64,000 nucleotides of DNA, taken from the IMG/VR virus record IMGVR_UViG_3300038379_000822, positions 1 to 64,000 of that record. One strand, 5' to 3'. Positions 1 through 64,000 of the stretch are shown piece after piece. Made by a program: the position numbers and the translations under genes. The stretch is from a virus. The notes under the pieces were generated by a model. It saw only the letters and a list, made by a program, of their open reading frames with translations, searched no databases and was not told the DNA's origin. Positions within the stretch are counted from its first letter, which is position 1, and the number at the start of each line of letters is the position of its first letter.

Positions 1-132
1 AAATGCTGCAGAACCCCAAGGTTCCCAGCTTCGCGAGCGGTCCCGGAACTGTGACCGGAACCCTCGCGCTCGCGCCATGGAGCTGGCGCACCATCCCCTC
101 TCGGGCCCCGCCTCGGAGGCGTCATGGTTCAT
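1..132. repeat. Left copy of a 132-bp perfect direct repeat (partner 2604..2735) bracketing the Cas12-like/CRISPR cassette; may continue left of the window
   Basis: Base-by-base comparison shows 1..132 is identical to 2604..2735. Identity ends at 133/2736. In minus sense each copy begins at the last base of the final sense codon plus the TGA stop of the gene upstream (stops at 129..131 and 2732..2734). Confidence 0.95.
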
Positions 133-1565
133 TCGGCTGCTTGCTCCCGAAGAGCAGCAGCCAGGTCCTCCTCTTGCTTGAGACGTTTGTTCCAGGTGTC
201 TGGGTTGAAGCCGCTTCGGCGCAGCATGTGCAGTGCTGCGACAAAGTCGGCTTCTCGGTGAAACGAGCATGCGCGGCAATGGAAAATGCCGGTACGCGTG
301 TTGTGTGCGGCCGTGTCCGTAACGTTGCAACGTGGACACGTGCAGGAGATGTACTCCTGTTCGATCTCGACGAGAGCAAGCTCACTCTTCTTGCATGCCC
401 AGTCAATCGCCGCTTTGAGTTGGTAGTACGGGAAGCGCGGAAGAAACCGTCGCACGTTACGATCTTCGTCCGGACCGATGCCGCCATACTGCTCGATCAC
501 GATGGACCCGCATCCTTGCAGTTTGGCGAGCTCGACCACGGCAGACGCTGCCTGCTGGCAGGCCGTCTTCACGACGCGGGCCTCGAGATCTTCGATACGA
601 CTGACCGCATCGAAGCGACGATCACGCCCATGACCTTTCGCGCCATCGCCGCGCTCATACGGCGAAACCATCCCCATGTCACGCCGGCGAGCAGCAAGGG
701 ATTGCTTCTGCGCGCGCAACTTGTTGCCGCGGATGAGCTTCCGGAAGTGGCCTTCGGTCGACATGCAAGTGATGAAGTTGTGCATCCCGCGATGCACAAC
801 CAGGGCCTTCTGCTGGTCGACGTCCTTCGCTGGCGTCTTCGGCGCGAAGACACTGAGCAGCACCATCCACTTCTTGCCGTCCTTCGTCAAGATCTTGGCT
901 CCACCCATCTCGAGCTCGCCGGCAGCGACTTGGCGAAGCAGGCTCCAGTGCGGCCCCTTCGTCGTCATCAGCGCGACCTTGATCTTGCCTTGCTTGCGAC
1001 CAGGGTCCAGCGTCATGGAGAGCACTGGCCGGTTGTCCTCGAGCGTGATGTCGAGCTCCGCGCGTCGGAGCGCGACGGGTGCCCCCTTTCCCATGGAGGG
1101 CAGCCGAGTGCTGCGACGTTCCTTCAGCCAGCGCTGCACCGACTGCTTGGCGATCTGATCCCATGCACTGACGGTACCGCCCGGAACGCCGCCCTCGATG
1201 AGGGCCGCGAACCGCTCCTTCACCTTCGCATCCTTGTGCGTGGTCACCCACTCGAGGAAGCTGTCGACCTCCATCTTGCCGGCCTCGTAACCATTGGGCT
1301 TGCGCCCGGACTGGAGTGCGTGAGCGTACTCGAGCGTCGACGCCTGGATACAGCGATGTGCCACAGCGGCGAGTCCGCGCAGCGTCGACCCGAGCTCATC
1401 CCAGGTGCGGTTGAGAGGCTTCGCGATCTCGCACGTCAGCGTGCGAGCGAGCACCTCTTTGCGCCGCTGCTCTTTCGCTTGCTTGTTGGCGAGACGGCGC
1501 TCCTTACGGATACGTGCCGCCGCCTGGTCTTCGGTCTCTGGCTGTTCCTGGGGTGCGTCGCTCAT
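129..1565 (-). CDS. Compact TnpB/Cas12-like (type V-like) RNA-guided effector candidate, 478 aa, with His258 where the RuvC-I Asp is expected
   Basis: ORF 129..1874 trimmed to ATG 1565 (GAGGAA 5-6 nt upstream); codons upstream of it are translated CRISPR repeats. TnpB/Cas12 layout: WED-like KILTKDGKKWMVLLSVF, then ALVVHRGMHNF at the xxGxDxG position, IVIEQY (Glu358), zinc ribbon CTCPRC...CRAC, READFVAALHML (Asp440). It lies directly downstream of the array on the same strand. Confidence 0.8.
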   Translation of the reverse strand: MSDAPQEQPETEDQAAARIRKERRLANKQAKEQRRKEVLARTLTCEIAKPLNRTWDELGSTLRGLAAVAHRCIQASTLEYAHALQSGRKPNGYEAGKMEVDSFLEWVTTHKDAKVKERFAALIEGGVPGGTVSAWDQIAKQSVQRWLKERRSTRLPSMGKGAPVALRRAELDITLEDNRPVLSMTLDPGRKQGKIKVALMTTKGPHWSLLRQVAAGELEMGGAKILTKDGKKWMVLLSVFAPKTPAKDVDQQKALVVHRGMHNFITCMSTEGHFRKLIRGNKLRAQKQSLAARRRDMGMVSPYERGDGAKGHGRDRRFDAVSRIEDLEARVVKTACQQAASAVVELAKLQGCGSIVIEQYGGIGPDEDRNVRRFLPRFPYYQLKAAIDWACKKSELALVEIEQEYISCTCPRCNVTDTAAHNTRTGIFHCRACSFHREADFVAALHMLRRSGFNPDTWNKRLKQEEDLAAALREQAAE

Positions 1566-1645
1566 TGTTTCCTCTTCGACGAGATCTTCATCGTGCTTCA
1601 CTGTCTCTCCGGCATCCATTGCGGCGAATGGCGCTTGCGCTTCCT

Positions 1646-2487
1646 GCTCCATCGGCTCTCCGTTGGAGCAGGCGTTGCGACGCTTGCGACCAAGCACGGC
1701 ATCGACGTAGCGAGCATGCTCCACCGGCTCTCCGTTGGAGTAGTCGTTGCGACTCCCCCCCCCCACGTACACGAAGGAGGGGCGTGCCACGACGCTCCAC
1801 CGGCTCTCCGTTGGAGTAGTCGTTGCGACCAATGAGCGCCCGACCGGAGGCTGAAGTCCCTTGCATTGCTCCACCGGCTCTCCGTTGGAGTAGTCGTTGC
1901 GACGCGCACCCGAGACTCCCGAGTCGATGGAGATGCTCGCTCCACCGGCTCTCCGTTGGAGTAGTCGTTGCGACTGCCAGGCCGCCTAGTACAGGCAGCG
2001 CCCGTGCTGCAGCTCCACCGGCTCTCCGTTGGAGTAGTCGTTGCGACCTTCCAAGAGCTGTGCCGAGAGCACGCGCTGCAGGTTGCTCCACCGGCTCTCC
2101 GTTGGAGTAGTCGTTGCGACGGGCCTGTCGATGAAGGACATCGACGTGGTGGAGCTGCTCCACCGGCTCTCCGTTGGAGTAGTCGTTGCGACTGCGCCCG
2201 CTGCTCGAGCCGGAGGACCTGTACGCGACGGCGCTCCACCGGCTCTCCGTTGGAGTAGTCGTTGCGACCCAAGAAGGGCTGACCGTGGTGATCGACGAGG
2301 GGGTCGCTCCACCGGCTCTCCGTTGGAGTAGTCGTTGCGACGCCAGCGCTCTGCTTCCGTGGGGTCCTGCGCAAAGAGGCTCCACCGGCTCTCCGTTGGA
2401 GTAGTCGTTGCGACGGTGGTTCGGCTCGCCGGCGAGCAGCGTCCCGTAGACGCTCCACCGGCTCTCCGTTGGAGTAGTCGTTGCGAC
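1646..2487 (-). CRISPR. CRISPR array: 11 identical 36-bp repeats plus one degenerate terminal repeat, 11 spacers of 35-40 bp
   Basis: Plus-strand repeat GCTCCACCGGCTCTCCGTTGGAGTAGTCGTTGCGAC starts at 1718, 1794, 1868, 1939, 2012, 2085, 2157, 2233, 2306, 2379 and 2452. A 3-mismatch copy lies at 1646..1681. All spacers are unique. The degenerate repeat is at the cas-proximal end, so the leader is inferred at 2488+ and transcription on the minus strand (repeat reads GTCGCAACGACTACTCCAACGGAGAGCCGGTGGAGC). Confidence 0.95.
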
Positions 2488-2603
2488 GGTCCTGCGAAGA
2501 CCCGTGCGGTTGCGCACGCTTGCGGACCGCTTGGCGAGCGGTCCGTGAAAACCCCCGAGGCGAGGCGCGAAAGGGCGGAGAGACGGCTTCCTGCCGAAGC
2601 AGG
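2488..2603 (-). promoter_or_regulatory. Leader-like, highly structured region upstream (minus sense) of the CRISPR array; a possible promoter/leader or small-RNA (tracr-like) locus
   Basis: Three perfect hairpins are seen: 2503..2518 (6-bp stem), 2523..2545 (8-bp stem) and 2588..2605 (7-bp stem with a 4-nt loop, UUCG in minus sense). The position is opposite the degenerate repeat. Confidence 0.4.
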
Positions 2604-2735
2604 AAATGCTGCAGAACCCCAAGGTTCCCAGCTTCGCGAGCGGTCCCGGAACTGTGACCGGAACCCTCGCGCTCGCGCCATGGAGCTGGCGCACCATCCC
2701 CTCTCGGGCCCCGCCTCGGAGGCGTCATGGTTCAT
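2604..2735. repeat. Right copy of the 132-bp perfect direct repeat (partner 1..132)
   Basis: Identical to 1..132. It overlaps the stop codon of the DUF1643 gene (2732..2734). Confidence 0.95.
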
Positions 2736-3364
2736 GAAACGGTCACCTCACTTTCACTCAAGCCGCGTTGTTGCTCGGCCTTTCCAGAGGTCTTCTTGCT
2801 CCGGGAGCGCGTCTCACGCTGCTCGAGTACACACGGCACCACCAGGGAGTCCTTGGGAAGGTACAAAGGATGCGGCGCACCGTAGTTTCCTGGCTTCGTG
2901 GGATGGCGTAGCGCCATCGGCGGTTCCAGCCCCGCCTGCTCACGTAGCTCGCGCAGCCTACGCCAGACCTGCTGGTCACGGTTCATGAATGAGCCATGCG
3001 TGCCCCCCCATGCGCACACCACGCGGTCCGCGGTGACGGCGATCACGCGCAGCCACTCGTCGTTGTCCGGGCCGACGGGATCTACCGCTGCATTCATCGC
3101 CTTGGGGTCGGTAGCGCGGAATGCGAACAGGTTGCCGCCGAGGAAGATGTCGTAACACCAGTCCCGGCAGAACCCGATGCATCGGCGAATCGTGGGATCG
3201 TTCCTCAGCTCGTCGGCCACCGAAGGGTTCAGCATAATGAAGGCGCAGACCTTCGGTGGAGTGGTCCGGAACATCTTCTGCTGCTTGATGGCGTAGCGGG
3301 AGACGGTGTACCGGTAGATCCGGTCCTCGGAGAAGCGAGTGCCGATTTCGTTGTAGGCGTTCAT
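2732..3364 (-). CDS. DUF1643-family protein
   Basis: 210-aa ORF with motifs FIMLNPSVAD, DPTIRRCIGF, NLFAFRAT, GPDND and VCAWGG, typical of DUF1643. ATGA overlap with the upstream gene at 3361..3364. Confidence 0.75.
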   Translation of the reverse strand: MNAYNEIGTRFSEDRIYRYTVSRYAIKQQKMFRTTPPKVCAFIMLNPSVADELRNDPTIRRCIGFCRDWCYDIFLGGNLFAFRATDPKAMNAAVDPVGPDNDEWLRVIAVTADRVVCAWGGTHGSFMNRDQQVWRRLRELREQAGLEPPMALRHPTKPGNYGAPHPLYLPKDSLVVPCVLEQRETRSRSKKTSGKAEQQRGLSESEVTVS

Positions 3365-3798
3365 GGCACGAGCCTTTCGTCTGCCGAGCGCCAGAGGTCC
3401 GCCCAGGTCAAGCCGTGACCGATGCGGAACCGACGCGAGCTGAACGTGACGTACTGATCTTCGGGATAGAACTGCCGCGAAGCCTCACAGTCGCACGTCG
3501 GCAAGATGTAGAAGTCGCGATCATCGGGCTCCACGACCAGTCGGCCGCAGAGCGGCCGCGGTTCATCGTTCACTTGCGGATGCATGAGCACGAAGTACGA
3601 CGGACAGGTAGCGCGGCCACCAGCCGCGACGCAGGTGCGTGGATCGTTGTGTCGCGAGCAGTCGAGCTCGGGCGCCGTGTAGCCCATGAAGCACGCATAC
3701 GAGTAGCCGGTGGCCGGCGCGTAGCGCGAGGTGCCGTTGCTCGGAGGCGCGCAGCTCACGAGCAGGAGCACGGCAAAGAGGAGCGCCATGCTCTTCAT
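3361..3798 (-). CDS. Predicted lipoprotein (145 aa)
   Basis: Internal ATG 3798 of ORF 3361..4131 overlaps the methyltransferase stop (ATGA). N-terminus MKSMALLFAVLLLVSCA is a signal peptide with an LVSC lipobox. The mature part is Cys-rich. Confidence 0.7.
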   Translation of the reverse strand: MKSMALLFAVLLLVSCAPPSNGTSRYAPATGYSYACFMGYTAPELDCSRHNDPRTCVAAGGRATCPSYFVLMHPQVNDEPRPLCGRLVVEPDDRDFYILPTCDCEASRQFYPEDQYVTFSSRRFRIGHGLTWADLWRSADERLVP

Positions 3799-5156
3799 GC
3801 TGCCTGCTCCAGGAGGTTGGCTCGTACGATGGCCGCCGCCACTTGTGGGCAAACGCTGTTGCCAGCCAGGCGCGTCTGCGCCGTCTTCGTGAACCGTTCT
3901 CCGGCTGCGTCGACATTGATCTCGTAGACCGATGGGAAGCCTTGCGCCGCGAAGAGCTCGCTCGGTTGCAGCATCCGCATGCCGATGTCGACGACCGGCA
4001 TGCCACGCACGAGTACCATGCGGGCGGCTGCTCCGGCCTGCCACGGCGAGTCGTGGCTCGAATCGCCAGCGCTCGGCACATAGTGGCCGCGCATGAAGTC
4101 GTACACCCGCTGCGCCTCGATGTCGGACCACTGGTCACGAAGAGTGGCAAGAGCGAGAGCGTGATGGTCGGTGGCCGTGATCGTACCCAGCGGTTGCCGC
4201 ACGTCGTGACCGACGACCCCGCCGTAGTGCTTCAGCACCACGGGCACCACGAGATGCTTATCGTTGGTGGCGCACACGGTCGCCAGCGGCATGTCGAGCG
4301 ACTGGCCGCGGAAGGTCCCAGCTCCGCAGCCGTCGCGGAGCCCCGCGCCGGTGATCGTCGAGTAGTGGCCATGGCGCACCAGGAACGGAGTCGGCGCATC
4401 GACCACGAAGCGATGGATGCCACGTGCTACGCGAGCGAGCGTCGCCTTGGCCAGCGAACGACGACGCCCGAAGATCGAAGGACAGGGAATCGACCAGTCG
4501 ATGATCTCCGCTGCGGAACGCCAGGACTGAGGGCGCGAGCGACCATGCGTCGCCGTTGGCCATGCCGGTCGGCGCCCATCCGCTCGCGCGACCAGGAAGA
4601 GGCGCTTGCGCGTCGTCGGTGCGCCATAGTCGGCGGCGACCAGGCTCTTCCACTCGAGGCTGTAACCGAGGCCCACCAGCGTTTGGGCCCACGCTTTGAA
4701 GTCTTCGCCTTCGCGCGTCTTGTCCGGGTGGCCATCCGCATCGAGGGGCCCCCACGTCATGAACTCCTCGACGTTCTCCACGATGATGACCCGTGGGCGC
4801 ACGTCGCGCGCCCAGTCGATGACCACGTTCGCGAGGCAGCGGAGCCCCTGGCTGCGCGGAGCCTTGCCTTTCGCGCGACTGAAGTGCGTGCAGTCCGGTG
4901 AGGCCCAGAGCAGCGCCGGCCGTTGCCGGCCGCAGACGTCCTTGGGTTGCACCTGCCAGACATCCTCGAGGAAGTGCTTCGTCTCGGGATGATTGCTGCG
5001 GTGCATGCGAATCGCATCTCGGTCGTGATTGACGGCGATGTTGACCGGGCGCCCGAGAGCCATCGCAATCCCGGTCGAGGCGCCGCCGCCGCCGGCGAAC
5101 AGGTCGATGATGAGGTCGCCGGTGGTCACCGCGTCTCTCCCTTGAGCGGCTCCCAC
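3795..5156 (-). CDS. DNA (cytosine-5)-methyltransferase
   Basis: Motifs DLFAGGGG (I), SPDCTHFS (IV), ENVEEF (VI), QGFP and GNSVCP (X). An alternative GTG start at 5129 overlaps the upstream stop (GTGA). Confidence 0.9.
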   Translation of the reverse strand: MGAAQGRDAVTTGDLIIDLFAGGGGASTGIAMALGRPVNIAVNHDRDAIRMHRSNHPETKHFLEDVWQVQPKDVCGRQRPALLWASPDCTHFSRAKGKAPRSQGLRCLANVVIDWARDVRPRVIIVENVEEFMTWGPLDADGHPDKTREGEDFKAWAQTLVGLGYSLEWKSLVAADYGAPTTRKRLFLVARADGRRPAWPTATHGRSRPQSWRSAAEIIDWSIPCPSIFGRRRSLAKATLARVARGIHRFVVDAPTPFLVRHGHYSTITGAGLRDGCGAGTFRGQSLDMPLATVCATNDKHLVVPVVLKHYGGVVGHDVRQPLGTITATDHHALALATLRDQWSDIEAQRVYDFMRGHYVPSAGDSSHDSPWQAGAAARMVLVRGMPVVDIGMRMLQPSELFAAQGFPSVYEINVDAAGERFTKTAQTRLAGNSVCPQVAAAIVRANLLEQAA

Positions 5157-5374
5157 GTCTCGGGCGCGCGCCCGAGGAACATGATGATGTCATCGTAGGC
5201 GAACCCGCCGCGCTGGGCGATGCGCTCGGCGTCCTGCCCCTTGCCGCAGCGCCGCGCGTACGCCTCCCGGATCAGCACGTGCTCGCTCCAGGCGATCGTG
5301 CCACCGGGACGGCTCTGCCCCCGCGGCCGCCAGTGGCCCTGCACGGGCGCGCGACGTTCGTCAGTGCTGGTCAT
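5126..5374 (-). CDS. Hypothetical protein (82 aa)
   Basis: ATG 5374 overlaps the stop of the upstream gene (ATGA); the stop overlaps the GTG of the methyltransferase. The N-terminal part of the longer track ORF is Arg-rich and was trimmed. Confidence 0.55.
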   Translation of the reverse strand: MTSTDERRAPVQGHWRPRGQSRPGGTIAWSEHVLIREAYARRCGKGQDAERIAQRGGFAYDDIIMFLGRAPETWEPLKGETR

Positions 5375-5652
5375 GGTGCGGCTCCAGGCGGCAGCGATCC
5401 CTCGGACGTGACGCCTTCGCGTTCGACGAAGGGGTCGCAGCGGATCAGCTCGAGGTCGGTCAGCGAGCACACGGTGTGAGCCTCGTCGGCCAGAAGCAAG
5501 GCAGCGCGAGCGCGTGCACCGAACCACGTCCGGTGGTTGGCGCGCACGTATAGGCTCGTCCCCGACCCTCGGTACTGGAACAGCCATTGCGTGCTCCCGG
5601 GCGGCGGGGGCAAGAACGCTGCCTTGCGCGACGGCTTCTGAGAATGCTTCAT
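5371..5652 (-). CDS. Hypothetical protein (93 aa)
   Basis: ATG 5652 (MKHSQKPSRK...) is the first start after the intergenic palindrome. The stop is coupled to the next gene. Confidence 0.55.
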   Translation of the reverse strand: MKHSQKPSRKAAFLPPPPGSTQWLFQYRGSGTSLYVRANHRTWFGARARAALLLADEAHTVCSLTDLELIRCDPFVEREGVTSEGSLPPGAAP

Positions 5653-5666
5653 ACGTCGAGTTGCCG

Positions 5667-5684
5667 GTGCTAGCATGCTAGCAC
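5667..5684. promoter_or_regulatory. Palindrome GTGCTAGCATGCTAGCAC (tandem TGCTAGCA), site 1 of a recurring intergenic motif
   Basis: Perfect 18-bp palindrome in the 68-nt gap between two minus-strand genes (5652/5721). The same core recurs at 9859..9888, 27689..27704, 38535..38544 and 54842..54881. Confidence 0.6.
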
Positions 5685-5720
5685 TCGTGAGTCCAGCGCT
5701 CGCCAGGGCGGCGGATGCGT

Positions 5721-6425
5721 TCATGGCGCGTCCATGTCGCTCACAGGCGCTTCATGGCTCGACGGCGTTCTCCAGTCGATCCATCCATGGTGACGCTGCT
5801 GCGCGCTGTCGTGGCGCCAGACGAAGACGCCGTACTCCGCATTGTCGGTGCCGCCTTCGGTGAAGCTCGGTCGTGGCCGCACCACGTACAGCCGATCGTA
5901 CGGGTGTGCATACCACCATGCCCGCCGCTTCGCTCCGCCGAGCACCGACAGCCGAAGAAGCATCGCGGTCGTGGTGCCACACCCCAGCGCCCGCGCAACG
6001 TGCTCGTGCCAGATGGGCTCCCCGTACTTCCGGCCAGGTACAGTTACAGCGAACGGCGGATTGCCCACGACCAGATTGAACTTGTCCGCGATCCGTTCGC
6101 AAGAGTCACCAAGCAGCTGGGTAGGCTCCGTCGTCAAAAAGTCACCGACCACGGATCGGTCGCACAGGGTAAGACCTGGCACCTGCGGGTTGATGTCGAC
6201 ACCGACGATGAACGATTGTTGGAAGACAGTGCGCAGCGCCTGCACGAACGAGCCACTGCCCACGCTGGGTTCCAGTACCCGCGATGGCGGGTCTGACGCG
6301 AAGAGATCGTCCTTCAGTCGACGCACAATGGCCAGCGTGAGTTCCGGCTGCGTGGTGTAGGCGTCATTGGCACGGCGCTTGTGAGCCGGCTTCTTGCGGC
6401 GTGGGGGCGTGGCTTCGGTGGTCAT
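5721..6425 (-). CDS. N6-adenine DNA methyltransferase (NPPF type)
   Basis: Motif I LEPSVGSGSF and motif IV GNPPF, with a basic N-terminus; 234 aa. Confidence 0.85.
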   Translation of the reverse strand: MTTEATPPRRKKPAHKRRANDAYTTQPELTLAIVRRLKDDLFASDPPSRVLEPSVGSGSFVQALRTVFQQSFIVGVDINPQVPGLTLCDRSVVGDFLTTEPTQLLGDSCERIADKFNLVVGNPPFAVTVPGRKYGEPIWHEHVARALGCGTTTAMLLRLSVLGGAKRRAWWYAHPYDRLYVVRPRPSFTEGGTDNAEYGVFVWRHDSAQQRHHGWIDWRTPSSHEAPVSDMDAP

Positions 6426-6511
6426 CGCTTGTGTCCTACTGCGTTCCAGAGCACCACCAGCACCACGAGCGATGCCAGGGTCAGATGAAAGAGGATGTCG
6501 GACGGTTCCAT
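6422..6511 (-). CDS. Small hydrophobic peptide (29 aa), tentative
   Basis: Hand translation gives MEPSDILFHLTLASLVVLVVLWNAVGHKR. The start shares a base with the upstream stop (TGATG) and the stop overlaps the downstream ATG (ATGA), filling an otherwise empty 85-nt gap. Confidence 0.35.
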   Translation of the reverse strand: MEPSDILFHLTLASLVVLVVLWNAVGHKR

Positions 6512-7020
6512 CAGTTCAGGTTCGTCTTGGACGCCGGCGCTTCGCCGGTCGGCGCCTCCTCGGTTTCCTCATCGGTGAACTTCTTCACGATGAGCACGCT
6601 CGCCTCCTGAAGCGCCGACAACAGGACGCCTTCCGGCTGGCCATTGCCCATGGCTTGCGCCAACCCCGTCATGCAGCGCTGGCCATCCGGCGTCTTGCCG
6701 TGCGGGATGTACACGCTGAACATCCATTGGCCATCCGGTAAGCGCTGCGTCTCCAGGGCGAGCATCGTCACGGCCCGCCTCGGCGTGTTCATGCGCTGCA
6801 CCCATGCGTCGCATGCGTTCGCGATGACGCCGATGTTCGCGAGCGACGCGATCGCGAGCGGCTCCGACTGCTCGGTATCGAGCAGCTCTGGGGCGTCCCG
6901 AACTACATTCCTCTTCTGGCGTCCTCGTGCGCGCCCTGCCTGATAGACCAGGGGGGCCACCAGGACGCAGACCACGAACATGACGATGATGGCGACCAAG
7001 GTCGCCTTGGCTTCCGTCAT
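6511..7020 (-). CDS. Hypothetical membrane-anchored protein (169 aa)
   Basis: N-terminal hydrophobic segment LVAIIVMFVVCVLVAPLVY. ATGA overlap with the upstream gene at 7017..7020. Confidence 0.6.
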   Translation of the reverse strand: MTEAKATLVAIIVMFVVCVLVAPLVYQAGRARGRQKRNVVRDAPELLDTEQSEPLAIASLANIGVIANACDAWVQRMNTPRRAVTMLALETQRLPDGQWMFSVYIPHGKTPDGQRCMTGLAQAMGNGQPEGVLLSALQEASVLIVKKFTDEETEEAPTGEAPASKTNLN

Positions 7021-7382
7021 GGCGCCCCATCGTCGGGTGCGTTCAGGTGGTGCTTCGCGGCGTCCGCGAACGATCCGCCGTAGATGCAGTCGAGCTTCTC
7101 GAAGAGGTAGGCGCGCTCGAAGTCTACCATCGGCAGACCGACTCCCGAATGCTTATGGCAGTTGCTGAAGTCGATCCCATCCAGGTGGGCGCGTCGCGCG
7201 ATCTTGATGTACTCGTTCATGAGTCCCGTGAACTCGATGAACGGATGACACCCGATGAGCATGGCGCGCCGGTAGAACTCATGCGATGCGGCGGCCATCT
7301 CGCGGAGCATCCGCTCACGCTGGTCGTGCGTTGCGCACTCTTCGGGTCGACGTGGCATGGCCGTGGTGACGGGATTGTTCAT
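7017..7382 (-). CDS. Hypothetical protein (121 aa)
   Basis: ATG 7382 (MNNPVTT...) overlaps the stop of the pentapeptide-repeat gene (ATGA). The upstream part of track ORF 7017..7829 is Arg/Pro-rich shadow. Confidence 0.6.
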   Translation of the reverse strand: MNNPVTTAMPRRPEECATHDQRERMLREMAAASHEFYRRAMLIGCHPFIEFTGLMNEYIKIARRAHLDGIDFSNCHKHSGVGLPMVDFERAYLFEKLDCIYGGSFADAAKHHLNAPDDGAP

Positions 7383-8044
7383 GGCTTTCCAATCGGGTAC
7401 TGGCCAGCTTCGGCGCTGGCGAGAAAAGTCGTCGCCCAGCTCAGCGTGATGGCGGCGATGGGGCAGTCTTCGGCGGTGGCGCTGGGCAGGATGCTGGCCA
7501 GCCAGCGGCGCGCCGCTCGGTGATGACGAGTGAAGTCGAGCGGCCCGACGGGCAACCCATTGTGGCTCTGCCGCCCACGGCGCAGATGCTCGATCAGCAT
7601 CAGCAGTGGCGCGAGGCCTTGCTGCCGGATGCGAGAGGCGATGAAGGCATCGAACGCTTCGCGGATGGCCTTGAGGTTGGCCATCTGCAGGCGCACGCCC
7701 GACAGATCGGCTGCGTAGAGCTGGGTCATGAACAGCGACGCGCCGTCGAGATCGACATCGCTCAGGTCGGCGAGGGTGAGATCGGCATAGTCGAGCCCCG
7801 CACCCGTGAAGTCTGCCCCGGCGAAGCACAGCTCGCTCAGGTGCGCGCCGGTGAAGTCGATGCCGGCGAGCCGCGCTCCCGCTAGTACGCCCTCGGTAGT
7901 GAAGTGCTCCGCGCCCGTCAGGTGCAAGCCCTTGCCATGGCCCGTGCGATCGCGTGCCACCGCCTCGAGCGCGTCCTTGGGAGAGCGCCCCGTCAGCACG
8001 ATCGTCTCGCGCTCGCTGCCACGGGTCAGGCGGTAGTGGTTCAC
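7379..8044 (-). CDS. Pentapeptide-repeat protein
   Basis: Consecutive A(D/N)LxG-type pentapeptides (GARLAGIDFTGAHLSELCFAGADFTGAGLDYADLTLADLSDVDLDGASLFMTQLYAADLSGVRLQMANL). Confidence 0.8.
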   Translation of the reverse strand: MNHYRLTRGSERETIVLTGRSPKDALEAVARDRTGHGKGLHLTGAEHFTTEGVLAGARLAGIDFTGAHLSELCFAGADFTGAGLDYADLTLADLSDVDLDGASLFMTQLYAADLSGVRLQMANLKAIREAFDAFIASRIRQQGLAPLLMLIEHLRRGRQSHNGLPVGPLDFTRHHRAARRWLASILPSATAEDCPIAAITLSWATTFLASAEAGQYPIGKP

Positions 8045-8250
8045 CGGCCGGGCTCCGGATGCTTCTCCAGGCTCGCGATGGCGACCGCGGCGATCATGCG
8101 TCCCTGATCGGCGCGGTACGTCACCGTTGCGGTGACGTTCACCTGCTGTGGATCCACGTTGCGGCTGCGTAACGCCCAGTGGATGACGGCCTGCTGGAGC
8201 TCTTCGTGCGTGACGATCACCAGCGGCGGGAACTCGATCGAATCAGCCAT
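8041..8250 (-). CDS. Hypothetical protein (69 aa)
   Basis: ORF whose stop overlaps the next start (8041..8044). Balanced amino-acid composition. Confidence 0.5.
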   Translation of the reverse strand: MADSIEFPPLVIVTHEELQQAVIHWALRSRNVDPQQVNVTATVTYRADQGRMIAAVAIASLEKHPEPGR

Positions 8251-8494
8251 TCTCGTCGTCCTTGCTGGTCAACCGCAGCGACAGCCGGAAGCCGAGCTGC
8301 CGTGCGAACTGCACCGCCTTGAGCCCCTGCGTACTCTTCAGCGCATCGACGGCCAGGTTGGCCACTTCGCCATCGGGGATGGCGATCTTGATGGAGCTGC
8401 CGGTGTCGTGGTCGAAGCCGATGTGCACGACATCGCGCTTCGGCTCGCGCACCCTCACCGGGGCCTTCTTGGCAGTCTTCTTGGCGCGCTTCAT
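8243..8494 (-). CDS. Hypothetical protein (83 aa), basic N-terminus
   Basis: ORF coupled at both ends (8491..8494 ATGA; 8-nt overlap at 8243..8250). Confidence 0.55.
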   Translation of the reverse strand: MKRAKKTAKKAPVRVREPKRDVVHIGFDHDTGSSIKIAIPDGEVANLAVDALKSTQGLKAVQFARQLGFRLSLRLTSKDDENG

Positions 8495-8853
8495 GACGAG
8501 GCTCCTTCGGCGTCGACTTCGCGCTCGCGCTGTGCCCGCGTCGGGGCGCGCTGGTAGAGAGCATCGAGCGGCATGAGACTCGCATGCAGCTCGATGAGCT
8601 CGTTCACAGAACCTTGCAGCGCCAGGGCACGCCGCGACGCCTTCGCCCAGTCCTCACTCGTGAACGGCGCCGTCGTCTGGTCTGCAATCTTGCAGACGAC
8701 GTCGTCGAGGTCCATCAGCTGGACGCTGAGCCGGGCAGCGATGCCCTGCATCGAGCGCGCCAGCTCGCGCGCTCGGACCATGCCGGGCGTGTCCAGGTCG
8801 GCGCTCCATCGAGCACGAACGGACCACGGTGGCGAGTTCTTCTTCATGCGCAT
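8491..8853 (-). CDS. Hypothetical protein (120 aa)
   Basis: ORF in the minus-strand operon. The stop overlaps the next ATG. Confidence 0.55.
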   Translation of the reverse strand: MRMKKNSPPWSVRARWSADLDTPGMVRARELARSMQGIAARLSVQLMDLDDVVCKIADQTTAPFTSEDWAKASRRALALQGSVNELIELHASLMPLDALYQRAPTRAQREREVDAEGASS

Positions 8854-8872
8854 GTTCTCTACCTAGTTTCCT

Positions 8873-9466
8873 TCAGATGAGCTTCGCGAGCGCGACCAGG
8901 CGCTCAGCGTTCCCCCGCGCGTCCTCGCTCCGTTGCGAGAGGCGCCCCTTGTGCTGCGCCTCGAGCGCCTTCGCGATGCGCTCGATGACGGACGCAACGT
9001 CCCACTTGCGAACCACGCGATCGAGCGTGAAGGGCACGAGCGTCGTCTCGTACTCGGCGCCGGCGCCCTGCCAGTTGGACCAGTGTCCATCGTACTTGAG
9101 GATGGCGAAGGTACCGTCCTGCAGGAGCAGACGGCCGCGGCCGTAGATGTTGCCAGCGTTCACGTGGCCATAGCCACCCCAGACCGCGCGATCGTCGCCT
9201 CCGACGCAGAGGCTGCGCTCCGTCTTCATGTAGATCGTCGACTCCGCATGCGAGGCGGTGCCGATGCCGGACAGCCTGTACTTGGCTACCATGCGGGAGC
9301 AGAGCGCCGGCAGTGCCGGCTTCACGAGTTCGAGTACGCGCTGGAGAAGCGCGGCCTCTGCCGCGCGTTCCTGCGTTTGCGCGTCCGTGAAGTCGGCGTG
9401 AGCCGCTGCGACGGCGGGGGCGAGTTGGGTGATGGTGTTGATGTGCTGTTGCTGTTCGATGTCCAT
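8873..9466 (-). CDS. Hypothetical protein (197 aa)
   Basis: Internal ATG 9466 (MDIEQQQH...) is preceded by GAGGAG. The upstream part of track ORF 8873..9874 is Arg-rich shadow. Confidence 0.65.
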   Translation of the reverse strand: MDIEQQQHINTITQLAPAVAAAHADFTDAQTQERAAEAALLQRVLELVKPALPALCSRMVAKYRLSGIGTASHAESTIYMKTERSLCVGGDDRAVWGGYGHVNAGNIYGRGRLLLQDGTFAILKYDGHWSNWQGAGAEYETTLVPFTLDRVVRKWDVASVIERIAKALEAQHKGRLSQRSEDARGNAERLVALAKLI

Positions 9467-9528
9467 GGTCACTCCTCGTGATCGCCCGGCTCCTCGCCGG
9501 GGTGGGCTTCCGGATGATGCGCGTTCGT

Positions 9529-9846
9529 TCAGGACGTCATTGCTTGCGCAATCGCATCGCTCACGATGCGCTCGTGGCTCGTGGGCTCGTACAGGCCGCG
9601 TGCAAGCACGCGGCCTTGCTCCGTGACGGACCCGGCGAAGACCGAATAGTGGGTCGTCGTGTGCCGCACGACCTTGACGCCGACCTGCGAGGCGCGATGC
9701 AGGTAGCTCTCGGTCCAGGTGCGGATCTGATTCGGCTGGCGGTCGCTGGTCATCTCGAAGCCAGCAGCGAGCAGCCGGGCATGAAGCTCGGCGAGGCGCG
9801 GCGGCCGCACGATGGCAACGGGTTTCGGGCGGGTCTTCTTCGGCAC
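9529..9846 (-). CDS. Hypothetical protein (105 aa)
   Basis: First ORF downstream (minus sense) of the 30-bp palindrome at 9859..9888. Confidence 0.55.
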   Translation of the reverse strand: MPKKTRPKPVAIVRPPRLAELHARLLAAGFEMTSDRQPNQIRTWTESYLHRASQVGVKVVRHTTTHYSVFAGSVTEQGRVLARGLYEPTSHERIVSDAIAQAMTS

Positions 9847-9858
9847 GATCCTCGTAGG

Positions 9859-9888
9859 CTGCTGGTGCTAGCATGCTAGCACCAGCAG
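9859..9888. promoter_or_regulatory. 30-bp perfect palindrome CTGCTGGTGCTAGCATGCTAGCACCAGCAG (site 2 of the TGCTAGCA motif)
   Basis: Verified base by base. It fills the 43-nt gap between the minus-strand stop at 9890 and the start at 9846. Confidence 0.7.
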
Positions 9889-9889
9889 G

Positions 9890-10510
9890 TCAACGCTTCT
9901 GGTGGATGGAGATCACGTTGGCGGGCTTGGTGTCGCGCACCTTCGCGTTTTGCTGTGCCGTCGCTGCAACATGTCGCAGGATGAGCACGTGGGCGATGAG
10001 CGCCGCGGACGGCCGCATGCCGTCGATCTCCGCGAGTAGGCCATGGCGCATCGCGGCGCGCACGCACGCCGCTTCGCTGTGCATGCAGGCCTCGTGCATC
10101 AGCGTAGCGGTCGGCTCCTCGAGCTGGTGGCACTGGAGCTGATGCAACGCGACCCGCGCGTCGTACACATGCGGTGACGGGAACTCGACCATCGAGCGAG
10201 GGAGGTGCTCCCACCCCAGCGCCGACAGGTCGAAGGCCGCCGCCGCGCACAGGTGCATCGGCATGCCGTGGTCGGGCCGGTCCGTGGGGACGGTGTACAC
10301 CGCTGGCACGAGAGCCGGAAACTCGCCGTGCACGACCATCCGGCCGTGCGAGAGCATCACCAGCTCCACGTAGTAGTCCGAACCCTTGACGGCCGACTCG
10401 AGCAGCAGCGAGACCCCGGACGTCGGGCGCGGGCGTAGCTTCCTCACGTCGGGCGCGAGGTGATCGATGATCTCCGTCGTGGCGGAGGCTGCGGATACCG
10501 ACTGGAGCAT
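9890..10510 (-). CDS. Hypothetical protein (206 aa)
   Basis: ATG 10510 (MLQSVSAAS...) shares a base with the methyltransferase stop (TGATG). The upstream part of the track ORF is Arg-rich shadow. Confidence 0.6.
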   Translation of the reverse strand: MLQSVSAASATTEIIDHLAPDVRKLRPRPTSGVSLLLESAVKGSDYYVELVMLSHGRMVVHGEFPALVPAVYTVPTDRPDHGMPMHLCAAAAFDLSALGWEHLPRSMVEFPSPHVYDARVALHQLQCHQLEEPTATLMHEACMHSEAACVRAAMRHGLLAEIDGMRPSAALIAHVLILRHVAATAQQNAKVRDTKPANVISIHQKR

Positions 10511-11286
10511 CAGCGCATGATCCTGACGAGGGTGGCGCCGACTTCCGTGCCGGAGCCACGGAACGTGCCCGGTTCGATGTCCCAGATGTCGACGAGGAAG
10601 CCGCGTGCGCGGGCGTCCTCGATGAAGTTCGTGAACGCCTTGCGTTGGCGGTTGGGCGCCATCAGCGCCACGAGCCTCACCGATGACACGACCGGCCCGC
10701 GCTCGAGCTGTCGCAAGAAGGCATGCTGGACGTGCTTCACGTCTTGGTTCCGCGTCCACGGCGGATTCATCACGATACGCGTGAAACCGTGACCTTCGGA
10801 CGCTTGCGGACAGCTCAGGAAGTCGCCGTGTTGCAAGAAGTGGCACCCCTTGTCGAGCAGGTGCTGACAGTTCGCAGGGTCGAGCTCGCAGACGAAGACC
10901 TTGCGGGCGCCCTCTTCACGGCACGCATCGACTAGCGCGCCACGCCCCGCGCTCGGTTCGAGCACGACGTGGCTATAGACATCCGCCAGCTTCGCCATCC
11001 TCCGTGCGAGCTCGGGCGGCGTGTAGAACTGCTGCAGCTCCTTCTTCACGTTCGTGCTCTTGCCCGTGGCAAGCGCCATCCCGAGGCGCTCTCGTGGGTC
11101 CGTCCCGAAGACATGCGCGGCTCGCGAGCGATTCCACTTGCCGCCGGCGTCGGTCAGCACCTTGTTCACCGCCACGTAGAGCGGCCTCGGTAGCTGCTCC
11201 GGAGGCAGCTTCACCTCGCGCTCGCCGATGATGCTTCGCTGAAGCACAGCCATCACCTCGGGAGCGATCGGCGTCTTGGACTTCAT
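10510..11286 (-). CDS. DNA methyltransferase (N6-adenine/N4-cytosine class, NPPW motif)
   Basis: QFYTPPELA, motif I LEPSAGRGAL and motif IV MNPPW. ATG 11286 overlaps the upstream stop (ATGA). Confidence 0.8.
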   Translation of the reverse strand: MKSKTPIAPEVMAVLQRSIIGEREVKLPPEQLPRPLYVAVNKVLTDAGGKWNRSRAAHVFGTDPRERLGMALATGKSTNVKKELQQFYTPPELARRMAKLADVYSHVVLEPSAGRGALVDACREEGARKVFVCELDPANCQHLLDKGCHFLQHGDFLSCPQASEGHGFTRIVMNPPWTRNQDVKHVQHAFLRQLERGPVVSSVRLVALMAPNRQRKAFTNFIEDARARGFLVDIWDIEPGTFRGSGTEVGATLVRIMR

Positions 11287-12044
11287 GCGTGCTGTTCCTT
11301 CTGCAACCTCGGTAGGAGGTCGACGTATGCCTCTGGCGCGTAGGCGAGTTGCTCGAAGCTCGTGCCGTGGGCGCTGGTCGCGTTGGTGTCGCGCGTCCTC
11401 CGGCAGCCGCACCGCATGCAGCACTCATCCACGACGATGCCGCCATACGTGGCCCGAACCCCCGGGTTCTCTGCGTTGCCACCGACGATCGCGAGCGGGC
11501 GCTGCCAGTCATGACCATCGTCCGCGGCGCAGGGTGGCTCGACCGGGTCGAGTACGACCGTGGTGCTCAGCTCCTCATCGGTCTCGCCGCAGTGGACGCT
11601 GACCTCGATTGCCCAAGACCGCAGCAGGTCGACCTCATCGTCTTCGGTCTCTGCCTCGTACTCGTAGTTGGCACGCGTGCCCCCCCGCGTCGCGAGCTCG
11701 AGCGCCTCTTCGGGCGAGCTGGCAGTGACGATCCAGCACCCGTCGGTATCGGTGGCGTCCCACGACCGCGGACAGTCGCTGCCGGCCAGGGCTCGCAGCG
11801 CGCGGTCCACTGCCGCATCGGCAACGTCCCATACGGCGAGGGCCGCATCTCTTCGGTTCAGGAACTCGACGTAGCGAGGGTGCTCCTCGGTGAGCTCGCC
11901 AGCTTCCTGCAGCATTTCCTCGACCGGATCCCACTCGTTCTCACAGCAGTCGATCGCATGTTGCGCCATCGCGCGCTCTGCTTCCGCCCGTACGACGGCG
12001 GCACGTAGCGGATGGATCACGGGCGTCGGGGTCTCTTCAGTCAT
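11283..12044 (-). CDS. Hypothetical protein, paralog of 22291..22986 (acidic, C-terminal Cys cluster)
   Basis: Shares SSxEEALExA...ANYE, LDPxxPPC, GHxW, GGxxxNPGV and CxxCGC with the plus-strand ORF 22291..22986. Confidence 0.7.
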   Translation of the reverse strand: MTEETPTPVIHPLRAAVVRAEAERAMAQHAIDCCENEWDPVEEMLQEAGELTEEHPRYVEFLNRRDAALAVWDVADAAVDRALRALAGSDCPRSWDATDTDGCWIVTASSPEEALELATRGGTRANYEYEAETEDDEVDLLRSWAIEVSVHCGETDEELSTTVVLDPVEPPCAADDGHDWQRPLAIVGGNAENPGVRATYGGIVVDECCMRCGCRRTRDTNATSAHGTSFEQLAYAPEAYVDLLPRLQKEQHA

Positions 12045-13282
12045 GATGATGGCTCTCCGGTAGCGATGGCGTCGACGACAGCTTGTGCCCCCGACGCCTG
12101 GGATAGATCGCCGTCGCTGACGTAAGTGTATCGCTCGGCATGGCGCCGCAGCGGATGGCCCTCCGACATGTAGGCACCGACACCTACCGAATAGAGACGG
12201 ATGCTGCGGAGCTTCAGCTCAGCCATGAAGTCGGCGAAGGGATGACCGTAGAGATCGTCGCTGTCGCCGTCCGTGATGCACACGATATCGGCGTTGTGCA
12301 CTCCCACATGCTCCCAGGCTCCGATCGCATCGGCCGCAACGCGCAGTGCCGATAGTGTCGCCGTGCCGCCATCCAGGAAGCACGCCTGCGCGTCGCGCAG
12401 AGCTTGTTGATCGCCGCGACGCAACTCGCGTTCCATGGCGAGCGTGCTGTAGTGGACGAGCTTGACCGGTCGCCGGTCGTCCCAAGCAATCTCGGTGAGC
12501 GCCGTCATGCACGCTTTCGCCCAAACATTGCGCGACCAGGTGCCGCCGCCCATCGAGCCCGACTCGTCGATCACGATGACGAGCGCCCCACGGCCACGGC
12601 GTTCGAAGCCCGCCACATCGTATTGCTCGGCGCGGCGATCCATGATGCGAGCTTGCAGTTCGGCTCGAGGCGCGCCGCCGAGAGCCCACAAAGCGAGTTC
12701 GTCCGCCGTCAGGCGCGGCACATCGCCTCCCTGGTGGATGCCCACGATCTCCTCGGGGATGTCGGGGGTGCGCGCACGCACGCGCCCCTTGAGCACCTCG
12801 CGCATGGCACCAGCGAGGTCGGCAATCGGCTTCATCTGTTCGCGAGCGGGTTGCGCCTTCGGATCGACGAGGTTGAACGATGCAGCCGTGCTGCAGCAGC
12901 CTCGCTGGTGCTGCTCCGCGCGCCACTCGTAGAACATGCGCCAGCCTGCGCTGGCGGCCTCCTCCCAGTGGTCGTTGTGCTGCGCCAGGTACGATGTGGC
13001 GGCAGTGGTCACCATCTCAGTGACGAGCGCCGCTAGCGCCTCGTTCATGGTGCACTTGACGGACAGATGGAACTCCATCTGCGCCAGGATGGCGGCGGCC
13101 AATGGATCATCCGCGAACGTCTCGCGACCGGAGATCACGTCCCACGTCTGCGCGTAGATGGCGGCGGCGCGCCGGGCGAGAAGAGCCTGGCGCGGCTGCA
13201 CTTCCGCGTACGCCCGCTGAGCGCGACGCTCCTTGGCCATGCGCTTGCGGCGCACGCCGTCGCGAGTCGGGGCCGCAGTCAT
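12041..13282 (-). CDS. von Willebrand factor A (vWA) domain protein
   Basis: MIDAS-type VIVIDESGSMGG and downstream ITDGDSDD. Coupled to the AAA+ gene (ATGA at 13279..13282). Confidence 0.85.
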   Translation of the reverse strand: MTAAPTRDGVRRKRMAKERRAQRAYAEVQPRQALLARRAAAIYAQTWDVISGRETFADDPLAAAILAQMEFHLSVKCTMNEALAALVTEMVTTAATSYLAQHNDHWEEAASAGWRMFYEWRAEQHQRGCCSTAASFNLVDPKAQPAREQMKPIADLAGAMREVLKGRVRARTPDIPEEIVGIHQGGDVPRLTADELALWALGGAPRAELQARIMDRRAEQYDVAGFERRGRGALVIVIDESGSMGGGTWSRNVWAKACMTALTEIAWDDRRPVKLVHYSTLAMERELRRGDQQALRDAQACFLDGGTATLSALRVAADAIGAWEHVGVHNADIVCITDGDSDDLYGHPFADFMAELKLRSIRLYSVGVGAYMSEGHPLRRHAERYTYVSDGDLSQASGAQAVVDAIATGEPSS

Positions 13283-14613
13283 TGATCCTTGGACCCCGAG
13301 GTGATCGACGCCGACGCCACGTAGGCAGACTTGTGCCCGTCACTGGTGAGCACCGAGTCTACGTTGAAGCGACTCACCGTCCACGCGTCGATGATCTCGT
13401 CGAGCAGTCTCGACGAGGAGCGCACCCGGCGCGCGAATCCGCGCATCCGCTCGAGGGTGCGCACAGGCAACTTCGCCTTGTCACCGAAGCGCTCGGTCAT
13501 CGTGACGCCGAAGATCTCGATGCGATTCAAGATCGCGAGCGCATCATCGTGCATACGAGTGAGGTCCAGATGGACCCGGTTCCGGTTGTTGCGGTACCGA
13601 TCATGCAGCTCTTCGACATCGCGCACCAGCTCGTCGGCCTGCACCTCGAACTCTGCAGCAATGGAGCGAGGCAGCAGCTTGAGCACAGCTTCGACGATGG
13701 CCTCCTCGTGCGGAGCGTTCCAGAGGACGTGCCGCAGCACGTCGAGATCGTCGACGTCAGCGTCGGTGAAACCAGCGTACCAGGCTGCGGCCTTCACCAT
13801 CTTGACCGCCTTCCCGATCGTGCGATCGGAGACGGGGCAGCCTCCCTTGCGGCACCCGTCCTGCACCGTGATGAGGTACTCGAGAACGGGATCCGAAACC
13901 CGGACGCGTTCGATCTCCGCGTGTGCAGCCGCGAGCTCATCCACGTGGATGGGTTCCAAGCGCGACCACACGTCGCCCCAGCCGGACTCGATGCCCTGCA
14001 GGAATGCGAGCCGTGGGCCTTTGCCCTCGATGTAGTCGACGGTGTGACCGATCAAGAAGCGATCGCGCAACGCGTTGAGCGAGTCGTCCTCCTGCCACTC
14101 GTTGGATGCGCCGAAGCACGTAATGAGCGGGCTCGTGATGCTGCCCTTCACCGTGCGCTCGTTCAGCCAGGCCAGCATGGCGTTGAGCGTCGAGCCCGAC
14201 GACTTGAACACCTCGTCGGCGAACGCCACGTGCGCCGCCGTAAGATGGTCATCCGTGATCCAGCGCTCCTTGCCGACCATGAGGTCGGGGATGGATCGCG
14301 TGGCGATGACGTCGCTCTCGGTCGTCTGCCGCGTCATCAGGTACTCGGCAAAGATGCCGCCCTTGATCTGCATGCAGATGACACGAGCCAGCGCGCTCTT
14401 GCCGGTGCCGGGCGGCCCGACCCACACGGCGTGCTCACGCGCCGCCAGCGCGAGCTGGCTCGTGTAGATGATGTCATCGCGCTCAACGAAGACGGAGCCG
14501 ATCAGCTCCGCGTTGTGCTGGAGTCGCTCGCGCACAGATCGCGGCTGTGGCGCGGGGGAGATGTCGGGATCGAAGTCGGTCATGGTTCTCTCGTGAGCGG
14601 CTGCGGAACGCAT
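13279..14613 (-). CDS. AAA+ ATPase (MoxR/RavA-like, AAA_5 type)
   Basis: Walker A GPPGTGKS, Walker B VAFADEVFK and sensor region FGASNEW; 444 aa. Confidence 0.9.
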   Translation of the reverse strand: MRSAAAHERTMTDFDPDISPAPQPRSVRERLQHNAELIGSVFVERDDIIYTSQLALAAREHAVWVGPPGTGKSALARVICMQIKGGIFAEYLMTRQTTESDVIATRSIPDLMVGKERWITDDHLTAAHVAFADEVFKSSGSTLNAMLAWLNERTVKGSITSPLITCFGASNEWQEDDSLNALRDRFLIGHTVDYIEGKGPRLAFLQGIESGWGDVWSRLEPIHVDELAAAHAEIERVRVSDPVLEYLITVQDGCRKGGCPVSDRTIGKAVKMVKAAAWYAGFTDADVDDLDVLRHVLWNAPHEEAIVEAVLKLLPRSIAAEFEVQADELVRDVEELHDRYRNNRNRVHLDLTRMHDDALAILNRIEIFGVTMTERFGDKAKLPVRTLERMRGFARRVRSSSRLLDEIIDAWTVSRFNVDSVLTSDGHKSAYVASASITSGSKDQ

Positions 14614-14620
14614 GGCCCCA

Positions 14621-15004
14621 TCAGCCCGTTGCGCGGCCCGGCGTAGGGCTGAGGCGGTCGACGTAGGCGTTCATCGCTAGGCTGAACGTCGATGCCGCTT
14701 TCGCCTTCTGTTCGTTGGATACGCTGCCGTCCGTCGCGAACGTCGAGCGGAACGCTTGCGCCGCCTCCCGCAGGTCGGGGCTGCCATCGCTATCGATGAG
14801 CGGCAGCAGTTCATCGATGATCTGTCGCTGGACCATGCGCTCCAGATGTTGGTACCTATCGCGCAGCTGATCGGTGACGTGCGTCGTGGTCGCAAAGTCG
14901 CAGGCAGCCCGTGCCAGTTGGCAGAATACCTCGCCACACTCGCCGCGCGTAGCGAGTCCCTCCTGCCAGATTGCCACGATGCGGCGCTCGGCGGTCTGGG
15001 TCAC
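14621..15004 (-). CDS. Hypothetical protein (127 aa)
   Basis: GTG 15004 overlaps the upstream stop (GTGA). Balanced composition from VTQTAERR... Confidence 0.55.
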   Translation of the reverse strand: MTQTAERRIVAIWQEGLATRGECGEVFCQLARAACDFATTTHVTDQLRDRYQHLERMVQRQIIDELLPLIDSDGSPDLREAAQAFRSTFATDGSVSNEQKAKAASTFSLAMNAYVDRLSPTPGRATG

Positions 15005-15153
15005 GACTCGGCCTCCTGGATGAGCCAGGCCATCGCGCAAGCGCGGCCCATCTTGGCGCAGGCCGACCACCAACGCGAACGGCGCCCGTTGAAGGACGCC
15101 GTCACGAGGTAGCCGCCCGAGCGCGCGGCGATAATGCTGTAGCTGGCCTTCAT
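15001..15153 (-). CDS. Small hypothetical protein (50 aa)
   Basis: ATG 15153 overlaps the stop of the 15150..15689 gene (ATGA), and its own stop overlaps the next GTG. Confidence 0.4.
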   Translation of the reverse strand: MKASYSIIAARSGGYLVTASFNGRRSRWWSACAKMGRACAMAWLIQEAES

Positions 15154-15689
15154 TCGTACTGCTCCGGATGCTTTACTCGGTGCTGCTTGAGGAGCTCGAG
15201 GCACTGGTCCTGAGCGGCGCCGAGCGAGCGCGTGCGGCCCGTGGCGTAGCGGTCGCCGCTCGGCGCGCAGACCTCGAAGTAGAACGGCAGTCCGCCCTGG
15301 GTCCAGGACCCTTGGTCGAGGATGGTCGCCGCGGGATGTGGATGCATCGTGTTGGTGTAGCGAAGCCCATGGCGGCGACCGCGGTCGGAGCCGCGCCAGA
15401 TCGAATCCAGAGTGATCTGGAGCCCATGTTCCTGGCGCAGCTGCCGGTACATCTGCTCCAGTGCCAGGTTGCACGCGGCCATGGCATCGTGGGACAGGGT
15501 CCCTTGGCCTTCCGTGAGGGTGTGGGGCGCGTTGGGAAACGCGGCCCACCACCTCCACATCGGGCCATCGTCGGTGCTGAACTGCAGCTTCGCCACCACA
15601 ATCTCCGTATCCCCGAGCGTGCGGCACTGCATGTCGGCCGAGTTCGCTTTCCAGGGCTTCACGATGGTGAGCATCGGCGTCATGCTCAT
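15150..15689 (-). CDS. Hypothetical protein (179 aa)
   Basis: ATG 15689 is preceded by AAGGAGG (reverse complement of 15691..15701). Confidence 0.65.
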   Translation of the reverse strand: MSMTPMLTIVKPWKANSADMQCRTLGDTEIVVAKLQFSTDDGPMWRWWAAFPNAPHTLTEGQGTLSHDAMAACNLALEQMYRQLRQEHGLQITLDSIWRGSDRGRRHGLRYTNTMHPHPAATILDQGSWTQGGLPFYFEVCAPSGDRYATGRTRSLGAAQDQCLELLKQHRVKHPEQYE

Positions 15690-15732
15690 GCCTCCTTGGC
15701 CTCGAGGGGAACTTGACCCGCCGCTTGGCGGA

Positions 15733-16029
15733 TCACGACTCCGTCTCGCGAGCGTAGGCCTCCACCCCGACGATGTAGTCGAGCCACGCGGCGATGAGCG
15801 CGGCCTCGGTATCATCCTCGGGATCGCGGGGGCCGCTCGGGACACAGTGCTCGCGTAGCGCGCTGATCGTGAGCTCGCCGGTGCGGAGCTTGCGCACGTC
15901 GCTGAGGGCCGCCTTCCAAGCGGTCTCCTCGGCTTCGCGCGTGGTGGCGGAGTGGCCGCCGAAAACCGTCATCATGACGCTGGCGGCGCGCACACTGAAG
16001 TAATTACGGGGGAACGGTTCGGTGCTCAT
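15733..16029 (-). CDS. Hypothetical protein (98 aa)
   Basis: Internal ATG 16029 (MSTEPFPRNYF...) with GGAG upstream. Confidence 0.55.
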   Translation of the reverse strand: MSTEPFPRNYFSVRAASVMMTVFGGHSATTREAEETAWKAALSDVRKLRTGELTISALREHCVPSGPRDPEDDTEAALIAAWLDYIVGVEAYARETES

Positions 16030-16040
16030 GCTCGATGCTC

Positions 16041-16259
16041 CTATCCTCGCGGTAGCCGCGAGTAGCGTTGCTCGCACCATGCCTTGCCCGCGGCGGGCGT
16101 CGACACGGTGCATGATTCGTAGGGCGGCGCCGCATGCTCGGCGTTCATGAGCGCCAGCCACTTGTCGGTCGGCGCCCCGAGCGGTTGCGAGACGACCATG
16201 ATGACGCCACGCGCGGGACGGGCGATGAAGTAGCGCGGGCCGTGTTCTTCCCAGTACAT
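16041..16259 (-). CDS. Hypothetical protein (72 aa)
   Basis: ATG 16259 (MYWEEHGPRYF...) with GAAGGA upstream. First gene after the 250-nt structured gap. Confidence 0.5.
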   Translation of the reverse strand: MYWEEHGPRYFIARPARGVIMVVSQPLGAPTDKWLALMNAEHAAPPYESCTVSTPAAGKAWCEQRYSRLPRG

Positions 16260-16274
16260 GGTCACGTCCTTCGT

Positions 16275-16368
16275 CCCCCACGCGAGGGAGCGCCGCGAGT
16301 CTGTTCCCGCTCGCAACAGCACCGGTAGCACCGTCGGTTGCGGCCCGCGACGCTCCCTCGCGTGGGGG
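16275..16368. repeat. Long inverted repeat (18-bp perfect arms, 58-nt spacer) in a 250-nt intergenic gap; candidate structured RNA or regulatory element
   Basis: CCCCCACGCGAGGGAGCG (16275..16292) is the exact reverse complement of 16351..16368. Confidence 0.65.
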
Positions 16369-16476
16369 AGCTTGGATGGTTCATCGCACGAAGGGGAGCA
16401 GCAGCAGACCAGACCACCGGCACCGCACGTACCATACGTGCGAGCACGGAGCCGCTGCGCCCCTGCGTGAGATGAA

Positions 16477-16500
16477 GGGCACCCGCTCTCGCGGGTGCCC
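16477..16500 (-). terminator. Hairpin downstream of the RyR-domain gene (candidate intrinsic terminator)
   Basis: 10-bp GC stem GGGCACCCGC/GCGGGTGCCC with a 4-nt loop. In minus sense it is followed by UUCAUCU. It starts 8 nt after the stop at 16508. Confidence 0.55.
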
Positions 16501-16507
16501 TCGTGGT

Positions 16508-16882
16508 TCAGGACCCGGAGCTCTCGAGCGACGCGATCGCGTCCACGAACGCCCGCACGGCGGTCACGTAGATCTGGTCCTTCGCCTTGTGGATCGGTGG
16601 CAGCTCCCCGTAGGGGACGAAGCACGGGTGCTCCTTGAGCACTTCGTCCTTCACCGGCCCGTACCGCCAGCCGGCGGCCTTCTTGAAGTCGAGCCACGAC
16701 TGGTGGCTCTGCTCCGGCGTGCAACCGTTGATCACACCGAGCACGCCCATCTGGGCGGACTCCCGGATCTCCGCGGTCGCCTCGTTCCACGGCTTCTGCG
16801 AATGGTCGCCATGAAGCTGGCACCAGGAGCGGTTCGCTTCGTGCGCGGCGCGAGCCGCCGCGATGATTTGTTCGTTGGTCAT
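16508..16882 (-). CDS. RyR (ryanodine-receptor-like) domain protein
   Basis: AARAAHEANRSWC...GWRYGPVKDEVLKEHPCFVPYGELP...KAKD matches the RyR-domain pattern. ATG 16882 is preceded by AGGAGG. Confidence 0.7.
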   Translation of the reverse strand: MTNEQIIAAARAAHEANRSWCQLHGDHSQKPWNEATAEIRESAQMGVLGVINGCTPEQSHQSWLDFKKAAGWRYGPVKDEVLKEHPCFVPYGELPPIHKAKDQIYVTAVRAFVDAIASLESSGS

Positions 16883-16966
16883 GTTCCTCCTGCCAATCCG
16901 GGCGCGCATGTCCCCGGAATCACGATGATGCGCGATCCACGTCGGGTCTTCAAATCGTCGAACCTA

Positions 16967-17005
16967 GGCCCTGGCGACGGAGCCCGAGGCTGCGTCGCCA
17001 GGGCC
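16967..17005 (-). terminator. 12-bp-stem hairpin downstream of 17162..18052 (candidate terminator)
   Basis: GGCCCTGGCGAC (16967..16978) pairs with GTCGCCAGGGCC (16994..17005). It lies in a 280-nt gap with no convincing ORF. Confidence 0.4.
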
Positions 17006-17161
17006 GCATGTCAGCGCGAACCGATAGCTACGAGTTACATGACATCCTCCTCTGAAACCCCAAGCAGCGGCACCGAGCGCAACATGCGCTGGGGGTATCG
17101 TGGCGCTCCGATGTTGGCGCCGGGATGCCGGCCACCACGACGACAGCGGTAGACCATGTGA

Positions 17162-18052
17162 CTAGCATGACGAGGTCGTCTTTCCGTCGTTGGCCAGCTC
17201 GGTGAGCAGCGCCGCGAACCTTTCGCGCATGCCGTCGGGACAGGTTGCGGCGTAGACGACGGAGGCGGCGGCGTTGGCGCCGGAGGCGGCGGAGGCGTCT
17301 GCGTAGGCGTCTGCGTTGGCGGCGTTGGCGGCGTCCGCGCGGGCGGCGGTGACGGCGGCGTTGGCGGCGGCGTTGGCGGCGGCATTGGCGGCGGCGTTGG
17401 CGGCGGCGTTGGCGGCGGCATTGGCGGCGGCGTTGGCGGCGTTGGCGGCGGCGTTGGCGGCGGCGTTGGCGGCGGCATTGGCGGCGGCGTTGGCGGCGGC
17501 GTTGGCGGCGGCGTTGGCGGCGTTGGCGGCGTTGGCGAGGGCGTTGGCGAACGCGTTGGTGGCGCTGGCGGCGCTGGCGGCGCTGGCGGCGCTGGCGGCG
17601 CTGGCGGCGGCAGCGGCGGCAGCGGCGGCAGCGGCGGCAGCGGCGTCGTCGGCGGTCTTACGGTCGACGACCGTGGGCAGCGCCCGCAGTCGCTTGGCAT
17701 CCTGCTCTCGCCCCGCAGCATCCAGCGCCATCGCAGCCGCCACGCGGACCGCGAAATCGACGAGTCGATAGGCGCGTTGCTGTTCAACGGCGCGATCGCG
17801 GCGCGATCCGACCAGTGCGACCGAGACCGGCCCCATGATCCGCGTCCGCGTGGCGTCATCGTGGATTCGATCGTTCAGAAACCGCGCTGCTGCGGCGAGC
17901 AGCGGGCATGCGCACTTTGGATGGTCGCTATGCGGTTCGCCGGCGAGCCACGCCGTTACCTCGAGGGCGCACATGCCCTCCTCATGGGTCTTGTGTGAGC
18001 CGGACGCGATCGTGATGCCCGCGACGCGGGCGAGTAGGTCTTCGCGATTCAT
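17162..18052 (-). CDS. Paralog family P member 1: conserved N-domain (EGMCAxE..AGExHSDxPxCxCP) plus a long Ala/Asn/Ser tandem-repeat region
   Basis: ATG 18052 (MNREDLL...) is preceded by GGAGAA. HEEGMCALEVTAWLAGEPHSDHPKCACPLLAAAARFLND aligns with the ORFs at 18072, 24078, 24985 and 25608. The centre is (AANA)n, (AAS)n and poly-Ala. Confidence 0.75.
   Translation of the reverse strand: MNREDLLARVAGITIASGSHKTHEEGMCALEVTAWLAGEPHSDHPKCACPLLAAAARFLNDRIHDDATRTRIMGPVSVALVGSRRDRAVEQQRAYRLVDFAVRVAAAMALDAAGREQDAKRLRALPTVVDRKTADDAAAAAAAAAAAAAASAASAASAASAASATNAFANALANAANAANAAANAAANAAANAAANAAANAAANAANAAANAAANAAANAAANAAANAAANAAVTAARADAANAANADAYADASAASGANAAASVVYAATCPDGMRERFAALLTELANDGKTTSSC
17355..17645. 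repeat. Coding tandem repeats (12-nt GCGGCGTTGGCG units, then 9-nt GCGCTGGCG x5, then 9-nt CAGCGGCGG x4)
   Basis: Read directly in 17341..17650. They encode ...AANAAANAA..., ASAASAAS and poly-Ala in the minus-frame gene. Confidence 0.9.
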
Positions 18053-18071
18053 AGTTCTCCGTTCGCGGCGA

Positions 18072-18695
18072 TCATGCCGCGTTGGCGAGGCCGATGAGAA
18101 GACCGGCGAGAGCTTCCTGTGCTCGGGGGTCGGCGGCGGCGTCGACCGCGACCGCGACCGAGTAGCCAGTGAGCGGCACGTAGTCGGCTTCGGCGGGCGC
18201 ATGGGCCGCTACCAGCGCAGCGTTTGCGGCGAGGGCGACGCAGGAACGCTCCGCATGCGTGGCAGAGTAGGCCGTCATGCATGCCTTCGCTGCCGACGCG
18301 CTCACCCGTGCCGACGCGGCGTCGACGATCGGCGGGAGTGCGCGCAGCCGGGCAGCTTGTTCGGTGAGGCCGACGGCCTCGAGATCGGCCGGCGCCAGAT
18401 AGCGCACGGCCCAATCGGCCATGATGAAGGCGCGGCGGAGCTCGGTGACATGACCGACACGCGACCCGACCAAGGCTTCGGAGACCGGCCGCATGATGCG
18501 CGTGCGGCGCATGTCGTCACGGATGTCGTCGTTCAGCGGCCGGGCCGCGGCCGCCAGCACCCGATCGGCGGTCTCCGGATGGTCGGAGTGGGGTTCGCCC
18601 GCGAGCACCGCGGCCAGCTCGGTGGCGCAGAGCCCTTGCGCCGGCGAGGCGTGCTTGCCTCGCGTGAGCACCAGGAAAGGTGGTGCGGCAGTCAT
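18072..18695 (-). CDS. Paralog family P member 2 (degenerate Cys motif)
   Basis: ATG 18695 overlaps the upstream stop (ATGA). GLCATELAAVLAGEPHSDHPE...LNDDIRDD..RTRIMRPVSEALVGSR aligns with the family. Ala-rich C-half. Confidence 0.7.
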   Translation of the reverse strand: MTAAPPFLVLTRGKHASPAQGLCATELAAVLAGEPHSDHPETADRVLAAAARPLNDDIRDDMRRTRIMRPVSEALVGSRVGHVTELRRAFIMADWAVRYLAPADLEAVGLTEQAARLRALPPIVDAASARVSASAAKACMTAYSATHAERSCVALAANAALVAAHAPAEADYVPLTGYSVAVAVDAAADPRAQEALAGLLIGLANAA

Positions 18696-19057
18696 GAGGC
18701 CGTCTCCGCGCGATCGTAGCCCGCGCCTGGTACCGTCGCGAGGATCCACCGGATCGTCGCGCCTTCGGGGAGCGAAGTGGCGCCTTCCGGGAGCCGCGCG
18801 CCGTTGTATTGAGCGACGAGCAGTTCGTCGCCGGCACAGAGCTCCGTTCCGACGCGGCGCATGGGCACGTCGGCGCCAAGCAGGGACGAAACGAGCAGCG
18901 CGGTGTCGGCGTGGCCGACGCAGGATAGCCACCCTTCTTCGGCCGCATAGGCCCGCGCCTCGTCCAGCGAGAGCGAGCGGAACCCTACTTTGACGCCGTC
19001 CGCCAAGGCCGTGGCGGACAGCATGCCGCACGAGAACGCGTTTCCAATATACTTCAT
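18692..19057 (-). CDS. DUF1874 (STIV B116/YddF)-like protein
   Basis: MKYIGNAFSCGML...SCVGHADTALLVSSLLG...RLPEGATSLPEGATI fits my recollection of the DUF1874 pattern. ATGA overlap at 19054..19057. Confidence 0.55.
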   Translation of the reverse strand: MKYIGNAFSCGMLSATALADGVKVGFRSLSLDEARAYAAEEGWLSCVGHADTALLVSSLLGADVPMRRVGTELCAGDELLVAQYNGARLPEGATSLPEGATIRWILATVPGAGYDRAETAS

Positions 19058-19713
19058 GGCTTCTCCGGGGGCGATGGGGTGAGCGCGAGCGCGAGAATGC
19101 GCACGACGCGTAGATCTTGTTCGGCGGGCCAGCATTCGTCTGGCGGCCATTCTGCGTTGAGAGCGAAGAGCGGCGTCGAGTCGCCGGTGGCGACGAGGAC
19201 GTTCACGGCGTCCTCGATCGCTGCTCGCGTGTCTTCCGACGGCGCGAACCCGATGCGCCGTCCACGAAGCCGCTCACGCAGGGCGGCGTGGCCACCGAGT
19301 GCGAGAAAGAACGTGTCGAGCGCGACAGCGAGGGAGCAGACGAAGCAATCCGTGTCCGCGCAGTCGCGGATCCAGCGCTCGCACGTCTCAACGCTCGCTC
19401 CACCGAAGTGTTCCGGTCGGCATCGTATCGCTCGGATGTCGGGCTGATCGCAGAGGGCGACGAACGCGCCGCTCTGCTGCGTGAGGCGGCGCTTCGCGAC
19501 GGATAGTTGGACCGGATGCGCGCCCCGCTCACCGCAGACGGCGTGCTGGATGAGCGCATCGAGGTAGTCGGTGGCCGACCATGCCAGGAGCGCGGGCCAG
19601 TCTTCTCCTGGCAGGTAGTGAGCCCGCACCCCATGAAGGGACGGGGTCGGCTGCCGCGGGGTAGGCGCCATGAACGGCACCGTCGCGGGTTGTTCGGGGG
19701 CCATGGGGTTCAC
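19054..19713 (-). CDS. Hypothetical protein (219 aa, GTG start)
   Basis: GTG 19713 overlaps the upstream stop (GTGA). Cys/Trp-containing, balanced composition. Confidence 0.6.
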   Translation of the reverse strand: MNPMAPEQPATVPFMAPTPRQPTPSLHGVRAHYLPGEDWPALLAWSATDYLDALIQHAVCGERGAHPVQLSVAKRRLTQQSGAFVALCDQPDIRAIRCRPEHFGGASVETCERWIRDCADTDCFVCSLAVALDTFFLALGGHAALRERLRGRRIGFAPSEDTRAAIEDAVNVLVATGDSTPLFALNAEWPPDECWPAEQDLRVVRILALALTPSPPEKP

Positions 19714-20042
19714 GCTGGGGAGCGGCCTTCGCGCCGCCGCGCTTGCTGGAGAGCGGCCGCGGAACGGTCGAGGAGGGCCCTAGCGAGATCGAGCTCTCGC
19801 CACTTCGCTTCCCGCTCGTACGGGCACTCGCACTCGGGATCGCTCCCGAAGTAGCGGACAGCGAGGCGGTAGCCGTCCTCGGCTTCCAGGTAGGCCTGCT
19901 CGGCCTCGATCAGATGGGAGGATGGCGGGGGCCCGAGGAGACTCAGGGGTCGGCGGCGGGGGCGGTGAGCCATGCCTCCCAGCCGGGGCGGAACGGCCCC
20001 CCCCGGGGGGGTGGGGGAACGCTCGAGCGCGTACGTTGCCAT
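19710..20042 (-). CDS. Hypothetical protein (110 aa), first gene of the leftward block
   Basis: ATG 20042 lies inside inverted repeat IR1. Internal starts are possible. Confidence 0.5.
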   Translation of the reverse strand: MATYALERSPTPPGGAVPPRLGGMAHRPRRRPLSLLGPPPSSHLIEAEQAYLEAEDGYRLAVRYFGSDPECECPYEREAKWRELDLARALLDRSAAALQQARRREGRSPA

Positions 20043-20062
20043 AATGACGATTATGGCAACGT
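20033..20062. promoter_or_regulatory. IR1: ACGTTGCCATAAT-GACG-ATTATGGCAACGT, operator-like inverted repeat containing the leftward start codon
   Basis: 13-bp perfect arms with a 4-bp spacer, in the AT-rich gap between the divergent blocks. The minus-strand ATG (20042..20040) sits in an arm. Confidence 0.65.
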
Positions 20063-20073
20063 GTACAGGCTAG

Positions 20074-20103
20074 ACGTTTCCATAAGCTTCATTATGGAAA
20101 CGT
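20074..20103. promoter_or_regulatory. IR2: ACGTTTCCATAA-GCTTCA-TTATGGAAACGT, operator-like inverted repeat containing the rightward start codon
   Basis: 12-bp perfect arms with a 6-bp spacer. The plus-strand ATG 20094 sits in the right arm. Near-identical to IR1 read on the other strand. Confidence 0.65.
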
Positions 20104-20966
20104 TGCGCCCGATCGCCTTGAGCCCAGCCGTTCCGCCCCGGCTGGCTGCCATGACCACGACCCCACGCCCCTACGCCGTCCAGGCCCGCCACGAGGCGGC
20201 GCCGCAACCCCTCACCTCATGGTGCGGCCCGATGCTCGAAGCGGGCGCCGCCCGCTTCTCGGGTCGCCTCATCCCCGAGGCCGACGACCTGCAAGACCGT
20301 GCGATCCGCGCCGCCTCACGGAAGGTGGAGCGCTACGAGAGCATTGAGGCCGCCCTCGCCGCGGCCTGCGGCCCCCGGCCGGCCCTGCCCGAGGGCGATC
20401 TCGCCCTCAAGCAGAGCTACGAGACCGCCCGGGACGCGGCGCGCGAGGCACGCCTGGCCTACGCCACGGCGCCCAGCGCTGAGCGCGAGACCGCGCGGAC
20501 CGCGATGCACGCCGCGGAGCGCGGCGAAGACGCCTCCCTGGCGGCGTGGATGAAGTCTCGCCGCGCCGAGGCGCGGGGCCAGATCGCCGCGATCGACGCC
20601 GAAGCCGTCGCGGCCGGGAAGGCGACGCGCGCCGCCGAGCGCGCCGAAGCCCGCGCCCAGCGGCGCCTCACGGCCAGCGAGGCTCGTCTCGCGGCCAAGC
20701 TCGCGAAGCAGCAAGCGGCCGCCGAAGCGCGCCGCGCTGCCGCGAAGGCCGAGCTCGACGCCGTGCGCGAACGCGCCGCGGCGCTCCCAACGGTATCGGA
20801 CGAGGCCCGCCGCGAGGCGTGCCTCATCATCCGCGAGATCCGCACCAGCGCGCATGCGGATGCCGCGGCCGAGCTCATTAACGGGCTCATGCCCGAGGGC
20901 TGGGATCCGAACGTCGAGAAGCTCTTCGATCAGAAGACGAAGCAGGTCGCGCACCGCGCGGCGTGA
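20094..20966 (+). CDS. Ala/Arg/Glu-rich coiled-coil protein (290 aa), first gene of the rightward block
   Basis: ATG 20094 (METLRPIAL...) is the first start after the AT-rich switch. An alternative ATG lies at 20151. Long AEARxxA heptad-like segment. Confidence 0.65.
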   Translation: METLRPIALSPAVPPRLAAMTTTPRPYAVQARHEAAPQPLTSWCGPMLEAGAARFSGRLIPEADDLQDRAIRAASRKVERYESIEAALAAACGPRPALPEGDLALKQSYETARDAAREARLAYATAPSAERETARTAMHAAERGEDASLAAWMKSRRAEARGQIAAIDAEAVAAGKATRAAERAEARAQRRLTASEARLAAKLAKQQAAAEARRAAAKAELDAVRERAAALPTVSDEARREACLIIREIRTSAHADAAAELINGLMPEGWDPNVEKLFDQKTKQVAHRAA

Positions 20967-20972
20967 TCCCTC

Positions 20973-21821
20973 ATGTCCATTCACGACCAGATCCGGAGAG
21001 TCGCTTACCCCGGCGACGAGGACAGTGGTTTTCAAGCCTGTCAGCTCGCCGCGGCTACCCTGCGAATGGCAGGGTCCACGGTGCTCGAGAAGTGGCACTT
21101 CTACACCGCCGCCCGAGCATGGGCAGAACATGGTGAGTGGATGGTGGGCGCGCCTTGCCGCGCACGGGACACGCTGCCCTGGTCGCGAGCCGTGAGCCGC
21201 GCGGTCGAAGAGATCGCGAAGCCGCATCGCTTTGCGATGGAGCGCGCGAGCCTCGCGCTCGCGGAGGCTCTCGGCACTGCGACCGACAAGCGCGCACACC
21301 GTCACGTGGAGCTGATGGCCTATGCGGCCATCTTCGCGGCGCAGCAGATGGTGCTGCATCCCGACGCCGCGCGGGCGTTCGCGAAGATCTACGCCTCCAG
21401 CATGGAGGCGGGCAAGAAGCCGCCCGGCACGGTGGTGCTCGCCGAATGGCTTCGGCCGTTCCATGCGATGGAAGAAATCGTCGACCCAGTGCTCGACCCA
21501 TATGAGCGAGGGCAGGCCGCGCTGCGGCTGGCGACTCTGGCGGGACGCCAAGAGGAGTTCGCCGAAGAACTCAACGCCATCTTGGGCGAGCAGTCCACGC
21601 TCCACGCCTCATGTTCTCGAGAGCATGAGGCGTTTCGAGCCTTGAGCCAGGCGCGCGTGCCCTGTGCGCCCCCGCCGAACCACGCCGGCCGTTCCGCGCG
21701 CCTTGCTCAAGGCTCGAAACAGCGGAAAGTTCAGCGAGCGGCACGGCACGTCGGGAGCATCCCGGCGCTTGCCGCGTCGTTCTGCAGAGGAGCAGCCATG
21801 AACAACACGGAGGCGCCATGA
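20973..21821 (+). CDS. Hypothetical protein (282 aa; C-terminal ~60 aa doubtful)
   Basis: The ORF starts 7 nt after the previous stop. The last part spans a 16-bp-arm inverted repeat and is Arg-rich. Confidence 0.6.
   Translation: MSIHDQIRRVAYPGDEDSGFQACQLAAATLRMAGSTVLEKWHFYTAARAWAEHGEWMVGAPCRARDTLPWSRAVSRAVEEIAKPHRFAMERASLALAEALGTATDKRAHRHVELMAYAAIFAAQQMVLHPDAARAFAKIYASSMEAGKKPPGTVVLAEWLRPFHAMEEIVDPVLDPYERGQAALRLATLAGRQEEFAEELNAILGEQSTLHASCSREHEAFRALSQARVPCAPPPNHAGRSARLAQGSKQRKVQRAARHVGSIPALAASFCRGAAMNNTEAP
21632..21720. repeat. Long inverted repeat (16-bp perfect arms, 57-nt spacer)
   Basis: GTTTCGAGCCTTGAGC (21632..21647) is the exact reverse complement of 21705..21720. Confidence 0.65.
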
Positions 21822-22294
21822 GTCGCGTCGCTCGTATCCTGGAGCGGATCACGCAGTCCGTGCCGGAGCCCCGCTACCGCAAGTGGTGGGAGGCGGATGA
21901 GATCCACGAGGCGCCATTCGGCGCTACGCGGCAAGAGCTCGTCGTCGACGAGCTGGGCCCCACGGCCGCGGCGCTGCGGCGCGAGATCCTCGAAGCTGCG
22001 CGCGAACGCCGTCGCGCGCGGCAAGAGGCATGCTCTCACGCGCATGCCTCTGTGATGCACGTAAAGGGCGTCACTGAGCTGTCGTGCCCAACCTGCGGGC
22101 GGCGCGAGGGGCGTGGGCAGAAGTATCTCGGGGCCGACGCCAGGCTTCGAAAATGGGCCTGCCGGCAGACGCTAGCGACGATCGCTGCGATGCTGCGCGC
22201 CGGTTCGCGTCCCGACATCCATGACCAGGTGGAGTGGGGCCATGACGCGCAGCGATGGCTCCATGACGTTCTCGTGCAGGAGGCACCCTCGTGA
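21818..22294 (+). CDS. Hypothetical protein (158 aa)
   Basis: ATGA overlap with the previous stop. Contains CPTCG. Confidence 0.6.
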   Translation: MSRVARILERITQSVPEPRYRKWWEADEIHEAPFGATRQELVVDELGPTAAALRREILEAARERRRARQEACSHAHASVMHVKGVTELSCPTCGRREGRGQKYLGADARLRKWACRQTLATIAAMLRAGSRPDIHDQVEWGHDAQRWLHDVLVQEAPS

Positions 22295-22986
22295 TCATGT
22301 ACCCCAGCGAACTCACCGTCTCAGCCATCGCCGCACTCGAGGCCGTCTACGGCCTCGGCGACCACACCGACGTCGTCGAGCACGACGTCGAAGCGCTGCG
22401 CGACGGCTCGCACACCCGCGAGTCGCTGCTCGCCCACTGCCTCGACGGCGCCAGCATGGCGGCCGATGAGGAGGAAGTAGTACGGGCCGCGTGGGAGTCG
22501 TACGTCGACGGCATCGTGGCGCTCGCGGCGAAGCCTCGGCGATGGGAGCTGGTCGAGGAGGGGCACAGTTACGACGTTGGCGAAGCGTCTTCCGCCGAGG
22601 AAGCGCTCGAGATCGCCAAGGCGCGGGTCGACCGCGCGAACTACGAGGTCGACCGCTCGATCTGGATTCACGTTGCGGTACGCCGCGAGGGGATCCCCGG
22701 CGTCGTCGCCGGCGCCAAGGTGCGGCTCGATCCCAAGCCGCCGCCGTGCGGACGCAACGGCGGCGAACACGCGTGGTCGGACGACCACGACATGGTCGGC
22801 GGTTGCAAGTCGAACCCCGGGGTCTGGGGCAGCGGAGGCGGCGTCCGCATGCACTGGGGCTGCAAGAAGTGCGGCTGCCAGAAAGCCGTCGACACGTGGG
22901 CGCAAGACCCGTACGACGGAGAGCAGGGGCTCACGTCGGTGGAGTACAACGAGCGCCACTACGACGTCGCTCGCGAGGAGCCATGA
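22291..22986 (+). CDS. Hypothetical protein, paralog of 11283..12044
   Basis: GTG 22291 overlaps the previous stop (GTGA). Shared motifs SSAEEALEIA..ANYE, LDPKPPPC, EHAW, GGCKSNPGV and CKKCGC. Confidence 0.7.
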   Translation: MIMYPSELTVSAIAALEAVYGLGDHTDVVEHDVEALRDGSHTRESLLAHCLDGASMAADEEEVVRAAWESYVDGIVALAAKPRRWELVEEGHSYDVGEASSAEEALEIAKARVDRANYEVDRSIWIHVAVRREGIPGVVAGAKVRLDPKPPPCGRNGGEHAWSDDHDMVGGCKSNPGVWGSGGGVRMHWGCKKCGCQKAVDTWAQDPYDGEQGLTSVEYNERHYDVAREEP

Positions 22987-23342
22987 GGCTCATCAGGACC
23001 ATCACGCCCGTCGGGATCACGCCGCAGCCCGATCTTTCTCCAGGCTGCTACGAAGTGCAGCTGGCTCTCGAGTTGAGGGTCGGTCGGCAGATCGAGAAGG
23101 CATCGACGAGCTTCTTCGTGGTGCCGACCAGATTCGGCAACCGCAGTTGCCGCTTCGAGCTTATCGCAAGCGACAAGGCAGATCCCAATGCAACGCCCAT
23201 CTACGCATGGCTCGTCGAGCACGCCGAGCTCCTGAAACTCTCCGGCGAAGTCGAGCGGTGCATGGTCGCGATGGCGGAAGCAGCGTGCGAACATGCACAC
23301 TGGATGGTGATCGAACGCAAGACGTGGGAGATCGATCAATGA
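22983..23342 (+). CDS. Hypothetical protein (119 aa)
   Basis: ATG 22983 overlaps the previous stop (ATGA). The upstream part of track ORF 22491..23342 is Arg-rich shadow. Confidence 0.65.
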   Translation: MRLIRTITPVGITPQPDLSPGCYEVQLALELRVGRQIEKASTSFFVVPTRFGNRSCRFELIASDKADPNATPIYAWLVEHAELLKLSGEVERCMVAMAEAACEHAHWMVIERKTWEIDQ

Positions 23343-24088
23343 CTGACTCAGCGAAGGAGACGGCAGCCGCTGCCGAGTGGGCAGCGTTCCAAGCCAGCGT
23401 GAGGCTGGACGACCTCGACGCCGAGCGCGAGCGCGTGGCGGCGATGATCGCGCGCGCCAAGGCGCTCCCTGGCAGCGCAGCCGCCGATTTGGTGGCCCGT
23501 CTGCGCTATCGTGATGCTCGCAACCGTAGCGACTGTAGTGACGCACGCTGGGCCACGTTGGAGGCCCAACGTGCGGCCGACGCGGCGGCCTGCGCTGTGC
23601 TGACGCGATGGCAGAAGGGCGCATTGCTGCGCCTCGCCGTGGAGTACGGCCACGGCTGGGCGGAGTACGTCCCCGCTGACGGCGACTGGGACTACCAGAC
23701 GATCTGCGACGCGATGAGCGCCGCGGAGAATGCCGAGGATTTCGGTCGCCCGACGGCTGGCATCAGGCCCGGCAGGCGGCACACCACCGGGACGGGGCGG
23801 CTCACCTGGTCCGCCGAGCTCGACGGCACCATTCGGGTGTCCGTCTCTCGACCGACCCCAAACGGTAGCCTCACGGTGCTCATCGCAGACGTGACCGAGG
23901 GCGGCAGCCCTGCGATCACGGTGCGCCCCTTCGACGGAGTCCCCATCGAGGCCCGCCATGCGGATGCGCTGTACCGGGCTCTCGACGCTATCGAGGGTTC
24001 GGAGCATCAGTCGTCATGGCCCGCGCCGCGCTTCACTCTCCAGATGGCCCTCGATGCCGCGAACACGGAGGTGACCCATGACGGATGA
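23339..24088 (+). CDS. Hypothetical protein (249 aa)
   Basis: ATG 23339 overlaps the previous stop. MTDSAKETAAAAEW... Confidence 0.65.
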   Translation: MTDSAKETAAAAEWAAFQASVRLDDLDAERERVAAMIARAKALPGSAAADLVARLRYRDARNRSDCSDARWATLEAQRAADAAACAVLTRWQKGALLRLAVEYGHGWAEYVPADGDWDYQTICDAMSAAENAEDFGRPTAGIRPGRRHTTGTGRLTWSAELDGTIRVSVSRPTPNGSLTVLIADVTEGGSPAITVRPFDGVPIEARHADALYRALDAIEGSEHQSSWPAPRFTLQMALDAANTEVTHDG

Positions 24089-24509
24089 AGAGCTTGAGCT
24101 GTTGGGGCCCGACCAGTCGGGTAGCGCGTGCCCCGTGTTGGCGGCGGCGTTTCGGTCGCTGAACGACGCACTCGAAGGCCCCGAGCGGGCCGCCCTCTTG
24201 GCGCCGGTGGCCGTGGCGCTCGTCGGCTCGCGCCGCGATCTCGAAACGGAGCTGCGGCGCGCGTGCCGCCTCATCGACTGGGCGGTCCGTGTGGCCACGC
24301 CGCGCGTGCTAGACTTCGCGGGGTTCATCGACGCGGCGGAGCGCTTGCGCGCGCTCCCCGAGATCGTCGACCGCGAGACGGCCTTAGCCGCCCGCGACGC
24401 CGCAGAGGTCGTCGCGTACGCCATTGAACAAGTCATCACCAAGGGTGACCCCGCGACCCAAGCAGAGCTGGCAGAGCTGATCGTTCGGCTCGCGAAGGAG
24501 AGCCAATGA
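24078..24509 (+). CDS. Paralog family P member 3 (short, N-motif truncated)
   Basis: SACPVLAAAFRSLND...VAVALVGSRRD...RLRALPEIVD...ELAELIVRLAKE aligns with the family. Confidence 0.65.
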   Translation: MTDEELELLGPDQSGSACPVLAAAFRSLNDALEGPERAALLAPVAVALVGSRRDLETELRRACRLIDWAVRVATPRVLDFAGFIDAAERLRALPEIVDRETALAARDAAEVVAYAIEQVITKGDPATQAELAELIVRLAKESQ

Positions 24510-24988
24510 CCACGGACGAACTGAAGGACGAGTTCGTCAAGCGGTTCGCCGCGTGGTTCAACACGCAGAATCTGTACGCGCAGGCCCTCGCAGAGCTGCG
24601 CGAGCAGAAATGGCGCGCGCTCGGTCATGCCCGATGGACGGAGCAGCAACGCTTGGCGATGGTTGCACCATTCGAGAAGCGAGCCGATGAGGCGTATGAC
24701 GCTGACCAGGAAGCCCTTCGGTGTTTCTGCCAGCTGGCCACCCAGATCACGCTGCTGGCGAGTTCCTGCAACATTGCATCGGAAGCGCGCGCGGCGCTGG
24801 TGCCGGCGGATAACTGGGCACTGCTCGCGACCGTCAATCGCGAGAGGTTGAACGAGTGCGCGCGAGAGCACCTTGAGCAGTGCTTCTATAGCGAGTCGCG
24901 CGCCGTGGCGCGAGCGTATGGTTACGTGGATCCGCCGTCAGAGGACGAGGACGATGCGCATGCTGAGCTGGCGAAGGAGGCAACCTGA
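24506..24988 (+). CDS. Hypothetical protein (160 aa)
   Basis: ATGA overlap with the previous stop. Confidence 0.65.
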   Translation: MTTDELKDEFVKRFAAWFNTQNLYAQALAELREQKWRALGHARWTEQQRLAMVAPFEKRADEAYDADQEALRCFCQLATQITLLASSCNIASEARAALVPADNWALLATVNRERLNECAREHLEQCFYSESRAVARAYGYVDPPSEDEDDAHAELAKEAT

Positions 24989-25611
24989 ACACCGACGACA
25001 TCATCATCCTGCACGGCAAGCACGCGACGCGTGAGGAGGGCATGTGCGCGATGGAGCTGGTGGCCTACCTCGCGGGCGAGGTGCACAGCGATCGTCCGCA
25101 TTGCGCATGCCCGGTGCTGGCTGAGGCGGCGCGCGTGCTGAACGATCTCATCGACAACGACGCTGACCGAACGCGGATCATGCGTCCCGTCGCCGAGGCG
25201 CTGGTGGGTTCGCGCCGCGACGCTGCAACGGCGCAGCGCCGTGCGTACCGGCTCGCCGACTTCGCCGTCCGCGTGGCGGCGCCTGCGGCGCTCGACGCCG
25301 CGGGGCGTGCGGAGAATGCGGCGCAACTGCGAGCAGTATCGCCGATCGTCGACCCGGATACCGCAAGAACTGCGTGTGACGCCGCCTACGCCTACGCCTA
25401 CGCCGCCACCGCCGCCACCGCCGCCACCGCCGCCACCGACGTCGCCGCCATCAACGCCGCCATCGCCGCCACCTACGCCACCAACGCCACCGACGTCGCC
25501 GCCATCAACGCCGCCATCGCCGCCATCAACGCCGCCATCGCCGCCAACGCCGCCGGCATGCGCAAAGAACTCGCTTCGCTCATCATCGAGCTGGCCAAGG
25601 AGGAAACGTGA
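24985..25611 (+). CDS. Paralog family P member 4; likely non-canonical CTG start (the track ORF starts at ATG 25042)
   Basis: The in-frame sequence upstream of ATG 25042 reads LNTDDIIILHGKHATREEG, homologous to the N-termini of members 1 and 5. The only plausible start is CTG 24985, 4 nt after AAGGAGG, overlapping the previous TGA (CTGA). Confidence 0.65.
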   Translation: MNTDDIIILHGKHATREEGMCAMELVAYLAGEVHSDRPHCACPVLAEAARVLNDLIDNDADRTRIMRPVAEALVGSRRDAATAQRRAYRLADFAVRVAAPAALDAAGRAENAAQLRAVSPIVDPDTARTACDAAYAYAYAATAATAATAATDVAAINAAIAATYATNATDVAAINAAIAAINAAIAANAAGMRKELASLIIELAKEET

Positions 25612-26168
25612 ACGACATCGTCATCCTGCGCGGCGAACACAAGACGCGCGAGGAAGGCATGTGCGCGATGGAGCTGGTGGCCTACCTCGCGGGCGAGGAG
25701 CACAGCGATCATCCGCGGTGCGCGTGCCCAGTGCTGGCCGGCGCCGCTCGCGGTCTGAACGACCGCATCCGCGACGACGCCAAGCGAACGCGGATCATGC
25801 TGCCGGTCGCTGAGGCGCTGGTCGGCTCGCGACGCGACGCTGCAACGGAGCAGCGCCGTGCGTACCGGCTCACCGACTTCGCCGTCCGCGTGGCGGCGCC
25901 TGCGGCGCTCGACGCCGTAGGTTACACGGAGGATGCAGCGCGGCTGCGGGCGCTGTCGCCGATCGTCGACCCGGATACCGCAAGGACTGCGAGTGACGCC
26001 GCCAACGCCCGCGCCTTCTCCAATGCCCTCGCCTATGCCGCCTATGCCGCCGCCGCCGCCGCCGCCGACGTCGCCCTCGCCTATGCCGCCGCCGCCGCCG
26101 CCTGCGCCGCCGGCATGCACGTAGCGCTTGCGGAGCTGATCGTCGCGCTCGCTAACGAGACGCCTTGA
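25608..26168 (+). CDS. Paralog family P member 5
   Basis: GTG 25608 follows AAGGAGGAAAC and overlaps the previous stop. REEGMCAMELVAYLAGEEHSDHPRCACPVLAGAARGLND. Ala/Tyr-rich repeat region. Confidence 0.75.
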   Translation: MNDIVILRGEHKTREEGMCAMELVAYLAGEEHSDHPRCACPVLAGAARGLNDRIRDDAKRTRIMLPVAEALVGSRRDAATEQRRAYRLTDFAVRVAAPAALDAVGYTEDAARLRALSPIVDPDTARTASDAANARAFSNALAYAAYAAAAAAADVALAYAAAAAACAAGMHVALAELIVALANETP

Positions 26169-26698
26169 TGAACCACAACAGCGCCCGTCGCGCTGCTGGA
26201 GCACAAGCCATGCATTCCGATCTTCGTGACCTGCTGCTTCGACTCGAAGACGCGCTAGAAACGATCGCGAGCATCAAACTCGCGTATAAGGCTGCCTTGG
26301 CGGTAGCGTGGCGGCATCCGGCATGGACCGAGATGTCGTTCCACTTCAACGACATCGCCGCACGGTGCCTCGATCTGATCGCCGAGACGGAGCGAGCGTT
26401 CAACGCCATCCTTCGCGTGCGCGATGTCGCGCGATGCGAGGCCGCGTTCGAAGCGGTTCGTGGGCTGTTCGAGGCGCAAGAGCGAGTGGTCCAAGCCCTG
26501 GATGATTGGCAGAGGCTCGCGCTGACCGACGCCAAGAGTCGCGACGTGGAGCTCGCACTCCTGGACCTCCAGGCAACGCTGCGCCACCGCGACGGCGTGC
26601 TTGTGGATCTCGCTCCACTCATCGCGGAAGCCAAAGCATGGCGGACCTCGAACGCGCCCTCGGTGAGCCGGCCACTCTCGCCGCTCCGCGAGAACTGA
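26165..26698 (+). CDS. Hypothetical helical protein (177 aa)
   Basis: ATGA overlap with the previous stop. Confidence 0.6.
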   Translation: MMNHNSARRAAGAQAMHSDLRDLLLRLEDALETIASIKLAYKAALAVAWRHPAWTEMSFHFNDIAARCLDLIAETERAFNAILRVRDVARCEAAFEAVRGLFEAQERVVQALDDWQRLALTDAKSRDVELALLDLQATLRHRDGVLVDLAPLIAEAKAWRTSNAPSVSRPLSPLREN

Positions 26699-26700
26699 CC

Positions 26701-27129
26701 ATGGTCATGCTTTCGCGATCAATGCGGAGCGCCATCGTGCTTCCAGGTGTCGAGCTGATTCGCGACCAACTTGAGATAATACTCGACCGGCTTCCGCGGG
26801 AAGCGTTCGCTGCGACGAACCTGCGCATCGCGTTCGAGCTGCCGTACGACGGCGTCAACACTCTGGCTGTGCTCGTCGTCGACCTGACGTCCGATGCGAC
26901 GGTGCGCGTGACCACCACGAATCGGGATGACTGTGATCTGCGCCTCTTCATCCCCCAGGAAGACTTCCTGGCGATCGCGACCGGCCGCTCGTCGCTGATG
27001 TCGCGCTTCGATCATGGCACCATCCTGGTTGCTGGCGACATCGCGCTGTTCGAGCGGCTGCTTCAGCTGCTGCCGCATCTCGAGCGGCTATGGAACGAGG
27101 AAGGAACTTCATCGCATGAAGCCGAGTAG
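26701..27129 (+). CDS. SCP2-like (sterol-carrier/alkylsulfatase C-terminal-like) domain protein, tentative
   Basis: ATG 26701 lies 2 nt after the previous stop (alternative ATG 26638). The pattern DLRLFIPQEDFLAIATGRSSLMSRFDHGTILVAGDIALFERLLQLL resembles SCP2. Confidence 0.5.
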   Translation: MVMLSRSMRSAIVLPGVELIRDQLEIILDRLPREAFAATNLRIAFELPYDGVNTLAVLVVDLTSDATVRVTTTNRDDCDLRLFIPQEDFLAIATGRSSLMSRFDHGTILVAGDIALFERLLQLLPHLERLWNEEGTSSHEAE

Positions 27130-27679
27130 CCATCGTCTCACCGTTGAGCTACCCGCGCGCCTTGCCGCGGGGCTGTTGCGCTTCACGTCGGACGCAGCGG
27201 ACCACGACATGGTCGTCGTGTCGCTCAAACGCAACAAGCTGCGCTTCGTGGTGCACGCGCACGACGGCTGGAGCGCCGAGATTTCGCAGTTCGTGCACGA
27301 TGACGACCGGCAGCTCTGGTGCGTTCAAGCGCGAACGTTGCGCGCGGCTGTGCGCGCCGTAGGGCTACGTGGCCTCATCGTGCTGAGCGAGGCCCTCAAG
27401 CCCGACCTGCTTCAGGTAGACGCCAGCACGAACAGCGTCGGCGTCGGCATGCTTAGCACCCCGTGGAAGACGATTTCCAAGCAACGCACACAGGAGCCAG
27501 TCACGCACGTCCGCGTCGCCGCGGCTCGCTTGGTGCATGCGGCGGCGCTGGCGAAAGCGATCGGCGCGGAGGCCACGATCGCTCCGGACTTCGCCGGCGC
27601 GGTCTTGATGATGAAGGGGCCCGCTAGTCGCGAAGGCGGCCAACTTTCGCTTCGCATCGAGATGCCGCGAGCCGCTTGA
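27116..27679 (+). CDS. Hypothetical protein (187 aa)
   Basis: ATG 27116 is preceded by GAGGAAGGAA. 14-nt overlap with the previous gene. Confidence 0.6.
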   Translation: MKPSSHRLTVELPARLAAGLLRFTSDAADHDMVVVSLKRNKLRFVVHAHDGWSAEISQFVHDDDRQLWCVQARTLRAAVRAVGLRGLIVLSEALKPDLLQVDASTNSVGVGMLSTPWKTISKQRTQEPVTHVRVAAARLVHAAALAKAIGAEATIAPDFAGAVLMMKGPASREGGQLSLRIEMPRAA

Positions 27680-27688
27680 CGCCCCATC

Positions 27689-27704
27689 TGCTAGCATGCT
27701 AGCA
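27689..27704. promoter_or_regulatory. TGCTAGCATGCTAGCA palindrome (site 3)
   Basis: Perfect 16-bp palindrome followed by CCAG, in the 48-nt gap between plus-strand genes (27679/27728). Confidence 0.6.
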
Positions 27705-27727
27705 CCAGTAACCGCCACGGAGACCCC

Positions 27728-28927
27728 ATGAACAACAAGACGGCGGAGGAGCTGCGCAACAAGCTCGCCGCGGAGATTCAGAAGAATGGCGGCGACCAGC
27801 AGCTGCTCGGGTACCAGTTCGGAGCGCGCTGGCCCGAGAACAAGGGCTCGCTCTACCCGCGCGAGCAGATCGCGAAGATCTGCGAGGAGCAGGGATTCAA
27901 GAACGCTGCCAAGGTGGCGCGCGAGTGCACGCCCGAACAGGCGCTCGTCGATGCCGTGCGCGCGCGCGGCGCCATCCTCGCTGCCGACGCGGCGAAGAAC
28001 CTCGAGAAGCACTCTTCGGGGAATCGGAAGTACATCTTCCACATCAATCCGCTCTACGCCGACAAGGACGACGGGCACTTGCGAGCCTTCGGTGTGTACC
28101 GTGAGCAGCGCAGCGAAAGTGAGCGCTCGTCGTCCTTCGAGCGACTCGGCGCGCGTATCTACGCGACCAGTGAGCAGGTCGTCGCGTCGGCCCCGCTCGA
28201 TGGTGCCCCAGACGCGTCCGCCGAGATCATCGCTGCCGAGATCACGAGACACGCCGGCGTGCTGCTCGAGTTCCTCGACAACACGCTGATGGGCAAGGTG
28301 TTGCTGGCCTGCTATGCGCAGGCTGGCGCCATCGTGCATCTATGTGAAGGGCTGCGCCTCTGCCTGGACCTCGACGCGGGCAGCCGCCTCGTCGATCTGA
28401 TCATCCGGTTGAAGTCGGAGGCCCAGGTGCCGGTGTCGTTCGAGCCGCGGTTCCGCGGCGGCCTATCCGAGGCGCATGCGTCGGAGAGCCTCACGCGAAG
28501 CATGGTGCAACGCATCGATCAACTCTGCCGCCAGCTGGCCGGAGAGTCCGGGCGTACCGTTCGCCCGCTGACGCTGATCCGTCGGCAGGACGAGCTCAAC
28601 GCGATGCTCGACGACGTGCAGCGCTATGCGAGCCTGCTCGACACCTTCAAGCAGAACATCGTCGTGAAGGTCGAGAGCCTCAAGGAGCAGTACCTGGCCG
28701 CACAACGCGGCCGAACGCTCCAGCTGCCGGACTGGGCACTCGAGGAGCCAAGCAGTGACGCCAACCTCTTCGCCAGCGTCACTGAGGACGCCGTGCCGGA
28801 GAGCGACCGTGCTGCGGTCATCCCGGATGGCGACGTCGACGCTACGGCGCCTCCGCCGCCCGCAACGCCACCACCCGTTGCGCCAACGACCGCACAAAGG
28901 CGCAGCGCGCTGGACGACTGGGCGTGA
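27728..28927 (+). CDS. Hypothetical protein (399 aa), Pro-rich C-terminus
   Basis: Long ORF with balanced composition. First gene after palindrome site 3. Confidence 0.75.
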   Translation: MNNKTAEELRNKLAAEIQKNGGDQQLLGYQFGARWPENKGSLYPREQIAKICEEQGFKNAAKVARECTPEQALVDAVRARGAILAADAAKNLEKHSSGNRKYIFHINPLYADKDDGHLRAFGVYREQRSESERSSSFERLGARIYATSEQVVASAPLDGAPDASAEIIAAEITRHAGVLLEFLDNTLMGKVLLACYAQAGAIVHLCEGLRLCLDLDAGSRLVDLIIRLKSEAQVPVSFEPRFRGGLSEAHASESLTRSMVQRIDQLCRQLAGESGRTVRPLTLIRRQDELNAMLDDVQRYASLLDTFKQNIVVKVESLKEQYLAAQRGRTLQLPDWALEEPSSDANLFASVTEDAVPESDRAAVIPDGDVDATAPPPPATPPPVAPTTAQRRSALDDWA

Positions 28928-28941
28928 TCAGGAGGACCACC

Positions 28942-29451
28942 ATGAACGACTCCGTCAAGCTGCTCATCGTCCGCCCAGGCCAGCCGCTCACGTTCGAGAC
29001 CAAGAGCGTCGAGCGCGCCGCGTTCCTCGCGGAAGCGCGGGAAGTGCTCGATGGCTATGTCGACGTCATCCGCGACCCCGGGGGCCTCGTCGGAGTCGAT
29101 GCTTGGATCTCCGATGACGGGCTCCTTCGCTGTAAGAGCGACCCCGACCCGTACGGCCCGTTCTCCCCGAGCATGAAGTTTCGCTCGTTCATGACGGATG
29201 AGCTGATCGTCTGCGGACCGATCGTGTTCACGGGGCGCGCCGATCTGGGTAGCGGCACGGATGTGGCGAGCCTCACCCCGACGCAGCGAGACCATCTCAT
29301 CCGCGCCGCGGAGGCCGTGCGGTCGCAGGGCGCCTACTGCGATCTGTTCGGTAACGGCTTCCACCCTGCGACGCGCGACCAGATCGACTTCAATCGGCCG
29401 ATGGTCAGCGTCTTCTCTTGGCCCGAGTCGGCCCCGAGCGAGGGAGGATGA
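28942..29451 (+). CDS. Hypothetical protein (169 aa; possibly DUF3846-like)
   Basis: ATG 28942 is preceded by AGGAGG. N-terminal VKLLIVRPGQPL...VLDGYVDVI...DAWISDDGLL resembles DUF3846 (weak, from memory). Confidence 0.6.
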   Translation: MNDSVKLLIVRPGQPLTFETKSVERAAFLAEAREVLDGYVDVIRDPGGLVGVDAWISDDGLLRCKSDPDPYGPFSPSMKFRSFMTDELIVCGPIVFTGRADLGSGTDVASLTPTQRDHLIRAAEAVRSQGAYCDLFGNGFHPATRDQIDFNRPMVSVFSWPESAPSEGG

Positions 29452-29756
29452 CGATGGCTACGGCGGGCACCATTCCTGTGCCGAACGCGCACTCGATCTC
29501 CGAGCAACCTGATCTACCGGATGGCAGCGTCATCGTACTGTTCGCCCGTGCTGGGTATCTGGAGCATGTCGGCGTATTCACCGTGCACCGCGTTGACGGT
29601 GAGCTCGGACTCCGGATGCTCGCTCCATGTCAGCAGTGGCCACGATACGTCGTCATGTGGTCGGACCTGACTGCCGGCATCTGGTGGCCGCATCACGCGT
29701 ACATGGAGCAGATGTACCTGAAGATGCATCTGATTCGCCCGTGGAGCACGCCATGA
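29448..29756 (+). CDS. Hypothetical Trp-rich protein (about 100 aa)
   Basis: ATG 29448 or 29454 follows GGGAGG and overlaps the previous stop. Shares the W.DL..G.WWP module with the next gene. Confidence 0.6.
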   Translation: MTMATAGTIPVPNAHSISEQPDLPDGSVIVLFARAGYLEHVGVFTVHRVDGELGLRMLAPCQQWPRYVVMWSDLTAGIWWPHHAYMEQMYLKMHLIRPWSTP

Positions 29757-30718
29757 CGACCCGTGCTGCCGCAGCGTTCAATGCTCCGGTGTCGGTGCAG
29801 TTTCCACCACAGCGGCATCATCACAAGAGCGTGATGCTCGCCGCGGTCGACCCGACGGGAGCAACCCTCATCGGCATGTACTCTATCCGCTGGGACACTA
29901 CCGGTAGGTGCATGTACCTCGACCGGAACTACCGGTGGCACGACTGGCGTGCATTGCGCAGCGGTGTCTGGTGGCCGGCTGCCGCATTCGAGGCCTTGCG
30001 GTCGCTTCCTCCGCCCGTGGTAGAAGCCGACGGTCGCCAGTGGCGCAGGCTTCCCGACGCACCCGACTCACCGCGCTGGGTGCTCGTGTTCAGCCCGAGG
30101 CTGGACCATACCTGGATCGCCCGCTTCTTCGACGGATCATGGCAGCCACACCCGAGCGACATGGACCAAGATGCGCGGTGGTGTGAACTCCCGAAGTGGG
30201 GCCTGGCGCTCCCGCCGCCCTACGCGGTCGCGTCCCTGCCACCAGTCCCTGTTTTGGGCGATCCGTGTTCCATCACGCACGTCCCTAATCTGCGGTGCGG
30301 TTCCGCGGTGGTGCTGGCGGCCACGGGTGCGCGCGGACTTGAAATGATTGGTCCGCATCCAGTCATGCTTGCCACGCATGGCGTGGCCTACCGCACCCAG
30401 AATGGCGGATATGTCGCATGGGACTCCTTGCGCAGCGGTGTGTGGTGGTACGAGAAGACGTTCGATGAACTGGCCATTACTCCACGGCCATGGCCCGGGA
30501 GTGACGATGTCGAGTGGCACACGATGGATGTGGTACCCGAGAGCGACGGATGGCTGCTCGTGAAGGAGCCTGACGGCAACGCCCTGATGGGGCGTTGGCG
30601 TGGCGGAGTATGGTTCCCATGGGGCACGATGCTCGGCCCTAATCCAGAAGCGCGATGGTGCTACCCGCCGTCTTCGTGGTACGAGGCGTGGCGCGAAGCC
30701 AGCAGGTCGGGATCGTGA
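29753..30718 (+). CDS. Trp-rich repeat protein (321 aa) with DUF551-like segments
   Basis: ATGA overlap. Internal duplication WRALRSGVWWPAAAF / WDSLRSGVWWYEKTF and RWVLVFSP...ARWCELP / GWLLVKEP...ARWCYPP. Confidence 0.7.
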   Translation: MTTRAAAAFNAPVSVQFPPQRHHHKSVMLAAVDPTGATLIGMYSIRWDTTGRCMYLDRNYRWHDWRALRSGVWWPAAAFEALRSLPPPVVEADGRQWRRLPDAPDSPRWVLVFSPRLDHTWIARFFDGSWQPHPSDMDQDARWCELPKWGLALPPPYAVASLPPVPVLGDPCSITHVPNLRCGSAVVLAATGARGLEMIGPHPVMLATHGVAYRTQNGGYVAWDSLRSGVWWYEKTFDELAITPRPWPGSDDVEWHTMDVVPESDGWLLVKEPDGNALMGRWRGGVWFPWGTMLGPNPEARWCYPPSSWYEAWREASRSGS

Positions 30719-31224
30719 CGCCGGTGGAGAGAGCGCTGCGCGTCGTACGTGGCCGTGCGCCCCATTTTGCGGAGCCGCTCCGGCTGTCCGGCCTGTTGCT
30801 GGACGCGTTGCATGACGCGCGCGTCGTCTGCTTTTGGCAGGAGCGAGGCTATCCCATCTCGCTGAACAACCAGTATCTGGTGGAGAGCTCTGAGGACGAT
30901 GGCGAATGCATGCTCAGCCTTGAAGCTGCGCTACTCTTGCGGCGCCACCCACGACTCGGCAGCGTCGCCTTTCCTCTCACGCCGGAGGGTCTATGTGATC
31001 TCGCTCTGCGAGCGTCGCCGACGTGGCAATACGCGCAGAACGCGCTCGCATGCTTGAGCGCCGGCGACATGGCAGAGGCTCTCGAGGCATACGGTGACAA
31101 CTATGCGCCCTATGCGGGCAAGATGATCCGGGCGTTCTCCGTGACGCCGGTATCGGACGATGTCGATGCGTGGCTGTCCGACATGGAGATGGTGCAGTCG
31201 GAACTTCAGCGTGTTGGGCTATAG
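30715..31224 (+). CDS. Hypothetical protein (169 aa, GTG start)
   Basis: GTG 30715 overlaps the previous stop (GTGA). Confidence 0.6.
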   Translation: MTPVERALRVVRGRAPHFAEPLRLSGLLLDALHDARVVCFWQERGYPISLNNQYLVESSEDDGECMLSLEAALLLRRHPRLGSVAFPLTPEGLCDLALRASPTWQYAQNALACLSAGDMAEALEAYGDNYAPYAGKMIRAFSVTPVSDDVDAWLSDMEMVQSELQRVGL

Positions 31225-31232
31225 TGATTCCA

Positions 31233-31424
31233 ATGGCACACTACGATCGGGCCGCGATGGAAGCACTCGTGGAAGAACTCAAAGACGAGATCGCCGACTT
31301 GCGGCGCGCGATCGTCTACCAACGTTACCTCTTGCGGCGCGCCCATCGCGTGCTGCTCGTCGCTGCCGTCGTGCTGCTCGTTCTGCTCTTCGGCTACGTC
31401 GCGCTGATCGCGCTGCTGCCATGA
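31233..31424 (+). CDS. Small C-terminally membrane-anchored protein (63 aa)
   Basis: ATG 31233 (MAHYDRAAMEAL...). C-terminal VLLVAAVVLLVLLFGYVALIALL. Confidence 0.5.
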   Translation: MAHYDRAAMEALVEELKDEIADLRRAIVYQRYLLRRAHRVLLVAAVVLLVLLFGYVALIALLP

Positions 31425-32107
31425 CCGACACGCATCATTCGCCGCCGCCGGCTCGACGGCTCACCGAGCTACCGCTCGTTGGACTGCTCGTCGGCACGAC
31501 GAGCAGTCGAGTCTTCTCGACGGCCACTCTCGTCGTTCCGTCGCCGGTCGCCGGGTACGCGGTGCAGCAGGTCGAAGGGTTCCGCGATGGGTGCGTCACT
31601 GGATCGCTCGTGGAGTCATACTGGTGGGAACGCTTTCTCAAGACGGGCGACGCGATCATGCTCGACGAACCGACGGCCTCTCCATGGAACGAGGTCGAGG
31701 TGTGGCGCATCTCGCTAGAGGTTCAGCTCCTCGCTGCGCCCCACGAGGAGCCAGAGCGCGTACCAAGCCAGCTTCTGGCGCGGCACCATGATGTTGACTG
31801 CTGGCTGGTGGAGGTTGGCAACGCCGCGAAAGCGCTGCGCCGCCGCTGGTCGCGCGCGTTCCTCACGGGAGCGCGCGACCGGAGCTTCCATGCGAAGCTT
31901 CGTGAGAAGCTGGCGTTCGATGCATTCGCGCTCACGCCGACGCACGACGCCGAGGTATGGGGCGTGCTGGTGCACATCCTACGGCTTCAGGGTCGCATCG
32001 TCGGTGCGGATGGCATGCTGACCTCGGCCGGCACCAGCATCGGCGCGGACTTCGGCGCAGAAGTCGCTCGCGTCGAGCAGGAGGAACGCATGAGGGAGGG
32101 CGCATGA
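31421..32107 (+). CDS. Hypothetical protein (228 aa)
   Basis: ATGA overlap at 31421..31424. Confidence 0.6.
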   Translation: MTDTHHSPPPARRLTELPLVGLLVGTTSSRVFSTATLVVPSPVAGYAVQQVEGFRDGCVTGSLVESYWWERFLKTGDAIMLDEPTASPWNEVEVWRISLEVQLLAAPHEEPERVPSQLLARHHDVDCWLVEVGNAAKALRRRWSRAFLTGARDRSFHAKLREKLAFDAFALTPTHDAEVWGVLVHILRLQGRIVGADGMLTSAGTSIGADFGAEVARVEQEERMREGA

Positions 32108-32397
32108 TTCGCATCGCCGCCGACCTCATGAACGAGCTCTTGTGCGTCACCACTCTCAGTGGCGGCTGCCTGTATACCTTCATCCTGGTCACGTGCGCCA
32201 TGGTGCGCGGTTCGTCGTTCGTAGCCGTTGTCATGGAGTTTGGTTGGCACATCGCAATTGTTCATTCAGTGATGATGGCGGCCACCATCACGCTGAACTG
32301 CGGCGCGCTCGCCGCGTCGATCGTTGATGACACTATCGCGGCTGACCAACCCAGTGTCGCCCGAACGCGCCGCGCCAGCGCGAAGGCGGCCGCATGA
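32104..32397 (+). CDS. Small membrane protein (97 aa)
   Basis: ATGA overlap. Two to three hydrophobic segments. Lies in a region of lower G+C. Confidence 0.55.
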   Translation: MIRIAADLMNELLCVTTLSGGCLYTFILVTCAMVRGSSFVAVVMEFGWHIAIVHSVMMAATITLNCGALAASIVDDTIAADQPSVARTRRASAKAAA

Positions 32398-32651
32398 GGC
32401 ACCGTTCCGACGACGTCGACTGGAAGAACAGTCCGGAGATGTTCGTGTTCATGACCAACTGCGTGCTCATTGGCCTCGAGCTGTTGGTGTTCTTTGAGCG
32501 CGGTTTCCAGCGCGGTTCGTTTTCGTCAGCAGCCGCGGACGTGGTACATGAACTGTGGGTGTATTGTGTGCTGGCGCATTCGCTCCTGGTAGCTGTGGCC
32601 CTCACGATCGCCGGTGGCTATATTGCCAGAGAGGTGGAGCGTGACCTCTGA
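32394..32651 (+). CDS. Small membrane protein (85 aa)
   Basis: ATGA overlap. Hydrophobic segments FVFMTNCVLIGLELLVFF and VYCVLAHSLLVAVALTIAGGYI. Confidence 0.55.
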   Translation: MRHRSDDVDWKNSPEMFVFMTNCVLIGLELLVFFERGFQRGSFSSAAADVVHELWVYCVLAHSLLVAVALTIAGGYIAREVERDL

Positions 32652-32847
32652 GGACAAGTTCGACCGCTACCGCGAAGATCGCGTCTTCGAGATGGCCTTG
32701 GTGCATGCCACTATCCTGGTGGTGCCGATTCTTGTGGTCATCATCGAGTCTCTCGACGGGGGGTCGGCGACTGCCGTCGCCCGTGATCTGTGGGCGCACT
32801 TCGTGCTGAACCACGCCGTCTCTGTAGCTTTGTTCATCACGGGTTAG
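32641..32847 (+). CDS. Small membrane protein (68 aa from GTG 32641; alternative ATG 32614)
   Basis: GTG is preceded by GAGGTGGAG. Hydrophobic segments ALVHATILVVPILVVII and HFVLNHAVSVALFI. Confidence 0.5.
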   Translation: MTSEDKFDRYREDRVFEMALVHATILVVPILVVIIESLDGGSATAVARDLWAHFVLNHAVSVALFITG

Positions 32848-32890
32848 CTGGTGTACGACGAGTGATGCTCGCCAGCCTATCTGAGGAACC

Positions 32891-33205
32891 ATGACTCATC
32901 CCTATCGTGAAGCGCCGCCCCCCGAACCCACTCCTCCGCCTCCGAATCGGTGCGGCGACTGCCACTGGCGGCGGAAGGGCCATGACGGCAGCGGCGGCAT
33001 CTGCGGTGCTCCGGAGCTGAAGACCGACGAATGCTACAAGATCCACCCTGGCATCGGCAAGGCTTGCCGCTACTGGGAACCTGGTGATGAGCGCCGCACG
33101 CGCTTGATCGCCGCGCACACGCTAGTGATGATCCGCGTGTGGCCATGGCTCGTGCTGATCGCGTCGCTCAGCACCGCACTGCTCGCTGCGAAGTACGTAC
33201 GATGA
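32891..33205 (+). CDS. Cys-rich protein with a C-terminal TM segment (104 aa)
   Basis: CGDCHW...CGAPE...C...C motif, then VWPWLVLIASLSTALLAA. Confidence 0.55.
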   Translation: MTHPYREAPPPEPTPPPPNRCGDCHWRRKGHDGSGGICGAPELKTDECYKIHPGIGKACRYWEPGDERRTRLIAAHTLVMIRVWPWLVLIASLSTALLAAKYVR

Positions 33206-33642
33206 CCGACGAGAGACAGTCGAAGTCCCCGGCGGACCTTCTCAGCGAGACCGAGGAGTGGTTGCTCTTCCTCGGTCGCACGTCGCGCGACCCGCAGGGA
33301 ATGGCAACCGCCAAGGCCTGCATCAGGCACATGCGCGAGCTGCATGATCGGGTCACGTCGCTGCTGGCCGCATCCCCCGCGGCGGGCGATGCCTCGCAGG
33401 TGGGCTCCCTGTTGCCATGGCACGACATGGGCGACTTGGCCGTGCGCCTGAACCCGATGGGTGATGCTGGCTATGAAGTACGTCTATCCGCGGCTGGTTG
33501 GCTGGCGTACAGCATTGCGTCGGACCTATCCGCGACGACGCAAGAGCGGTGCTCGGTGCAGACGCACGCTACGAAGGCTGACGCCATGGTCGAAGCGGAC
33601 GCTCATGCGCGATCCCGCGGATGGCGGCTCGAAGGAAGGTGA
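33202..33642 (+). CDS. Hypothetical protein (146 aa)
   Basis: ATGA overlap at 33202..33205. Confidence 0.6.
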   Translation: MTDERQSKSPADLLSETEEWLLFLGRTSRDPQGMATAKACIRHMRELHDRVTSLLAASPAAGDASQVGSLLPWHDMGDLAVRLNPMGDAGYEVRLSAAGWLAYSIASDLSATTQERCSVQTHATKADAMVEADAHARSRGWRLEGR

Positions 33643-33648
33643 GACGCC

Positions 33649-34125
33649 GTGATGGCAAGCATCCCCGATGAGCTCGTCACGTTCCGGGAAGCGCTCGAGC
33701 GCGCCGCGGCGAGTTTGTTAGGCAACGGCCAGCATCGCCGGCAGGGCTGGGTTTGCGATACCGGTTGCTGGGAAGACATGCTCGCGGTCGCCGAGGGGCT
33801 TCGTGGCGTCGAAGGTCGACTGCTGCTTGCCCACTACGAGAGCGCAGCCCTGGTCCGCGCGTTCTACCAGCTCGCGGCCTACCAACTCGCGGTGCTCGTT
33901 CGTCGGCCGATGAGCGCTGACTCACCCGATGCTACGGCTACCGAGCTTCTCAAGGACGTGCACGCGCGAGTCTGTAGCCTCGCGGAACAGCTTCGCTGCG
34001 TGAGCGCGCCACGCGTCTGCGTGATGTGCTCGAGCGACGCCCTGCCCGATGACATGGTCTGCGCTGAGTGTCGCGGGTCAGTGAACTTCCGGATGGCGCC
34101 ATGGTCCGCGCCGGATGGCTCCTGA
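33649..34125 (+). CDS. Hypothetical protein (158 aa), C-terminal CxxC..CxxC
   Basis: GTG/ATG start at 33649/33652. CVMCSSDALPDDMVCAEC. Confidence 0.6.
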   Translation: MMASIPDELVTFREALERAAASLLGNGQHRRQGWVCDTGCWEDMLAVAEGLRGVEGRLLLAHYESAALVRAFYQLAAYQLAVLVRRPMSADSPDATATELLKDVHARVCSLAEQLRCVSAPRVCVMCSSDALPDDMVCAECRGSVNFRMAPWSAPDGS

Positions 34126-34295
34126 TGAGGCAGGTTCTCTCGAAGTACTACCCTAACCCTCCGCCGCTCGTTGCGGAAACGCGGAGGTAGGCAGCCCGTG
34201 CGTGGTTCGGGTCATGCAGTAGTGAACGCCGGCGAAGCGTGCCGAACCAGCCGTGACGGCTCGGAGAGACGAGCTCTTACCTATCGGAGTGAACC

Positions 34296-34643
34296 ATGAA
34301 CGAACAGACGGACCACCGTACGGATATCCTCACGAGTCTGCTCGGCTTCGCAGGCCGCCATCGCACGAACGACGGCGTGGTTCTTGTGTGGCGCTCCTTC
34401 CGCTGTATCAGCGATGCCCTACGGCTCGAACACCTGGTCGTCGTGACGCCGGTTATTCCGCATCTGCTCGTGGATGCGCGTGCACGGCACCTTGGCGATG
34501 CGCCGGTACGTCACGCGTATGCCGCAACGCAGTTCAGTGCGCTGGATGACTTCTTCCGCGCGGCGCTCGGCACTGCGCTTCTGCTGCCGCCGGTACCTGG
34601 ACCGCGCCAGCGCGCCGATGCCGCGCTCCGGAGCTGGGCATGA
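34296..34643 (+). CDS. Hypothetical protein (115 aa)
   Basis: ATG follows GGAGTGAACC. First gene after the 170-nt gap at 34126..34295. Confidence 0.55.
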   Translation: MNEQTDHRTDILTSLLGFAGRHRTNDGVVLVWRSFRCISDALRLEHLVVVTPVIPHLLVDARARHLGDAPVRHAYAATQFSALDDFFRAALGTALLLPPVPGPRQRADAALRSWA

Positions 34644-35023
34644 GCGCCATGACCCCCGATCAAGAGCGCCTGCGGGCGATGAGCAGCGAAGACCTGCTCG
34701 GCGAATGTCTTGCTCACGTGGCGAACGCTGCGTTGGGCGGGCGCCTCGCGTCCTTGCTCGCCGAGCTCGCCGAGCTCGCCGAGCTACGTCGCCGCCTCTC
34801 CGCCTACGCGATGCCGCAGGCGCGCGTGGAGTGGAGCGGGGAGGCGAGCGTACCCCACCGCGGGCTGCCACCAGAGCACTGGGTGGTGATGCGTGTCATT
34901 GGGGCTTCGGATAGGCCCATGTGGACGGACACGGCGAGCGTTCACGATGCGCCTGAGGACGCGCGCGGCTCGCTCGCTGACTGCCTCAACGCCATCACCG
35001 ACTTCGTGCGGAGGGTCCGATGA
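34640..35023 (+). CDS. Hypothetical protein (127 aa)
   Basis: ATGA overlap. Confidence 0.6.
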   Translation: MSAMTPDQERLRAMSSEDLLGECLAHVANAALGGRLASLLAELAELAELRRRLSAYAMPQARVEWSGEASVPHRGLPPEHWVVMRVIGASDRPMWTDTASVHDAPEDARGSLADCLNAITDFVRRVR

Positions 35024-35349
35024 CGCCTGACGAACTGCGGGCGATGAGCGGTAAGGGACTGCGCCTGGAGCTTTGCTACTACGACGTTGGCGCCTGCGAT
35101 CCAGATGACACTGATGCTCTGTTCGACGAGCTCGAGCGCCGCCTTCTCCTGCTCGAAGAGCTGACGATGGCGCTTGAGCGAGCGCGGGCTGACGTCGATA
35201 GCGAGCGCGACAGTGTCGCCAGCGACATGCGGCGCCCTCGCATCCCGGAGCCGCGTCTTGTGCGGCTCGACGCGCGCGAAGACGCGCTAGGGGACATGCT
35301 CAACACTCTCGATCGTCTCCTCACTCTCGCCCGCGGAGGCACGCCATGA
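35020..35349 (+). CDS. Hypothetical protein (109 aa)
   Basis: ATGA overlap. Shares the N-terminal TPDxxRAMS motif with the previous gene. Confidence 0.6.
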   Translation: MTPDELRAMSGKGLRLELCYYDVGACDPDDTDALFDELERRLLLLEELTMALERARADVDSERDSVASDMRRPRIPEPRLVRLDAREDALGDMLNTLDRLLTLARGGTP

Positions 35350-35762
35350 CCGCGCGACAGTGGACCGATGAGGAGCGGCAGGCGCTGAGCGACGCGGACG
35401 ACGCGTTGGAGCATGTTACTCGCGCCGTCCTGGCCATGCCTCGCCTGTCTGGTGTAGCCCGGCACCTGAGATTTGCCGAGAATACCCGACCGGCGCTGCC
35501 GCACGTGACGAGCGCACAGTGTGACGCCCTCGCTCTCGCGTGGTCGCGTCGGTGGCGGACGTTTGGGGAGGAGGCGCCGAAGCCCCGGCAGGCAGTGACG
35601 ATGCTCGCCGGACGCGGAAGGGTGACGATCGAGCGCTACATCGGCGTCGATCCGTTCAGCGGCCTCCACACCACGAGCCCTCACAACCTCGACCAAAGGT
35701 TCACGGTCCACTGGCCCAGTACGTGTCTCTGGCGCCCCGCGCCCACGTGGGGGGAGCTGTGA
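35346..35762 (+). CDS. Hypothetical protein (138 aa)
   Basis: ATGA overlap. Confidence 0.6.
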   Translation: MTARQWTDEERQALSDADDALEHVTRAVLAMPRLSGVARHLRFAENTRPALPHVTSAQCDALALAWSRRWRTFGEEAPKPRQAVTMLAGRGRVTIERYIGVDPFSGLHTTSPHNLDQRFTVHWPSTCLWRPAPTWGEL

Positions 35763-36088
35763 CCCGCGCCACCCTCGCAGCCGCCATGCGCCGCGCGGCA
35801 GACCGGATCATGGTTCCGGGGCAGTGGTGTCGATTTGGCAAGGCGCTTGGCCTCGCCAACACTCGTACGTCTCCCACGGCACCAGACGCGCACGCGTGGT
35901 GCGCCATTGGCGCGCTCGGAGTCGAGATGGGGACCAACCTCCCTGAGGTGCTCATCACGCAGGCGTACCCGCTGGTCGGTGCACGAGTCTACGCGCTGGC
36001 CTTCGCCAACGACAAGGCAGAGACGCCCGACATCCCCGCCGCGCGCCTGCGCGCGATGGCGGATGAGCTGGAGGGGCGCGATGTGTGA
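35759..36088 (+). CDS. Hypothetical protein (109 aa, GTG start)
   Basis: GTG 35759 overlaps the previous stop (GTGA). Confidence 0.6.
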   Translation: MTRATLAAAMRRAADRIMVPGQWCRFGKALGLANTRTSPTAPDAHAWCAIGALGVEMGTNLPEVLITQAYPLVGARVYALAFANDKAETPDIPAARLRAMADELEGRDV

Positions 36089-36422
36089 ACTCGACACGGA
36101 TCACGCTGTCACCAGCTCAGAGCGGCGGCGTGCCCGCAAGCTGCACGTCTGCTGCGCGTGCGGCGAGACCATCCCCGTTGCAGCCCTACATGTCTACACG
36201 ACGCAGCTCTACGGCGGCGACTGGCAGCACTGGCGACACTGCGCGCGCTGCTGGCTGATGGTCGATGCCGTGATCTCGCGCGGCGAGTCGTGTTATTGGC
36301 AACTCGACTGCGGCGCGTCATGGGAGGCCGCGTTCGGCGCTGCGCCACCTGATGACGTGGCGGCGCTCGCGTTCTTGACGCCGCGCGAGGCGCAACAACG
36401 GCTGGAGACGACGCGTGTCTGA
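36081..36422 (+). CDS. Cys-rich hypothetical protein (113 aa)
   Basis: ATG 36081, with an 8-nt overlap. HVCCACGETI...HCARC. Confidence 0.6.
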   Translation: MCELDTDHAVTSSERRRARKLHVCCACGETIPVAALHVYTTQLYGGDWQHWRHCARCWLMVDAVISRGESCYWQLDCGASWEAAFGAAPPDDVAALAFLTPREAQQRLETTRV

Positions 36423-36609
36423 CCTCACGCCGAATGAGATCGCGAAGCTGGCGCGGCGGCTGGTGCTGCCGTGGTCGCCCATCGTGGGTGAGCCGAGCGA
36501 GGTACGCGTGATGCTCACGAGCGGAGCCTGCTTTCCTCGACAGAGCGCTGAAGCCATAGGCAGCGACAAAATCATCTGTCGCTGCCACGCGATGAAGGAA
36601 ACGCCGTGA
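36415..36609 (+). CDS. Small protein (64 aa), N-terminal SDLTxxEIAxLA..R...PW module
   Basis: GTG 36415. The N-terminus is homologous to 37126..37419 and to an internal segment of 37412..37837. Confidence 0.5.
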   Translation: MSDLTPNEIAKLARRLVLPWSPIVGEPSEVRVMLTSGACFPRQSAEAIGSDKIICRCHAMKETP

Positions 36610-37133
36610 ACACTACTGAAGCAGAATCCGAAGTGGCCGACGTACGGACGATGTCCATCACTGATCTTCTCGCCGCGCTGGGTCACCCGGCGCTGGGCGA
36701 ACGAGCTGACGCCGGCACGAGATCTCTCGTCGACGAAGTCGTGCGACGTGTGCGGCTACTGGAATACTTGATGGCGGAACTCGAGCGCGAGCATGCGGGC
36801 TACCACGTTGACATCAACACGCTTCGCGCCATCATCCACGCCGGCACGCGGAAGGACGCTGGACCGTGGTTCTCCGATGACGGCGACGGATGCTATCGCT
36901 CTTGGAGCAAGAGCGAAGGACGCTTGGCTGCTTGCGTCATGATCGGGGCTGACGGACTGTTGCTGGCTCGCATCTGGGACTATGCCGCGAGCTACACCCG
37001 CGATGCCGCGCCGCATAGCGAGCGCTCCTTCGACTCGATCACGGAGGCGCGCAACTGGTGCGATGCGAAGCTCACCGAACACGGGTACGGGCTCCGGATG
37101 GAGGAGGAGGATGACGATGACGACGATGAGTGA
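36606..37133 (+). CDS. Hypothetical protein (175 aa) with C-terminal FDSIxxARxWCDxxL module and poly-Asp tail
   Basis: GTGA overlap. C-terminus FDSITEARNWCDAKLTEHGYGL...DDDDDDE. Confidence 0.65.
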   Translation: MNTTEAESEVADVRTMSITDLLAALGHPALGERADAGTRSLVDEVVRRVRLLEYLMAELEREHAGYHVDINTLRAIIHAGTRKDAGPWFSDDGDGCYRSWSKSEGRLAACVMIGADGLLLARIWDYAASYTRDAAPHSERSFDSITEARNWCDAKLTEHGYGLRMEEEDDDDDDE

Positions 37134-37419
37134 CCTGACCGGCGACGACATCGCCATCCTGGCGCAACGCACTGCCCGTGCCTGGGTCAGCCGCAGCATT
37201 TCCAGCACCCGGCATGCGCTGTTGGGCTTTGATATCCCTATGGCGAACGTCCGGATCATGCACGAAGCGATCGTGGCGCGCGTCATGAGCACCCGTGCGC
37301 ATGGTGCTCCGTACATCGAGAAAGCGTTCGACTCCATCACGGCGGCACGCGACTGGTGCGACTCGCAGCTGATTGCTCGGGGCTGGTTTCTGATGACGAA
37401 GGACGACCGCAATGCATGA
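37126..37419 (+). CDS. Hypothetical protein (97 aa), paralogous modules shared with its neighbours
   Basis: ATG 37126 (MSDLTGDDIAILAQR..AW). C-terminus FDSITAARDWCDSQLIARGWFLMTKDD. Confidence 0.6.
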   Translation: MSDLTGDDIAILAQRTARAWVSRSISSTRHALLGFDIPMANVRIMHEAIVARVMSTRAHGAPYIEKAFDSITAARDWCDSQLIARGWFLMTKDDRNA

Positions 37420-37837
37420 TCGGCACGTCGTGGTGCGCGAACTTCGCAAGATGGCTGCTGTCCTCCGCGCTGGTCTGACCATGCCGGAGACGGTCAACAA
37501 CGCAGTGCTGAGCACGCTCGATGAAGCTGCCGATATGCTGGAGTCATCGGAGCCGAAGTCCGCCAACGATCTCGCAAAGCTGACGGAACGGGTGCTGTTG
37601 CCGTGGCGTCACAAGTACCACGACGGCTACCACGAACGCCGTGGGCTCGCTAACTCGGTTGGTACACGTGCAAAGGTGCATGAAGCTCCATATGGGTACA
37701 TGGCTAGCGTGTGGCGCGACGCGTCCACTGGCGGCATTCAGTCCAGCCATGGGCATCTAGCGGGCGCCCTGGCCTGGTGCGACGCCCAGCTCGCTGCCGC
37801 TGGCTGGCTCCTGATGACGGAGGACAACGATGAGTAA
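37412..37837 (+). CDS. Hypothetical protein (141 aa), same WCDxxLxxxGWxLM C-terminal module
   Basis: SANDLAKLTERVLLPW and ALAWCDAQLAAAGWLLMTEDNDE. Confidence 0.65.
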   Translation: MHDRHVVVRELRKMAAVLRAGLTMPETVNNAVLSTLDEAADMLESSEPKSANDLAKLTERVLLPWRHKYHDGYHERRGLANSVGTRAKVHEAPYGYMASVWRDASTGGIQSSHGHLAGALAWCDAQLAAAGWLLMTEDNDE

Positions 37838-38243
37838 CGTGAGTCGGATGAAGGGCGACGAACTCGCCCACGAGCTGCTCCGAACGGTCGGAGAGGACTG
37901 GGGCGCTGACGAAGGGCCGTCGGCGGAGACGCGCTCGCTATACGACGAGGTCGCCAGGCGCCTGCGGCAGCTCGATACCGGCGAACTGCAGATGAGTCCG
38001 CAGCGCGGCATCGTGGCGCATTTCGATGTCCTCTGGCACCCGCTCGCGGACGTGCCGAAAGATGAGGAGATGGTGCTCGTCGCCGAGTGCGGCCATGGGG
38101 AAGTTACGCTTGCCCGATACATGGACGAAGGATGGTCCTTCGTCATCAAGTTCGGTCGTGGTGAGGCGCCGACGGACAACCCGCTTCACTGGCGGTGGTG
38201 CCAACTCCCCTGGTGGCGCATCGGGCATGTCTCGAGCAAGTAG
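37830..38243 (+). CDS. DUF551-like protein (137 aa)
   Basis: WHPLADVPKDEEMVLVAECGHGEVTLARYMDEGW...HWRWCQLP fits the DUF551 pattern (from memory). Confidence 0.6.
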   Translation: MSNVSRMKGDELAHELLRTVGEDWGADEGPSAETRSLYDEVARRLRQLDTGELQMSPQRGIVAHFDVLWHPLADVPKDEEMVLVAECGHGEVTLARYMDEGWSFVIKFGRGEAPTDNPLHWRWCQLPWWRIGHVSSK

Positions 38244-38265
38244 TCCGAACGCAGCGCGGCCGCGG

Positions 38266-38532
38266 ATGTTGCCCGCGAGGGCAACTGACGGCACGACCGG
38301 CCCCAATCACGTCTCTCCGGGCGAGCTCGAGCTTCGGCGACGCGTCCAGCGTGAGCACGAGGCGCTCATGGAGCGCGTGCGGAACCATCCGCACCTCCGC
38401 TTCGGACGCGAGCTGATCTCGTCGCGGGAGTGGCACGAACGCATGGCTGCTGCTCGCGCCACCGGGAAGAGCATCAAGCCGTGCCCGGACTGCCGATGCG
38501 ATGCTTGCCTGGCGCTTTCACGAGCGCGCTGA
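38266..38532 (+). CDS. Hypothetical protein (88 aa), C-terminal CPDCRCDAC
   Basis: Internal ATG 38266 of track ORF 38026..38532. Weak SD. Confidence 0.45.
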   Translation: MLPARATDGTTGPNHVSPGELELRRRVQREHEALMERVRNHPHLRFGRELISSREWHERMAAARATGKSIKPCPDCRCDACLALSRAR

Positions 38533-38534
38533 TT

Positions 38535-38544
38535 GTGCTAGCAC
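38535..38544. promoter_or_regulatory. GTGCTAGCAC palindrome followed by CAGC (site 4, single unit)
   Basis: Lies in the 85-nt gap between plus-strand genes (38532/38618). Same core and CCAGC flank as sites 2 and 3. Confidence 0.45.
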
Positions 38545-38617
38545 CAGCAAGGCATCATGGTTGGGTGCGCGACATGGCGGCGCGCACGATCCGACGGTGA
38601 CGGAAAGGAACGCGAGG

Positions 38618-39400
38618 ATGGCGCGACGCAAAGATAACCGCCCGGTTCTGGCCTGGCACCTCTCGGAAGATGGATGGGAAGGCTCCGCCGAGATTGTCTT
38701 TGCGCGCAACGCGGCCCAAGCGCGCCGTAACTGCACCGTGATGAGCGACCCCGAGGGGTGCGAGATCGTTCGCGTTCCCAAGTACGACTGCTTCCTGGAC
38801 GATCCGGAAGGTCTGTTCTGGGCGCAGATGGCGGACGGCTGGTGGATTCGGTGCGCCGGATGCGAGACGCACATCGCGGAGAGCATGATCGACGACGCTG
38901 AGATCAATCCTTACGGTCGGTACTTGAGCGAGATCTCCAAGAACGAGCCAGCGCCCAGCTTCGAGGATGTCGTATGGCGCCACGGCGAAGCCTGGTGCTC
39001 CGAATGGTGCTGTGGCGCGCATGCTGTGGACCGCGTGAACTTGCGGATTCTGCGCTGGGAAGGGATCGCGTGGGCAGTGAAGCGGTTTCCTGGATGCGAA
39101 GTGACGGGGGTGCAGGACTGCCTCACGAATAATGCCAGGGCCTACGAGCGGCAGGTAGCCCTGAAGCTGTTGCTTCCACCGGGGCGCGATAGCTTTCATG
39201 TATATAGCGTCGACTTCGAGCGGGAACTCACGGATGGTACGATGAGACTCTCGCTGCATTCCGCCGCGATCTGGTGGCACTACCAGGAGTGGTGTCTGGC
39301 GCATGGCCATAAACCGCCCTGCACGATTGATGTTGCGGCTGTCAACGAGGAGTTCCGTCGATACCTCGACGGCATGAAAGTGAGCGAGGCACATCTATGA
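38618..39400 (+). CDS. Hypothetical Cys/Trp-rich protein (260 aa)
   Basis: ATG 38618 (MARRKDNRPV...) follows AGGAACGCGAGG. Confidence 0.7.
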   Translation: MARRKDNRPVLAWHLSEDGWEGSAEIVFARNAAQARRNCTVMSDPEGCEIVRVPKYDCFLDDPEGLFWAQMADGWWIRCAGCETHIAESMIDDAEINPYGRYLSEISKNEPAPSFEDVVWRHGEAWCSEWCCGAHAVDRVNLRILRWEGIAWAVKRFPGCEVTGVQDCLTNNARAYERQVALKLLLPPGRDSFHVYSVDFERELTDGTMRLSLHSAAIWWHYQEWCLAHGHKPPCTIDVAAVNEEFRRYLDGMKVSEAHL

Positions 39401-39819
39401 GTCTGGAACACGGGGCATGCGTGCAGGTCATGCGCGAGATTATTCCACTGCTGGAGCGCTTCGAGCCCGCGATCGATTCCAGGCACTTCAAGTTGGTCAT
39501 GGAGAGCGACAGTGATCTCTACGAGCTCGCGCATGCGATCGTGGCCATGATCGAGGTGCGCGGCATCGAGAACGAGTACGCTAAAGTCGTGCGAGACGCC
39601 TGGTGCAAGTGGGCTGCGTCCCATCCAGCGCCGAAGTCCTCGTGGCTGGTCCCCTGGGAGGACCTCGACGCCGAACAGCGTGACGCAGACCGCGCGATTG
39701 CACGCGCCCTGATCCGGCACTTCATGCTCAAGGAACGCATGGGAAGCGTGCAACCCGTGATGGATGCCGTCGCGCTCCTGGCGCCGTTCAGCCACAAGTA
39801 CAAGCGGCCACTGTGGTAA
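39397..39819 (+). CDS. Hypothetical protein (140 aa)
   Basis: ATGA overlap. Confidence 0.65.
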   Translation: MSLEHGACVQVMREIIPLLERFEPAIDSRHFKLVMESDSDLYELAHAIVAMIEVRGIENEYAKVVRDAWCKWAASHPAPKSSWLVPWEDLDAEQRDADRAIARALIRHFMLKERMGSVQPVMDAVALLAPFSHKYKRPLW

Positions 39820-39831
39820 GGTCGGGGACCG

Positions 39832-40191
39832 ATGTCGGTTCGTAAGCGGGAAGCGCATGCTGATGCCGCGCGGAGGCGCAAGGGTCAGCCGCCGGAGTTC
39901 GCGTGCATGTCGCGTAAGCGGCGGCGCTACAGCAGGAAGAATCAGCGTTGCCACGCGCGCGTATCACCCTTCTGGCGCGCCTATGACCATCTGGCGCTTC
40001 AGAAGCTGTGCCAGGGGCACCATCTACGATGGCAAGGTATCGCGGAGTTCGTGGAGGAGCATGGGCGTCATCCTGTGGCGGAGGACTGGTGGGCGCTCCC
40101 ACCATGGGAGATGCCCTGGTTGACGCGCGGTCCGTGGCGCAAAGGACCCTTCCACCCCCACCTGGTAGCCTGGGATGACATCCCGTTCTGA
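39832..40191 (+). CDS. Hypothetical basic, Trp-rich protein (119 aa)
   Basis: Fits the gap between neighbouring plus-strand genes. Competing ORFs on the other strand and frames look like shadows. Confidence 0.5.
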   Translation: MSVRKREAHADAARRRKGQPPEFACMSRKRRRYSRKNQRCHARVSPFWRAYDHLALQKLCQGHHLRWQGIAEFVEEHGRHPVAEDWWALPPWEMPWLTRGPWRKGPFHPHLVAWDDIPF

Positions 40192-40198
40192 GAGCCAC

Positions 40199-41122
40199 AT
40201 GAGCAACGACAAGATCACCGCCCGCATCGTCCTCGACTCGCTCAATAGCCGTCTTCCGGGTCGCGTGCATCGGCTCACGACCCTGGTCGTGACGTTCCCG
40301 CGTTTCATTCTCGCTGAGCTCAATACGCATCGTGCGTTCTCACGCAACTCGGCGAGTAGCCGCGCCATCCCGTTACGGCGGCAGCTCGAGCTCCTACTGC
40401 GCGAGTCCTTCGTCCCTTCGCCATGGACGCGCAACCAACCCGGCATGCAGGCATCGGAGGTGGAAACCGACCCGGGCGTCATCGTTCAGAACGACGCCGC
40501 GTGGCTGGACAGCATGCTCTGCGCCAGGGACGCAGTCAGCGCGCTCGAGCTCAGCGGGGTCCACAAGCAACACGCGGCCCGGCTGCTCGAGCCGTTCATG
40601 TTCCATGAGGTCGTGATCTCTTCGACGGACTGGGCGAACTTCTTCGCGCAGCGTCCGACGCCCATGGCGCAGCCCGAGATGCGTGAACTCGCGGAGAAGA
40701 TGCGTGACGCCTACCTGGCGAGTGAACCGACGGAGCGGAGCTTTCACGCACCGTTCGTGACGCCCGAGCTGGATCCGGCGCTGAGCGCAGCGGAGGCGTA
40801 CGGGCTCGTCGGGCGCGATGCGGTCGCGCGTGCGGCACGCGTCAGCTATGGCCGCACTGACACGGGGACGACGGAGGAGAACAACGCACTCACCGAACGC
40901 CTCGCGGCATCGCGCCACTGGAGCCCATTCGAGCACGTTGCGGCTGCGATGCCGCCGGAGGACGCGCACCTCTTCGAGCGTCCCGTGCTGCGCTGGCGAG
41001 GATGGAAGCCCGAGCCGGTGCCCGGCAAGTTCACGTACTACTGCGGCAACTTCAACGGATGGATCCAGGCGCGGAAGATCCATGACGGCGAAGACGGCGG
41101 CGAGCACATGGCAGACGCCTGA
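40199..41122 (+). CDS. thyX: ThyX-like FAD-dependent thymidylate synthase (divergent)
   Basis: FPRFILAELNTHRAFSRNSASSRAIP resembles the ThyX RHRxxSxxxxSxR signature, with Thr for the first Arg. ATG 40199 (MSNDKITARIV). Confidence 0.6.
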   Translation: MSNDKITARIVLDSLNSRLPGRVHRLTTLVVTFPRFILAELNTHRAFSRNSASSRAIPLRRQLELLLRESFVPSPWTRNQPGMQASEVETDPGVIVQNDAAWLDSMLCARDAVSALELSGVHKQHAARLLEPFMFHEVVISSTDWANFFAQRPTPMAQPEMRELAEKMRDAYLASEPTERSFHAPFVTPELDPALSAAEAYGLVGRDAVARAARVSYGRTDTGTTEENNALTERLAASRHWSPFEHVAAAMPPEDAHLFERPVLRWRGWKPEPVPGKFTYYCGNFNGWIQARKIHDGEDGGEHMADA

Positions 41123-41307
41123 GGTGCACACCTCGGCTCGACGACATCGGATGCGGGCTGCTGCCCGACGATCACAAGGCGCTCTACAGAGACTTCCTCG
41201 GTCAACGCATCGTCGGCGTCACTCATCGGCATCCAACTGAAAGTGGAGGCGATGGCTGGCACCTGGATCTTGCGAACGGCGGGCGTATTACCATCGCGGC
41301 GGTCATC

Positions 41308-41652
41308 ATGAGGCTTCTAGTCTGCGGCGGCCGGCGGTTCCGAGAGCGCTCATGGCTCCGCGATGTGCTAGCCGGCCTTCATCGGCAATCGCCGATCACG
41401 TTGCTCATCAACGGCAATGCGCCCGGTGCCGATGCCTTGGCGCTTGAGTGGGCCGCCGAGGAGGGCGTTCCGACCTCCATGCACGCGGCTGCATGGGACC
41501 GCTATGGCGCTGCGGCGGGGCCGCGGCGGAACGCACAGATGCTGCTAGCACGACCAGATATCGTGGTAGCCTTCCCTGGCGGTCGCGGGACCGCCGACAT
41601 GGTTCGCAGGGCGCGCGCGGCGGGCGTGCGTGTCATCGAGCCGATGCGGTGA
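41308..41652 (+). CDS. DUF2493 / SLOG-family (YspA/DprA-like) protein
   Basis: MRLLVCGGRRF...INGNAPGADALALEWA...AAWDRYGAAAGPRRNAQML...VVAFPGGRGTADMV. The frame is open upstream to 41119 (see findings). Confidence 0.75.
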   Translation: MRLLVCGGRRFRERSWLRDVLAGLHRQSPITLLINGNAPGADALALEWAAEEGVPTSMHAAAWDRYGAAAGPRRNAQMLLARPDIVVAFPGGRGTADMVRRARAAGVRVIEPMR

Positions 41653-41662
41653 GGAGTGAAAG

Positions 41663-42040
41663 ATGGACGATCAGCAAGTACCGACGCATCCGCTCTTCGA
41701 CGACAAGCTGCTGGTTCTCTTGTGCAAGTGCGAAGACGCATGGGGCGCGGACTCCCAGATTCGCGTAGCTCAGGAAGAGCTCTGCGAGCTCGCGGCGTGC
41801 ATCAACCAGTTCGCTAGCGGGTTCCGGGCGCTGCTCTCGGAAAACATCGAGGATTGCTTCGACTGGTTGCGCTCGAGCGAGCGCGATCTGGCAGTGCCGC
41901 GATGTGTCGTGTTGCGATGGATGGTGCAACGCCGTGGCGATCGATTCGAGGTCTGCCCAGGCGAGGCGAGCGCCCACCTTGTCGCGCTGGAAAACATGGC
42001 TCTTCGTGGGTTTCGGGGTCAGCGTGAGACGTGGGTCTGA
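41663..42040 (+). CDS. Hypothetical protein (125 aa; weak MazG-like NTP-pyrophosphohydrolase resemblance)
   Basis: AQEELCELAACINQF and ENIEDCFDWL resemble MazG EExxE/ExxD helices. Low certainty. Confidence 0.5.
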   Translation: MDDQQVPTHPLFDDKLLVLLCKCEDAWGADSQIRVAQEELCELAACINQFASGFRALLSENIEDCFDWLRSSERDLAVPRCVVLRWMVQRRGDRFEVCPGEASAHLVALENMALRGFRGQRETWV

Positions 42041-42079
42041 GGTCGGCGAGCCGAGCGTGCCGAGCCTCAATGCCTGAGC

Positions 42080-43685
42080 TCGGCGGGGCGGCTCGAGCAC
42101 TGAGTCTCGCCGCGCTCGGCTCGAAGCGGCGGTGGTGTTCATGCTGCTTTGCTCGGCACAGGCGCCGGGAGGTCGAGCCCGAGGAAACGGCGCACTCCGT
42201 CACGGGTGCCGAGCGGATTGGCGCAGAGGAAGCGGAGCTTGAGGAAGAGGTGGTCGTGGTCCCGGTACCCACGGCCGCGACGGACCAAGGCTTCCCAGTT
42301 GTTGTTGAGGGCTTCGAGGCGGCCGGTCTTCGGGCGGAGTCGCACGAGGGCGAGGATGCCGTCCCAGTGAGCCAAGAGGCTGTCATGCAGCTTGCGCATC
42401 GGCTGGTTGGCGCGCCTCGCAGTGGCGCGGAGGATGTGATGCATCGCCGTTCCGAGTTCGGCGGCGCGCCGCAGCTTGAGCGCGTCACGCAGAGCCTCCA
42501 CGGTCTGGTAGGCGCGAGCGAGCTTACCGTTGCTGGCGACGAAGAGGGCTCGCAGCTGCTTGCGCTCGGGCTCGGCGAGGCGCGCCCAAGGTCGCAGCAA
42601 CAACCATCGCGCACCACGACCGAGGCCGCGGAGCTCAGCGCCGCCGCGGAAGAAGAGTTCGCGACGCAGTTCGCTGAGCGCTTCACCCGCGCGTTTCATG
42701 ATGTGGAAGGGGTCGTGCACGTAGGCCGCATGGGCGAGGTCCGGCTCCTCACGAATCGCCTTCTTGAAGGGCGCGTACATGTCGGACGCAACGAGCCGCA
42801 CGCGCCGCTTCTGCTTCTTGGTGAGCGTCGCGAGCCACTGCTTCACCGTCTCGGCGTCGCGACCGCGTCCCATCCAGACGGGCTCGCCAGTCTCGAGATC
42901 ACTCACCAGCGTGACGAAGCGCTCCGCGAGGCGGTTGCGTCGGCCGAGCCACTTCTCGTCGAGGCCGACGTGGCGAAGCGGCGGTCGAGGCGTCGACCGG
43001 TCCCAGCGCTCGAGCGCTGCCCGCTCCGCGCGCCTCACCGCATGCCAGTCCACTTCGTGCGCTGCGGCCACGTGGGAGAGCGGTGCCGACGCCGCCTCGA
43101 AGGCAAGCTGCTGCTGAAAAGCTCGGGTCGTTCGCTGCTTCGCGTCCGCCCAAGGCAGCAGCTCCGTGCACGAGCTCCCGCACTGCTTGCACCGGTACCG
43201 CGCCGCCGCGTACTCGATGCTCGCTGGATGACCGCGCAGCGGCAGCTCCTGCCACTGTCGGGGAGGGCGCCGCTCGTGGCACCGCGACTCCGGGACCAGA
43301 GCCCTGCAGTGCCCGCAGCGGGCCGCCCACCGGCGCCGCAACGTGATGACCAGCCGCGCCGACCGCGGCGCCGGCAGCATCGGCCCTACCTCGAGCTCGC
43401 GCCCGTCCGAGCCGACCCACCGGCAGCCCACCACTTTCCACCCCACGTAACCCGCTACCTCGTTCAGAATCCGCAGGCGCTGTCCCATCTCGGCCCTCTC
43501 CTCGGTGCTCAAGAACAACGAGAAGAAGCCACCGCACTTCGGCGGTGTCGATGGGGCAGCGCGCTCACCCGCCGACGCCCACGAACTCAAGCCAACCGAG
43601 CGAGATCAGCCGAGTTCGCGCCGACCCCGATTCGCCCGAAGAGCGGAAAACATCTTCTCGGCGCTCAGTGGTCGCGGTCAGGTTG
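42080..43685 (-). mobile_element. ISL3-family insertion sequence (boundaries approximate)
   Basis: Contains the transposase gene. The candidate imperfect terminal inverted repeats are GCTCGAGCACTGAG (about 42091..42104) and CTCAGTGGTCGCGG (about 43664..43677). No clean target duplication was found by eye. Confidence 0.5.
42139..43488 (-). CDS. ISL3-family DDE transposase (449 aa)
   Basis: N-terminal zinc-finger CGHC...CKQCG, HVGLDEKWLGRRN..FVTLVSDLETGEPVW, VASDMYAPFKKAI, VHDPFHIMKR, and C-terminal TGRLEALNNNWEALVRRGRGYRD. ATG 43488. Confidence 0.85.
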   Translation of the reverse strand: MGQRLRILNEVAGYVGWKVVGCRWVGSDGRELEVGPMLPAPRSARLVITLRRRWAARCGHCRALVPESRCHERRPPRQWQELPLRGHPASIEYAAARYRCKQCGSSCTELLPWADAKQRTTRAFQQQLAFEAASAPLSHVAAAHEVDWHAVRRAERAALERWDRSTPRPPLRHVGLDEKWLGRRNRLAERFVTLVSDLETGEPVWMGRGRDAETVKQWLATLTKKQKRRVRLVASDMYAPFKKAIREEPDLAHAAYVHDPFHIMKRAGEALSELRRELFFRGGAELRGLGRGARWLLLRPWARLAEPERKQLRALFVASNGKLARAYQTVEALRDALKLRRAAELGTAMHHILRATARRANQPMRKLHDSLLAHWDGILALVRLRPKTGRLEALNNNWEALVRRGRGYRDHDHLFLKLRFLCANPLGTRDGVRRFLGLDLPAPVPSKAA

Positions 43686-43744
43686 TCGAATCCGGTCGCT
43701 CGGCGATTGAAGGTCTGCTACCGATGTCCCATGATGGGTGCGTC

Positions 43745-43879
43745 ATGACCGATTACTTCCACGCCAAGGCATACCGGAACGGCAACCTGCACTTACGGTT
43801 CCGTAGCCTGGAGCTACTCGAGCGTTTCAACATGATGGCAGGCGGCCGACGCCTGAGCGGTGCCCGGGAAGGCGATTAA
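43745..43879 (+). pseudogene. Possible C-terminal gene remnant next to the IS (44 codons)
   Basis: MTDYFHAKAYRNGNLHLRFRSLELLERFNMMAGG reads like the conserved C-terminal end of a larger protein, but only a short ORF follows the IS. Confidence 0.3.
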
Positions 43880-43881
43880 CG

Positions 43882-44835
43882 ATGACCGACAAGAAGGATG
43901 ACGAGCCCACCTCTGCGGAGGTGGCGAAGAACAACGACCAAGGGCTCGCCAGCCCCATCCCCGCGGACGGCGGTCCCTGGTCCCTGTTCGGGGCCCCGCG
44001 AGATCCGGCGCAGTTCCGAGAAGCACTCGATGCGCGCCAGCGGGACCAAGAAGAAGAGAAAGTGCGCCAAGGTGCGTCCGATGACATCGTCTCCCGGGCT
44101 GTGCGGGAGCACGCCGAAGCTCGCGCGAAGCGTCTGACGAACGTGAAGCTCGTGCGTGATCTCACCGTCAAGAACACGCACAGGCGCACCGTGAACTGGG
44201 CGCGCGACGAAGCGGACGCGCGCACGACCGATGTGCTGCAGATGAAGCAAGCCCTGGGTCTGCTCGACTATCGCGATCAGCCCGGAACCACTCTCCGTAT
44301 ACTGGAAGATCTGAGCAGCACGGAACTCAGTGATCTCATCCGCGTGCTCTACATGCAGATCTACGTGATGGATGCGCGTCTTCTCGATATGCGGGCGCAT
44401 CATGAAAACAACCAGCGGCCGCCTGTACTGGGCGGCGGCATCTTCCGCGACAGAACCGATGACGATGTGGATAGGCGTGTCGACGAAACTTTCTCGCCAT
44501 ACGAGCGTGTCGACGAAGCTTTCGCGGCATATCGCGCCAAGACCACCGAGCCAGATGCGCCAACCATGACGGCGGCGAATTCACGCCAGGCTGGCCATGA
44601 TGCGGCACATCAGGCTTCGCCTGGTCGCCCCGTGCCGGTTCCGCCGGCACCCGCTTCCATGACGGTGGGCGGTGCCGCATCCGCGTATCAGCGTCGCGCC
44701 GTCGGGGAGGAGCTCGCCGAGCTATTGAAGCGTCAGCAGCTCGCTGGACGACCGGTCGCTCTCGAGCTCGAGCTCATCGCACGGCTGCTCCTGGCTGGAG
44801 CGAGCCTCAACGCCGACCTCGGCGGTCCGCACTGA
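43882..44835 (+). CDS. Hypothetical protein (317 aa)
   Basis: ATG lies 2 nt after the previous stop. Balanced composition. Confidence 0.65.
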   Translation: MTDKKDDEPTSAEVAKNNDQGLASPIPADGGPWSLFGAPRDPAQFREALDARQRDQEEEKVRQGASDDIVSRAVREHAEARAKRLTNVKLVRDLTVKNTHRRTVNWARDEADARTTDVLQMKQALGLLDYRDQPGTTLRILEDLSSTELSDLIRVLYMQIYVMDARLLDMRAHHENNQRPPVLGGGIFRDRTDDDVDRRVDETFSPYERVDEAFAAYRAKTTEPDAPTMTAANSRQAGHDAAHQASPGRPVPVPPAPASMTVGGAASAYQRRAVGEELAELLKRQQLAGRPVALELELIARLLLAGASLNADLGGPH

Positions 44836-44841
44836 GCGAGC

Positions 44842-45126
44842 ATGGCGGCTTCTAGCGCGAAGACGAAGACTGGGTTGCCATCGGGGTTCATCTTCGACGG
44901 CAACCCGTGGCACCCCGACGAGGCGTACTCGGCCTGGAAGAAGACGACGAAGCGGAAGCCTGGGGAACCGCCGAGCATCGACGAGCACGACGCGGTTGCC
45001 GCGATGCGCGCGAGCCCGAAACAGGTCACCTGGCACGCGCTGCGCCGCTTCTGCTCGGGAGACAAGGACGAAGTGGTCGCCCTGCTCTATGCCGCGCTGA
45101 AGCCGGATCGTAAGAGGACCCAATGA
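44842..45126 (+). CDS. Hypothetical protein (94 aa)
   Basis: The ORF starts 7 nt after the previous stop. Confidence 0.55.
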   Translation: MAASSAKTKTGLPSGFIFDGNPWHPDEAYSAWKKTTKRKPGEPPSIDEHDAVAAMRASPKQVTWHALRRFCSGDKDEVVALLYAALKPDRKRTQ

Positions 45127-45572
45127 GCAGCACGTCGTGGTCATCGCTAGTGAAGCAGGTGAGTCAGCCAGATGACGCATTGCGCGTGAGCGTCTCGGGC
45201 GAGTTCCGGTTCCACGTCTTTCGCGAAGGTCTGATCGTTGAGGATCAGCACTTCGCCTGCGAAGTGCACTTCTACACGAGCTGCTTCGCGGGGCACAGCT
45301 GCTCCCAGCAGACTAGCATCAGCGAGTGGTTCTACTGTTCGCTCTGGCGCGAACTCTACCCGGAGCCGCTTGCTGTGGGGCGTCAGACGCTGCCTGGGTA
45401 CCGGCTTCGCGACAGCGACATGCTGTTGCAGCTTGCGCAAGGCATTGCCGCACGGCCGGAGGATGTGACGTTCCTGAACGTATGCCTCATCGGGGATCCG
45501 AGTTTCACGCGTGCATTCAAAGAACTCGTTTATGACTGCAGGCGCGAGAACCGGCACGCTCAGCGCACCTGA
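45123..45572 (+). CDS. Hypothetical protein (149 aa), last gene of the rightward block
   Basis: ATGA overlap. Its 3' end overlaps the convergent giant ORF by 13 nt. Confidence 0.6.
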   Translation: MSSTSWSSLVKQVSQPDDALRVSVSGEFRFHVFREGLIVEDQHFACEVHFYTSCFAGHSCSQQTSISEWFYCSLWRELYPEPLAVGRQTLPGYRLRDSDMLLQLAQGIAARPEDVTFLNVCLIGDPSFTRAFKELVYDCRRENRHAQRT

Positions 45573-48500
45573 AGCGCGGCCATCACACGGAACGGCGACG
45601 GCAGCGCGCTCGTCATCTTGACCGCTGCATCCTGCATCGCCGTGAGCGCCGACTCCGTGACGTAGACGTGCGTGTCGGACGGGTTCTTGGTGATGCGCCC
45701 ATCGAAGCCAATCCGGAACAGCTTCGTGCGCGCAGCGCTATCCGCACGATGCTTCAGGAGCACGCGGCGTCCCGGGTTCTCAACCATCTTCTTGCGACGC
45801 GACGCGCGCTCACCCCCTGCGCTGGCGATGACGATGTCCGTCTCTGCGGACCGGCGACGCTCCGCCCGCACGGCTTCGGCTGCCGACCTGCTGATGCGTA
45901 GCGACATGTTCCCGGTCTCCGGGTCGAGCAGCTCCATCACCGACGCTTCTTCCGCGGAGACGCGCGAGATCTCGGCGGCGAAGCTCAGACTGACGGCCAT
46001 CTGCTGAGCGGCGGCCTCGAGCTGAGCCGGAGTAGCTTCCTCGGTCGTGACCTCCTCGCCAGTGAGCAGCTTGCGCACGATGGCTGCCTGCGACGTGAGC
46101 CATAACCGGCGAGCGTTGGCGCCAGCGACGATGGTTCCTCCGATCTCGCGAGCTTGGCGCTCCATCTGCTCGGGCGCAGGGACGACCGTGGCCAGGTACT
46201 GGAGCATCACGCCCCACACGAGCTTGGTGTTGTCGCCCTTGTCCGCGCGGATGCCCTTGCTCTCGCGTCCGGTGGCGACGACGTACTCCCACATCGCTCG
46301 GCATGCGCGCCGCAGGACGAGTTGCGGGAACGGAACATCAAACCGCGCACGAAATCGCTGCTGGGCGCTCTCATCGAGCGTAATCGTGTGCTTCTTCTGA
46401 TCGATCGCGAAGAACGCGGCGTCGAAGAGCGGGCTGTCCGCGAAGATGTTCACCGGACCGGGGTCGCCCTCTGCGAGAGGCACGTAACGATTCAGGTAGG
46501 CGATCACGAGCGGTCGGATATCGCGCCCGGTCTCGCGGCCGCCGAGGTCGGCGTCTTCCGGAAGCGGCAACGCCTTGGCCTCAAAGCCTGCGCGCAGGAG
46601 AGCCACGTTCTCCTTGGTCGCTGCAAGCTGCTCGCGGTACTCGCGCTTCCCCGTGATCCCGTAGCGGCTGACGATGCGCTCGGTGACCTCGGCATCGCCC
46701 GCGAAGAACTGCTTGCTCAGCGCGTTGAGCTCCGCGAGCTTTCGTTGCTCCTCGAGGTAGAAGGTCAGCTCCTTCTCGAGCAGCTCTCGCCGCTTCTCAA
46801 CGCTCTGCTCGGCGAAGGCGACGTTCTTGCGGCGGGTCTCCTTGCGTTCGGAGCTGAGACGCTGCCCCGTGACGCTGGCCAGCCAGCTCGTGAACCGCTT
46901 CCATTCGTCGGCGCTGCGCTTGTAGATGCTGTGCACCGGATCGTCTTCCGCGAACCATACCGGCAGCTCTTCCGCAAACCCCACGCCCGAGCTCGCCGCA
47001 CCGATGAATGCTTCCGCGAAGGCCTCATCGTCCTTGCGATCTTCGACCCCGCGCCCGCGCTTCATCTCCGTCATGTAGCGAGCCGTCACCAAGAAGGTGT
47101 GGGCGTTGAGCTCGAACCACTTGGCGAGCCAGTCGTCGCTGTGTGCCCGCAGTGCCGCGCCGCGCTCGATGGCGGCCTCGTAGGGCATCCACGTGGGCGT
47201 CGGCCGCTTCCGCTTGCGGAAGTACTCGAGCAGCGTCCCGGTGATGTGCGAGAAGGCCCCGAACCATCGCATGAGCCCATACGTGCGACTCGGTTGAGCG
47301 CTGCCTGCCCAGTCGGCGTAGAGCCGATCGAGCGCGTTCAGCAGCGGCGTGTCCTCGGTATCGGGCCAGATCTGCGCTGGGGCAAGCACGGGGAGCGCCG
47401 GGATCTTGATCTTCTTCTTCTCGGTCGAGAAGACCGGATCAGCGAGCACGATGCCGTCATCGGAGACGTGGCTCGCTCGCGCAAAGAAGGGGAGCAGCGT
47501 ATCGACCCCGATGCCGTAGTTCCGGGGCCATGGATCGTAGAACTCGGCCAAGAACGAGTGCTTGTTGTTGTTCAGCTGGTAGAGCTTCTCGCCGCGCGAC
47601 TCGTCGATGACTTCAGCACCAGGGCGCGCGGTCTTGCTCGTCTTGGTCCATTCGATGCGCTCCGCATCATCGGTTCCGAACATGTCGTAAGCCCAGTCCG
47701 GCGACCCGGCACTCACGTCATCGACCGGGCTATGCGGGACCTCGGCCTGCCGGTGCTCGCCGGCATCGAGATCGACAGCCACGATGCGGTCATCGCGATC
47801 GACGATGGCCACACCGCCGGGTCCGGGCTCGACATCGACGGCGCGGAGGGGAACGTCCTCGCCGATCGTGGGCACCACAGGGACCTCCCAGGGGGGAGGG
47901 GCCTCGGCCACGGGCGCGGGCGGAGCGACTGGAGGAGGAGGCTCTGGACGGCGCGGAGCGGCCGCAGCAGGCGACTGCTGCACTTCGACCGCGTAGGTGT
48001 CGATCACCTGCGGCGAAGGCTTTCTGGGAGCGCTTGGCGGCGGCGAAGCCGGTTGCGCTGGAGCAGTCGAGATGCCGGCCCGGGCCGCAATCTTCTCGAT
48101 GTAGGACAGGATCTCGGTCTGACCGGTGAGGCGTTCGGCCGCGCCAATCTCCTCGAGGTAGCCCTCGGTGGTGGTCACCGACTCATGCCCCAAGATCGCC
48201 TGCACCTCCCGCAAGGGCTTGCCGGCCTCGATCATGGCCGTCGCGGCAAAGTGCCGAAGGGCGTGCGGATGCAGTAGCTTCAGCTCATCGTCCGTGAGCC
48301 CAGCATGCAGTCCGAGCCGTCGAAGCCACGCGCGACTCGCGGGGCGCGTCATGCTTCGCCGGTAGTTGAGCTCGGCGTTCGGCTTGAACTCCTGGTACTT
48401 GCCAGCAGCATTCGCTCCCCAGAGCCGCAGCGGAGGGAAGAGTGGAGCATCGGCGTTCACGACGAGTTCGCGTAGGCGTTCGTCCGCGCGAGGGCGGCGC

Positions 48501-49669
48501 GAATCCACTTCCAATGCCGCCTGAAACTGCAGGAGCGCTTGGTAGGCGACCGAGGGATACGGCAGGATCATGCGCTTCCCGCCCTTGCGCAGCAGCAGCA
48601 CACGCGGCTCCGTGCCCGTCGCATCGAGCCAACCAGGCCACTGAACCCCTTGCCGAGGCGGTGGCTCCGCTCGGCGCAGATTCAGCGTCTCGCTGATGCG
48701 CGAGCCGAGCAGGATCAGGAAGAGGAACATCGCCCGATCACGCAGGCCTTCGGTCGACTTCACGGTATCGAGGTAGGCCAAGATCTTCGGCACGATCTCG
48801 GGTGGCATGCGCTTCATGGCGCGTCGCGACTTCCGTTCACTGGAGAAGCCGCTCGAGAGCCGGCTCTTCAGTCCATCGAAGATGTCGTACTTCACGAGCG
48901 GCGTATCGGGTCCGGTGTTCTCTCCGCGCCCGAGCACCTTCCAGAAACTGGAGAGCGCCGACACCCGCTGCAGGATGGATGCGCGACTCAGGCCGCGCGG
49001 CTGCGGGATCATGTACGTGTAGATGTCGCGGATGGGCTTCCCATCGATGACCGAGGTGGAGAAGATCGCCATGCCGCGATGCTGAGCACGCAACTGCGCG
49101 ATGGTCGGAGTGCGGATGAGCAGACGATGCAGCACCATGCGCCCGAGTCGTGCGGCGAGCTGCTCACCGTTCAGCGCATCGTCGGCTTTGCGCTCCGCGT
49201 CCGTGAACATCCCCTCGATGTCCCGTTGCGTGGCGCGCCCTCCCAGCTTGGTAACGATCTCGAAGACGCGTCGGCGGATGGGATCGTCGCTGTCTTTCGC
49301 GCGCTCGGCGACCAGAGAGAAGGGTCGGTTCGCGAGCCAGTTGACGTACTCCTCGGCATCGGAGCGAAGCACCTGGTGTGGCGCCACCGGGCGTCCATAC
49401 TTGACCGCCAGCCACTCGAAGAACTCCGACAGCGCGCGCGAGTAGGCGATCTTGGTGTGGGGCGAGCGCTGACCGATGTAGCTCTGCCAGGTGTCGCCGC
49501 TGCTGCTCGAGGGCTGCCCGAAGAACGCGTCGAGAGCGGCAAGGCACCGCCGGGCTTCGTCCCGGTTGCCGAAGGCGTCGACCCAGGCCTTCACCGATGC
49601 CTCGTCGCGTTTCCCGCGGAAGATGGCGAGCTCGGGGCGGTTCTTGGTCAGCGCGGTCGATCGGGGCAT
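45560..49669 (-). CDS. Giant tyrosine recombinase/integrase fusion (1369 aa): N-terminal ~520-aa integrase, Pro/Ala linker, ~800-aa C-terminal region of unknown function
   Basis: Integrase signatures: SAM-like AYSRALSEFFEWL...AEEYVNWL, LLGSRISETLNLR, HPHALRHFAATAMIEAG and ILGHESVTTTEGYL. The single uninterrupted ORF has balanced composition throughout. Confidence 0.85.
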   Translation of the reverse strand: MPRSTALTKNRPELAIFRGKRDEASVKAWVDAFGNRDEARRCLAALDAFFGQPSSSSGDTWQSYIGQRSPHTKIAYSRALSEFFEWLAVKYGRPVAPHQVLRSDAEEYVNWLANRPFSLVAERAKDSDDPIRRRVFEIVTKLGGRATQRDIEGMFTDAERKADDALNGEQLAARLGRMVLHRLLIRTPTIAQLRAQHRGMAIFSTSVIDGKPIRDIYTYMIPQPRGLSRASILQRVSALSSFWKVLGRGENTGPDTPLVKYDIFDGLKSRLSSGFSSERKSRRAMKRMPPEIVPKILAYLDTVKSTEGLRDRAMFLFLILLGSRISETLNLRRAEPPPRQGVQWPGWLDATGTEPRVLLLRKGGKRMILPYPSVAYQALLQFQAALEVDSRRPRADERLRELVVNADAPLFPPLRLWGANAAGKYQEFKPNAELNYRRSMTRPASRAWLRRLGLHAGLTDDELKLLHPHALRHFAATAMIEAGKPLREVQAILGHESVTTTEGYLEEIGAAERLTGQTEILSYIEKIAARAGISTAPAQPASPPPSAPRKPSPQVIDTYAVEVQQSPAAAAPRRPEPPPPVAPPAPVAEAPPPWEVPVVPTIGEDVPLRAVDVEPGPGGVAIVDRDDRIVAVDLDAGEHRQAEVPHSPVDDVSAGSPDWAYDMFGTDDAERIEWTKTSKTARPGAEVIDESRGEKLYQLNNNKHSFLAEFYDPWPRNYGIGVDTLLPFFARASHVSDDGIVLADPVFSTEKKKIKIPALPVLAPAQIWPDTEDTPLLNALDRLYADWAGSAQPSRTYGLMRWFGAFSHITGTLLEYFRKRKRPTPTWMPYEAAIERGAALRAHSDDWLAKWFELNAHTFLVTARYMTEMKRGRGVEDRKDDEAFAEAFIGAASSGVGFAEELPVWFAEDDPVHSIYKRSADEWKRFTSWLASVTGQRLSSERKETRRKNVAFAEQSVEKRRELLEKELTFYLEEQRKLAELNALSKQFFAGDAEVTERIVSRYGITGKREYREQLAATKENVALLRAGFEAKALPLPEDADLGGRETGRDIRPLVIAYLNRYVPLAEGDPGPVNIFADSPLFDAAFFAIDQKKHTITLDESAQQRFRARFDVPFPQLVLRRACRAMWEYVVATGRESKGIRADKGDNTKLVWGVMLQYLATVVPAPEQMERQAREIGGTIVAGANARRLWLTSQAAIVRKLLTGEEVTTEEATPAQLEAAAQQMAVSLSFAAEISRVSAEEASVMELLDPETGNMSLRISRSAAEAVRAERRRSAETDIVIASAGGERASRRKKMVENPGRRVLLKHRADSAARTKLFRIGFDGRITKNPSDTHVYVTESALTAMQDAAVKMTSALPSPFRVMAALQVR

Positions 49670-49673
49670 CGTG

Positions 49674-49685
49674 TTATGGAAACGT
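49674..49685 (-). promoter_or_regulatory. Single copy of the IR2 arm (ACGTTTCCATAA in minus sense), 4 nt upstream of the recombinase ATG
   Basis: Plus-strand TTATGGAAACGT at 49674..49685 is identical to the right arm of IR2 (20092..20103). Confidence 0.5.
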
Positions 49686-49737
49686 ACGCGAGTCCGGCTC
49701 CATCCTCAACGGTCACCTGTCGTGATACCGTCAATGG

Positions 49738-50316
49738 ATGCGCCGTGAAGTGCCGATGACCGACGACCAGATCAACCTCTACCGACTCTTCGGCATCGAG
49801 GCGTCCACCATCCTCCCGAACCGCCTCTACATGGGCTCCATCCCGCCCAAGGGGCCTCTCGTCGAACGCGCTGGCTTCACGCATCTGGTGCTCTGCGCCG
49901 AGGAGTACCAACCCCGGAGCACCGAGTTCTCGCCAGGTCTCAAGGTTCTGCACGTTCCGATGCGTGACGACGGGCAGCCGCTTGCGGCCAACGCCGAACG
50001 GCAGATCGAACACGCTGCTGCCGCCGTCGCTGACTACATCGTGCGGGGAGCGCGCGTGCTCGTCACGTGCGCCGCCGGACGCAACCGCTCCGGCATCATC
50101 TGCGCCTTCACGCTCGCTCGAGCCACTCGGATCTCGCCCTGGCGTGCCGGGCTGCGCATCCGTGGCCTGCGTGTGACGCCTGATGGGGCACCCGCGATGA
50201 CGAATCCCGCCTTCAATGCCTTCGCGCTGCGACGCTCCACCCACGATGTCGACGCGGTGCGTTCGTCGCGACGTGCACGACGTGCTCATGACTTCGGCGC
50301 CATCCTACCTAGATAG
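49738..50316 (+). CDS. Cys-based dual-specificity/tyrosine protein phosphatase
   Basis: Active-site loop VLVTCAAGRNRSG (CX5R-S). Upstream VPMRDDG (candidate general-acid loop). Alternative ATG 49756. Confidence 0.8.
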   Translation: MRREVPMTDDQINLYRLFGIEASTILPNRLYMGSIPPKGPLVERAGFTHLVLCAEEYQPRSTEFSPGLKVLHVPMRDDGQPLAANAERQIEHAAAAVADYIVRGARVLVTCAAGRNRSGIICAFTLARATRISPWRAGLRIRGLRVTPDGAPAMTNPAFNAFALRRSTHDVDAVRSSRRARRAHDFGAILPR

Positions 50317-50960
50317 TACCGCGTCTCGTCGTCCCACATCTCGCGCGCAGCGATGAGCTTCATCGATCCTGACTTCGCGAACTTCTGCTCCATCGTTTCG
50401 ACGACCAGCCCGCGCAGAATCCCCGTCACAGCGATGTTGAGCGCCTGTGCTCGGCGCCGCAGCGCGCGATAGGCCCCCGCCGTGACCAGCGCGCGCTCCA
50501 CGTATGGGTACTTCGTCGTGCCGTCGACCCGGTGAACACCTGGATCAATCGCGGAGTACTCCCGCCCGCGATACACCCAGCCCTCCGTCATGTGGCGCGG
50601 CTCCCACGTGCCCATCAAGTACAGGTGCACGATGCTTCGCAGGAGCACACTGCCGTCAACACCGCGATGCATGGCGTACGCCTTCCACTCATCGAAGATC
50701 ACGCGTGGAAACCTGATCTCGACCTGCGGATGCTTGCTCCCAGCCTTCTTGTCACCCAACACTGGTTGCAGTCCCGCTTCCTGGGCTCGGCGTTTCCGGA
50801 GTTCGAATGCATCGCGCAGCGCATCGGGCGCCACGCCCAGACGTTGAGCCAACACCACGAGCTGTTGCTCTTCCAACACTCGCGCAGTGACGGCCGACAC
50901 GCTCAGCTTGTCGATCAACCAGGCTCGGAATCCGTCGAGTGCGTCGCGCCTACCGCCCAT
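50286..50960 (-). CDS. Hypothetical protein (224 aa)
   Basis: Minus-strand ORF whose 3' end overlaps the convergent phosphatase gene by 31 nt. Confidence 0.65.
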   Translation of the reverse strand: MGGRRDALDGFRAWLIDKLSVSAVTARVLEEQQLVVLAQRLGVAPDALRDAFELRKRRAQEAGLQPVLGDKKAGSKHPQVEIRFPRVIFDEWKAYAMHRGVDGSVLLRSIVHLYLMGTWEPRHMTEGWVYRGREYSAIDPGVHRVDGTTKYPYVERALVTAGAYRALRRRAQALNIAVTGILRGLVVETMEQKFAKSGSMKLIAAREMWDDETRYYLGRMAPKS

Positions 50961-51483
50961 ATGCGTGCACCATCGCCGACAACTTCGCCAGCACCATGAT
51001 CACGGCAAGCACCATGACCGCAACGACCACAACACTGAGCACCCAGCGGACTCCCTGGTGCCGTTCCGGCCGCGGTCTCGTCAGGATGCGCTCATGCTTC
51101 GCTGGCCTCATCTCCCGTTTCGCCGCCTGCAGCGCCTTGACCTTGGCCGCCTGCAGCAGCTTCGCCCTCAACTGCTCCCTCTCCGCGCGCATCGTCGGCA
51201 TGATCCGGTGGCGCATTGCATGCAGGAGCTGGAGTGGCCTGGCCCCATCAAGATGGTCCTCCTGGTTCAGCCCTTCGATGCGGCACATCAAGCACCAGCG
51301 CCAGCTTCCACTGGGCGCCTGGTGCCGCATGAGCGTCGCGACGAAGTCGCCGGAGCTGGTCACGAACCGCAGCCCTTCGCGGCATGACCAGACGCCATCG
51401 GTGAGCATCTCGAGCTCCTGCACCCTGTAGCCGCGCCACGCGAACGAGCGCAGCAGAATCTGTCCCTGGCGCATCGCGTTCAC
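50950..51483 (-). CDS. Hypothetical protein with a C-terminal TM anchor (177 aa)
   Basis: C-terminal WVLSVVVVAVMVLAVIMVLA. Confidence 0.6.
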   Translation of the reverse strand: MNAMRQGQILLRSFAWRGYRVQELEMLTDGVWSCREGLRFVTSSGDFVATLMRHQAPSGSWRWCLMCRIEGLNQEDHLDGARPLQLLHAMRHRIMPTMRAEREQLRAKLLQAAKVKALQAAKREMRPAKHERILTRPRPERHQGVRWVLSVVVVAVMVLAVIMVLAKLSAMVHAYGR

Positions 51484-51794
51484 GCCTGGAGCAGGATCTC
51501 CTGCTTCACACGACTGACGTACGACACCTGCGCGGAGCTGAGTAGCGTCTCGATGTAGTGGCCGTCGCCCTCATTGCGCTCTAGGCGCACGTGCAGCATC
51601 GTGAAGTTCGTGCCTACCGAGACATCGACCAGGATGCCGCGGATGAAGGTGCCGGCCACGGGCACGCTTTGGCCGTCGTGCCCGGCGAGCTGAAGCTCGA
51701 GCCTCTCGGTCGGCGCGACCATCGGCTCCCGTAGCTGAAGTAGCACTTCGTGACCCACGAACTCTTCCCACACGTTCTGCTTTTCCATGTTCAT
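51480..51794 (-). CDS. Hypothetical protein (104 aa)
   Basis: ATGA overlaps at both ends. Confidence 0.6.
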   Translation of the reverse strand: MNMEKQNVWEEFVGHEVLLQLREPMVAPTERLELQLAGHDGQSVPVAGTFIRGILVDVSVGTNFTMLHVRLERNEGDGHYIETLLSSAQVSYVSRVKQEILLQA

Positions 51795-52909
51795 CCTCCG
51801 TCGGTTGCTGCCAGGTGTTCGAGTGCATGCCGATCACGATCGGCAATGGCTCCCCATGACCAATGACTCCAGAGATCGCACGCGAACACGTGTTGCGCGT
51901 TCAGCGTCGCCGGATCCTCTGCCTCACGGAGCAGTCGCGGCAACGTCTCGGTGAGCGCGCTGTGGACGGCATCGACGCGGAGCATCGGTGCCTCGGCCCC
52001 CGGGAAGTCATCGATCGGCCCCGTCGCCTCGAGCGCGATGTTCGTGCACATCGACTCCATGGCACTGCCGAACGCGTACTCCCTATGCCCGGTCCGTCGC
52101 GTCAGAATGGCCGGCACGCCCATGCAGAGCCCCTGCAGCGGCACAAGCCCGAATCCCTCCGACCTCGAGGGCTGCACCACGACCAGGGCGCGTCGAATCC
52201 GACGTGCCATCTGACTCGTTGGACATCCATCGTGCAGCACCACCTCGATCGATGGCTCATCTTCGGCTTGGTACAGGTACTCGAGCTGGGCTTCCGGGTT
52301 GCAGATGATGCGCAAGCGTACCTGCCGGCGCAGTCTCGGCTCGAGACGTTTCCATGCGAGGATGAGCTCACGCGTACCCTTGCGTTGATGCGTCGAGCTC
52401 GTCACGTGCAGCGCGATGCGCTCAATCTCGCCGCTCTGGCGCGGTCCCCAGGCATACGGCGAGTACGCACGCGAGACACCATGCCGCACCTTGCGAATGT
52501 CGATATCGCGTCCCTGAGGCATCGCGTTCCAGAGCCCGTTGGCCACGACGTACAATGACGTATGGCTCGGCACGACGATGCCGTGCAGTTTCTCGTTCCG
52601 CAGCAGTCGCTCGAGGTACTCCCGAAGCCGCGGCGCCATCGTCAGCGAGTTCATTGCCAGCAGCAGCCAGATCTTCGTCGGCTGATCGAGCATGTGCACG
52701 ACCTCGACGGTCGCTGGATCGCCGACGACCAACGCGGTCGCGACTGGATCCTCGGACGGTCGCAGCTCTTCCAGGTTCAGCGTATCGACGGCCGTGAACC
52801 CACTGAGGAGGCTCGCCGCATGCAGCGCTTCGCACATGCCGAGCGCCACCTGCCGAAAGGACCCCTGCCCCGCACGCGGTCCATACACCCGCACGCCCGG
52901 TCGCGTCAT
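51791..52909 (-). CDS. Glycosyltransferase (GT-B, GT1/GT4-like)
   Basis: VVQPSRSEGFGLVPLQGLCMGVPAILTRRTGHREY matches the GT1 E..G...E...G.P signature. Confidence 0.8.
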   Translation of the reverse strand: MTRPGVRVYGPRAGQGSFRQVALGMCEALHAASLLSGFTAVDTLNLEELRPSEDPVATALVVGDPATVEVVHMLDQPTKIWLLLAMNSLTMAPRLREYLERLLRNEKLHGIVVPSHTSLYVVANGLWNAMPQGRDIDIRKVRHGVSRAYSPYAWGPRQSGEIERIALHVTSSTHQRKGTRELILAWKRLEPRLRRQVRLRIICNPEAQLEYLYQAEDEPSIEVVLHDGCPTSQMARRIRRALVVVQPSRSEGFGLVPLQGLCMGVPAILTRRTGHREYAFGSAMESMCTNIALEATGPIDDFPGAEAPMLRVDAVHSALTETLPRLLREAEDPATLNAQHVFACDLWSHWSWGAIADRDRHALEHLAATDGG

Positions 52910-54258
52910 GGGCCAAATCCCACGAGTTCATCGGGGATGCACCCGATCTGCTTCAGGCAAGCCAGCGCCGTCGCGCCCACCGTCGGCATGCCGAAGCGCT
53001 GGTAGAGCCCCATCGGGTGGATGCGCTCGACCGGTGGCTCCACACGCCGCATGGCGGCTTGAAGCATCTGCACATCGCCATCTTCCTGGCCGCCGGCGCA
53101 GTCCATCCAGGTCGCTTCGCCCCAGCCGTATCCAGGATGCACGGGCTCCGGCGTCGCCATGTCGATGTCGTAGGTACCGCTCCGCAGTCGTCCATGCCGC
53201 AGCGCCTCGGGCACGTAATCATCGTACGCCTGATCGGGAGGGTAGATGAGCATGTTGCCCGCGCAGACCGCGTCGAACGCCGGGACATCCCACGCCTCAC
53301 CATGCGAAGCGCTGACGTAGATGTTGTTTTGTTCGTGCAGCTGCACGATCTCGTCCGCCGTCATCACACCGACGATGAGCCGCACTCGCGCATCGAAGTT
53401 CTTCGGCGTCCATCCATTCGCCTTGATCGCAGCATCGTGCTCGAGCATGGTCGGGATCGCCGTCTGGAACTTGTAGCCATCCCACTCGCCCCACTCGTGA
53501 GTCTTCACGATGAGCGATGCCCGCTCGGACGGCCTGAACGCGCGCAAGAACCCCCTGATGATGGCCAGTTGGTTCTTGCGCGGCTCCCACTTGCCGATGT
53601 GGTAGAAGCGCTTGCCGTCGGGCACCGGCTTGAAGCCTCGCGGTTGCGCTACCGCACTCGCCCCGCGCGATGGCGAGTACGGCATCGGCACGATGTGCAC
53701 GCGCTGCACGCCAGCGCGGCGAAACACGTCCGCGTTGAAGCGACATGGCACCCAGGTCTGACCGAGACGATTCAAGGTCTCGACCATCTCGTCGGGCATG
53801 TCCAGCCGCTCCCACGAGGTATACACGATGGTGTGCGCCAGCACATGCTTGACCGCTTGCAGCGGCATCTGGCGTAGGTTCGGGTGCATCACCGCTTGCC
53901 GCAGCGATTCGGCGCTATGCAACACCACGTGGTGAATGGCGCAGAGCGTCTTGGCCGCCGACACGCGGGCCAGATGCAGCATGTCGTGCGCCACCTGTGG
54001 GTCCAAGTCATCATCGAGCACGAGATGCCCGGCCGTGCTCGACTTGAGGCGAACCGGCATCCCAACCGTCGCCAGAGCCTGGGCGATCGCACGCGAGTGC
54101 GCTGCCATGCCGTCGTTCGAAGGTCGCCAGTGTGCCGAGAGCTCGATGCACCACGGCAAGTGCGCCTCCGCCCCCACCGCAGCCTTCTCGGTGGAGAAGT
54201 CCGTGCGATCGGCTTCTGCGTTACCCTGAAACTGCGCCAGCTGGTCGGCCAGCGTCAT
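52906..54258 (-). CDS. Glycosyltransferase-like protein (GT-B-like, 450 aa)
   Basis: YHIGKWEPRKNQ and YVSASHGEAWDVPAFDAVCAGNMLIY. ATG 54258 overlaps the upstream stop (ATGA); the track start at 54291 is also possible. Confidence 0.7.
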   Translation of the reverse strand: MTLADQLAQFQGNAEADRTDFSTEKAAVGAEAHLPWCIELSAHWRPSNDGMAAHSRAIAQALATVGMPVRLKSSTAGHLVLDDDLDPQVAHDMLHLARVSAAKTLCAIHHVVLHSAESLRQAVMHPNLRQMPLQAVKHVLAHTIVYTSWERLDMPDEMVETLNRLGQTWVPCRFNADVFRRAGVQRVHIVPMPYSPSRGASAVAQPRGFKPVPDGKRFYHIGKWEPRKNQLAIIRGFLRAFRPSERASLIVKTHEWGEWDGYKFQTAIPTMLEHDAAIKANGWTPKNFDARVRLIVGVMTADEIVQLHEQNNIYVSASHGEAWDVPAFDAVCAGNMLIYPPDQAYDDYVPEALRHGRLRSGTYDIDMATPEPVHPGYGWGEATWMDCAGGQEDGDVQMLQAAMRRVEPPVERIHPMGLYQRFGMPTVGATALACLKQIGCIPDELVGFGP

Positions 54259-54833
54259 CGCTCCATCACCCGGCTCTCGGCGATCTGGCACGCCCAGCCG
54301 CAGCCCTCGGCATCGCAGCGCAGGATGGAGTCGACGGTCACCTCGCCCGCGACGAGCACCACCGTGCTCACGCCCATCGCGGTGACTCGCTTCGGGCCAG
54401 CTTTGCGCTGATCGATGTGGAACTTCCGATGCGACTCGCGCACCAAGATCTGCGAGCTATCCTGCGGGCGCCCCATCGCGATGCATCGCGGGCATACGAA
54501 GACGAAGAACATGTCGAGCTTCGTTGGATCGCTCGGATGCGGTAGATGCGAGATCTCGCAGATGCAGTCCTGATCCGTCTTGACGTAGTAGAGAACCAAC
54601 TTCGGCGACATCGGCGACAGCTGGCGCGTCTGCATGCCGTTGACCTCGACGCCCTTCGGTCCGGCCGTGAGCCCTGCCTTCGCCTTCGCCGCTGCGATCA
54701 TCTGGTCGTCGTACGCTCGACGCGCTTCGGCATCCGCGCGACTCTTCGCCCAGTTACGGTCCTGCGACGACGACGTCGTGCCTCCGCGCACGAGGATCGT
54801 AGGCAGGGGAGCACGCTTCGGTTGTTCCGCCAT
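54255..54833 (-). CDS. Hypothetical Cys-containing protein (192 aa)
   Basis: First gene after the motif cluster at 54842..54881. FVCPRC and CDAEGCGWAC. Confidence 0.65.
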   Translation of the reverse strand: MAEQPKRAPLPTILVRGGTTSSSQDRNWAKSRADAEARRAYDDQMIAAAKAKAGLTAGPKGVEVNGMQTRQLSPMSPKLVLYYVKTDQDCICEISHLPHPSDPTKLDMFFVFVCPRCIAMGRPQDSSQILVRESHRKFHIDQRKAGPKRVTAMGVSTVVLVAGEVTVDSILRCDAEGCGWACQIAESRVMER

Positions 54834-54841
54834 GAAGCATC

Positions 54842-54881
54842 GTGCTACCCGAAAGTGCTAGCACCGTCAAGGTGCTAGCAC
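54842..54881. promoter_or_regulatory. Cluster of GTGCTAGCAC palindromes (site 5): two perfect units plus one degenerate
   Basis: GTGCTAGCAC occurs at 54855..54864 and 54872..54881, with GTGCTAC at 54842..54848. The cluster fills the 49-nt gap between minus-strand genes. Confidence 0.55.
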
Positions 54882-54882
54882 G

Positions 54883-55236
54883 CTAGCTGTATTGCTTTTC
54901 GATCGCGCGCTCGACGCGCCGCGCGACGATGCTGGAGATCACGCCCACCGCCGTCGCCGTCACGATGCCGATGAACAGCGGATGCCGGTACCAAGGGTCG
55001 GCCTTCGGCTTGCCCCCCTCGCACCGCGAGCACCCCGGGTGCGGATTGCCCGGCTCGCACACGACGCAACTCCCGTCGCGCAGGTAGCTGCACTGCGGGC
55101 ACGTTTGAAACACCGGCACCTCGCCGGCGAGCGGGAAGCCGCTGAGGGCGTACATCCCTGGTAGGGTAGCCTGCGGCTCCAAGCGCAACGACGCCCACGC
55201 AGCAGGAGCTGGTGGGCGTCGCGCGTGGAACGTCAT
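54883..55236 (-). CDS. Cys-rich, C-terminally membrane-anchored small protein (117 aa)
   Basis: ATG 55236 lies 8 nt after the upstream stop. CPQC...CVVC...C.RC, then LFIGIVTATAVGVISSIVA. Confidence 0.5.
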   Translation of the reverse strand: MTFHARRPPAPAAWASLRLEPQATLPGMYALSGFPLAGEVPVFQTCPQCSYLRDGSCVVCEPGNPHPGCSRCEGGKPKADPWYRHPLFIGIVTATAVGVISSIVARRVERAIEKQYS

Positions 55237-55243
55237 CGGCCGA

Positions 55244-55663
55244 TCAGGTGAACGTCGTGATGCGCGCCGCGACGACACCCACGTGGCGCAGACCCTTGCT
55301 CGACCCTGCCTGACCACAGCCGAGGTAGACGATTCGTCCATCGGCGATCGCTCGCTGCTTGGCAGCGAGGTTGCCGGCGACCAGGGATTCCTCGGACGTG
55401 CCCTCATAGCAGAAGATGCGAGGCACGAGGCCAGCCGCAGGGTTGGTGATCAGGCTGTTGTAGTCCACGCGGCAGATGATGCTGTTGCCGTCTCCGGACA
55501 CCGACACGTCGATGCCTTGAACGAGGCGAGGCGTTGCCGTGAGCGATGCGTTGACCTGGTCCTCCAGATCGTCGGCGGTGCTGGCCGAGAAGAAGAGGGA
55601 CGCGGCAATCGCCGTACCGAGCGCGTTCGCGGCGTCGAGTGGAAGTGCGTAGACGTTGGCCAT
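55244..55663 (-). CDS. Paralog family A member (139 aa; GDGN...EGTSE...GSSKG)
   Basis: ATG 55663. Shares SGDGN, EGTSEE and AGSSKG.R blocks with 59290..59715 and 59723..60148. Confidence 0.7.
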   Translation of the reverse strand: MANVYALPLDAANALGTAIAASLFFSASTADDLEDQVNASLTATPRLVQGIDVSVSGDGNSIICRVDYNSLITNPAAGLVPRIFCYEGTSEESLVAGNLAAKQRAIADGRIVYLGCGQAGSSKGLRHVGVVAARITTFT

Positions 55664-55665
55664 GG

Positions 55666-55962
55666 TTACCTCTTGTGCATGAACAGGTAGTAGAACGCCG
55701 CGCCGGCGACGACGCCGACGATCCAGGGGGTTGCCGACTTCATGTCGATCTCGCCGATCGCAGCGTAGCGAGGTAGCACCGCGCTCTCCAGCGGGATGTT
55801 GTCGCTGTACGTGCCGACGCCGATGCGGGCATAGCCCGGCCCCGAGCTGAGCGGGTTGATGCCCCACCCCGGTACCGGCGCTTCGCCGGGACCCATGTAG
55901 GGGTCGACCGTCTGGTAGAAGTAGGGCGCCATGCCGGCGTTCGGGAGTGCGACGTAACTCAT
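55666..55962 (-). CDS. Small C-terminally membrane-anchored protein (98 aa)
   Basis: ATG 55962 overlaps the upstream stop (ATGA). C-terminal PWIVGVVAGAAFYYLF. Confidence 0.55.
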   Translation of the reverse strand: MSYVALPNAGMAPYFYQTVDPYMGPGEAPVPGWGINPLSSGPGYARIGVGTYSDNIPLESAVLPRYAAIGEIDMKSATPWIVGVVAGAAFYYLFMHKR

Positions 55963-56753
55963 CGGCGACCTCGGTGAAGGTAGCGCAAGCCTACCACCGT
56001 TGCGACGGTAACGGCAGCCGTCATGCCCCAGCTCATCGGCGAGTAGTCGATGACGTTTCCGCCGGGAACACCCGGACCACGCGGCTGGAACCCGCTCAGC
56101 GGACGAAGCCCGTAGATGATCTGCGGCTGCGCCATCACCGCCCAGCGGTCGAGCACGAACGTCTGGAACAGCGACGTCCAGAGACGCTGCCCGGGCTTGC
56201 TGCGCATCCAGATCCACAGGTTACCCACGGTCCCGATGAGCGTTCCGAACCGCTCCGGCGACTGCTCTTGATCGAGGCTGATCGCGTTGACCAGCCAGGA
56301 CTTCCCGTCAGGGTAAGCTTTCACGTACTCGCGGTGAGCGCGGTCGAGGAACGCCCTGGCTTCAGCCTCTTGGTTCGGCTCCACCATGATTACGAGCATC
56401 GGTCCCAGAAACGGCAGCTCGGTGTCGGCGTACTTGTCGCCCTTGGTGTTCGGGGCTGCGATCGCCTTCACTGCGAACGGGATTGCTTCCTCCATCGGGG
56501 CGCCGGCGATGAGCGCGACATCGAGGTCTTTCGCGTTCTCGGCGATGAGCATCGACGCTTCACTCGTCATCCCTGGAGACGAGCTTTCGAGTCCCATCCG
56601 CCGAACGCGCGTAAAACCAAAATGGTTGGCTGCGTTGTAGGCGCTCTCGCGCAGCCGGCGACGCCCCATCCGCGAGTCGGCGTAGAGGAACCCGCGCGGG
56701 TCTTCCGTCGGCACAGCCGACATGGGATCGATGACGACGTCGATGGCGGTCAT
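55959..56753 (-). CDS. Paralog family B member (264 aa), C-terminal LSGFQ..PGGN motif plus TM anchor
   Basis: ATG 56753 shares a base with the upstream stop. GPMLVIMVEPNQEA and LSGFQPRGPGVPGGNVIDY align with 57903..58730. Confidence 0.65.
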   Translation of the reverse strand: MTAIDVVIDPMSAVPTEDPRGFLYADSRMGRRRLRESAYNAANHFGFTRVRRMGLESSSPGMTSEASMLIAENAKDLDVALIAGAPMEEAIPFAVKAIAAPNTKGDKYADTELPFLGPMLVIMVEPNQEAEARAFLDRAHREYVKAYPDGKSWLVNAISLDQEQSPERFGTLIGTVGNLWIWMRSKPGQRLWTSLFQTFVLDRWAVMAQPQIIYGLRPLSGFQPRGPGVPGGNVIDYSPMSWGMTAAVTVATVVGLRYLHRGRR

Positions 56754-57256
56754 CAGTCGTCTTCGCCTACATGGATCGACACACCACACACGGCCAAAAC
56801 CCAGAACCGCCAATAGAGAACCTGGCTCGGTGAACGCATCAGCTTCATCCCCTTTCGGAGCAGCGCTTCGTCATCGAAGGCGTTGCCGTTGAACTGATTC
56901 GCAGTGTTCAGCAGCCACCTTTCAATGTCGTTCACTTCTTCTTCGCTCTTGGCGATCGTATCTTCCGACGTGCCAACGAAAAAGGTCTCCGGGACTGCTG
57001 CGACACTGTCGCGAATCACCAGGTAGGTGTTCTGAAGCGGCACCAGATACCCCTGGTGGCCAGGCATTGTACCGTACTCCGCAGAGAAATAGACAGGCTG
57101 TCCGCGCTCCGCGCGCAAGGCGATCATCGCCAGATACGCCTCGAACATGAAAGCGACACCTGGAAACTCCTGGCTCAGTCGCGCCGATTCCTTGCTGGCT
57201 GGAATACCCTGGTTCAGGGTGGCCACGAGCCTGCTGTACAACGACTCACTGCTCAT
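56753..57256 (-). CDS. Hypothetical protein with a C-terminal hydrophobic segment (167 aa)
   Basis: ATGA overlap at 57253..57256. C-terminal VLYWRFWVLAVCGVSI. Confidence 0.6.
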   Translation of the reverse strand: MSSESLYSRLVATLNQGIPASKESARLSQEFPGVAFMFEAYLAMIALRAERGQPVYFSAEYGTMPGHQGYLVPLQNTYLVIRDSVAAVPETFFVGTSEDTIAKSEEEVNDIERWLLNTANQFNGNAFDDEALLRKGMKLMRSPSQVLYWRFWVLAVCGVSIHVGEDD

Positions 57257-57876
57257 GCCGCCCTCTTCTCTTCGTGCTCTCGCAGTAGTGCGTATGCCTC
57301 GTTGATCTTCTTCATGCGTTCGGCGTCGCCACCTTTGCGATCGGGATGCCAGCGAGCGGCGAGCTCGCGGTAGGCGTCATGCACAGCCGACCATGGCGCG
57401 GATGCCGTGACGCCGAGAGTCTTGCGGGCGGCAACGAGGCGGCGCTTCTGCTCAAGCGGGTCGTTCTTCGGGCTACCGTGAGCACTCGTCTGCTGCTGGC
57501 GCTTCCAGGCCACGAACTCCACCAGGCAGCGCTCGCAGAAGGCCTCGGCGTGATGGCTGACCATGCAGTGCGCGAGGCAAGTCCTCATCTGGCACACGGA
57601 GCACCGCATCATCCACGGCTCGTCGCAACCATGATGCTCGCAGGCCGACGTGCCGACCTGGGGATCGCTCCACTGCGTGCGGCGCGCGTTGGCGCTGAAG
57701 GCCGCAATCCAGCGCGCGAACGGATGATCGGGAGCCTCCTGCGGGCGCACCATCGCAGCCAGTTCCTCAGCCCCCTCCATCAGCGAGGTCGCCTTCGAGA
57801 AGAAGCCTTGCAACGACCCCGCGAACTCGCGGAAGTCGAACGCGCTGCGTTCCTCTCGAGGCTTGCGCTTGGCCAT
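57253..57876 (-). CDS. J-domain (DnaJ-like) protein with a Cys/His-rich N-terminal half
   Basis: C-terminal VHDAYRELAARWHPDRKGGDAERMKKINEAYALL (HPD motif). N-terminal CEHHGCDEPWMMRCSVCQMRTCLAHCMVSHHAEAFCERC. Confidence 0.8.
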   Translation of the reverse strand: MAKRKPREERSAFDFREFAGSLQGFFSKATSLMEGAEELAAMVRPQEAPDHPFARWIAAFSANARRTQWSDPQVGTSACEHHGCDEPWMMRCSVCQMRTCLAHCMVSHHAEAFCERCLVEFVAWKRQQQTSAHGSPKNDPLEQKRRLVAARKTLGVTASAPWSAVHDAYRELAARWHPDRKGGDAERMKKINEAYALLREHEEKRAA

Positions 57877-57902
57877 GATGCGCCCTTGAGCCTGAGGCTA
57901 GG

Positions 57903-58730
57903 TCATTTCCTGGCCAAGAACCAGCGAGCGGCGAGCACCGTGGCAGCGGCAGCCGCGAGCGACTTCGCCACATCGGCGAGCCCCCAACCCCAGTTCAGGA
58001 TGTTGCCTCCAGGAGACGTCGCGCTCGGCAACTGGAAGCCGCTGAGCGAGTCCGTTCGCGGAACCAGGCGCTGATCCCAGCGGGCCTCGATGATCTTCGT
58101 CCAGTCGATGGCATCCTGCACCGCGCCGGTGCGCCTAGGGGCAACCGCGATGAGTAGGTTGCCGGCCGCGAAGGCGAGCTGCACACGGGGAGGAAGCTTG
58201 AGATCAGGGATGGTCACGGCCGGCGAGAACTCGCGACCTTGGTTGAATGCTTCGCGGGCGACCGTATCGGTCATGTGTCGCGCGGCCTCGAGGTACATCG
58301 AGGCCTGCGGCTCGGTCACCGCGAGGAGCATCATGGGACCGAGGTACAGCCGGTCGGTTCCTGCCTCGAGCTGCGCGCCCACCTCGATCGCTTCGCGCAT
58401 GTAGGGCAAGAGCGTCGTGAGGCGCGTTACCTCTGGGCGCTGCCGTTCTGCCGCCGTCCGCAGCAGGGGGTTCATATGGCTGAAGTCATAGCTTCGCAGG
58501 TCGGTGACGATGACGTCTGCCTTGTCGTAGAGGCTCGGCGGGACTTCGTCTTGTGCGATCGTGACGATCAGTCCGATGCGGCGTGGTTTCTCCGCATAGA
58601 CCGCGTCGATGCCCGTCGACCACGGCTCTCCGATCGACCACTCGCTCGTAGGAAGGCTCGGCGTCGCACGGATGCCGAGCTCGTCCTTCTGCAGCGTGAC
58701 GATGTGGTCGATGCCCGAGTTGTCGGCCAC
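57903..58730 (-). CDS. Paralog family B member (275 aa), TM-anchored
   Basis: GPMMLLAVTEPQAS, LSGFQLPSATSPGGNILNW, and C-terminal LAAAAATVLAARWFLA. Confidence 0.65.
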   Translation of the reverse strand: MADNSGIDHIVTLQKDELGIRATPSLPTSEWSIGEPWSTGIDAVYAEKPRRIGLIVTIAQDEVPPSLYDKADVIVTDLRSYDFSHMNPLLRTAAERQRPEVTRLTTLLPYMREAIEVGAQLEAGTDRLYLGPMMLLAVTEPQASMYLEAARHMTDTVAREAFNQGREFSPAVTIPDLKLPPRVQLAFAAGNLLIAVAPRRTGAVQDAIDWTKIIEARWDQRLVPRTDSLSGFQLPSATSPGGNILNWGWGLADVAKSLAAAAATVLAARWFLARK

Positions 58731-58733
58731 GCG

Positions 58734-59192
58734 CTACTTCTTCGCGATGAAGTAGCCGCCGATGGCGAGCACGAGAGCAGCTGCGCCGCCGATGAGCAGC
58801 TGCTGCTTCGTGAACCCGAATGCAACCGGTTCATCGTCGCCCAGCGACCCGTCACGGTAGGCCCTCAGCGAGCCGAGCGAGCCGTCGCGGTACGCACTCA
58901 GGGTCCCGAGCGACCCGTTGCGGTACGGGCTGAGGGTCCCCAGCGAGCCATCACGGAAGGCTCGAGTCGCACGTCCTGGGATGCGGTGCTCGATGGTGAT
59001 CGGGCCTCGGATGAGACGGCCGTTCAGGTGCACCGGGTGACCAGGTTCGTTCGGGTCGTGACTGAGCTGCAGCGGCTTGTCGTACGCTTCGCCGTCGACG
59101 TAGAGCGGTAGTCCGAGCGAGGAGACCGCGCCGAGGCCGGAGGCTCCCTGATGGATCGTGTCGCCCTGGGGGCTGAAATAGGCTCCGAGCAT
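58734..59192 (-). CDS. Membrane-anchored protein with 11-aa tandem repeats (RDGSLGTLxxY x about 3.5)
   Basis: AFRDGSLGTLSPYRNGSLGTLSAYRDGSLGSLRAYRDGSLG (about 58839..58961). C-terminal LLIGGAAALVLAIGGYFIA. Confidence 0.65.
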   Translation of the reverse strand: MLGAYFSPQGDTIHQGASGLGAVSSLGLPLYVDGEAYDKPLQLSHDPNEPGHPVHLNGRLIRGPITIEHRIPGRATRAFRDGSLGTLSPYRNGSLGTLSAYRDGSLGSLRAYRDGSLGDDEPVAFGFTKQQLLIGGAAALVLAIGGYFIAKK

Positions 59193-59227
59193 GGTGTCCT
59201 CGCTTGAACGCAGTGGTTACGAAAGTG

Positions 59228-59279
59228 GGAGCGCGGCGGTCAGGTGGCGGGGGAGGATGGATCCCAACCGCCGCGCTCC
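59228..59279 (-). terminator. 12-bp-stem hairpin after the family A gene pair (candidate terminator)
   Basis: GGAGCGCGGCGG (59228..59239) pairs with CCGCCGCGCTCC (59268..59279), with a 28-nt loop. It lies in the 97-nt gap after the stop at 59290. Confidence 0.4.
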
Positions 59280-59289
59280 GAGTCGGTGA

Positions 59290-59715
59290 TCAGCTGTCGA
59301 CCTCGAAGATCAACACCCGCATGAAGCGGGTGCCCTTCGACGACCCCGCGGTAGCCGTGCTCGTGAGTACGCGATTGCCGAGCGCAACCACCTGAGCCAC
59401 GACGGCGGCATACTTGGCAGCGAGCTCGCTCTCGGACGTTCCTTCGATCACGCGAACCAGGATCGGACCGACGAGCGGCTCCGGCGGCGTCGCGATGAAG
59501 GTGTCGAGCGTCACCATGAAGGTGTTGCCGTCTCCGGCTGCGGAGAGTTCCGCATCGAATACCGATCGTTGGGCACCGGCAACGATCGCATCGAATGCAG
59601 CCTGCAGCCGAGTCTGGATGGTGGCGGCATCCGTGCCCTGGATGAACGTGCCGGTGAGCGATGCCGGCAACGCGCCCTGTTCGGGCCCCGTGTAGAGTCT
59701 GCTGAAGTTTCCCAC
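59290..59715 (-). CDS. Paralog family A member (141 aa)
   Basis: MGNFSRLYTGPE...AGDGNTFMV...VIEGTSESELAAKY...AGSSKGTRFM. Confidence 0.7.
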   Translation of the reverse strand: MGNFSRLYTGPEQGALPASLTGTFIQGTDAATIQTRLQAAFDAIVAGAQRSVFDAELSAAGDGNTFMVTLDTFIATPPEPLVGPILVRVIEGTSESELAAKYAAVVAQVVALGNRVLTSTATAGSSKGTRFMRVLIFEVDS

Positions 59716-59722
59716 GTGAACC

Positions 59723-60148
59723 TCAGGGCAGGATGAAGACCAGCGCCTGCATGAAGCGCTGACCCTTGGAGCTACCGGCGACGCCGCTACGCCTCAGCGC
59801 GGCCGTCGGGGCGCCAGCGACGAAAGCGGCTACGACCGCGCTGTACTTGGCCGAGAGCTCTTCCACCGAAGTGCCCTCGATGACTCGAACGAAGAGCGGT
59901 CCAGCCTGCGGTTCGACCGGGTTCGCGACGAAGGTCTCGAGCACCGCCATGAAGACATTGCCGTCGCCCGCGCCCACGAGATTCAGGTCGAAGATGCTTC
60001 GCTGCGCCCCCGCGATGATCGTATCGAGAGCAAGCTGAAGCTGTGCCTCGATCTCGGCCGCCGTGGAGCCTTGAAAGTACTGAGCCGTGAGGCTCGTGAC
60101 GAAGGCTCCGATCTCGGGACCAGTGTACAGGCTTCCGAAGTTTCCCAT
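59723..60148 (-). CDS. Paralog family A member (141 aa)
   Basis: MGNFGSLYTGPE...AGDGNVFMA...VIEGTSVEELSAKY...AGSSKGQRFM. Tandem with 59290..59715. Confidence 0.7.
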   Translation of the reverse strand: MGNFGSLYTGPEIGAFVTSLTAQYFQGSTAAEIEAQLQLALDTIIAGAQRSIFDLNLVGAGDGNVFMAVLETFVANPVEPQAGPLFVRVIEGTSVEELSAKYSAVVAAFVAGAPTAALRRSGVAGSSKGQRFMQALVFILP

Positions 60149-60204
60149 GGTCGTCTCCTGATTGAGGGGGCGCCCAACTTAGGCCCCGTGATCTGCTTCC
60201 GATT

Positions 60205-60435
60205 CTACTCACCAAAGCGGTCGTGGGCGAACCATCCGCCTAGCGCACCGGCTCCGACACCGATGACGAACCAGGCCCACCCCGGCACGCCGGCCTCTTG
60301 CTCGAGTTCGCCTAGCCCGATGAAGGTTTTGGCGATGCCGACTGGACCGCCCATGTGCGAGATGATCCCATCCGCTTGGGTGAACGCTTGCGACGCGTTG
60401 CCGAGACCGCTCACCGCCATGATGTTCGGGTTCAT
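60205..60435 (-). CDS. Small membrane protein (76 aa)
   Basis: ATGA overlap at 60432..60435. GVPGWAWFVIGVGAGALGGWFA. Confidence 0.5.
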   Translation of the reverse strand: MNPNIMAVSGLGNASQAFTQADGIISHMGGPVGIAKTFIGLGELEQEAGVPGWAWFVIGVGAGALGGWFAHDRFGE

Positions 60436-61211
60436 CGCGCCCCCTTGAGGTAGGAACGGACGCCGATGAAGCCGCCGGCCAGAAACGCCGCCCCGATGAT
60501 GAATGGCATGAAGCCGACCGATGCCTTCGTAGTCGAGCCTCCAGATCCGGGAGGAACCTGCGGAGGCGTGTACACCTGCGGTGGAGCGGTAGGCGTTCCA
60601 CCACCCGGCGGAGTCGGCGTGACCGGATCTCCCGTCACACGCGACCCCAGCAAGGCCGTGGCGAACGGCGTGACCGGTTTTCCACGCTTGGCCGTCGCGG
60701 CGTAGGGTAGCTGCAGCCCGGTCGCCGCGGCCCCGGAGAGGCGCGAAGCGATGCTGTCGACACTGCCTCCGCCGCGCGCCTCATCGTTCGGACTGCGCAG
60801 CGCGTACCAGACGAGGTAGACGATGCCGGGCGGCTCGAGCCGATCATCCTGGGCATAGGCCGCCTGCACCTCGTAGAAGCCATAGGGCGTGCCACGCCCC
60901 GCCATCTCGGCTTCGACCTGCGTCGGTTCCCGACGTGAGAGCACGACAAAGTAGGGCGGCATCGCGCCCATCATCGCCTGAGTCAGCTGGTTCAGTCGCA
61001 CCTGAGGCAACTGGAAGAGCTGCACGTTGAACTCGGGGCTCTTGACCTCGGTCCATTTGAAGTCGCTGTGGCGCGTTGCCCACGGCGTGACGATACCGAG
61101 CTCCGTCATCGCCAGCCGCTCGAGCGCCATGCGCAGCAGATCGTTCTCGGGAAGCAGGGCTTCACCGACCGGCGATGCCGGTACGCATCCGAAGGAGCGG
61201 AGGTACATCAT
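60432..61211 (-). CDS. Pro-rich, C-terminally membrane-anchored protein (259 aa)
   Basis: ATG 61211/61208 follows GAGGCAGGGG. PVTPTPPGGGTPTAPPQVYTPPQVPPGSGG, then FMPFIIGAAFLAGGFIGV. Confidence 0.6.
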   Translation of the reverse strand: MMYLRSFGCVPASPVGEALLPENDLLRMALERLAMTELGIVTPWATRHSDFKWTEVKSPEFNVQLFQLPQVRLNQLTQAMMGAMPPYFVVLSRREPTQVEAEMAGRGTPYGFYEVQAAYAQDDRLEPPGIVYLVWYALRSPNDEARGGGSVDSIASRLSGAAATGLQLPYAATAKRGKPVTPFATALLGSRVTGDPVTPTPPGGGTPTAPPQVYTPPQVPPGSGGSTTKASVGFMPFIIGAAFLAGGFIGVRSYLKGAR

Positions 61212-61229
61212 CGTACCCCTGCCTCTACA

Positions 61230-61335
61230 TCCTTCATGGAACGGATGAGCAACGCCCCTGGATGCGTCGCGCCGCGCCGCTTTTTGGGTGCGATGAGGGT
61301 TGAGCACATGCGGTGCTCACCCGTTCCATGAAGGA
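61230..61335. repeat. Long inverted repeat (21-bp arms with 1 mismatch, 64-nt spacer) filling the intergenic gap
   Basis: TCCTTCATGGAACGGATGAGC (61230..61250) against the reverse complement of 61315..61335. The spacer holds the 7-bp hairpin TGAGCAC-ATGCG-GTGCTCA and a T5 run. Confidence 0.6.
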
Positions 61336-61341
61336 GATGCA

Positions 61342-62169
61342 TCATGGCGCCGGCCTCGCGATCGGCGTAGCGCAGGCCTGGATCTGCTTCACCCAGGTGT
61401 TCGGGATCAGTAGCCCGGTGACCGAGTACTCGATGAACGCGATCGGCGTCGGAAAACGCCGCCAGGCGATGAACTTCGCCGTCCAGGTCTGCCCGGACTC
61501 GATGGTCACCGTGAACGGTACGTCGAGTGCACCATACCGCGTCGTGCGCTGCGGTTGGGTGGCAAGGCCCACGCCCGATGCTGCGGCAAACTCCGAGGCG
61601 CGCTGCTTCTCAAAGAACGCCGGCGGCGGCGTATTCTCTCCCGGCAACAGCTGCATGCTGCCCTCGCCATTGAAGCTGGGCATGCTGGCGCCGAACGACG
61701 AATAGATCTGCGGCTGGAAAGCGAACTGAACCGACTGGTTGCCGGGTGCCGGCTCGAGCTGATATTCGATGTTTGCCGGCGTCCGATCGTTGATCAGGAA
61801 CTGAAACCCGCAGATCGAGCTGAACCTCCGCTCTTCGACAGGGATCGTGTCGCCAACGTCCACGCCAACGTTACGGTAGATGTCTGCCCGAAGCCCGAGC
61901 ACCAGCAGAGCAAACGTCTGCGGCACCCGATCCGCGACGATCTCCATGACTACCGGGAGCTGAGGATTCAATGCGGGGCTGTAGAGCCGGCTCACCGGAA
62001 TACGACGCCCAACCCTCTCGTACGGCGTGACGTTCGGGTGCACCAACAGGCTGTTGAGCAGGCCGCCAGCAAGTTGTACTCGCGACTCATTACAGGCCGT
62101 GCTCTGCCCCGGGGCCGGACTGCGTTCTTGATGCCGCGGCCAGCCAGTCGTGAAGCCCGATTGAGTCAT
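61342..62169 (-). CDS. Beta-rich putative virion structural protein (275 aa)
   Basis: Composition and alternating-residue pattern suggest beta-sheet. Sits next to two similar genes. No motif recognised. Confidence 0.6.
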   Translation of the reverse strand: MTQSGFTTGWPRHQERSPAPGQSTACNESRVQLAGGLLNSLLVHPNVTPYERVGRRIPVSRLYSPALNPQLPVVMEIVADRVPQTFALLVLGLRADIYRNVGVDVGDTIPVEERRFSSICGFQFLINDRTPANIEYQLEPAPGNQSVQFAFQPQIYSSFGASMPSFNGEGSMQLLPGENTPPPAFFEKQRASEFAAASGVGLATQPQRTTRYGALDVPFTVTIESGQTWTAKFIAWRRFPTPIAFIEYSVTGLLIPNTWVKQIQACATPIARPAP

Positions 62170-62184
62170 CGTGATGCGATCCTA

Positions 62185-63153
62185 TCAGAGCGCCACGGGC
62201 CCCGGCGGCTGGATGATCCTGTACCCATGGTACACGACCAGCAGGATACCATCGGCCGAACGCGTGACCGGGTCTTCGGTCACTCCGACTTGACTCACGT
62301 CACGGATCCCCTCCTGAACGTCATACTGCGCCGAGGAGAATGGAAATGAACCGGCAATCCCGAACGCGTTGCCGAACGGCGGATTGTTCACGTGGCTCGG
62401 TTGAACTTTCAACTGGAGCGTCTCGCCACGCTCGAAGAAGTCCAGTGCCGCCAGATCGAACGGTTCGTTGATCGACTCGGTGAAGAACGACGTCGGCACC
62501 GGTACGTTCTGGCGCGGGTAGGACGTGCCTTGGTTGACGAACTCGAGAAACCCATCGAACTGCATCGTGCGGAAGGGCGACTGCGTCGACGGCGATGCAT
62601 AGATGGCTTCACCGGTACCCGTCGGTACACCGATGGGTACACCTGCCGCAGCATCGTTGAGATCCCACGCGGAGTGCGCCGGCCGGAAGCGCCCGAAGCT
62701 TCGTCCCTGGAAGGTGCCGCTCTCGCCCTCTTCCTGTGACGTCACCCGGAACGTGTGCTGCGAGAGGAACGTCACCGACCTCCGGACCGCGATGAACGGG
62801 CCTTCCTGCGGGATGGTGTACGTGGCCTGTACCGTCTGCGTCGAGTTGTTCGGGATGGGAAGAGTGAAGATCAGGTCGAACGGTACGCGGCGTCCCGGGA
62901 TCGTCTCGATGTAGCGGACGTTCTCCTTGGACATCACGCCACCTGCGGGATCGCCCGCTCCGCGCAGAGCATCCGCTTTCTGCAGCGCCGCCAGAACACG
63001 ATCCTGCTTGTTGGCGGCCTCGCGGTTCGCGATCTCGAGCAACGCGATTTGCGACTTGAGCGCCTGGATCTGCTCGTCGGAACGCTTCACGCCCGCGACG
63101 GCAAACCCTGCCTGGCGCGCTACTCCTTGAATGTACTCCTGCAGCGTCGACAT
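62185..63153 (-). CDS. Putative virion structural protein (322 aa): N-terminal coiled coil plus a beta-rich body
   Basis: N-terminal QIQALKSQIALLEIANREAANKQDRVLAALQKA, then a Pro/Gly/Phe/Thr-rich beta-like sequence. Confidence 0.65.
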   Translation of the reverse strand: MSTLQEYIQGVARQAGFAVAGVKRSDEQIQALKSQIALLEIANREAANKQDRVLAALQKADALRGAGDPAGGVMSKENVRYIETIPGRRVPFDLIFTLPIPNNSTQTVQATYTIPQEGPFIAVRRSVTFLSQHTFRVTSQEEGESGTFQGRSFGRFRPAHSAWDLNDAAAGVPIGVPTGTGEAIYASPSTQSPFRTMQFDGFLEFVNQGTSYPRQNVPVPTSFFTESINEPFDLAALDFFERGETLQLKVQPSHVNNPPFGNAFGIAGSFPFSSAQYDVQEGIRDVSQVGVTEDPVTRSADGILLVVYHGYRIIQPPGPVAL

Positions 63154-63216
63154 ATTGTGCCTCCCGATGGGAGTTCCGAACTCGCGAGAGTTCGTTCCGT
63201 TCAGTCTGAAGAAGAC

Positions 63217-63248
63217 CCCCGGGTCGCAGCTCTGGCTGCGACCCGGGG
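63217..63248 (-). terminator. Strong hairpin after the capsid-like gene (candidate intrinsic terminator)
   Basis: 14-bp GC stem CCCCGGGTCGCAGC/GCTGCGACCCGGGG with a 4-nt loop. In minus sense it is followed by GUCUUCUUCAG. It starts 8 nt after the stop at 63256. Confidence 0.6.
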
Positions 63249-63255
63249 CTGGAGA

Positions 63256-64000
63256 TCACTGCACGTCGCGGGCGAAGAGCCCGTCGAACGTGAACTGGAT
63301 CACCTTCTGGATGCCGTCCGCCGCGTTCAGGTTGTCGCGGAGCGACAACATGTTGCGACCACCCGGCGCCGTCGTCCCCAGCAGCGTGCCGTTGCCACCG
63401 TCCGGCAGCGCGCTGATCGTCGCCGTGCAGAGCACGTTCTGACGAGGCGGCAGCAGGATGGCGCGCGCGAGCCGGAGGATCGCCTCGTGGGTCGGCATGC
63501 CGTTCACGAGGTTGATCAGATCCGACGCCCCACCGAGATCACCGAAGAGACCGCCGCCATCGGGGAAGTACTTCGTCGGCATGTTCGAGAGCGAGGGCTT
63601 CTCGCCGGTGCCGAACGTCCAGTGGAGTTGTTCCATCGCCTGGACGTAGATCCGGTACACGTCCTCGGTCGAGCCGATCGAGTTGTTCTGCGCCGCGCCC
63701 GTGCCGAAGAAACCGGCCGCCCCGCCCGGCGAGAAGTCGCCGTTGCGGTTGGAGATCACGTCGGCACCGGGGGTGGCCGATCGGATCTGCGAGTTGCGCG
63801 CCGACACGAACACGCGGAGCGCGAGCGTGACGTGGCTCTGATCGGACGGCAGCGTGCTGCCGTTCGGGAGGTTGGTCACGGCGTCGAGGTTTCCCTGGCG
63901 CGCGCGGTTCGTGAACAGCGCCTCACGGTCGCTGATCTGCGGACTCGTTCCGCCCATACCGGCGGTACGGATGAGGGTGTCGTAGAAGGGCTGGTGAACG
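63256..64000 (-). CDS. Putative major structural (capsid-like) protein, 5'-partial (frame open to the window edge)
   Basis: Hand translation upstream of ATG 63957 (..VHQPFYDTLIRTAG-MGG..) has no stop up to 63999. Beta-rich, Gly/Asn/Thr-rich, and followed by a strong terminator hairpin. Confidence 0.65.
   Translation of the reverse strand, partial: VHQPFYDTLIRTAGMGGTSPQISDREALFTNRARQGNLDAVTNLPNGSTLPSDQSHVTLALRVFVSARNSQIRSATPGADVISNRNGDFSPGGAAGFFGTGAAQNNSIGSTEDVYRIYVQAMEQLHWTFGTGEKPSLSNMPTKYFPDGGGLFGDLGGASDLINLVNGMPTHEAILRLARAILLPPRQNVLCTATISALPDGGNGTLLGTTAPGGRNMLSLRDNLNAADGIQKVIQFTFDGLFARDVQ

What the first reader, a model, noticed from the sequence alone, without database searches (positions are those of the whole stretch)
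20033..20103. Divergent switch: two mirror-image 30-bp inverted repeats, each containing the start codon of one divergent operon
The only AT-rich segment (23 of 60 nt G+C over 20041..20100) separates the leftward and rightward blocks. It holds IR1 (20033..20062) and IR2 (20074..20103). Read in the sense of its own gene, each is ACGTT(G/T)CCATAA-N4/6-(A)TTATGG(C/A)AACGT, with the ATG in the 3' arm (MAT... leftward, MET... rightward). The start codons are only 52 nt apart. The same element was therefore duplicated in inverted orientation, and it supplies both the operator-like symmetry and the first codons of both genes. It could be a lysis/lysogeny-type bistable switch operated by one dimeric regulator. 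At the RNA level, the hairpins could sequester both start codons.
Basis: seen in the sequence. Interest (0 to 1): 0.72.

Follow-up and report, generated by a model that had tools for sequence, protein, structure and literature searches.

The report
Paired dif-like recombinase sites, divergent region
The two 30-bp palindromes are real and conserved, and they look like paired binding sites, built like the bacterial chromosome-resolution site dif, for a giant XerD-like recombinase encoded by this roughly 110-140 kb virus-like element, not like a lambda-style switch carrying the two start codons.

Summary
IR1 (20033-20062) and IR2 (20074-20103) are perfect palindromes in the lowest-GC 60 nt of the window.

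Five exact GTTKCCATAA arms occur in 64 kb. Four lie in the palindromes. The fifth lies 4 nt upstream of a 1369-aa tyrosine recombinase gene.

Four relatives carry the same layout: two arm-6/7-arm palindromes, an 11-bp spacer, and one lone arm at the recombinase gene. Arm sequences co-vary within each element, while the flanking genes are unrelated.

The geometry (11-6-11, CATAAT-N4-ATTATG) matches dif. The family consensus arm TTATGGTAACG nearly equals the XerD arm of the predicted Anaeromyxobacter dif. The recombinase keeps the R-K-H-R-H-Y catalytic residues, and XerD is its closest solved relative. An unrelated phage pair carries the same palindrome just downstream of an ordinary integrase gene.

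Best reading (about 0.55): these are paired core-type sites for the element's own recombinase, probably doubling as operators.

The ATG inside the arms comes with the TTATG motif. It is open and in frame in only 3 of 8 outward arms. The real starts are probably 19973 and 20151. Nothing supports a lysis/lysogeny switch. No binding, cleavage or transcript data exist.

The parts
20033..20062 (.). Site A (IR1): dif-like palindrome ACGTTGCCATAA-TGACGA-TTATGGCAACGT, readable as 12-6-12 or 13-4-13
   Evidence: It is among the best arm matches in the window to 6 of 7 published dif sequences.
20063..20073 (.). 11-bp spacer between the two sites (GTACAGGCTAG). Its length is the same in the window, L002, L003 and L068.
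20074..20103 (.). Site B (IR2): dif-like palindrome ACGTTTCCATAA-GCTTCA-TTATGGAAACGT (12-6-12)
19971..19997 (.). Left copy of the outer inverted repeat. It ends in the in-frame ATG at 19973-19971 (- strand), the probable true start of the leftward gene.
   Evidence: I2, 27 nt, 89% complementary. Analogous element-specific outer repeats occur in L002, L068 and L073.
20127..20153 (.). Right copy of the outer inverted repeat. It ends in the ATG at 20151-20153, the probable true start of the rightward gene. It contains a 7-bp GC-rich stem (20124-20145).
49674..49685 (+). Lone arm TTATGGAAACGT, identical to the arms of site B. It lies 4 nt from the recombinase start codon. It is inverted relative to the same arm in every relative where it was found.
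45560..49669 (-). Gene for a 1369-aa tyrosine recombinase. The N-terminal 560 aa are Xer-like, with R324, K362, H469, R472, H495 and Y504. The C-terminal 800 aa have an unknown fold.
19710..20042 (-). Leftward ORF (110 aa from 20042, or 87 aa from 19973). It has no family match.
20094..20966 (+). Rightward ORF (290 aa from 20094, or 271 aa from 20151). It has no homologue in any database searched.
50286..50960 (-). Conserved 224-aa protein with two beta-alpha-alpha (ribbon-helix-helix-like) units. It is the alternative candidate binder.
49738..50316 (+). Dual-specificity phosphatase gene. It diverges from the recombinase gene across the lone arm, and this pairing is conserved in 18 loci.

Best explanation
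The two palindromes are a pair of core-type binding sites for the element's own giant XerD-like tyrosine recombinase (45560..49669). Each site has two inverted 11-12-bp arms around a non-conserved 6-bp centre, as in dif.

Inferred mechanism:
- One recombinase monomer binds each arm, so a dimer occupies each palindrome.
- The site centres are 41 bp apart, about four helical turns. The two dimers therefore sit on one face of the DNA.
- Strand exchange would occur across a 6-bp centre, between identical sites on two copies of the circular genome. That would resolve multimers or cyclise the genome, as in Cre/loxP or Xer/dif. Alternatively it would act between the element and a dif-like host site.
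- The arms contain a TAnnnT -10-like hexamer and sit at the divergence point of the two gene blocks. Occupancy would therefore probably also repress both divergent transcription units.
- The lone arm over the -10 and start of the recombinase gene would give autoregulation.

Shown here: the site anatomy, its conservation, the within-element co-variation of arms, the resemblance to dif, and the intact catalytic residues.

Inferred only: who binds the sites, that crossover happens there, and any effect on transcription.
For: 1. Architecture conserved despite gene turnover.
- The window, L002, L003 and L068 all have two arm-6/7-arm palindromes separated by 11 bp in a divergent intergenic region. 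L073 has a degenerate version.
- The genes flanking the sites show no detectable homology between the window, L002 and L003.

2. Link to the recombinase gene.
- An 11-nt motif TTATGGTAACG lies 2-8 nt upstream of the recombinase start in 17 non-identical loci.
- Information content is 0.9-2.0 bits over exactly those 11 nt, against mostly 0-0.7 bits in the flanks. Four further loci show it.

3. Co-variation within elements. All arms of one element share that element's variant: GGAAACG/GGCAACG in the window, GACAATG/GCCAATG in L002, GGTAACG in L003.

4. Resemblance to dif.
- dif is 11-6-11 (PMC5357621).
- E. coli dif is GGTGCG-CATAAT-GTAT-ATTATG-TTAAAT (PMC3025954). IR1 is CGTTGC-CATAAT-GACG-ATTATG-GCAACG.
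- The predicted Anaeromyxobacter dif ends ATTATGGTAACT (PMC3025954 supplement).
- IR1 and IR2 are the top or tied-top arm matches in the window to 6 of 7 dif sequences.

5. The enzyme.
- It matches PF00589.
- Its best solved relatives are XerD, XerA, XerC and XerH.
- R324, K362, H469, R472, H495 and Y504 are invariant across 18 homologues.

6. Independent association. The unrelated viral contigs L067 and L066 carry GTTACCATAA-N6-TTATGGTAAC 12 nt and about 170 nt downstream of a 364-aa tyrosine recombinase gene. Their arms are conserved and their centres differ.

7. Central spacers are unconserved everywhere. That is expected where the centre only has to match its recombination partner.

8. A circular genome. 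The 136,226-bp relative has an exact 123-bp end overlap.
Against: - There is no binding, cleavage or recombination evidence of any kind.
- The sites lie 7-30 kb from the recombinase gene. In XerS, XerH, Cre and the TnpI system the site is adjacent to the gene (XerS and XerH per PMC5357621; Cre and TnpI from memory).
- Identity to any single dif is only 14-16 of 22 arm positions. Chance positions in the window reach 13-15.
- A lone arm is a weak substrate for a tyrosine recombinase monomer.
- In the window the lone arm is inverted relative to all relatives. That is awkward for a fixed promoter-occlusion geometry.
- The arm overlaps a plausible sigma-70-type promoter in relatives: CTAGGAA/CTGGAA, then 17-18 nt, then TATGGT. 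Part of its conservation could therefore be promoter constraint.
- Another conserved protein with possible DNA-binding folds exists.
- Two full sites 41 bp apart have no exact precedent that I know of among Xer-type systems.
Confidence: 0.55

Rival explanations
1. The palindromes are operators for a dedicated, non-recombinase regulator of the element. The conserved 224-aa protein (50286..50960), with two ribbon-helix-helix-like units, is the obvious candidate. It would repress both divergent units and the recombinase promoter. No recombination would occur at the sites.
For: - The 224-aa protein has relatives in 22 of the related loci examined, most of them near the recombinase gene.
- Its alignment and predicted secondary structure show two beta-alpha-alpha units.
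- Its best solved match is the small protein YiiF, at E = 0.52. I recall YiiF as a ribbon-helix-helix protein.
- A tandem ribbon-helix-helix protein could bind a lone arm as a monomer.
- The arms overlap -10-like hexamers.
Against: - The YiiF match is not significant, and the structure model is unusable (pLDDT 37.7).
- Ribbon-helix-helix sites are usually shorter repeats. The 11-6-11 geometry with CATAAT-N4-ATTATG is specifically Xer-like.
- The same palindrome lies next to an integrase gene in L066 and L067. No relative of the 224-aa protein was found in the parts of those contigs that are held.
Confidence: 0.2
2. The sites are substrates for the host's Xer recombinases. They would work like plasmid cer/psi sites or the attachment sites of elements that integrate at dif. 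The element's own recombinase would be unrelated to them.
For: - The family consensus arm matches the XerD arm of a predicted myxobacterial dif at 10 of 11 positions.
- The element is 65% G+C, compatible with such hosts.
- Mobile elements are known to exploit dif/Xer (PMC5357621).
Against: - Both arms are XerD-like. A XerC/XerD heterodimer needs two different arms.
- The lone arm is conserved at the element's own recombinase gene in more than 20 loci. The arms co-vary within each element. Both point to an element-encoded binder.
- The element has its own Xer-like enzyme with intact catalytic residues.
Confidence: 0.1
3. It is a lambda-like bistable switch run by one dimeric regulator encoded next to it. 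The start codons of both operons lie in the 3' arms, and mRNA hairpins sequester them.
For: - In the window both arm ATGs open long in-frame ORFs.
- CATAAT or CATAAG lies 7 nt upstream of each arm ATG, the spacing of a leaderless mRNA (my reading).
- The hairpins are stable: -14 to -18 kcal/mol.
Against: - Only 3 of 8 outward arms in four elements have an open, in-frame ATG. One arm in L003 has no ATG.
- Called starts in the relatives lie 55-200 nt away.
- The outer inverted repeats end in other ATGs in the window and in L073.
- The flanking genes have no regulator domain and are not conserved.
- Stem pairing is broken in the second palindromes of L003, L068 and L073.
Confidence: 0.07
4. The region is the replication origin of the element, and the palindromes are initiator-binding sites.
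For: - Genes diverge from this point.
- It is the lowest-GC stretch of the window.
- Cumulative GC skew begins to rise at about 17 kb.
Against: - There are no iteron array, no extended AT-rich unwinding element and no adjacent initiator gene. The low-GC part is the palindromes themselves.
- An origin does not explain the lone arm at the recombinase gene or the dif-like geometry.
- The skew change tracks coding strand.
Confidence: 0.05

Closest known systems
Single-recombinase Xer systems: XerS/difSL, XerH/difH and archaeal XerA/dif
   Same: One tyrosine recombinase acts on a site made of two inverted arms of about 11 bp around a short centre. The archaeal dif is 11-6-11 (PMC5357621). XerD, XerA and XerH are the closest solved relatives of the catalytic domain. 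The conserved inner ATAA/TTAT is shared with dif.
   Different: The enzyme is 1369 aa, with an 800-aa extension of unknown fold. It sits on a viral genome, not a chromosome. There are two sites in tandem rather than one, and they lie 7-30 kb from the gene rather than beside it. A lone arm sits at the gene's start. Any dependence on FtsK is unknown.
Recombination sites that double as operators in divergent promoter regions: Tn3/gamma-delta res between tnpA and tnpR, the RK2 ParA resolution site, and the TnpI site of Tn4430/Tn5401 with core repeats plus single accessory motifs (all from memory)
   Same: There are several recombinase-binding motifs with variable spacers in a divergent intergenic region. 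A recombinase could plausibly both recombine and repress there. Single, non-palindromic copies of the motif would serve accessory or regulatory roles.
   Different: Tn3 and RK2 use serine recombinases. In all these systems the site adjoins the recombinase gene. Here the flanking genes are unrelated ORFans, and no function has been tested.
Cre/loxP of phage-plasmid P1 (from memory)
   Same: A large circular phage-type genome carries its own tyrosine recombinase and a palindromic arm-spacer-arm site. That site is used for cyclisation and dimer resolution.
   Different: loxP is 13-8-13, single, and lies next to cre. Cre is 343 aa. There is no sequence relationship beyond the superfamily.
Elements that integrate at dif using host Xer, such as CTX-phi with its two inverted dif-like sites
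   Same: A mobile element carries paired dif-like sequences (PMC5357621).
   Different: Those elements lack a recombinase and use host XerCD. Their sites keep distinct XerC and XerD arms. This element encodes its own enzyme, and its sites are XerD-arm palindromes.
Lambda OR (CI/Cro) divergent switch
   Same: Multiple dyad-symmetric sites lie between divergent transcription units.
   Different: There are no helix-turn-helix repressor genes flanking the sites, and the flanking genes are not conserved. The site geometry and sequence are Xer-like.

Membership tests
Xer/dif-type tyrosine-recombinase core site | Two inverted arms of about 11 bp separated by a 6-8 bp central region | tested here: met
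   IR1 and IR2 read as 12-6-12. The relatives have 6- or 7-bp centres. The dif geometry is taken from PMC5357621.
Xer/dif-type tyrosine-recombinase core site | Conserved inner palindromic positions (dif positions 7-12 and 17-22, CATAAT...ATTATG) and a XerD-arm-like outer sequence | tested here: met
   IR1 has CATAAT-GACG-ATTATG against CATAAT-GTAT-ATTATG in E. coli dif. The family consensus arm TTATGGTAACG compares with TTATGGTAACT in the predicted Anaeromyxobacter dif. The arm score is at the top of the window but only modestly above chance.
Xer/dif-type tyrosine-recombinase core site | A cognate tyrosine recombinase with the R-K-H-R-H/W-Y catalytic residues | tested here: met
   The protein matches PF00589. 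XerD is the best solved match at E = 5e-13. R324, K362, H469, R472, H495 and Y504 are invariant.
Xer/dif-type tyrosine-recombinase core site | The recombinase binds the arms and cleaves at the arm/centre boundaries; recombination occurs between two copies | not testable with these tools
   This needs gel-shift, suicide-substrate and in vivo resolution assays.
Xer/dif-type tyrosine-recombinase core site | For single-recombinase systems: the site lies next to the recombinase gene | tested here: not met
   The full sites lie 30 kb (window), 7.5 kb (L002), 13.7 kb (L003) and about 14.6 kb (L068/L030) from the gene. Only a lone arm adjoins it.
Lambda-type lysis/lysogeny switch | The sites are flanked by divergent genes for DNA-binding repressors (CI-like and Cro-like) | tested here: not met
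   19710..20042 and 20094..20966 have no Pfam or PHROG match. The next genes on either side give nothing beyond a STIV B116-like match (18692..19150) and one weak sub-threshold hit. The flanking genes are not homologous between elements.
Lambda-type lysis/lysogeny switch | Recognisable divergent promoters overlapped by the operators | tested here: inconclusive
   The scan finds no sigma-70 consensus promoter in 19700-20400. Only -10-like hexamers are present in the arms.
Elements that integrate at dif by exploiting host Xer | No recombinase of their own; a site with distinct XerC and XerD arms | tested here: not met
   The element encodes its own recombinase. Both arms of each site are the same.
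Telomere-resolvase (protelomerase) target site | A palindrome that is perfect through its centre, plus a protelomerase-family enzyme | tested here: not met
   The centres TGACGA and GCTTCA are not palindromic. The enzyme matches the ordinary integrase family only. The 136-kb relative assembles as a circle.
Intrinsic terminator or RNA hairpin | A stem followed by a T-run, or stem pairing maintained by compensatory change | tested here: not met
   The scan finds no terminator. The second palindromes of L003, L068 and L073 break pairing but keep arm-like sequence.

The most novel reading that the evidence does not exclude
A previously undescribed family of giant (1100-1600 aa) XerD-like recombinases exists in uncultivated viral genomes of about 115-140 kb. 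It would use a mirror-symmetric pair of dif-mimicking sites as a combined recombination locus and master operator. One enzyme would then resolve or integrate the genome, gate both divergent early gene blocks, and throttle its own promoter through a lone arm. Because the arms copy a host-type XerD arm, the enzyme might also act on, or compete at, the host chromosome's dif.
Probability: 0.25. Interest if true: 0.7.

Novelty: new variant of a known kind. Interest (0 to 1): 0.55.

Why it matters
If the assignment is right, it defines the DNA target of an uncharacterised family of very large tyrosine recombinases. That family is found in large environmental viral genomes: 64 homologues in the protein database and at least 7 IMG/VR genomes of 61-140 kb.

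It gives a short, testable site of 30 bp, with natural specificity variants in different elements. That is the kind of recombinase-site pair that becomes a genome-engineering tool.

It would also be an example of a virus copying the host's dif arm. Finally, it corrects the gene starts on both sides of the region.

Tried and rejected
Searches that led nowhere:
- Near-identity DNA search of 12-32 kb, and a protein search with the recombinase, against deposited phage genomes: no match.
- The window-specific palindrome in IMG/VR: no match.
- Relatives of the two flanking gene products in IMG/VR: none. The big protein database returned only the rightward gene itself, over-called as 407 aa.
- Rfam: nothing in the window.
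- The tRNA-Val call at 19171-19253 is 83 nt, lies inside an ORF and is not seen by Rfam, so I treat it as false.
- The promoter and terminator scan found nothing.
- Genome collection: only three true relatives, binned to Pirellulales, Elusimicrobia and Pseudomonadota. The taxonomy is inconsistent, so no host can be assigned.
- The structure model of the recombinase's C-terminal 806 aa is confident (pLDDT 74.6, pTM 0.75), but no PDB fold matches at E <= 0.001.
- The structure model of the 224-aa protein from 3 sequences is too poor to search with (pLDDT 37.7).
- Pfam on genes next to the sites in L068 gave only a TnpB-like transposase.

Ideas rejected:
- ECF-type GGAAC...CGT promoters: the spacing is wrong.
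- Inversion of the segment between the two sites: 41 bp is too short to synapse.
- A -35 box in the 11-bp spacer: it is not consistent across elements.
- A dif-like hit at 49339: it lacks the ATAA/TTAT core and is a chance match within coding sequence.

Full report
**Observation**

The sequence is as described.
- IR1 (20033-20062) is ACGTTGCCATAAT-GACG-ATTATGGCAACGT.
- IR2 (20074-20103) is ACGTTTCCATAA-GCTTCA-TTATGGAAACGT.
- Both are perfect palindromes, 41 bp start to start. They are also mirror images of each other: 33-nt arms, 85% complementary.
- 20041-20100 holds 23 of 60 G+C and is the lowest-GC 60-nt stretch of the 64 kb.
- The ATGs at 20042 (- strand) and 20094 (+ strand) open ORFs of 110 and 290 aa.

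Chance is excluded.
- The 12-mer arm with up to 2 mismatches occurs 10 times against 2.25 expected.
- GTTKCCATAA occurs five times exactly against 1.2 expected.

- An outer inverted repeat, 19971-19997 / 20127-20153, is 27 nt long and 89% complementary. Each copy ends in a second, in-frame ATG.
- A fifth exact arm lies at 49674-49685.

**Context**

The window is 65% G+C. Genes run leftward from 19.7 kb and rightward from 20.1 kb.

Recognisable genes are these:
- a TnpB-like protein and an ISL3 transposase
- C5 and N6 DNA methyltransferases
- a MoxR ATPase with a VWA partner
- a STIV B116-like protein
- thymidylate synthase
- glycosyltransferases
- a DnaJ-domain protein
- a dual-specificity phosphatase

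At 45560..49669 (- strand) lies a 1369-aa protein whose N-terminal 560 aa form a tyrosine recombinase.
- It matches PF00589.
- Its best solved relatives are XerD, XerA, XerC and XerH.
- R324, K362, H469, R472, H495 and Y504 are invariant in 18 homologues.

The fifth arm sits 4 nt upstream of this gene's ATG.

**The family**

The recombinase has 64 homologues of 1100-1600 aa. Many are on contigs of 60-140 kb. At least seven of these contigs are in IMG/VR.

One of them, 136,226 bp long, has an exact 123-bp end overlap. It therefore assembles as a circle.

Synteny around the recombinase is conserved: the phosphatase, a 224-aa protein, glycosyltransferases and DnaJ.

No cultured host is known. The three MAG hits have inconsistent taxonomy.

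**Comparative anatomy of the sites**

Where the divergent region is available, the layout recurs: [arm-6/7-arm]-11 bp-[arm-6/7-arm].
- Window: ACGTTGCCATAA TGACGA TTATGGCAACGT / GTACAGGCTAG / ACGTTTCCATAA GCTTCA TTATGGAAACGT
- L002: GCATTGTCATAA GCAACG TTATGCCAATGA / CTACCGCATAC / ACGTTGTCATAA GGTTTC TTATGACAATGT
- L003: GCGTTACCATAA GGAGGG TTATGGTAACGA / CCCAGCGCAAC / ACGTTACCACAA CGTAAGA TTACGGTAACGC
- L068: ACGTTACCATAA TACAAAC CTATGGACACGA / ACAGGGCTATG / ACGTTACCATAA CGTCAC TTATGGTAACGA
- L073 has a more degenerate version.

The pattern across elements is consistent.
- Arms are conserved, centres are not, and the 11-bp spacer length is fixed.
- In L003 and L068 one site is perfect and the other is degraded.
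- The genes on either side show no detectable homology between the window, L002 and L003.

**The lone arm**

In 17 non-identical loci an 11-nt motif with consensus TTATGGTAACG lies 2-8 nt upstream of the recombinase start.
- Information content is 0.9-2.0 bits across exactly those 11 positions. The flanks are at mostly 0-0.7 bits.
- Four more IMG/VR genomes show the same motif.

Within each element the lone arm carries that element's palindrome variant.
- Window: GGAAACG
- L002: GACAATG
- L003: GGTAACG

This within-element co-variation across five sites argues for one element-encoded binder.

In many relatives a CTAGGAA or CTGGAA box lies 17-18 nt upstream of the TATGGT inside the arm. The arm therefore overlaps a plausible -10 element.

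The window is the only case where the lone arm is inverted. I cannot explain that.

**Resemblance to dif**

- dif consists of two 11-bp arms around a 6-bp centre (PMC5357621).
- E. coli dif is GGTGCG-CATAAT-GTAT-ATTATG-TTAAAT, and F. alni dif is CACGCC-GATAAT-GCAC-ATTATG-TCAAGT (PMC3025954).
- IR1 is CGTTGC-CATAAT-GACG-ATTATG-GCAACG.
- The predicted dif of Anaeromyxobacter dehalogenans is ACGTCCGATAATATGGATTATGGTAACT (supplement of PMC3025954). Its XerD arm equals the family consensus arm at 10 of 11 positions.
- Scanning every 28-mer of the window against seven dif sequences puts IR1 and IR2 first or tied first for six of them.
- The margin is small: 14-16 of 22 arm positions, against 13-15 for the best chance positions. 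This is a resemblance, not proof.
- Both arms are XerD-like. That fits a homodimeric enzyme rather than XerC plus XerD.

**Independent support**

A scan of IMG/VR for GTTACCATAA-N6-TTATGGTAAC returned three contigs.
- One is the 136-kb relative.
- The other two, L066 and L067, are related to each other at about 71% nucleotide identity. They share only distant (about 26% identity) recombinase-superfamily similarity with this family.
- They carry the palindrome about 170 nt and 12 nt downstream of a 364-aa tyrosine recombinase gene. Their arms are identical and their centres differ.
- The palindrome is not followed by a T-run, so it is not an intrinsic terminator.

**Start codons**

TTATG is part of the arm, so an ATG comes with it automatically. 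Of eight outward-facing arms in four elements, three are open and in frame with the downstream gene. Those are both arms in the window and the right arm in L068. The others hit a stop within 4-27 codons, or have no ATG at all. This is my reading.

- Called starts in L002 and L003 lie 55-200 nt from the sites. Several have Shine-Dalgarno-like sequences.
- In the window and in L073 the outer inverted repeats end in the flanking ATGs.
- I therefore favour 19973 and 20151 as the true starts, at about 65-70%.
- The outer repeats differ between elements but match left to right within each element. They contain GC-rich stems and a (C/T)GT(T/C)CC motif. Their role is unexplained.

**Mechanism**

Best supported: the sites are paired core-type sites for the element's recombinase. 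One is probably the crossover site and the other accessory. They lie at the divergence of the two gene blocks, so occupancy would probably also repress both. The lone arm would provide autoregulation.

This logic is known from the Tn3 res site, the RK2 resolution site, the TnpI sites of Tn4430 and Tn5401, and Cre/loxP. I cite those from memory.

Shown: the anatomy, the conservation, the co-variation, the likeness to dif and the intact enzyme.
Inferred: binding, crossover and regulation.

**Rivals**

- A separate regulator. The conserved 224-aa protein has two beta-alpha-alpha units, but the evidence is weak.
- Host Xer.
- A replication origin.

**Dead ends**

- The recombinase's C-terminal 806 aa model confidently but match no solved fold.
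- No homologues exist for the flanking genes.

**Verdict**

This is a real, conserved element and a new variant of a known kind: a Xer/dif-like recombination site in a promoter region. It is attached to an undescribed giant-recombinase family. Interest is moderate to good.

Noticed in passing
window 9859-9888 and 54855-54881: A second palindrome family is built on GTGCTAGCAC. The copies are CTGCTGGTGCTAGCATGCTAGCACCAGCAG (a perfect 30-mer) and GTGCTAGCACCGTCAAGGTGCTAGCAC. Both lie in short intergenic gaps on the leftward gene blocks. They may be sites for another regulator, or hairpins.
   Followed up: no
window 45560-47980 (- strand; recombinase residues 564-1369): The 800-aa C-terminal extension of the recombinase is conserved across the family. 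It models with good confidence (pLDDT 74.6, pTM 0.75). No match in the PDB reaches E <= 0.001.
   Followed up: partly
window 49674-49685: The lone arm is inverted in this element compared with every relative where it was found. Here it points toward the phosphatase gene rather than the recombinase gene. No second arm is detectable on either side.
   Followed up: partly
window 17162-18202 and 18072-19031 (- strand): Two adjacent ORFs, overlapping by about 130 nt, encode paralogous proteins that share a '...LAGEPHSDHP...RTRIM.PVS.ALVGSR' core. The first carries a long Ala/Asn repeat (ANAAANAAANAA...). Neither has a family match.
   Followed up: no
window 19171-19253 (+ strand): ARAGORN calls an 83-nt tRNA-Val (CAC) inside the ORF 19054..19713. 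Rfam finds no tRNA there, so it is probably a false positive.
   Followed up: partly
window 19971-19997 / 20127-20153; also L002:2420-2475 / 2547-2600, L068 and L073:820-850 / 925-975: Outer inverted repeats flank the paired sites. They are element-specific but match left to right within each element. They contain a (C/T)GT(T/C)CC motif and GC-rich stems. In the window they give both ORFs the shared peptide AVPPRL(A/G)(A/G)M. Whether the signal is in DNA, RNA or protein is unknown.
   Followed up: partly
window 50286-50960 (- strand): A 224-aa protein is conserved in 22 related loci. It has two ribbon-helix-helix-like beta-alpha-alpha units and no Pfam or PHROG family.
   Followed up: partly
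window 42139-43590 (- strand) and 129-1874 (- strand): An ISL3-family transposase interrupts the rightward gene block, and the matching Logan contig ends next to it. A TnpB-like gene is also present. The relative L068 has a TnpB-like gene too.
   Followed up: no
L067:4409-4434 and L066:971-996: Viral contigs unrelated to this family carry the same arm sequence as a single palindrome just downstream of a 364-aa tyrosine recombinase gene. L067 also has a second, XerC/D-like recombinase gene immediately upstream.
   Followed up: partly
L078:1-123 and L068:14581-14703: The 136,226-bp IMG/VR relative has an exact 123-bp overlap between its two ends. This indicates a complete circular or terminally redundant genome.
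   Followed up: yes

What the first reader, a model, noticed from the sequence alone, without database searches (positions are those of the whole stretch)
45560..49669. A 1369-aa tyrosine recombinase fused to an ~800-aa domain of unknown function
Typical phage integrases are 350-550 aa. Here the complete integrase module (core-binding region, R...HxxR...H...Y signature ending at about aa 510) continues through a Pro/Ala-rich linker (aa about 525-590). It then enters a large, non-repetitive, well-balanced region with no motif I can recognise. It is a single ORF with no internal stop and no obvious internal SD/ATG junction. The extra domain might supply excisionase or directionality, target selection, replication or partition functions. 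The gene converges on, and overlaps by 13 nt, the last gene of the rightward block.
Basis: partly seen in the sequence, partly recalled or inferred. Interest (0 to 1): 0.65.

Follow-up and report, generated by a model that had tools for sequence, protein, structure and literature searches.

The report
Giant tyrosine recombinase with fused partner
This is a real 1369-residue gene in which a working Xer/Cre-type DNA recombinase is joined to a 740-residue partner module of unrecognised fold. The pairing is kept across a whole group of uncultivated, roughly 100-140 kb phage-like elements and has not been described before as far as I could find.

Summary
Window 45560-49669 (-) is one uninterrupted 1369-aa ORF with a uniform coding signal, and it overlaps the convergent neighbour by 13 nt.

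- **Recombinase module.** Residues 1-520 form a two-domain Xer/Cre-like tyrosine recombinase. R324, K362, H469, R472, H495 and Y504 are invariant in 64 relatives.
- **Linker and C-module.** Residues 521-640 are a variable Pro/Ala-rich linker. Residues 641-1369 fold confidently (pTM 0.84) but match nothing in Pfam, NCBIfam, PDB or viral structure libraries.
- **Fusion is real and old.** A profile of the C-module found only 173 proteins among 1.84 billion representatives. Nearly all full-length hits have the same recombinase-plus-C-module layout.
- **Split version.** In one rare distant lineage (two contigs) the modules are two adjacent genes, split exactly at the linker. The C-module is therefore a dedicated partner of the recombinase.
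- **Context.** The gene sits at a convergent junction beside a conserved glycosyltransferase/DnaJ block. In the closer subfamily it is paired with a divergent dual-specificity phosphatase.
- **Likely role.** It occurs only on metagenomic contigs of 140 kb or less, never in cultured phages or plasmids and never next to host genes. I think it acts on the element's own DNA (multimer resolution or circularisation) rather than as a classical integrase, but the role and the target site are unproven.

Verdict: a new variant of a known kind.

The parts
45560..49669 (-). Whole gene: 1369-aa giant tyrosine recombinase (stop codon at 45560-45562)
   Evidence: single ORF, uniform GC3; 63 full-length homologs
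49490..49669 (-). aa 1-60: conserved, family-specific, helical N-terminal extension
   Evidence: conservation; helices at aa 12-50, pLDDT about 85
48830..49489 (-). aa 61-280: core-binding (SAM-like) domain, with an inserted helix/strand segment at about aa 128-200 that looks winged-helix-like (inference from secondary structure only)
   Evidence: Phage_int_SAM_1 at aa 67-115, E=2e-4; secondary structure; Foldseek alignments to XerD/XerH/Cre span both domains
48110..48829 (-). aa 281-520: catalytic domain with R324, K362 (RKGGK hairpin), H469-x-x-R472, H495 and nucleophile Y504. It has a family-specific insertion at about aa 385-445 and a conserved post-Tyr helix at aa 512-530
   Evidence: all six residues invariant in 64 sequences
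48158..48160 (-). Codon of the catalytic tyrosine Y504
   Evidence: aligns with XerD Y279; invariant
47750..48109 (-). aa 521-640: variable Pro/Ala-rich acidic linker (26 P, 20 A, pI 4.6). Only its start (APRKPSPQVIDTY) is conserved. In the split lineage this is where the gene is divided
45563..47749 (-). aa 641-1369: C-module of unrecognised fold. It comprises a beta-rich acidic subdomain (about 641-770), a helical subdomain (771-935), a long helical hairpin (about 940-1031), a conserved basic helical subdomain with the SELVMRRAARAMWE motif (1036-1205), a variable region (1206-1340) and a conserved tail LPSPFRVMAAL (1356-1366). Residues invariant across the superfamily: P760, Q766, W802, R841, H843, W851, D910, P911, R1120, R1121, R1124, E1170
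   Evidence: AF2 pLDDT 81.5, pTM 0.84; no match; conservation; pI
49670..49737 (.). 68-bp divergent intergenic region shared by the recombinase and the phosphatase gene (presumed promoters). No palindrome or repeat was noticed in it
   Evidence: sequence; inference
49738..50316 (+). Dual-specificity (Cys-x5-Arg) phosphatase, 192 aa, transcribed divergently from the recombinase. A conserved neighbour in the closer subfamily
   Evidence: DSPc E=1.4e-8; C111-x5-R117 and D77 invariant in 5 loci; pair intact in 14 related loci; absent beside the distant subfamily
50286..54833 (-). Conserved block always adjacent to the recombinase/phosphatase pair: 192-aa, 461-aa (glycosyltransferase-like), GT4 'conflict-system' glycosyltransferase, 104-, 177- and 224-aa proteins. 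A DnaJ-domain protein lies further upstream at 57253-57876
45123..45572 (+). Last gene (149 aa, unknown) of the opposing arm. Its 3' end overlaps the recombinase 3' end by 13 nt, forming the convergent junction

Best explanation
**What it is.** The gene encodes a catalytically competent, 'simple' (Xer/Cre-type, no arm-binding domain) tyrosine site-specific recombinase. It has become permanently joined, through a flexible Pro-rich linker, to its own dedicated accessory subunit.

**How it most likely works.**
- The N-terminal 520 residues bind a core site and carry out cleavage and strand exchange through Y504. The fold and catalytic residues are shown; the activity is inferred.
- The 740-residue C-module has an unrecognised, mostly helical fold. 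Its first half is acidic, it has a long helical hairpin, and its second half is conserved and Arg-rich.
- I infer that the C-module is a built-in control or architecture factor that decides when, or on which partner sites, the recombinase synapses. This would be comparable in logic to accessory proteins of Xer systems, to recombination directionality factors, or to the C-terminal domains of large serine recombinases. In a rare lineage the same module is supplied in trans from the next gene.

**Biological role (inferred, least certain).**
- The protein is a core gene of a clade of uncultivated phage-like elements of about 95-140 kb.
- It most likely acts on the element's own DNA, resolving replication multimers or circularising the genome as Cre does for P1. 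Insertion into a host chromosome is less likely.
For: **Shown.**
- Active-site residues R324, K362, H469, R472, H495 and Y504 are invariant in 64 sequences and align with XerD's catalytic residues.
- The AF2 model of aa 1-540 (pLDDT 87, pTM 0.83) matches XerD, XerA, XerH and Cre over both domains (Foldseek prob 1.0, TM up to 0.63 on the target). No protelomerase appears in the top 50.
- No arm-binding domain is found.
- The C-module is a real folded unit (pLDDT 81.5, pTM 0.84) under strong constraint. It has 20 invariant residues in the family and 12 across the superfamily, including R841, H843, D910, R1120, R1121, R1124 and E1170.
- It is found only with this recombinase. There were 173 hits in 1.84 billion representatives. 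Full-length hits are 1100-1620 aa with the module after about aa 600, and 7 of 7 distant ones carry Phage_integrase.
- Split version: L110 and L111 (41% identical to each other) encode a 545- or 498-aa recombinase. A stop, a Shine-Dalgarno-like sequence and a new start then open a separate 629- or 558-aa C-module gene. The break falls just after the conserved APR..VID motif and the Pro-rich linker is missing.

**Supporting the role.**
- The gene is embedded at least 10 kb deep in conserved element genes on both sides in 9 annotated loci. No adjacent non-coding att-like region or tRNA is present.
- Its 3' end abuts a convergent junction in 6 of 7 annotated loci, and in the window this junction coincides with the cumulative GC-skew maximum.
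- Neighbours are replication and DNA-metabolism genes (SNF2 helicase, RuvC, ThyX, methylases).
- No member lies on a contig longer than 140,124 bp in four collections. Many contigs cluster at 95-140 kb.
- Among 185,579 reference genomes only two MAG contigs carry it (48 and 123 kb). On both, local tblastn finds the element's own conserved genes beside it.
- IMG/VR holds 8-9 members as viral contigs.
Against: - No recombination site was identified, so there is no direct evidence for any reaction.
- The element's topology, lifestyle and host are unknown. I could see only 10 kb either side of each relative and 64 kb of the 111.6-kb contig.
- No structural phage genes were recognised in the window, so 'phage' rests on IMG/VR classification and PHROG matches.
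- Missing integrated copies is weak evidence. Prophages break metagenome assemblies, and the hosts are uncultivated.
- An IS insertion and CRISPR arrays on these elements suggest long residence in cells. This fits an episome but fits a prophage equally well.
- The invariant polar residues of the C-module could mean an enzymatic activity rather than a regulatory or architectural role.
- The first half of the C-module is acidic (pI 4.6-5.8), which argues against DNA binding there. It does not say what that half does bind.
Confidence: 0.45

Rival explanations
1. It is the lysogeny integrase of a temperate phage. The N-terminal module recombines attP with a host attB. The C-module replaces the missing arm-binding domain and accessory factors by choosing the target or setting integration-versus-excision directionality.
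For: - PHROG integrase families are the best viral matches (phrog_1 E=6.8e-23).
- An ISL3 insertion sits in the element, and extra copies elsewhere in the sample (depth 55x versus 32x) suggest time spent inside a host.
- Phage-borne CRISPR arrays also fit a long-term association.
- Two relatives were binned with bacterial MAGs (Pirellulales, Pseudomonadota).
- An accessory module acting with the recombinase is what a directionality factor would look like.
Against: - No arm-binding domain is present.
- No non-coding region or tRNA lies next to the gene in the window or in 12 related loci. The one downstream gap, in L106, is a CRISPR array.
- Both flanks are conserved element genes in every locus seen.
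- No member lies on a contig longer than 140 kb or beside recognisable host genes.
- The gene lies among replication and DNA-metabolism genes, not in a recognisable lysogeny module.
Confidence: 0.3
2. It is a DNA invertase or isomerase. It flips a segment of the element's genome, either to switch gene expression or to drive replication amplification as FLP does in the yeast 2-micron plasmid.
For: - Relatives show two arrangements. The glycosyltransferase block lies either upstream and co-directional (window, L024, L025, L117, L120, L004) or downstream and convergent (L002, L027-L033, L106, L123), while the phosphatase-recombinase pair stays intact.
- Simple tyrosine recombinases such as FLP, Cre and Rci can invert DNA.
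Against: - No inverted repeats above the shuffled-sequence expectation occur at the borders of the recombinase/phosphatase cassette in 5 loci.
- The contigs of the source run show one arrangement only. The listed 'joints' rest on about 21-nt chance matches.
- The long inverted repeats in the window (17.5-18.0 kb versus 25.0-26.0 kb) are 71%-identical paralogous genes 20 kb away.
- The two arrangements may simply be old evolutionary rearrangements.
Confidence: 0.1
3. The C-module has a job of its own that is unrelated to controlling recombination, for example an enzyme, or a virion or host-interaction domain. It would be fused only for co-expression or co-delivery, as in polyvalent phage proteins.
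For: - Invariant polar residues (R841, H843, D910, R1120, R1121, R1124, E1170) could form an active site.
- The module is larger than any known recombinase accessory factor.
- A flexible linker joins two autonomous units.
Against: - The module is never seen with any other partner, or alone away from the recombinase gene, among 1.84 billion representatives.
- Polyvalent proteins typically shuffle their domains, and this pair does not.
- No similarity to any enzyme fold was found.
Confidence: 0.12
4. The long ORF is an artefact: a hidden frameshift or stop, or an assembly chimera, joins two genes.
For: Two distant relatives really do have two genes.
Against: - An independent assembly gives the same sequence with 0 mismatches and 0 gaps.
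- GC3 is uniform.
- 63 close and dozens of distant homologs from many samples have the same single ORF.
- The linker is translated in frame and its start is conserved.
Confidence: 0.01

Closest known systems
XerC/XerD/XerH/XerA chromosome- and plasmid-dimer resolvases
   Same: - Best profile matches: TIGR02224 XerC E=4.4e-22, XerD E=6.1e-19, XerA E=1e-16.
- Best structural matches: 1a0p XerD, 4a8e XerA, 5jk0 XerH.
- Two-domain simple recombinase with the same catalytic residues and no arm-binding domain.
- The gene sits at a convergent, terminus-like junction.
   Different: - Scores are far below the family cut-offs (79 versus 335 bits).
- The recombinase module is about 520 aa, against about 300, because of an N-terminal extension and two insertions.
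- It carries a 740-aa C-module.
- It is encoded on a phage-like element rather than a chromosome, and no dif-like site was found.
Cre recombinase of phage P1
   Same: - A simple tyrosine recombinase encoded by a large (94 kb) phage that is maintained without integration, where it circularises the genome and resolves dimers (established knowledge).
- The fold match covers both domains, with target TM up to 0.63.
   Different: - Cre is 343 aa and needs no accessory domain or protein.
- There is no sequence relationship beyond the superfamily level.
- The target site here is unknown.
Lambda-type phage integrases with Xis/recombination directionality factors
   Same: A tyrosine recombinase that works with a dedicated accessory protein. 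PHROG integrase families match the catalytic domain.
   Different: - No arm-binding domain, and no adjacent attP-like region.
- The accessory module is roughly ten times the size of typical Xis proteins, has an unrecognised fold, and is normally fused.
Large serine recombinases (phiC31, Bxb1 integrases)
   Same: Analogy of design only (established knowledge). In those enzymes a catalytic domain is followed by a large C-terminal region, including a coiled-coil, that controls site choice and directionality. Here a long helical hairpin (aa about 940-1031) sits inside the C-module.
   Different: Their catalytic family and mechanism are unrelated, and the C-terminal folds are unrelated too (no match).
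Protelomerases (TelN, TelK, TelA, ResT)
   Same: Enlarged tyrosine-recombinase-like enzymes with extra domains, encoded by phage-plasmids that do not integrate (established knowledge).
   Different: - No Pfam telomere-resolvase hit.
- No protelomerase among the top 50 structural matches.
- The H-x-x-R and second-His recombinase signature is intact.
- No large palindromic target lies next to the gene.
'Large' tyrosine recombinases of Tn554-like and strand-biased circularising integrative elements
   Same: These are the only things the literature search returned under 'large tyrosine recombinase'.
   Different: - From my own knowledge, unchecked here, those proteins are about 600 aa or less.
- They sit in small integrative elements of Gammaproteobacteria and Firmicutes.
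- I ran no direct comparison with them. The only indirect evidence is that tblastn of the window protein against PLSDB plasmids found one short catalytic-motif hit.

Membership tests
Tyrosine recombinase superfamily (Pfam PF00589) | Catalytic residues R...K...H-x-x-R...H/W...Y in order | tested here: met
   R324, K362, H469, R472, H495 and Y504 are all invariant in 64 sequences. They align with XerD's R148, H244, R247, H270 and Y279. Pfam score is 67.5 bits against a cut-off of 27.1.
Tyrosine recombinase superfamily (Pfam PF00589) | Two-domain fold: helical core-binding domain plus catalytic domain | tested here: met
   The AF2 model of aa 1-540 (pLDDT 87) matches XerD, XerH and Cre over both domains at Foldseek probability 1.0.
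Tyrosine recombinase superfamily (Pfam PF00589) | Site-specific cleavage and strand exchange at a defined DNA site | not testable with these tools
   No target site was identified. This needs biochemistry or in vivo assays.
XerC / XerD equivalogs (TIGR02224, TIGR02225) | Score at or above the curated equivalog cut-off over the full model | tested here: not met
   78.8 bits against a cut-off of 335 (XerC), and 68.4 against 330 (XerD). Only the C-terminal motif region aligns well.
Lambda-type (arm-binding) phage integrases | N-terminal arm-type DNA-binding domain | tested here: not met
   No arm-binding Pfam family was hit. The N-terminal 60 residues are helical and family-specific. Structural matches are to simple recombinases.
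Lambda-type (arm-binding) phage integrases | Gene adjacent to attP; integrated copies flanked by host DNA, often at a tRNA or tmRNA gene | tested here: inconclusive
   No non-coding region or tRNA lies beside the gene in the window or in 12 related loci. No host-flanked copy or contig longer than 140 kb was found. Absence in metagenome assemblies is weak evidence.
Protelomerases (telomere resolvases) | Sequence or structural similarity to TelK/TelN/TelA/ResT, with a palindromic target next to the gene | tested here: not met
   No Pfam hit. No such structure appears in the top 50. No large palindrome lies near the gene.
Any described family for the C-terminal module | Significant sequence or structural match to a curated domain or a solved or predicted structure | tested here: not met
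   Pfam, PHROGs and NCBIfam give nothing. A PDB profile search gives a best E of 0.18. Foldseek against PDB gives best E=8.8e-3 with TM below 0.11, and against BFVD best E=5.3e-2. AlphaFold DB was not available.

The most novel reading that the evidence does not exclude
These proteins define a new class of 'large tyrosine recombinases', the tyrosine-family counterpart of large serine recombinases. A dedicated 80-kDa module of novel fold, with its own conserved Arg/His/Asp/Glu site, gives a simple Xer/Cre-like enzyme a new built-in capability. That could be self-contained control of directionality or partner-site choice, or a second catalytic step. The clade of about 100-140 kb phages would use it for a genome-maintenance step with no described equivalent.
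Probability: 0.3. Interest if true: 0.8.

Novelty: new variant of a known kind. Interest (0 to 1): 0.6.

Why it matters
- **An unusual design.** Simple tyrosine recombinases (Cre, FLP, Xer) are thought of as compact enzymes of 300-420 aa whose control comes from separate host or accessory proteins. Here the enzyme keeps an obligate partner module of about 740 aa, usually fused, through deep divergence (down to about 17-23% identity). The module has no recognisable relative by sequence or structure.
- **A missing function.** The recombinase apparently needs something that no characterised system supplies in this way. It is also a signature gene for an unstudied clade of large, high-GC environmental phage-like elements that carry their own CRISPR arrays.
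- **Practical interest.** If the module sets site choice or directionality, the system could yield a self-contained recombinase for large DNA, of interest for genome engineering.
- **A natural experiment.** The split lineage offers a way to test the partnership directly.

Tried and rejected
1. **Assembly or frameshift artefact.** Rejected. The independent contig is identical, the coding signal is uniform, and the fusion is conserved.
2. **Known domain in the C-terminal part.** Nothing was found in the following searches:
   - Pfam on the window protein and on 11 family members at E up to 10.
   - PHROGs and NCBIfam.
   - PDB by phmmer and by profile.
   - Foldseek of a confident model against PDB and BFVD. 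The top hits are HEAT-like helical scaffolds with TM below 0.11, which are not meaningful.
3. **Protelomerase.** Rejected.
4. **Relatives in cultured phages or plasmids.** None beyond short catalytic-motif hits.
5. **Self-inverting cassette.** Suggested by the two gene orders among relatives. No inverted repeats above the shuffled null occur at the cassette borders in 5 loci, so rejected for lack of support.
6. **Palindrome GGTGCTAGCATGCTAGCACC (3 copies) as a recombination site.** Each copy sits directly after a stop codon, which looks like a terminator or RNA hairpin. It is fully palindromic and far from the gene. Set aside.
7. **Rearrangement junctions in the source run.** Only assembled contigs are available. 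All listed joints rest on about 21-nt matches, so they are uninformative.
8. **Phosphatase as an obligate partner.** It is conserved beside the recombinase in the closer subfamily. The small genes beside two distant-subfamily recombinases are not phosphatases, and the split loci lack one in the few kb seen. It is therefore a frequent neighbour, not a defining part.
9. **tmRNA in L106 as an integration site.** It is a genuine tmRNA but lies 8 kb away inside element genes, so it is not adjacent to the recombinase.
10. **Literature.** Three full-text searches found no description of tyrosine recombinases over 1000 aa or of this fusion.
11. **Structural phage genes in the window.** None recognised.
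Full report
**1.

Window 45560..49669 (minus strand) is a single ATG-initiated ORF of 1369 codons with one terminal stop. GC at third codon positions is 0.74-0.90 in every 100-codon block, including the proposed linker, as expected for one continuous gene in this 65% GC sequence. The long antisense ORFs in the region, such as 46154..48277 (+), are the usual high-GC shadows.

An independently assembled Logan contig of the same freshwater-metagenome run covers 43616-55999 with no differing letter and no gap, and its gene translates to the same protein.

**2. Anatomy**

The N-terminal part is a tyrosine recombinase.
- Pfam Phage_integrase scores E=1.7e-18, and a weak SAM-like core-binding hit covers aa 67-115.
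- PHROG integrase families match aa 208-506.
- Alignment to XerD places R324, H469, R472, H495 and Y504 on XerD's catalytic residues.
- K362 lies in the RKGGK hairpin. All six residues are invariant in an alignment of 64 family members.

An AlphaFold2 model of aa 1-540 is confident (pLDDT 87.4, pTM 0.83). Its best matches among solved structures are XerD, archaeal XerA, XerH and Cre. These alignments span both the core-binding and catalytic domains (probability 1.0, target TM up to 0.63). FLP, Tn1549 Int and IntI rank lower, and no protelomerase appears in the top 50.

NCBIfam ranks XerC, XerD and XerA first, but far below their cut-offs (79 versus 335 bits).

There is no arm-binding domain. 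The recombinase module is nevertheless about 520 aa rather than about 300, for three reasons:
- a conserved helical N-terminal extension (aa 1-60);
- an inserted helix/strand segment in the core-binding domain (about aa 128-200, winged-helix-like by secondary structure only, which is an inference);
- an insertion in the catalytic domain (about aa 385-445).

Residues 521-640 are Pro/Ala-rich (26 P and 20 A in 120 residues), acidic and poorly conserved.

Residues 641-1369 form conserved blocks (641-980, 1061-1200, 1341-1369) separated by variable stretches.

**3. The C-terminal module is a folded unit that resembles nothing on file**

Modelled with the family alignment, aa 630-1369 gives pLDDT 81.5 and pTM 0.84. 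Its parts, in order:
- a beta-rich subdomain;
- a helical subdomain;
- a 50-residue helix paired with another long helix (aa about 940-1031);
- a second helical subdomain carrying the motif SELVMRRAARAMWE;
- a less confident variable region;
- a small C-terminal sheet ending in the conserved tail LPSPFR.

Searches for relatives of this module all failed.
- Foldseek finds no match at E of 1e-3 or better in PDB or in BFVD. Best TM is below 0.12, and the top hits are HEAT-like scaffolds.
- Sequence and profile searches of PDB, Pfam (on 11 members, E up to 10), PHROGs and NCBIfam give nothing.

The first half of the module is acidic (pI 4.6-5.8) and the second half mildly basic (pI 8.4-9.5). The recombinase module is basic (pI about 10).

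Twelve residues are invariant even when the most distant relatives (17-23% identical) are included: P760, Q766, W802, R841, H843, W851, D910, P911, R1120, R1121, R1124 and E1170. This constraint fits a specific binding or catalytic site rather than a passive spacer.

**4. The fusion is the rule, and a rare split shows the parts are partners**

A word-indexed search found 63 homologs of 1085-1618 aa at 30-44% identity. All of them have a C-terminal region of 539-875 aa.

A profile of the C-module alone, scored against 1.84 billion representative proteins, found only 173 hits at E of 1e-3 or better. Full-length hits are 1100-1620 aa, with the module starting at about aa 600-700. Seven distant hits (E from 1e-16 to 1e-49) were checked, and all have a Phage_integrase domain at about aa 300-525. 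Most short hits begin at arbitrary points inside the module and are contig-edge fragments.

The exception is informative. P0124 (558 aa) and P0183 (629 aa) are 41% identical to each other. They share a genuine N-terminus (MTKKK...) about 20 residues before the module's first conserved motif.

On their contigs a separate recombinase gene of 498 or 545 aa ends just after the conserved APR..VID motif that opens the linker in the window protein. After 8 or 17 nt containing a Shine-Dalgarno-like sequence, the C-module gene starts with ATG or GTG. The Pro-rich linker is absent.

This fused-versus-split pattern is classical evidence that two proteins act together. It also shows the linker is the true domain boundary.

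**5. Context**

The window is the non-structural part of a phage-like genome; the source contig is 111,584 bp. Recognisable genes in the window:

| Feature | Window coordinates |
|---|---|
| TnpB/Cas12f-like gene with a 12-repeat CRISPR array | 129-2504 |
| DUF1643 protein | 2732-3364 |
| C5 DNA methyltransferase | 3795-5156 |
| N6 DNA methyltransferase | 10510-11424 |
| VWA and MoxR ATPase pair | 12041-14613 |
| ThyX | 40175-41122 |
| ISL3 insertion sequence | 41998-43645 |
| DnaJ-domain protein | 57253-57876 |
| Two glycosyltransferases | 51791-54291 |

Several genes hit PHROG families of unknown function strongly, but no capsid, portal, terminase or tail gene was recognised. IMG/VR holds 8-9 full-length relatives as viral contigs of 61-140 kb.

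Around the recombinase the gene order is strikingly conserved.
- A Cys-x5-Arg dual-specificity phosphatase lies immediately upstream and divergent in the window and in 14 distinct related loci. Its catalytic Cys, Arg and Asp are intact in the five loci aligned.
- A block of p192, a 461-aa glycosyltransferase-like protein, a GT4 'conflict-system' glycosyltransferase and p224 is always adjacent.
- The same holds in the distant subfamily, where an SNF2 helicase lies upstream and the DnaJ gene follows the block.
- The phosphatase is not found beside the two distant-subfamily genes examined.

Two arrangements exist. In one the block is upstream and co-directional (window, L024, L025, L117, L120, L004). 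In the other it is downstream and convergent (L002, L027-L033, L106, L123).

In 6 of 7 annotated loci the recombinase's stop codon sits at the point where two opposed gene arms meet (L025 has three extra genes). In the window this point coincides with the maximum of the cumulative GC skew. That pattern is terminus-like, although it may only reflect gene-strand bias.

**6. Integrase or not?**

Evidence against a classical integrase:
- There is no arm-binding domain.
- No non-coding stretch or tRNA lies beside the gene in the window or in 12 related loci.
- The single downstream gap, in L106, turned out to be a second CRISPR array.
- Both flanks are conserved element genes everywhere.
- Among one genome for each of 185,579 species, only two MAG contigs (48 and 123 kb) carry the gene. 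On both, tblastn finds the element's own conserved genes beside it.
- Across four collections no member is on a contig longer than 140,124 bp, and many lengths cluster at 95-140 kb. This is what complete extrachromosomal genomes would give.

Evidence for a resident lifestyle, which is compatible with either an episome or a prophage:
- An IS insertion is present, with extra copies elsewhere in the sample (depth 55x versus 32x).
- CRISPR arrays occur on two family members.

The evidence therefore leans against chromosomal integration but does not exclude it.

**7. Most likely mechanism**

*Shown:* the gene encodes an intact Xer/Cre-type catalytic machine together with a constrained, autonomous partner module that is never found without it.

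*Inferred:* the N-terminal module binds simple core sites and exchanges strands through Y504. The C-module acts in cis (in trans in the split lineage) as a built-in accessory factor governing synapsis, partner choice or directionality. By analogy with Cre in P1 and with Xer at dif, the substrate would be the element's own DNA, either multimers produced by replication or recombination or the incoming linear genome.

I give this composite about 0.45. Within it, I rate the 'recombinase plus obligate partner' part much more certain (about 0.8) than the biological role.

The rivals are:
- a lysogeny integrase with a built-in targeting or directionality module (0.3);
- an invertase or genome isomerase (0.1);
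- a C-module with an unrelated job (0.12);
- an artefact (0.01).

**8. Comparison with what is known**

[quoted passage not shown] It is not a member of the XerC/XerD equivalogs, the arm-binding integrases or the protelomerases; a defining feature was tested and not met for each.

In design it recalls two things. One is a recombinase with a dedicated accessory factor. The other, more loosely, is the large serine recombinases, whose big C-terminal region with a coiled-coil controls site choice and direction.

Full-text searches found no description of tyrosine recombinases over 1000 aa or of this module. Sources name these proteins only 'site-specific recombinase XerD/XerC' or 'integrase'.

**9. 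Verdict**

The finding is real and reproducible across many samples, and I found no prior description of it. It is a new variant of a known kind: a tyrosine recombinase with an obligate, usually fused, partner module of about 80 kDa and unrecognised fold. It is a signature gene of an uncultivated clade of large phage-like elements. The target site, the reaction and the role of the partner module remain to be shown.

Noticed in passing
window 129-2504: A CRISPR array of 12 repeats lies at 1647-2487. Eleven are exact copies of the 36-nt repeat GCTCCACCGGCTCTCCGTTGGAGTAGTCGTTGCGAC, with unique 35-40-nt spacers. It lies directly beside a TnpB/Cas12f-like gene (NCBIfam guided_TnpB E=4e-24, Cas12f2 E=5.5e-11; Pfam Cas12f1-like TNB domain). 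The listed 581-aa ORF overlaps the array. An in-frame ATG at 1619 would give about 496 aa. This is a candidate miniature type V CRISPR-Cas system carried by the element.
   Followed up: partly
window 1-132 and 2604-2735: An exact 132-nt direct repeat brackets the Cas12f-like gene and its array (spacing 2603 nt). The left copy touches the window edge, so it may be longer. It could be a duplication, the ends of a mobile unit, or an assembly effect.
   Followed up: no
L106 6967-7810 (also L029, L119): A related element carries a different CRISPR array: 12 repeats of CTCGCAGGCGAGTTCGGAACGCGGGACGAGCGCCAG. It lies immediately downstream of its giant recombinase, at the convergent junction. CRISPR arrays therefore recur in this group of elements.
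   Followed up: partly
L106 14799-15150 (-): A full-length tmRNA gene (Rfam RF00023, 94.6 bits, E=1.7e-35; ARAGORN tag peptide ENDNAQLVAA) lies inside a block of element genes 8 kb from the recombinase. It is probably element-encoded rather than a host integration site.
   Followed up: partly
window 49738-50316 (+): A dual-specificity Cys-x5-Arg phosphatase with an intact active site is kept divergently next to the recombinase in 14 related loci, but not beside the distant subfamily. Its substrate is unknown. Relatives of this fold act on proteins and on nucleic-acid 5' ends.
   Followed up: partly
window 41998-43645: An ISL3-family insertion sequence (transposase 42139-43590, minus strand) is inserted in the rightward gene arm. 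Its depth in the source run is about 55x against about 32x for the element, so further copies exist in the community, possibly in the host genome. It also breaks the Logan assembly at this point.
   Followed up: partly
window 5662-5684, 9860-9882, 27683-27705: The perfect 20-nt palindrome GGTGCTAGCATGCTAGCACC occurs three times, each directly after a stop codon. It looks like a terminator or RNA hairpin, or an operator.
   Followed up: no
window 17162-18202 (-) and 24995-26168 (+): Paralogous genes rich in Ala/Gly/Pro codon repeats (period 9-12 nt) lie in inverted orientation (arms 17485-18017 versus 24999-25981, 71% complementary). They flank the divergent strand-switch region near 19.7 kb. 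A tandem gene duplication is also present (24995-25294 versus 25612-25911, 87%).
   Followed up: no
window 19171-19253: ARAGORN calls an 83-nt tRNA-Val(CAC) here. Rfam's tRNA model does not reach its gathering score anywhere in the window, and the call overlaps a candidate ORF (19054-19713, minus strand). The tRNA call is doubtful.
   Followed up: partly
window 50286-54833 and 57253-57876; L002, L024, L025, L106-L109: A GT4 'conflict-system' glycosyltransferase, a second glycosyltransferase-like protein of about 460 aa and a DnaJ-domain protein form a block conserved across the whole group of elements. Together with ThyX and several DNA methyltransferases in the window, this hints at DNA or surface modification.
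   Followed up: no
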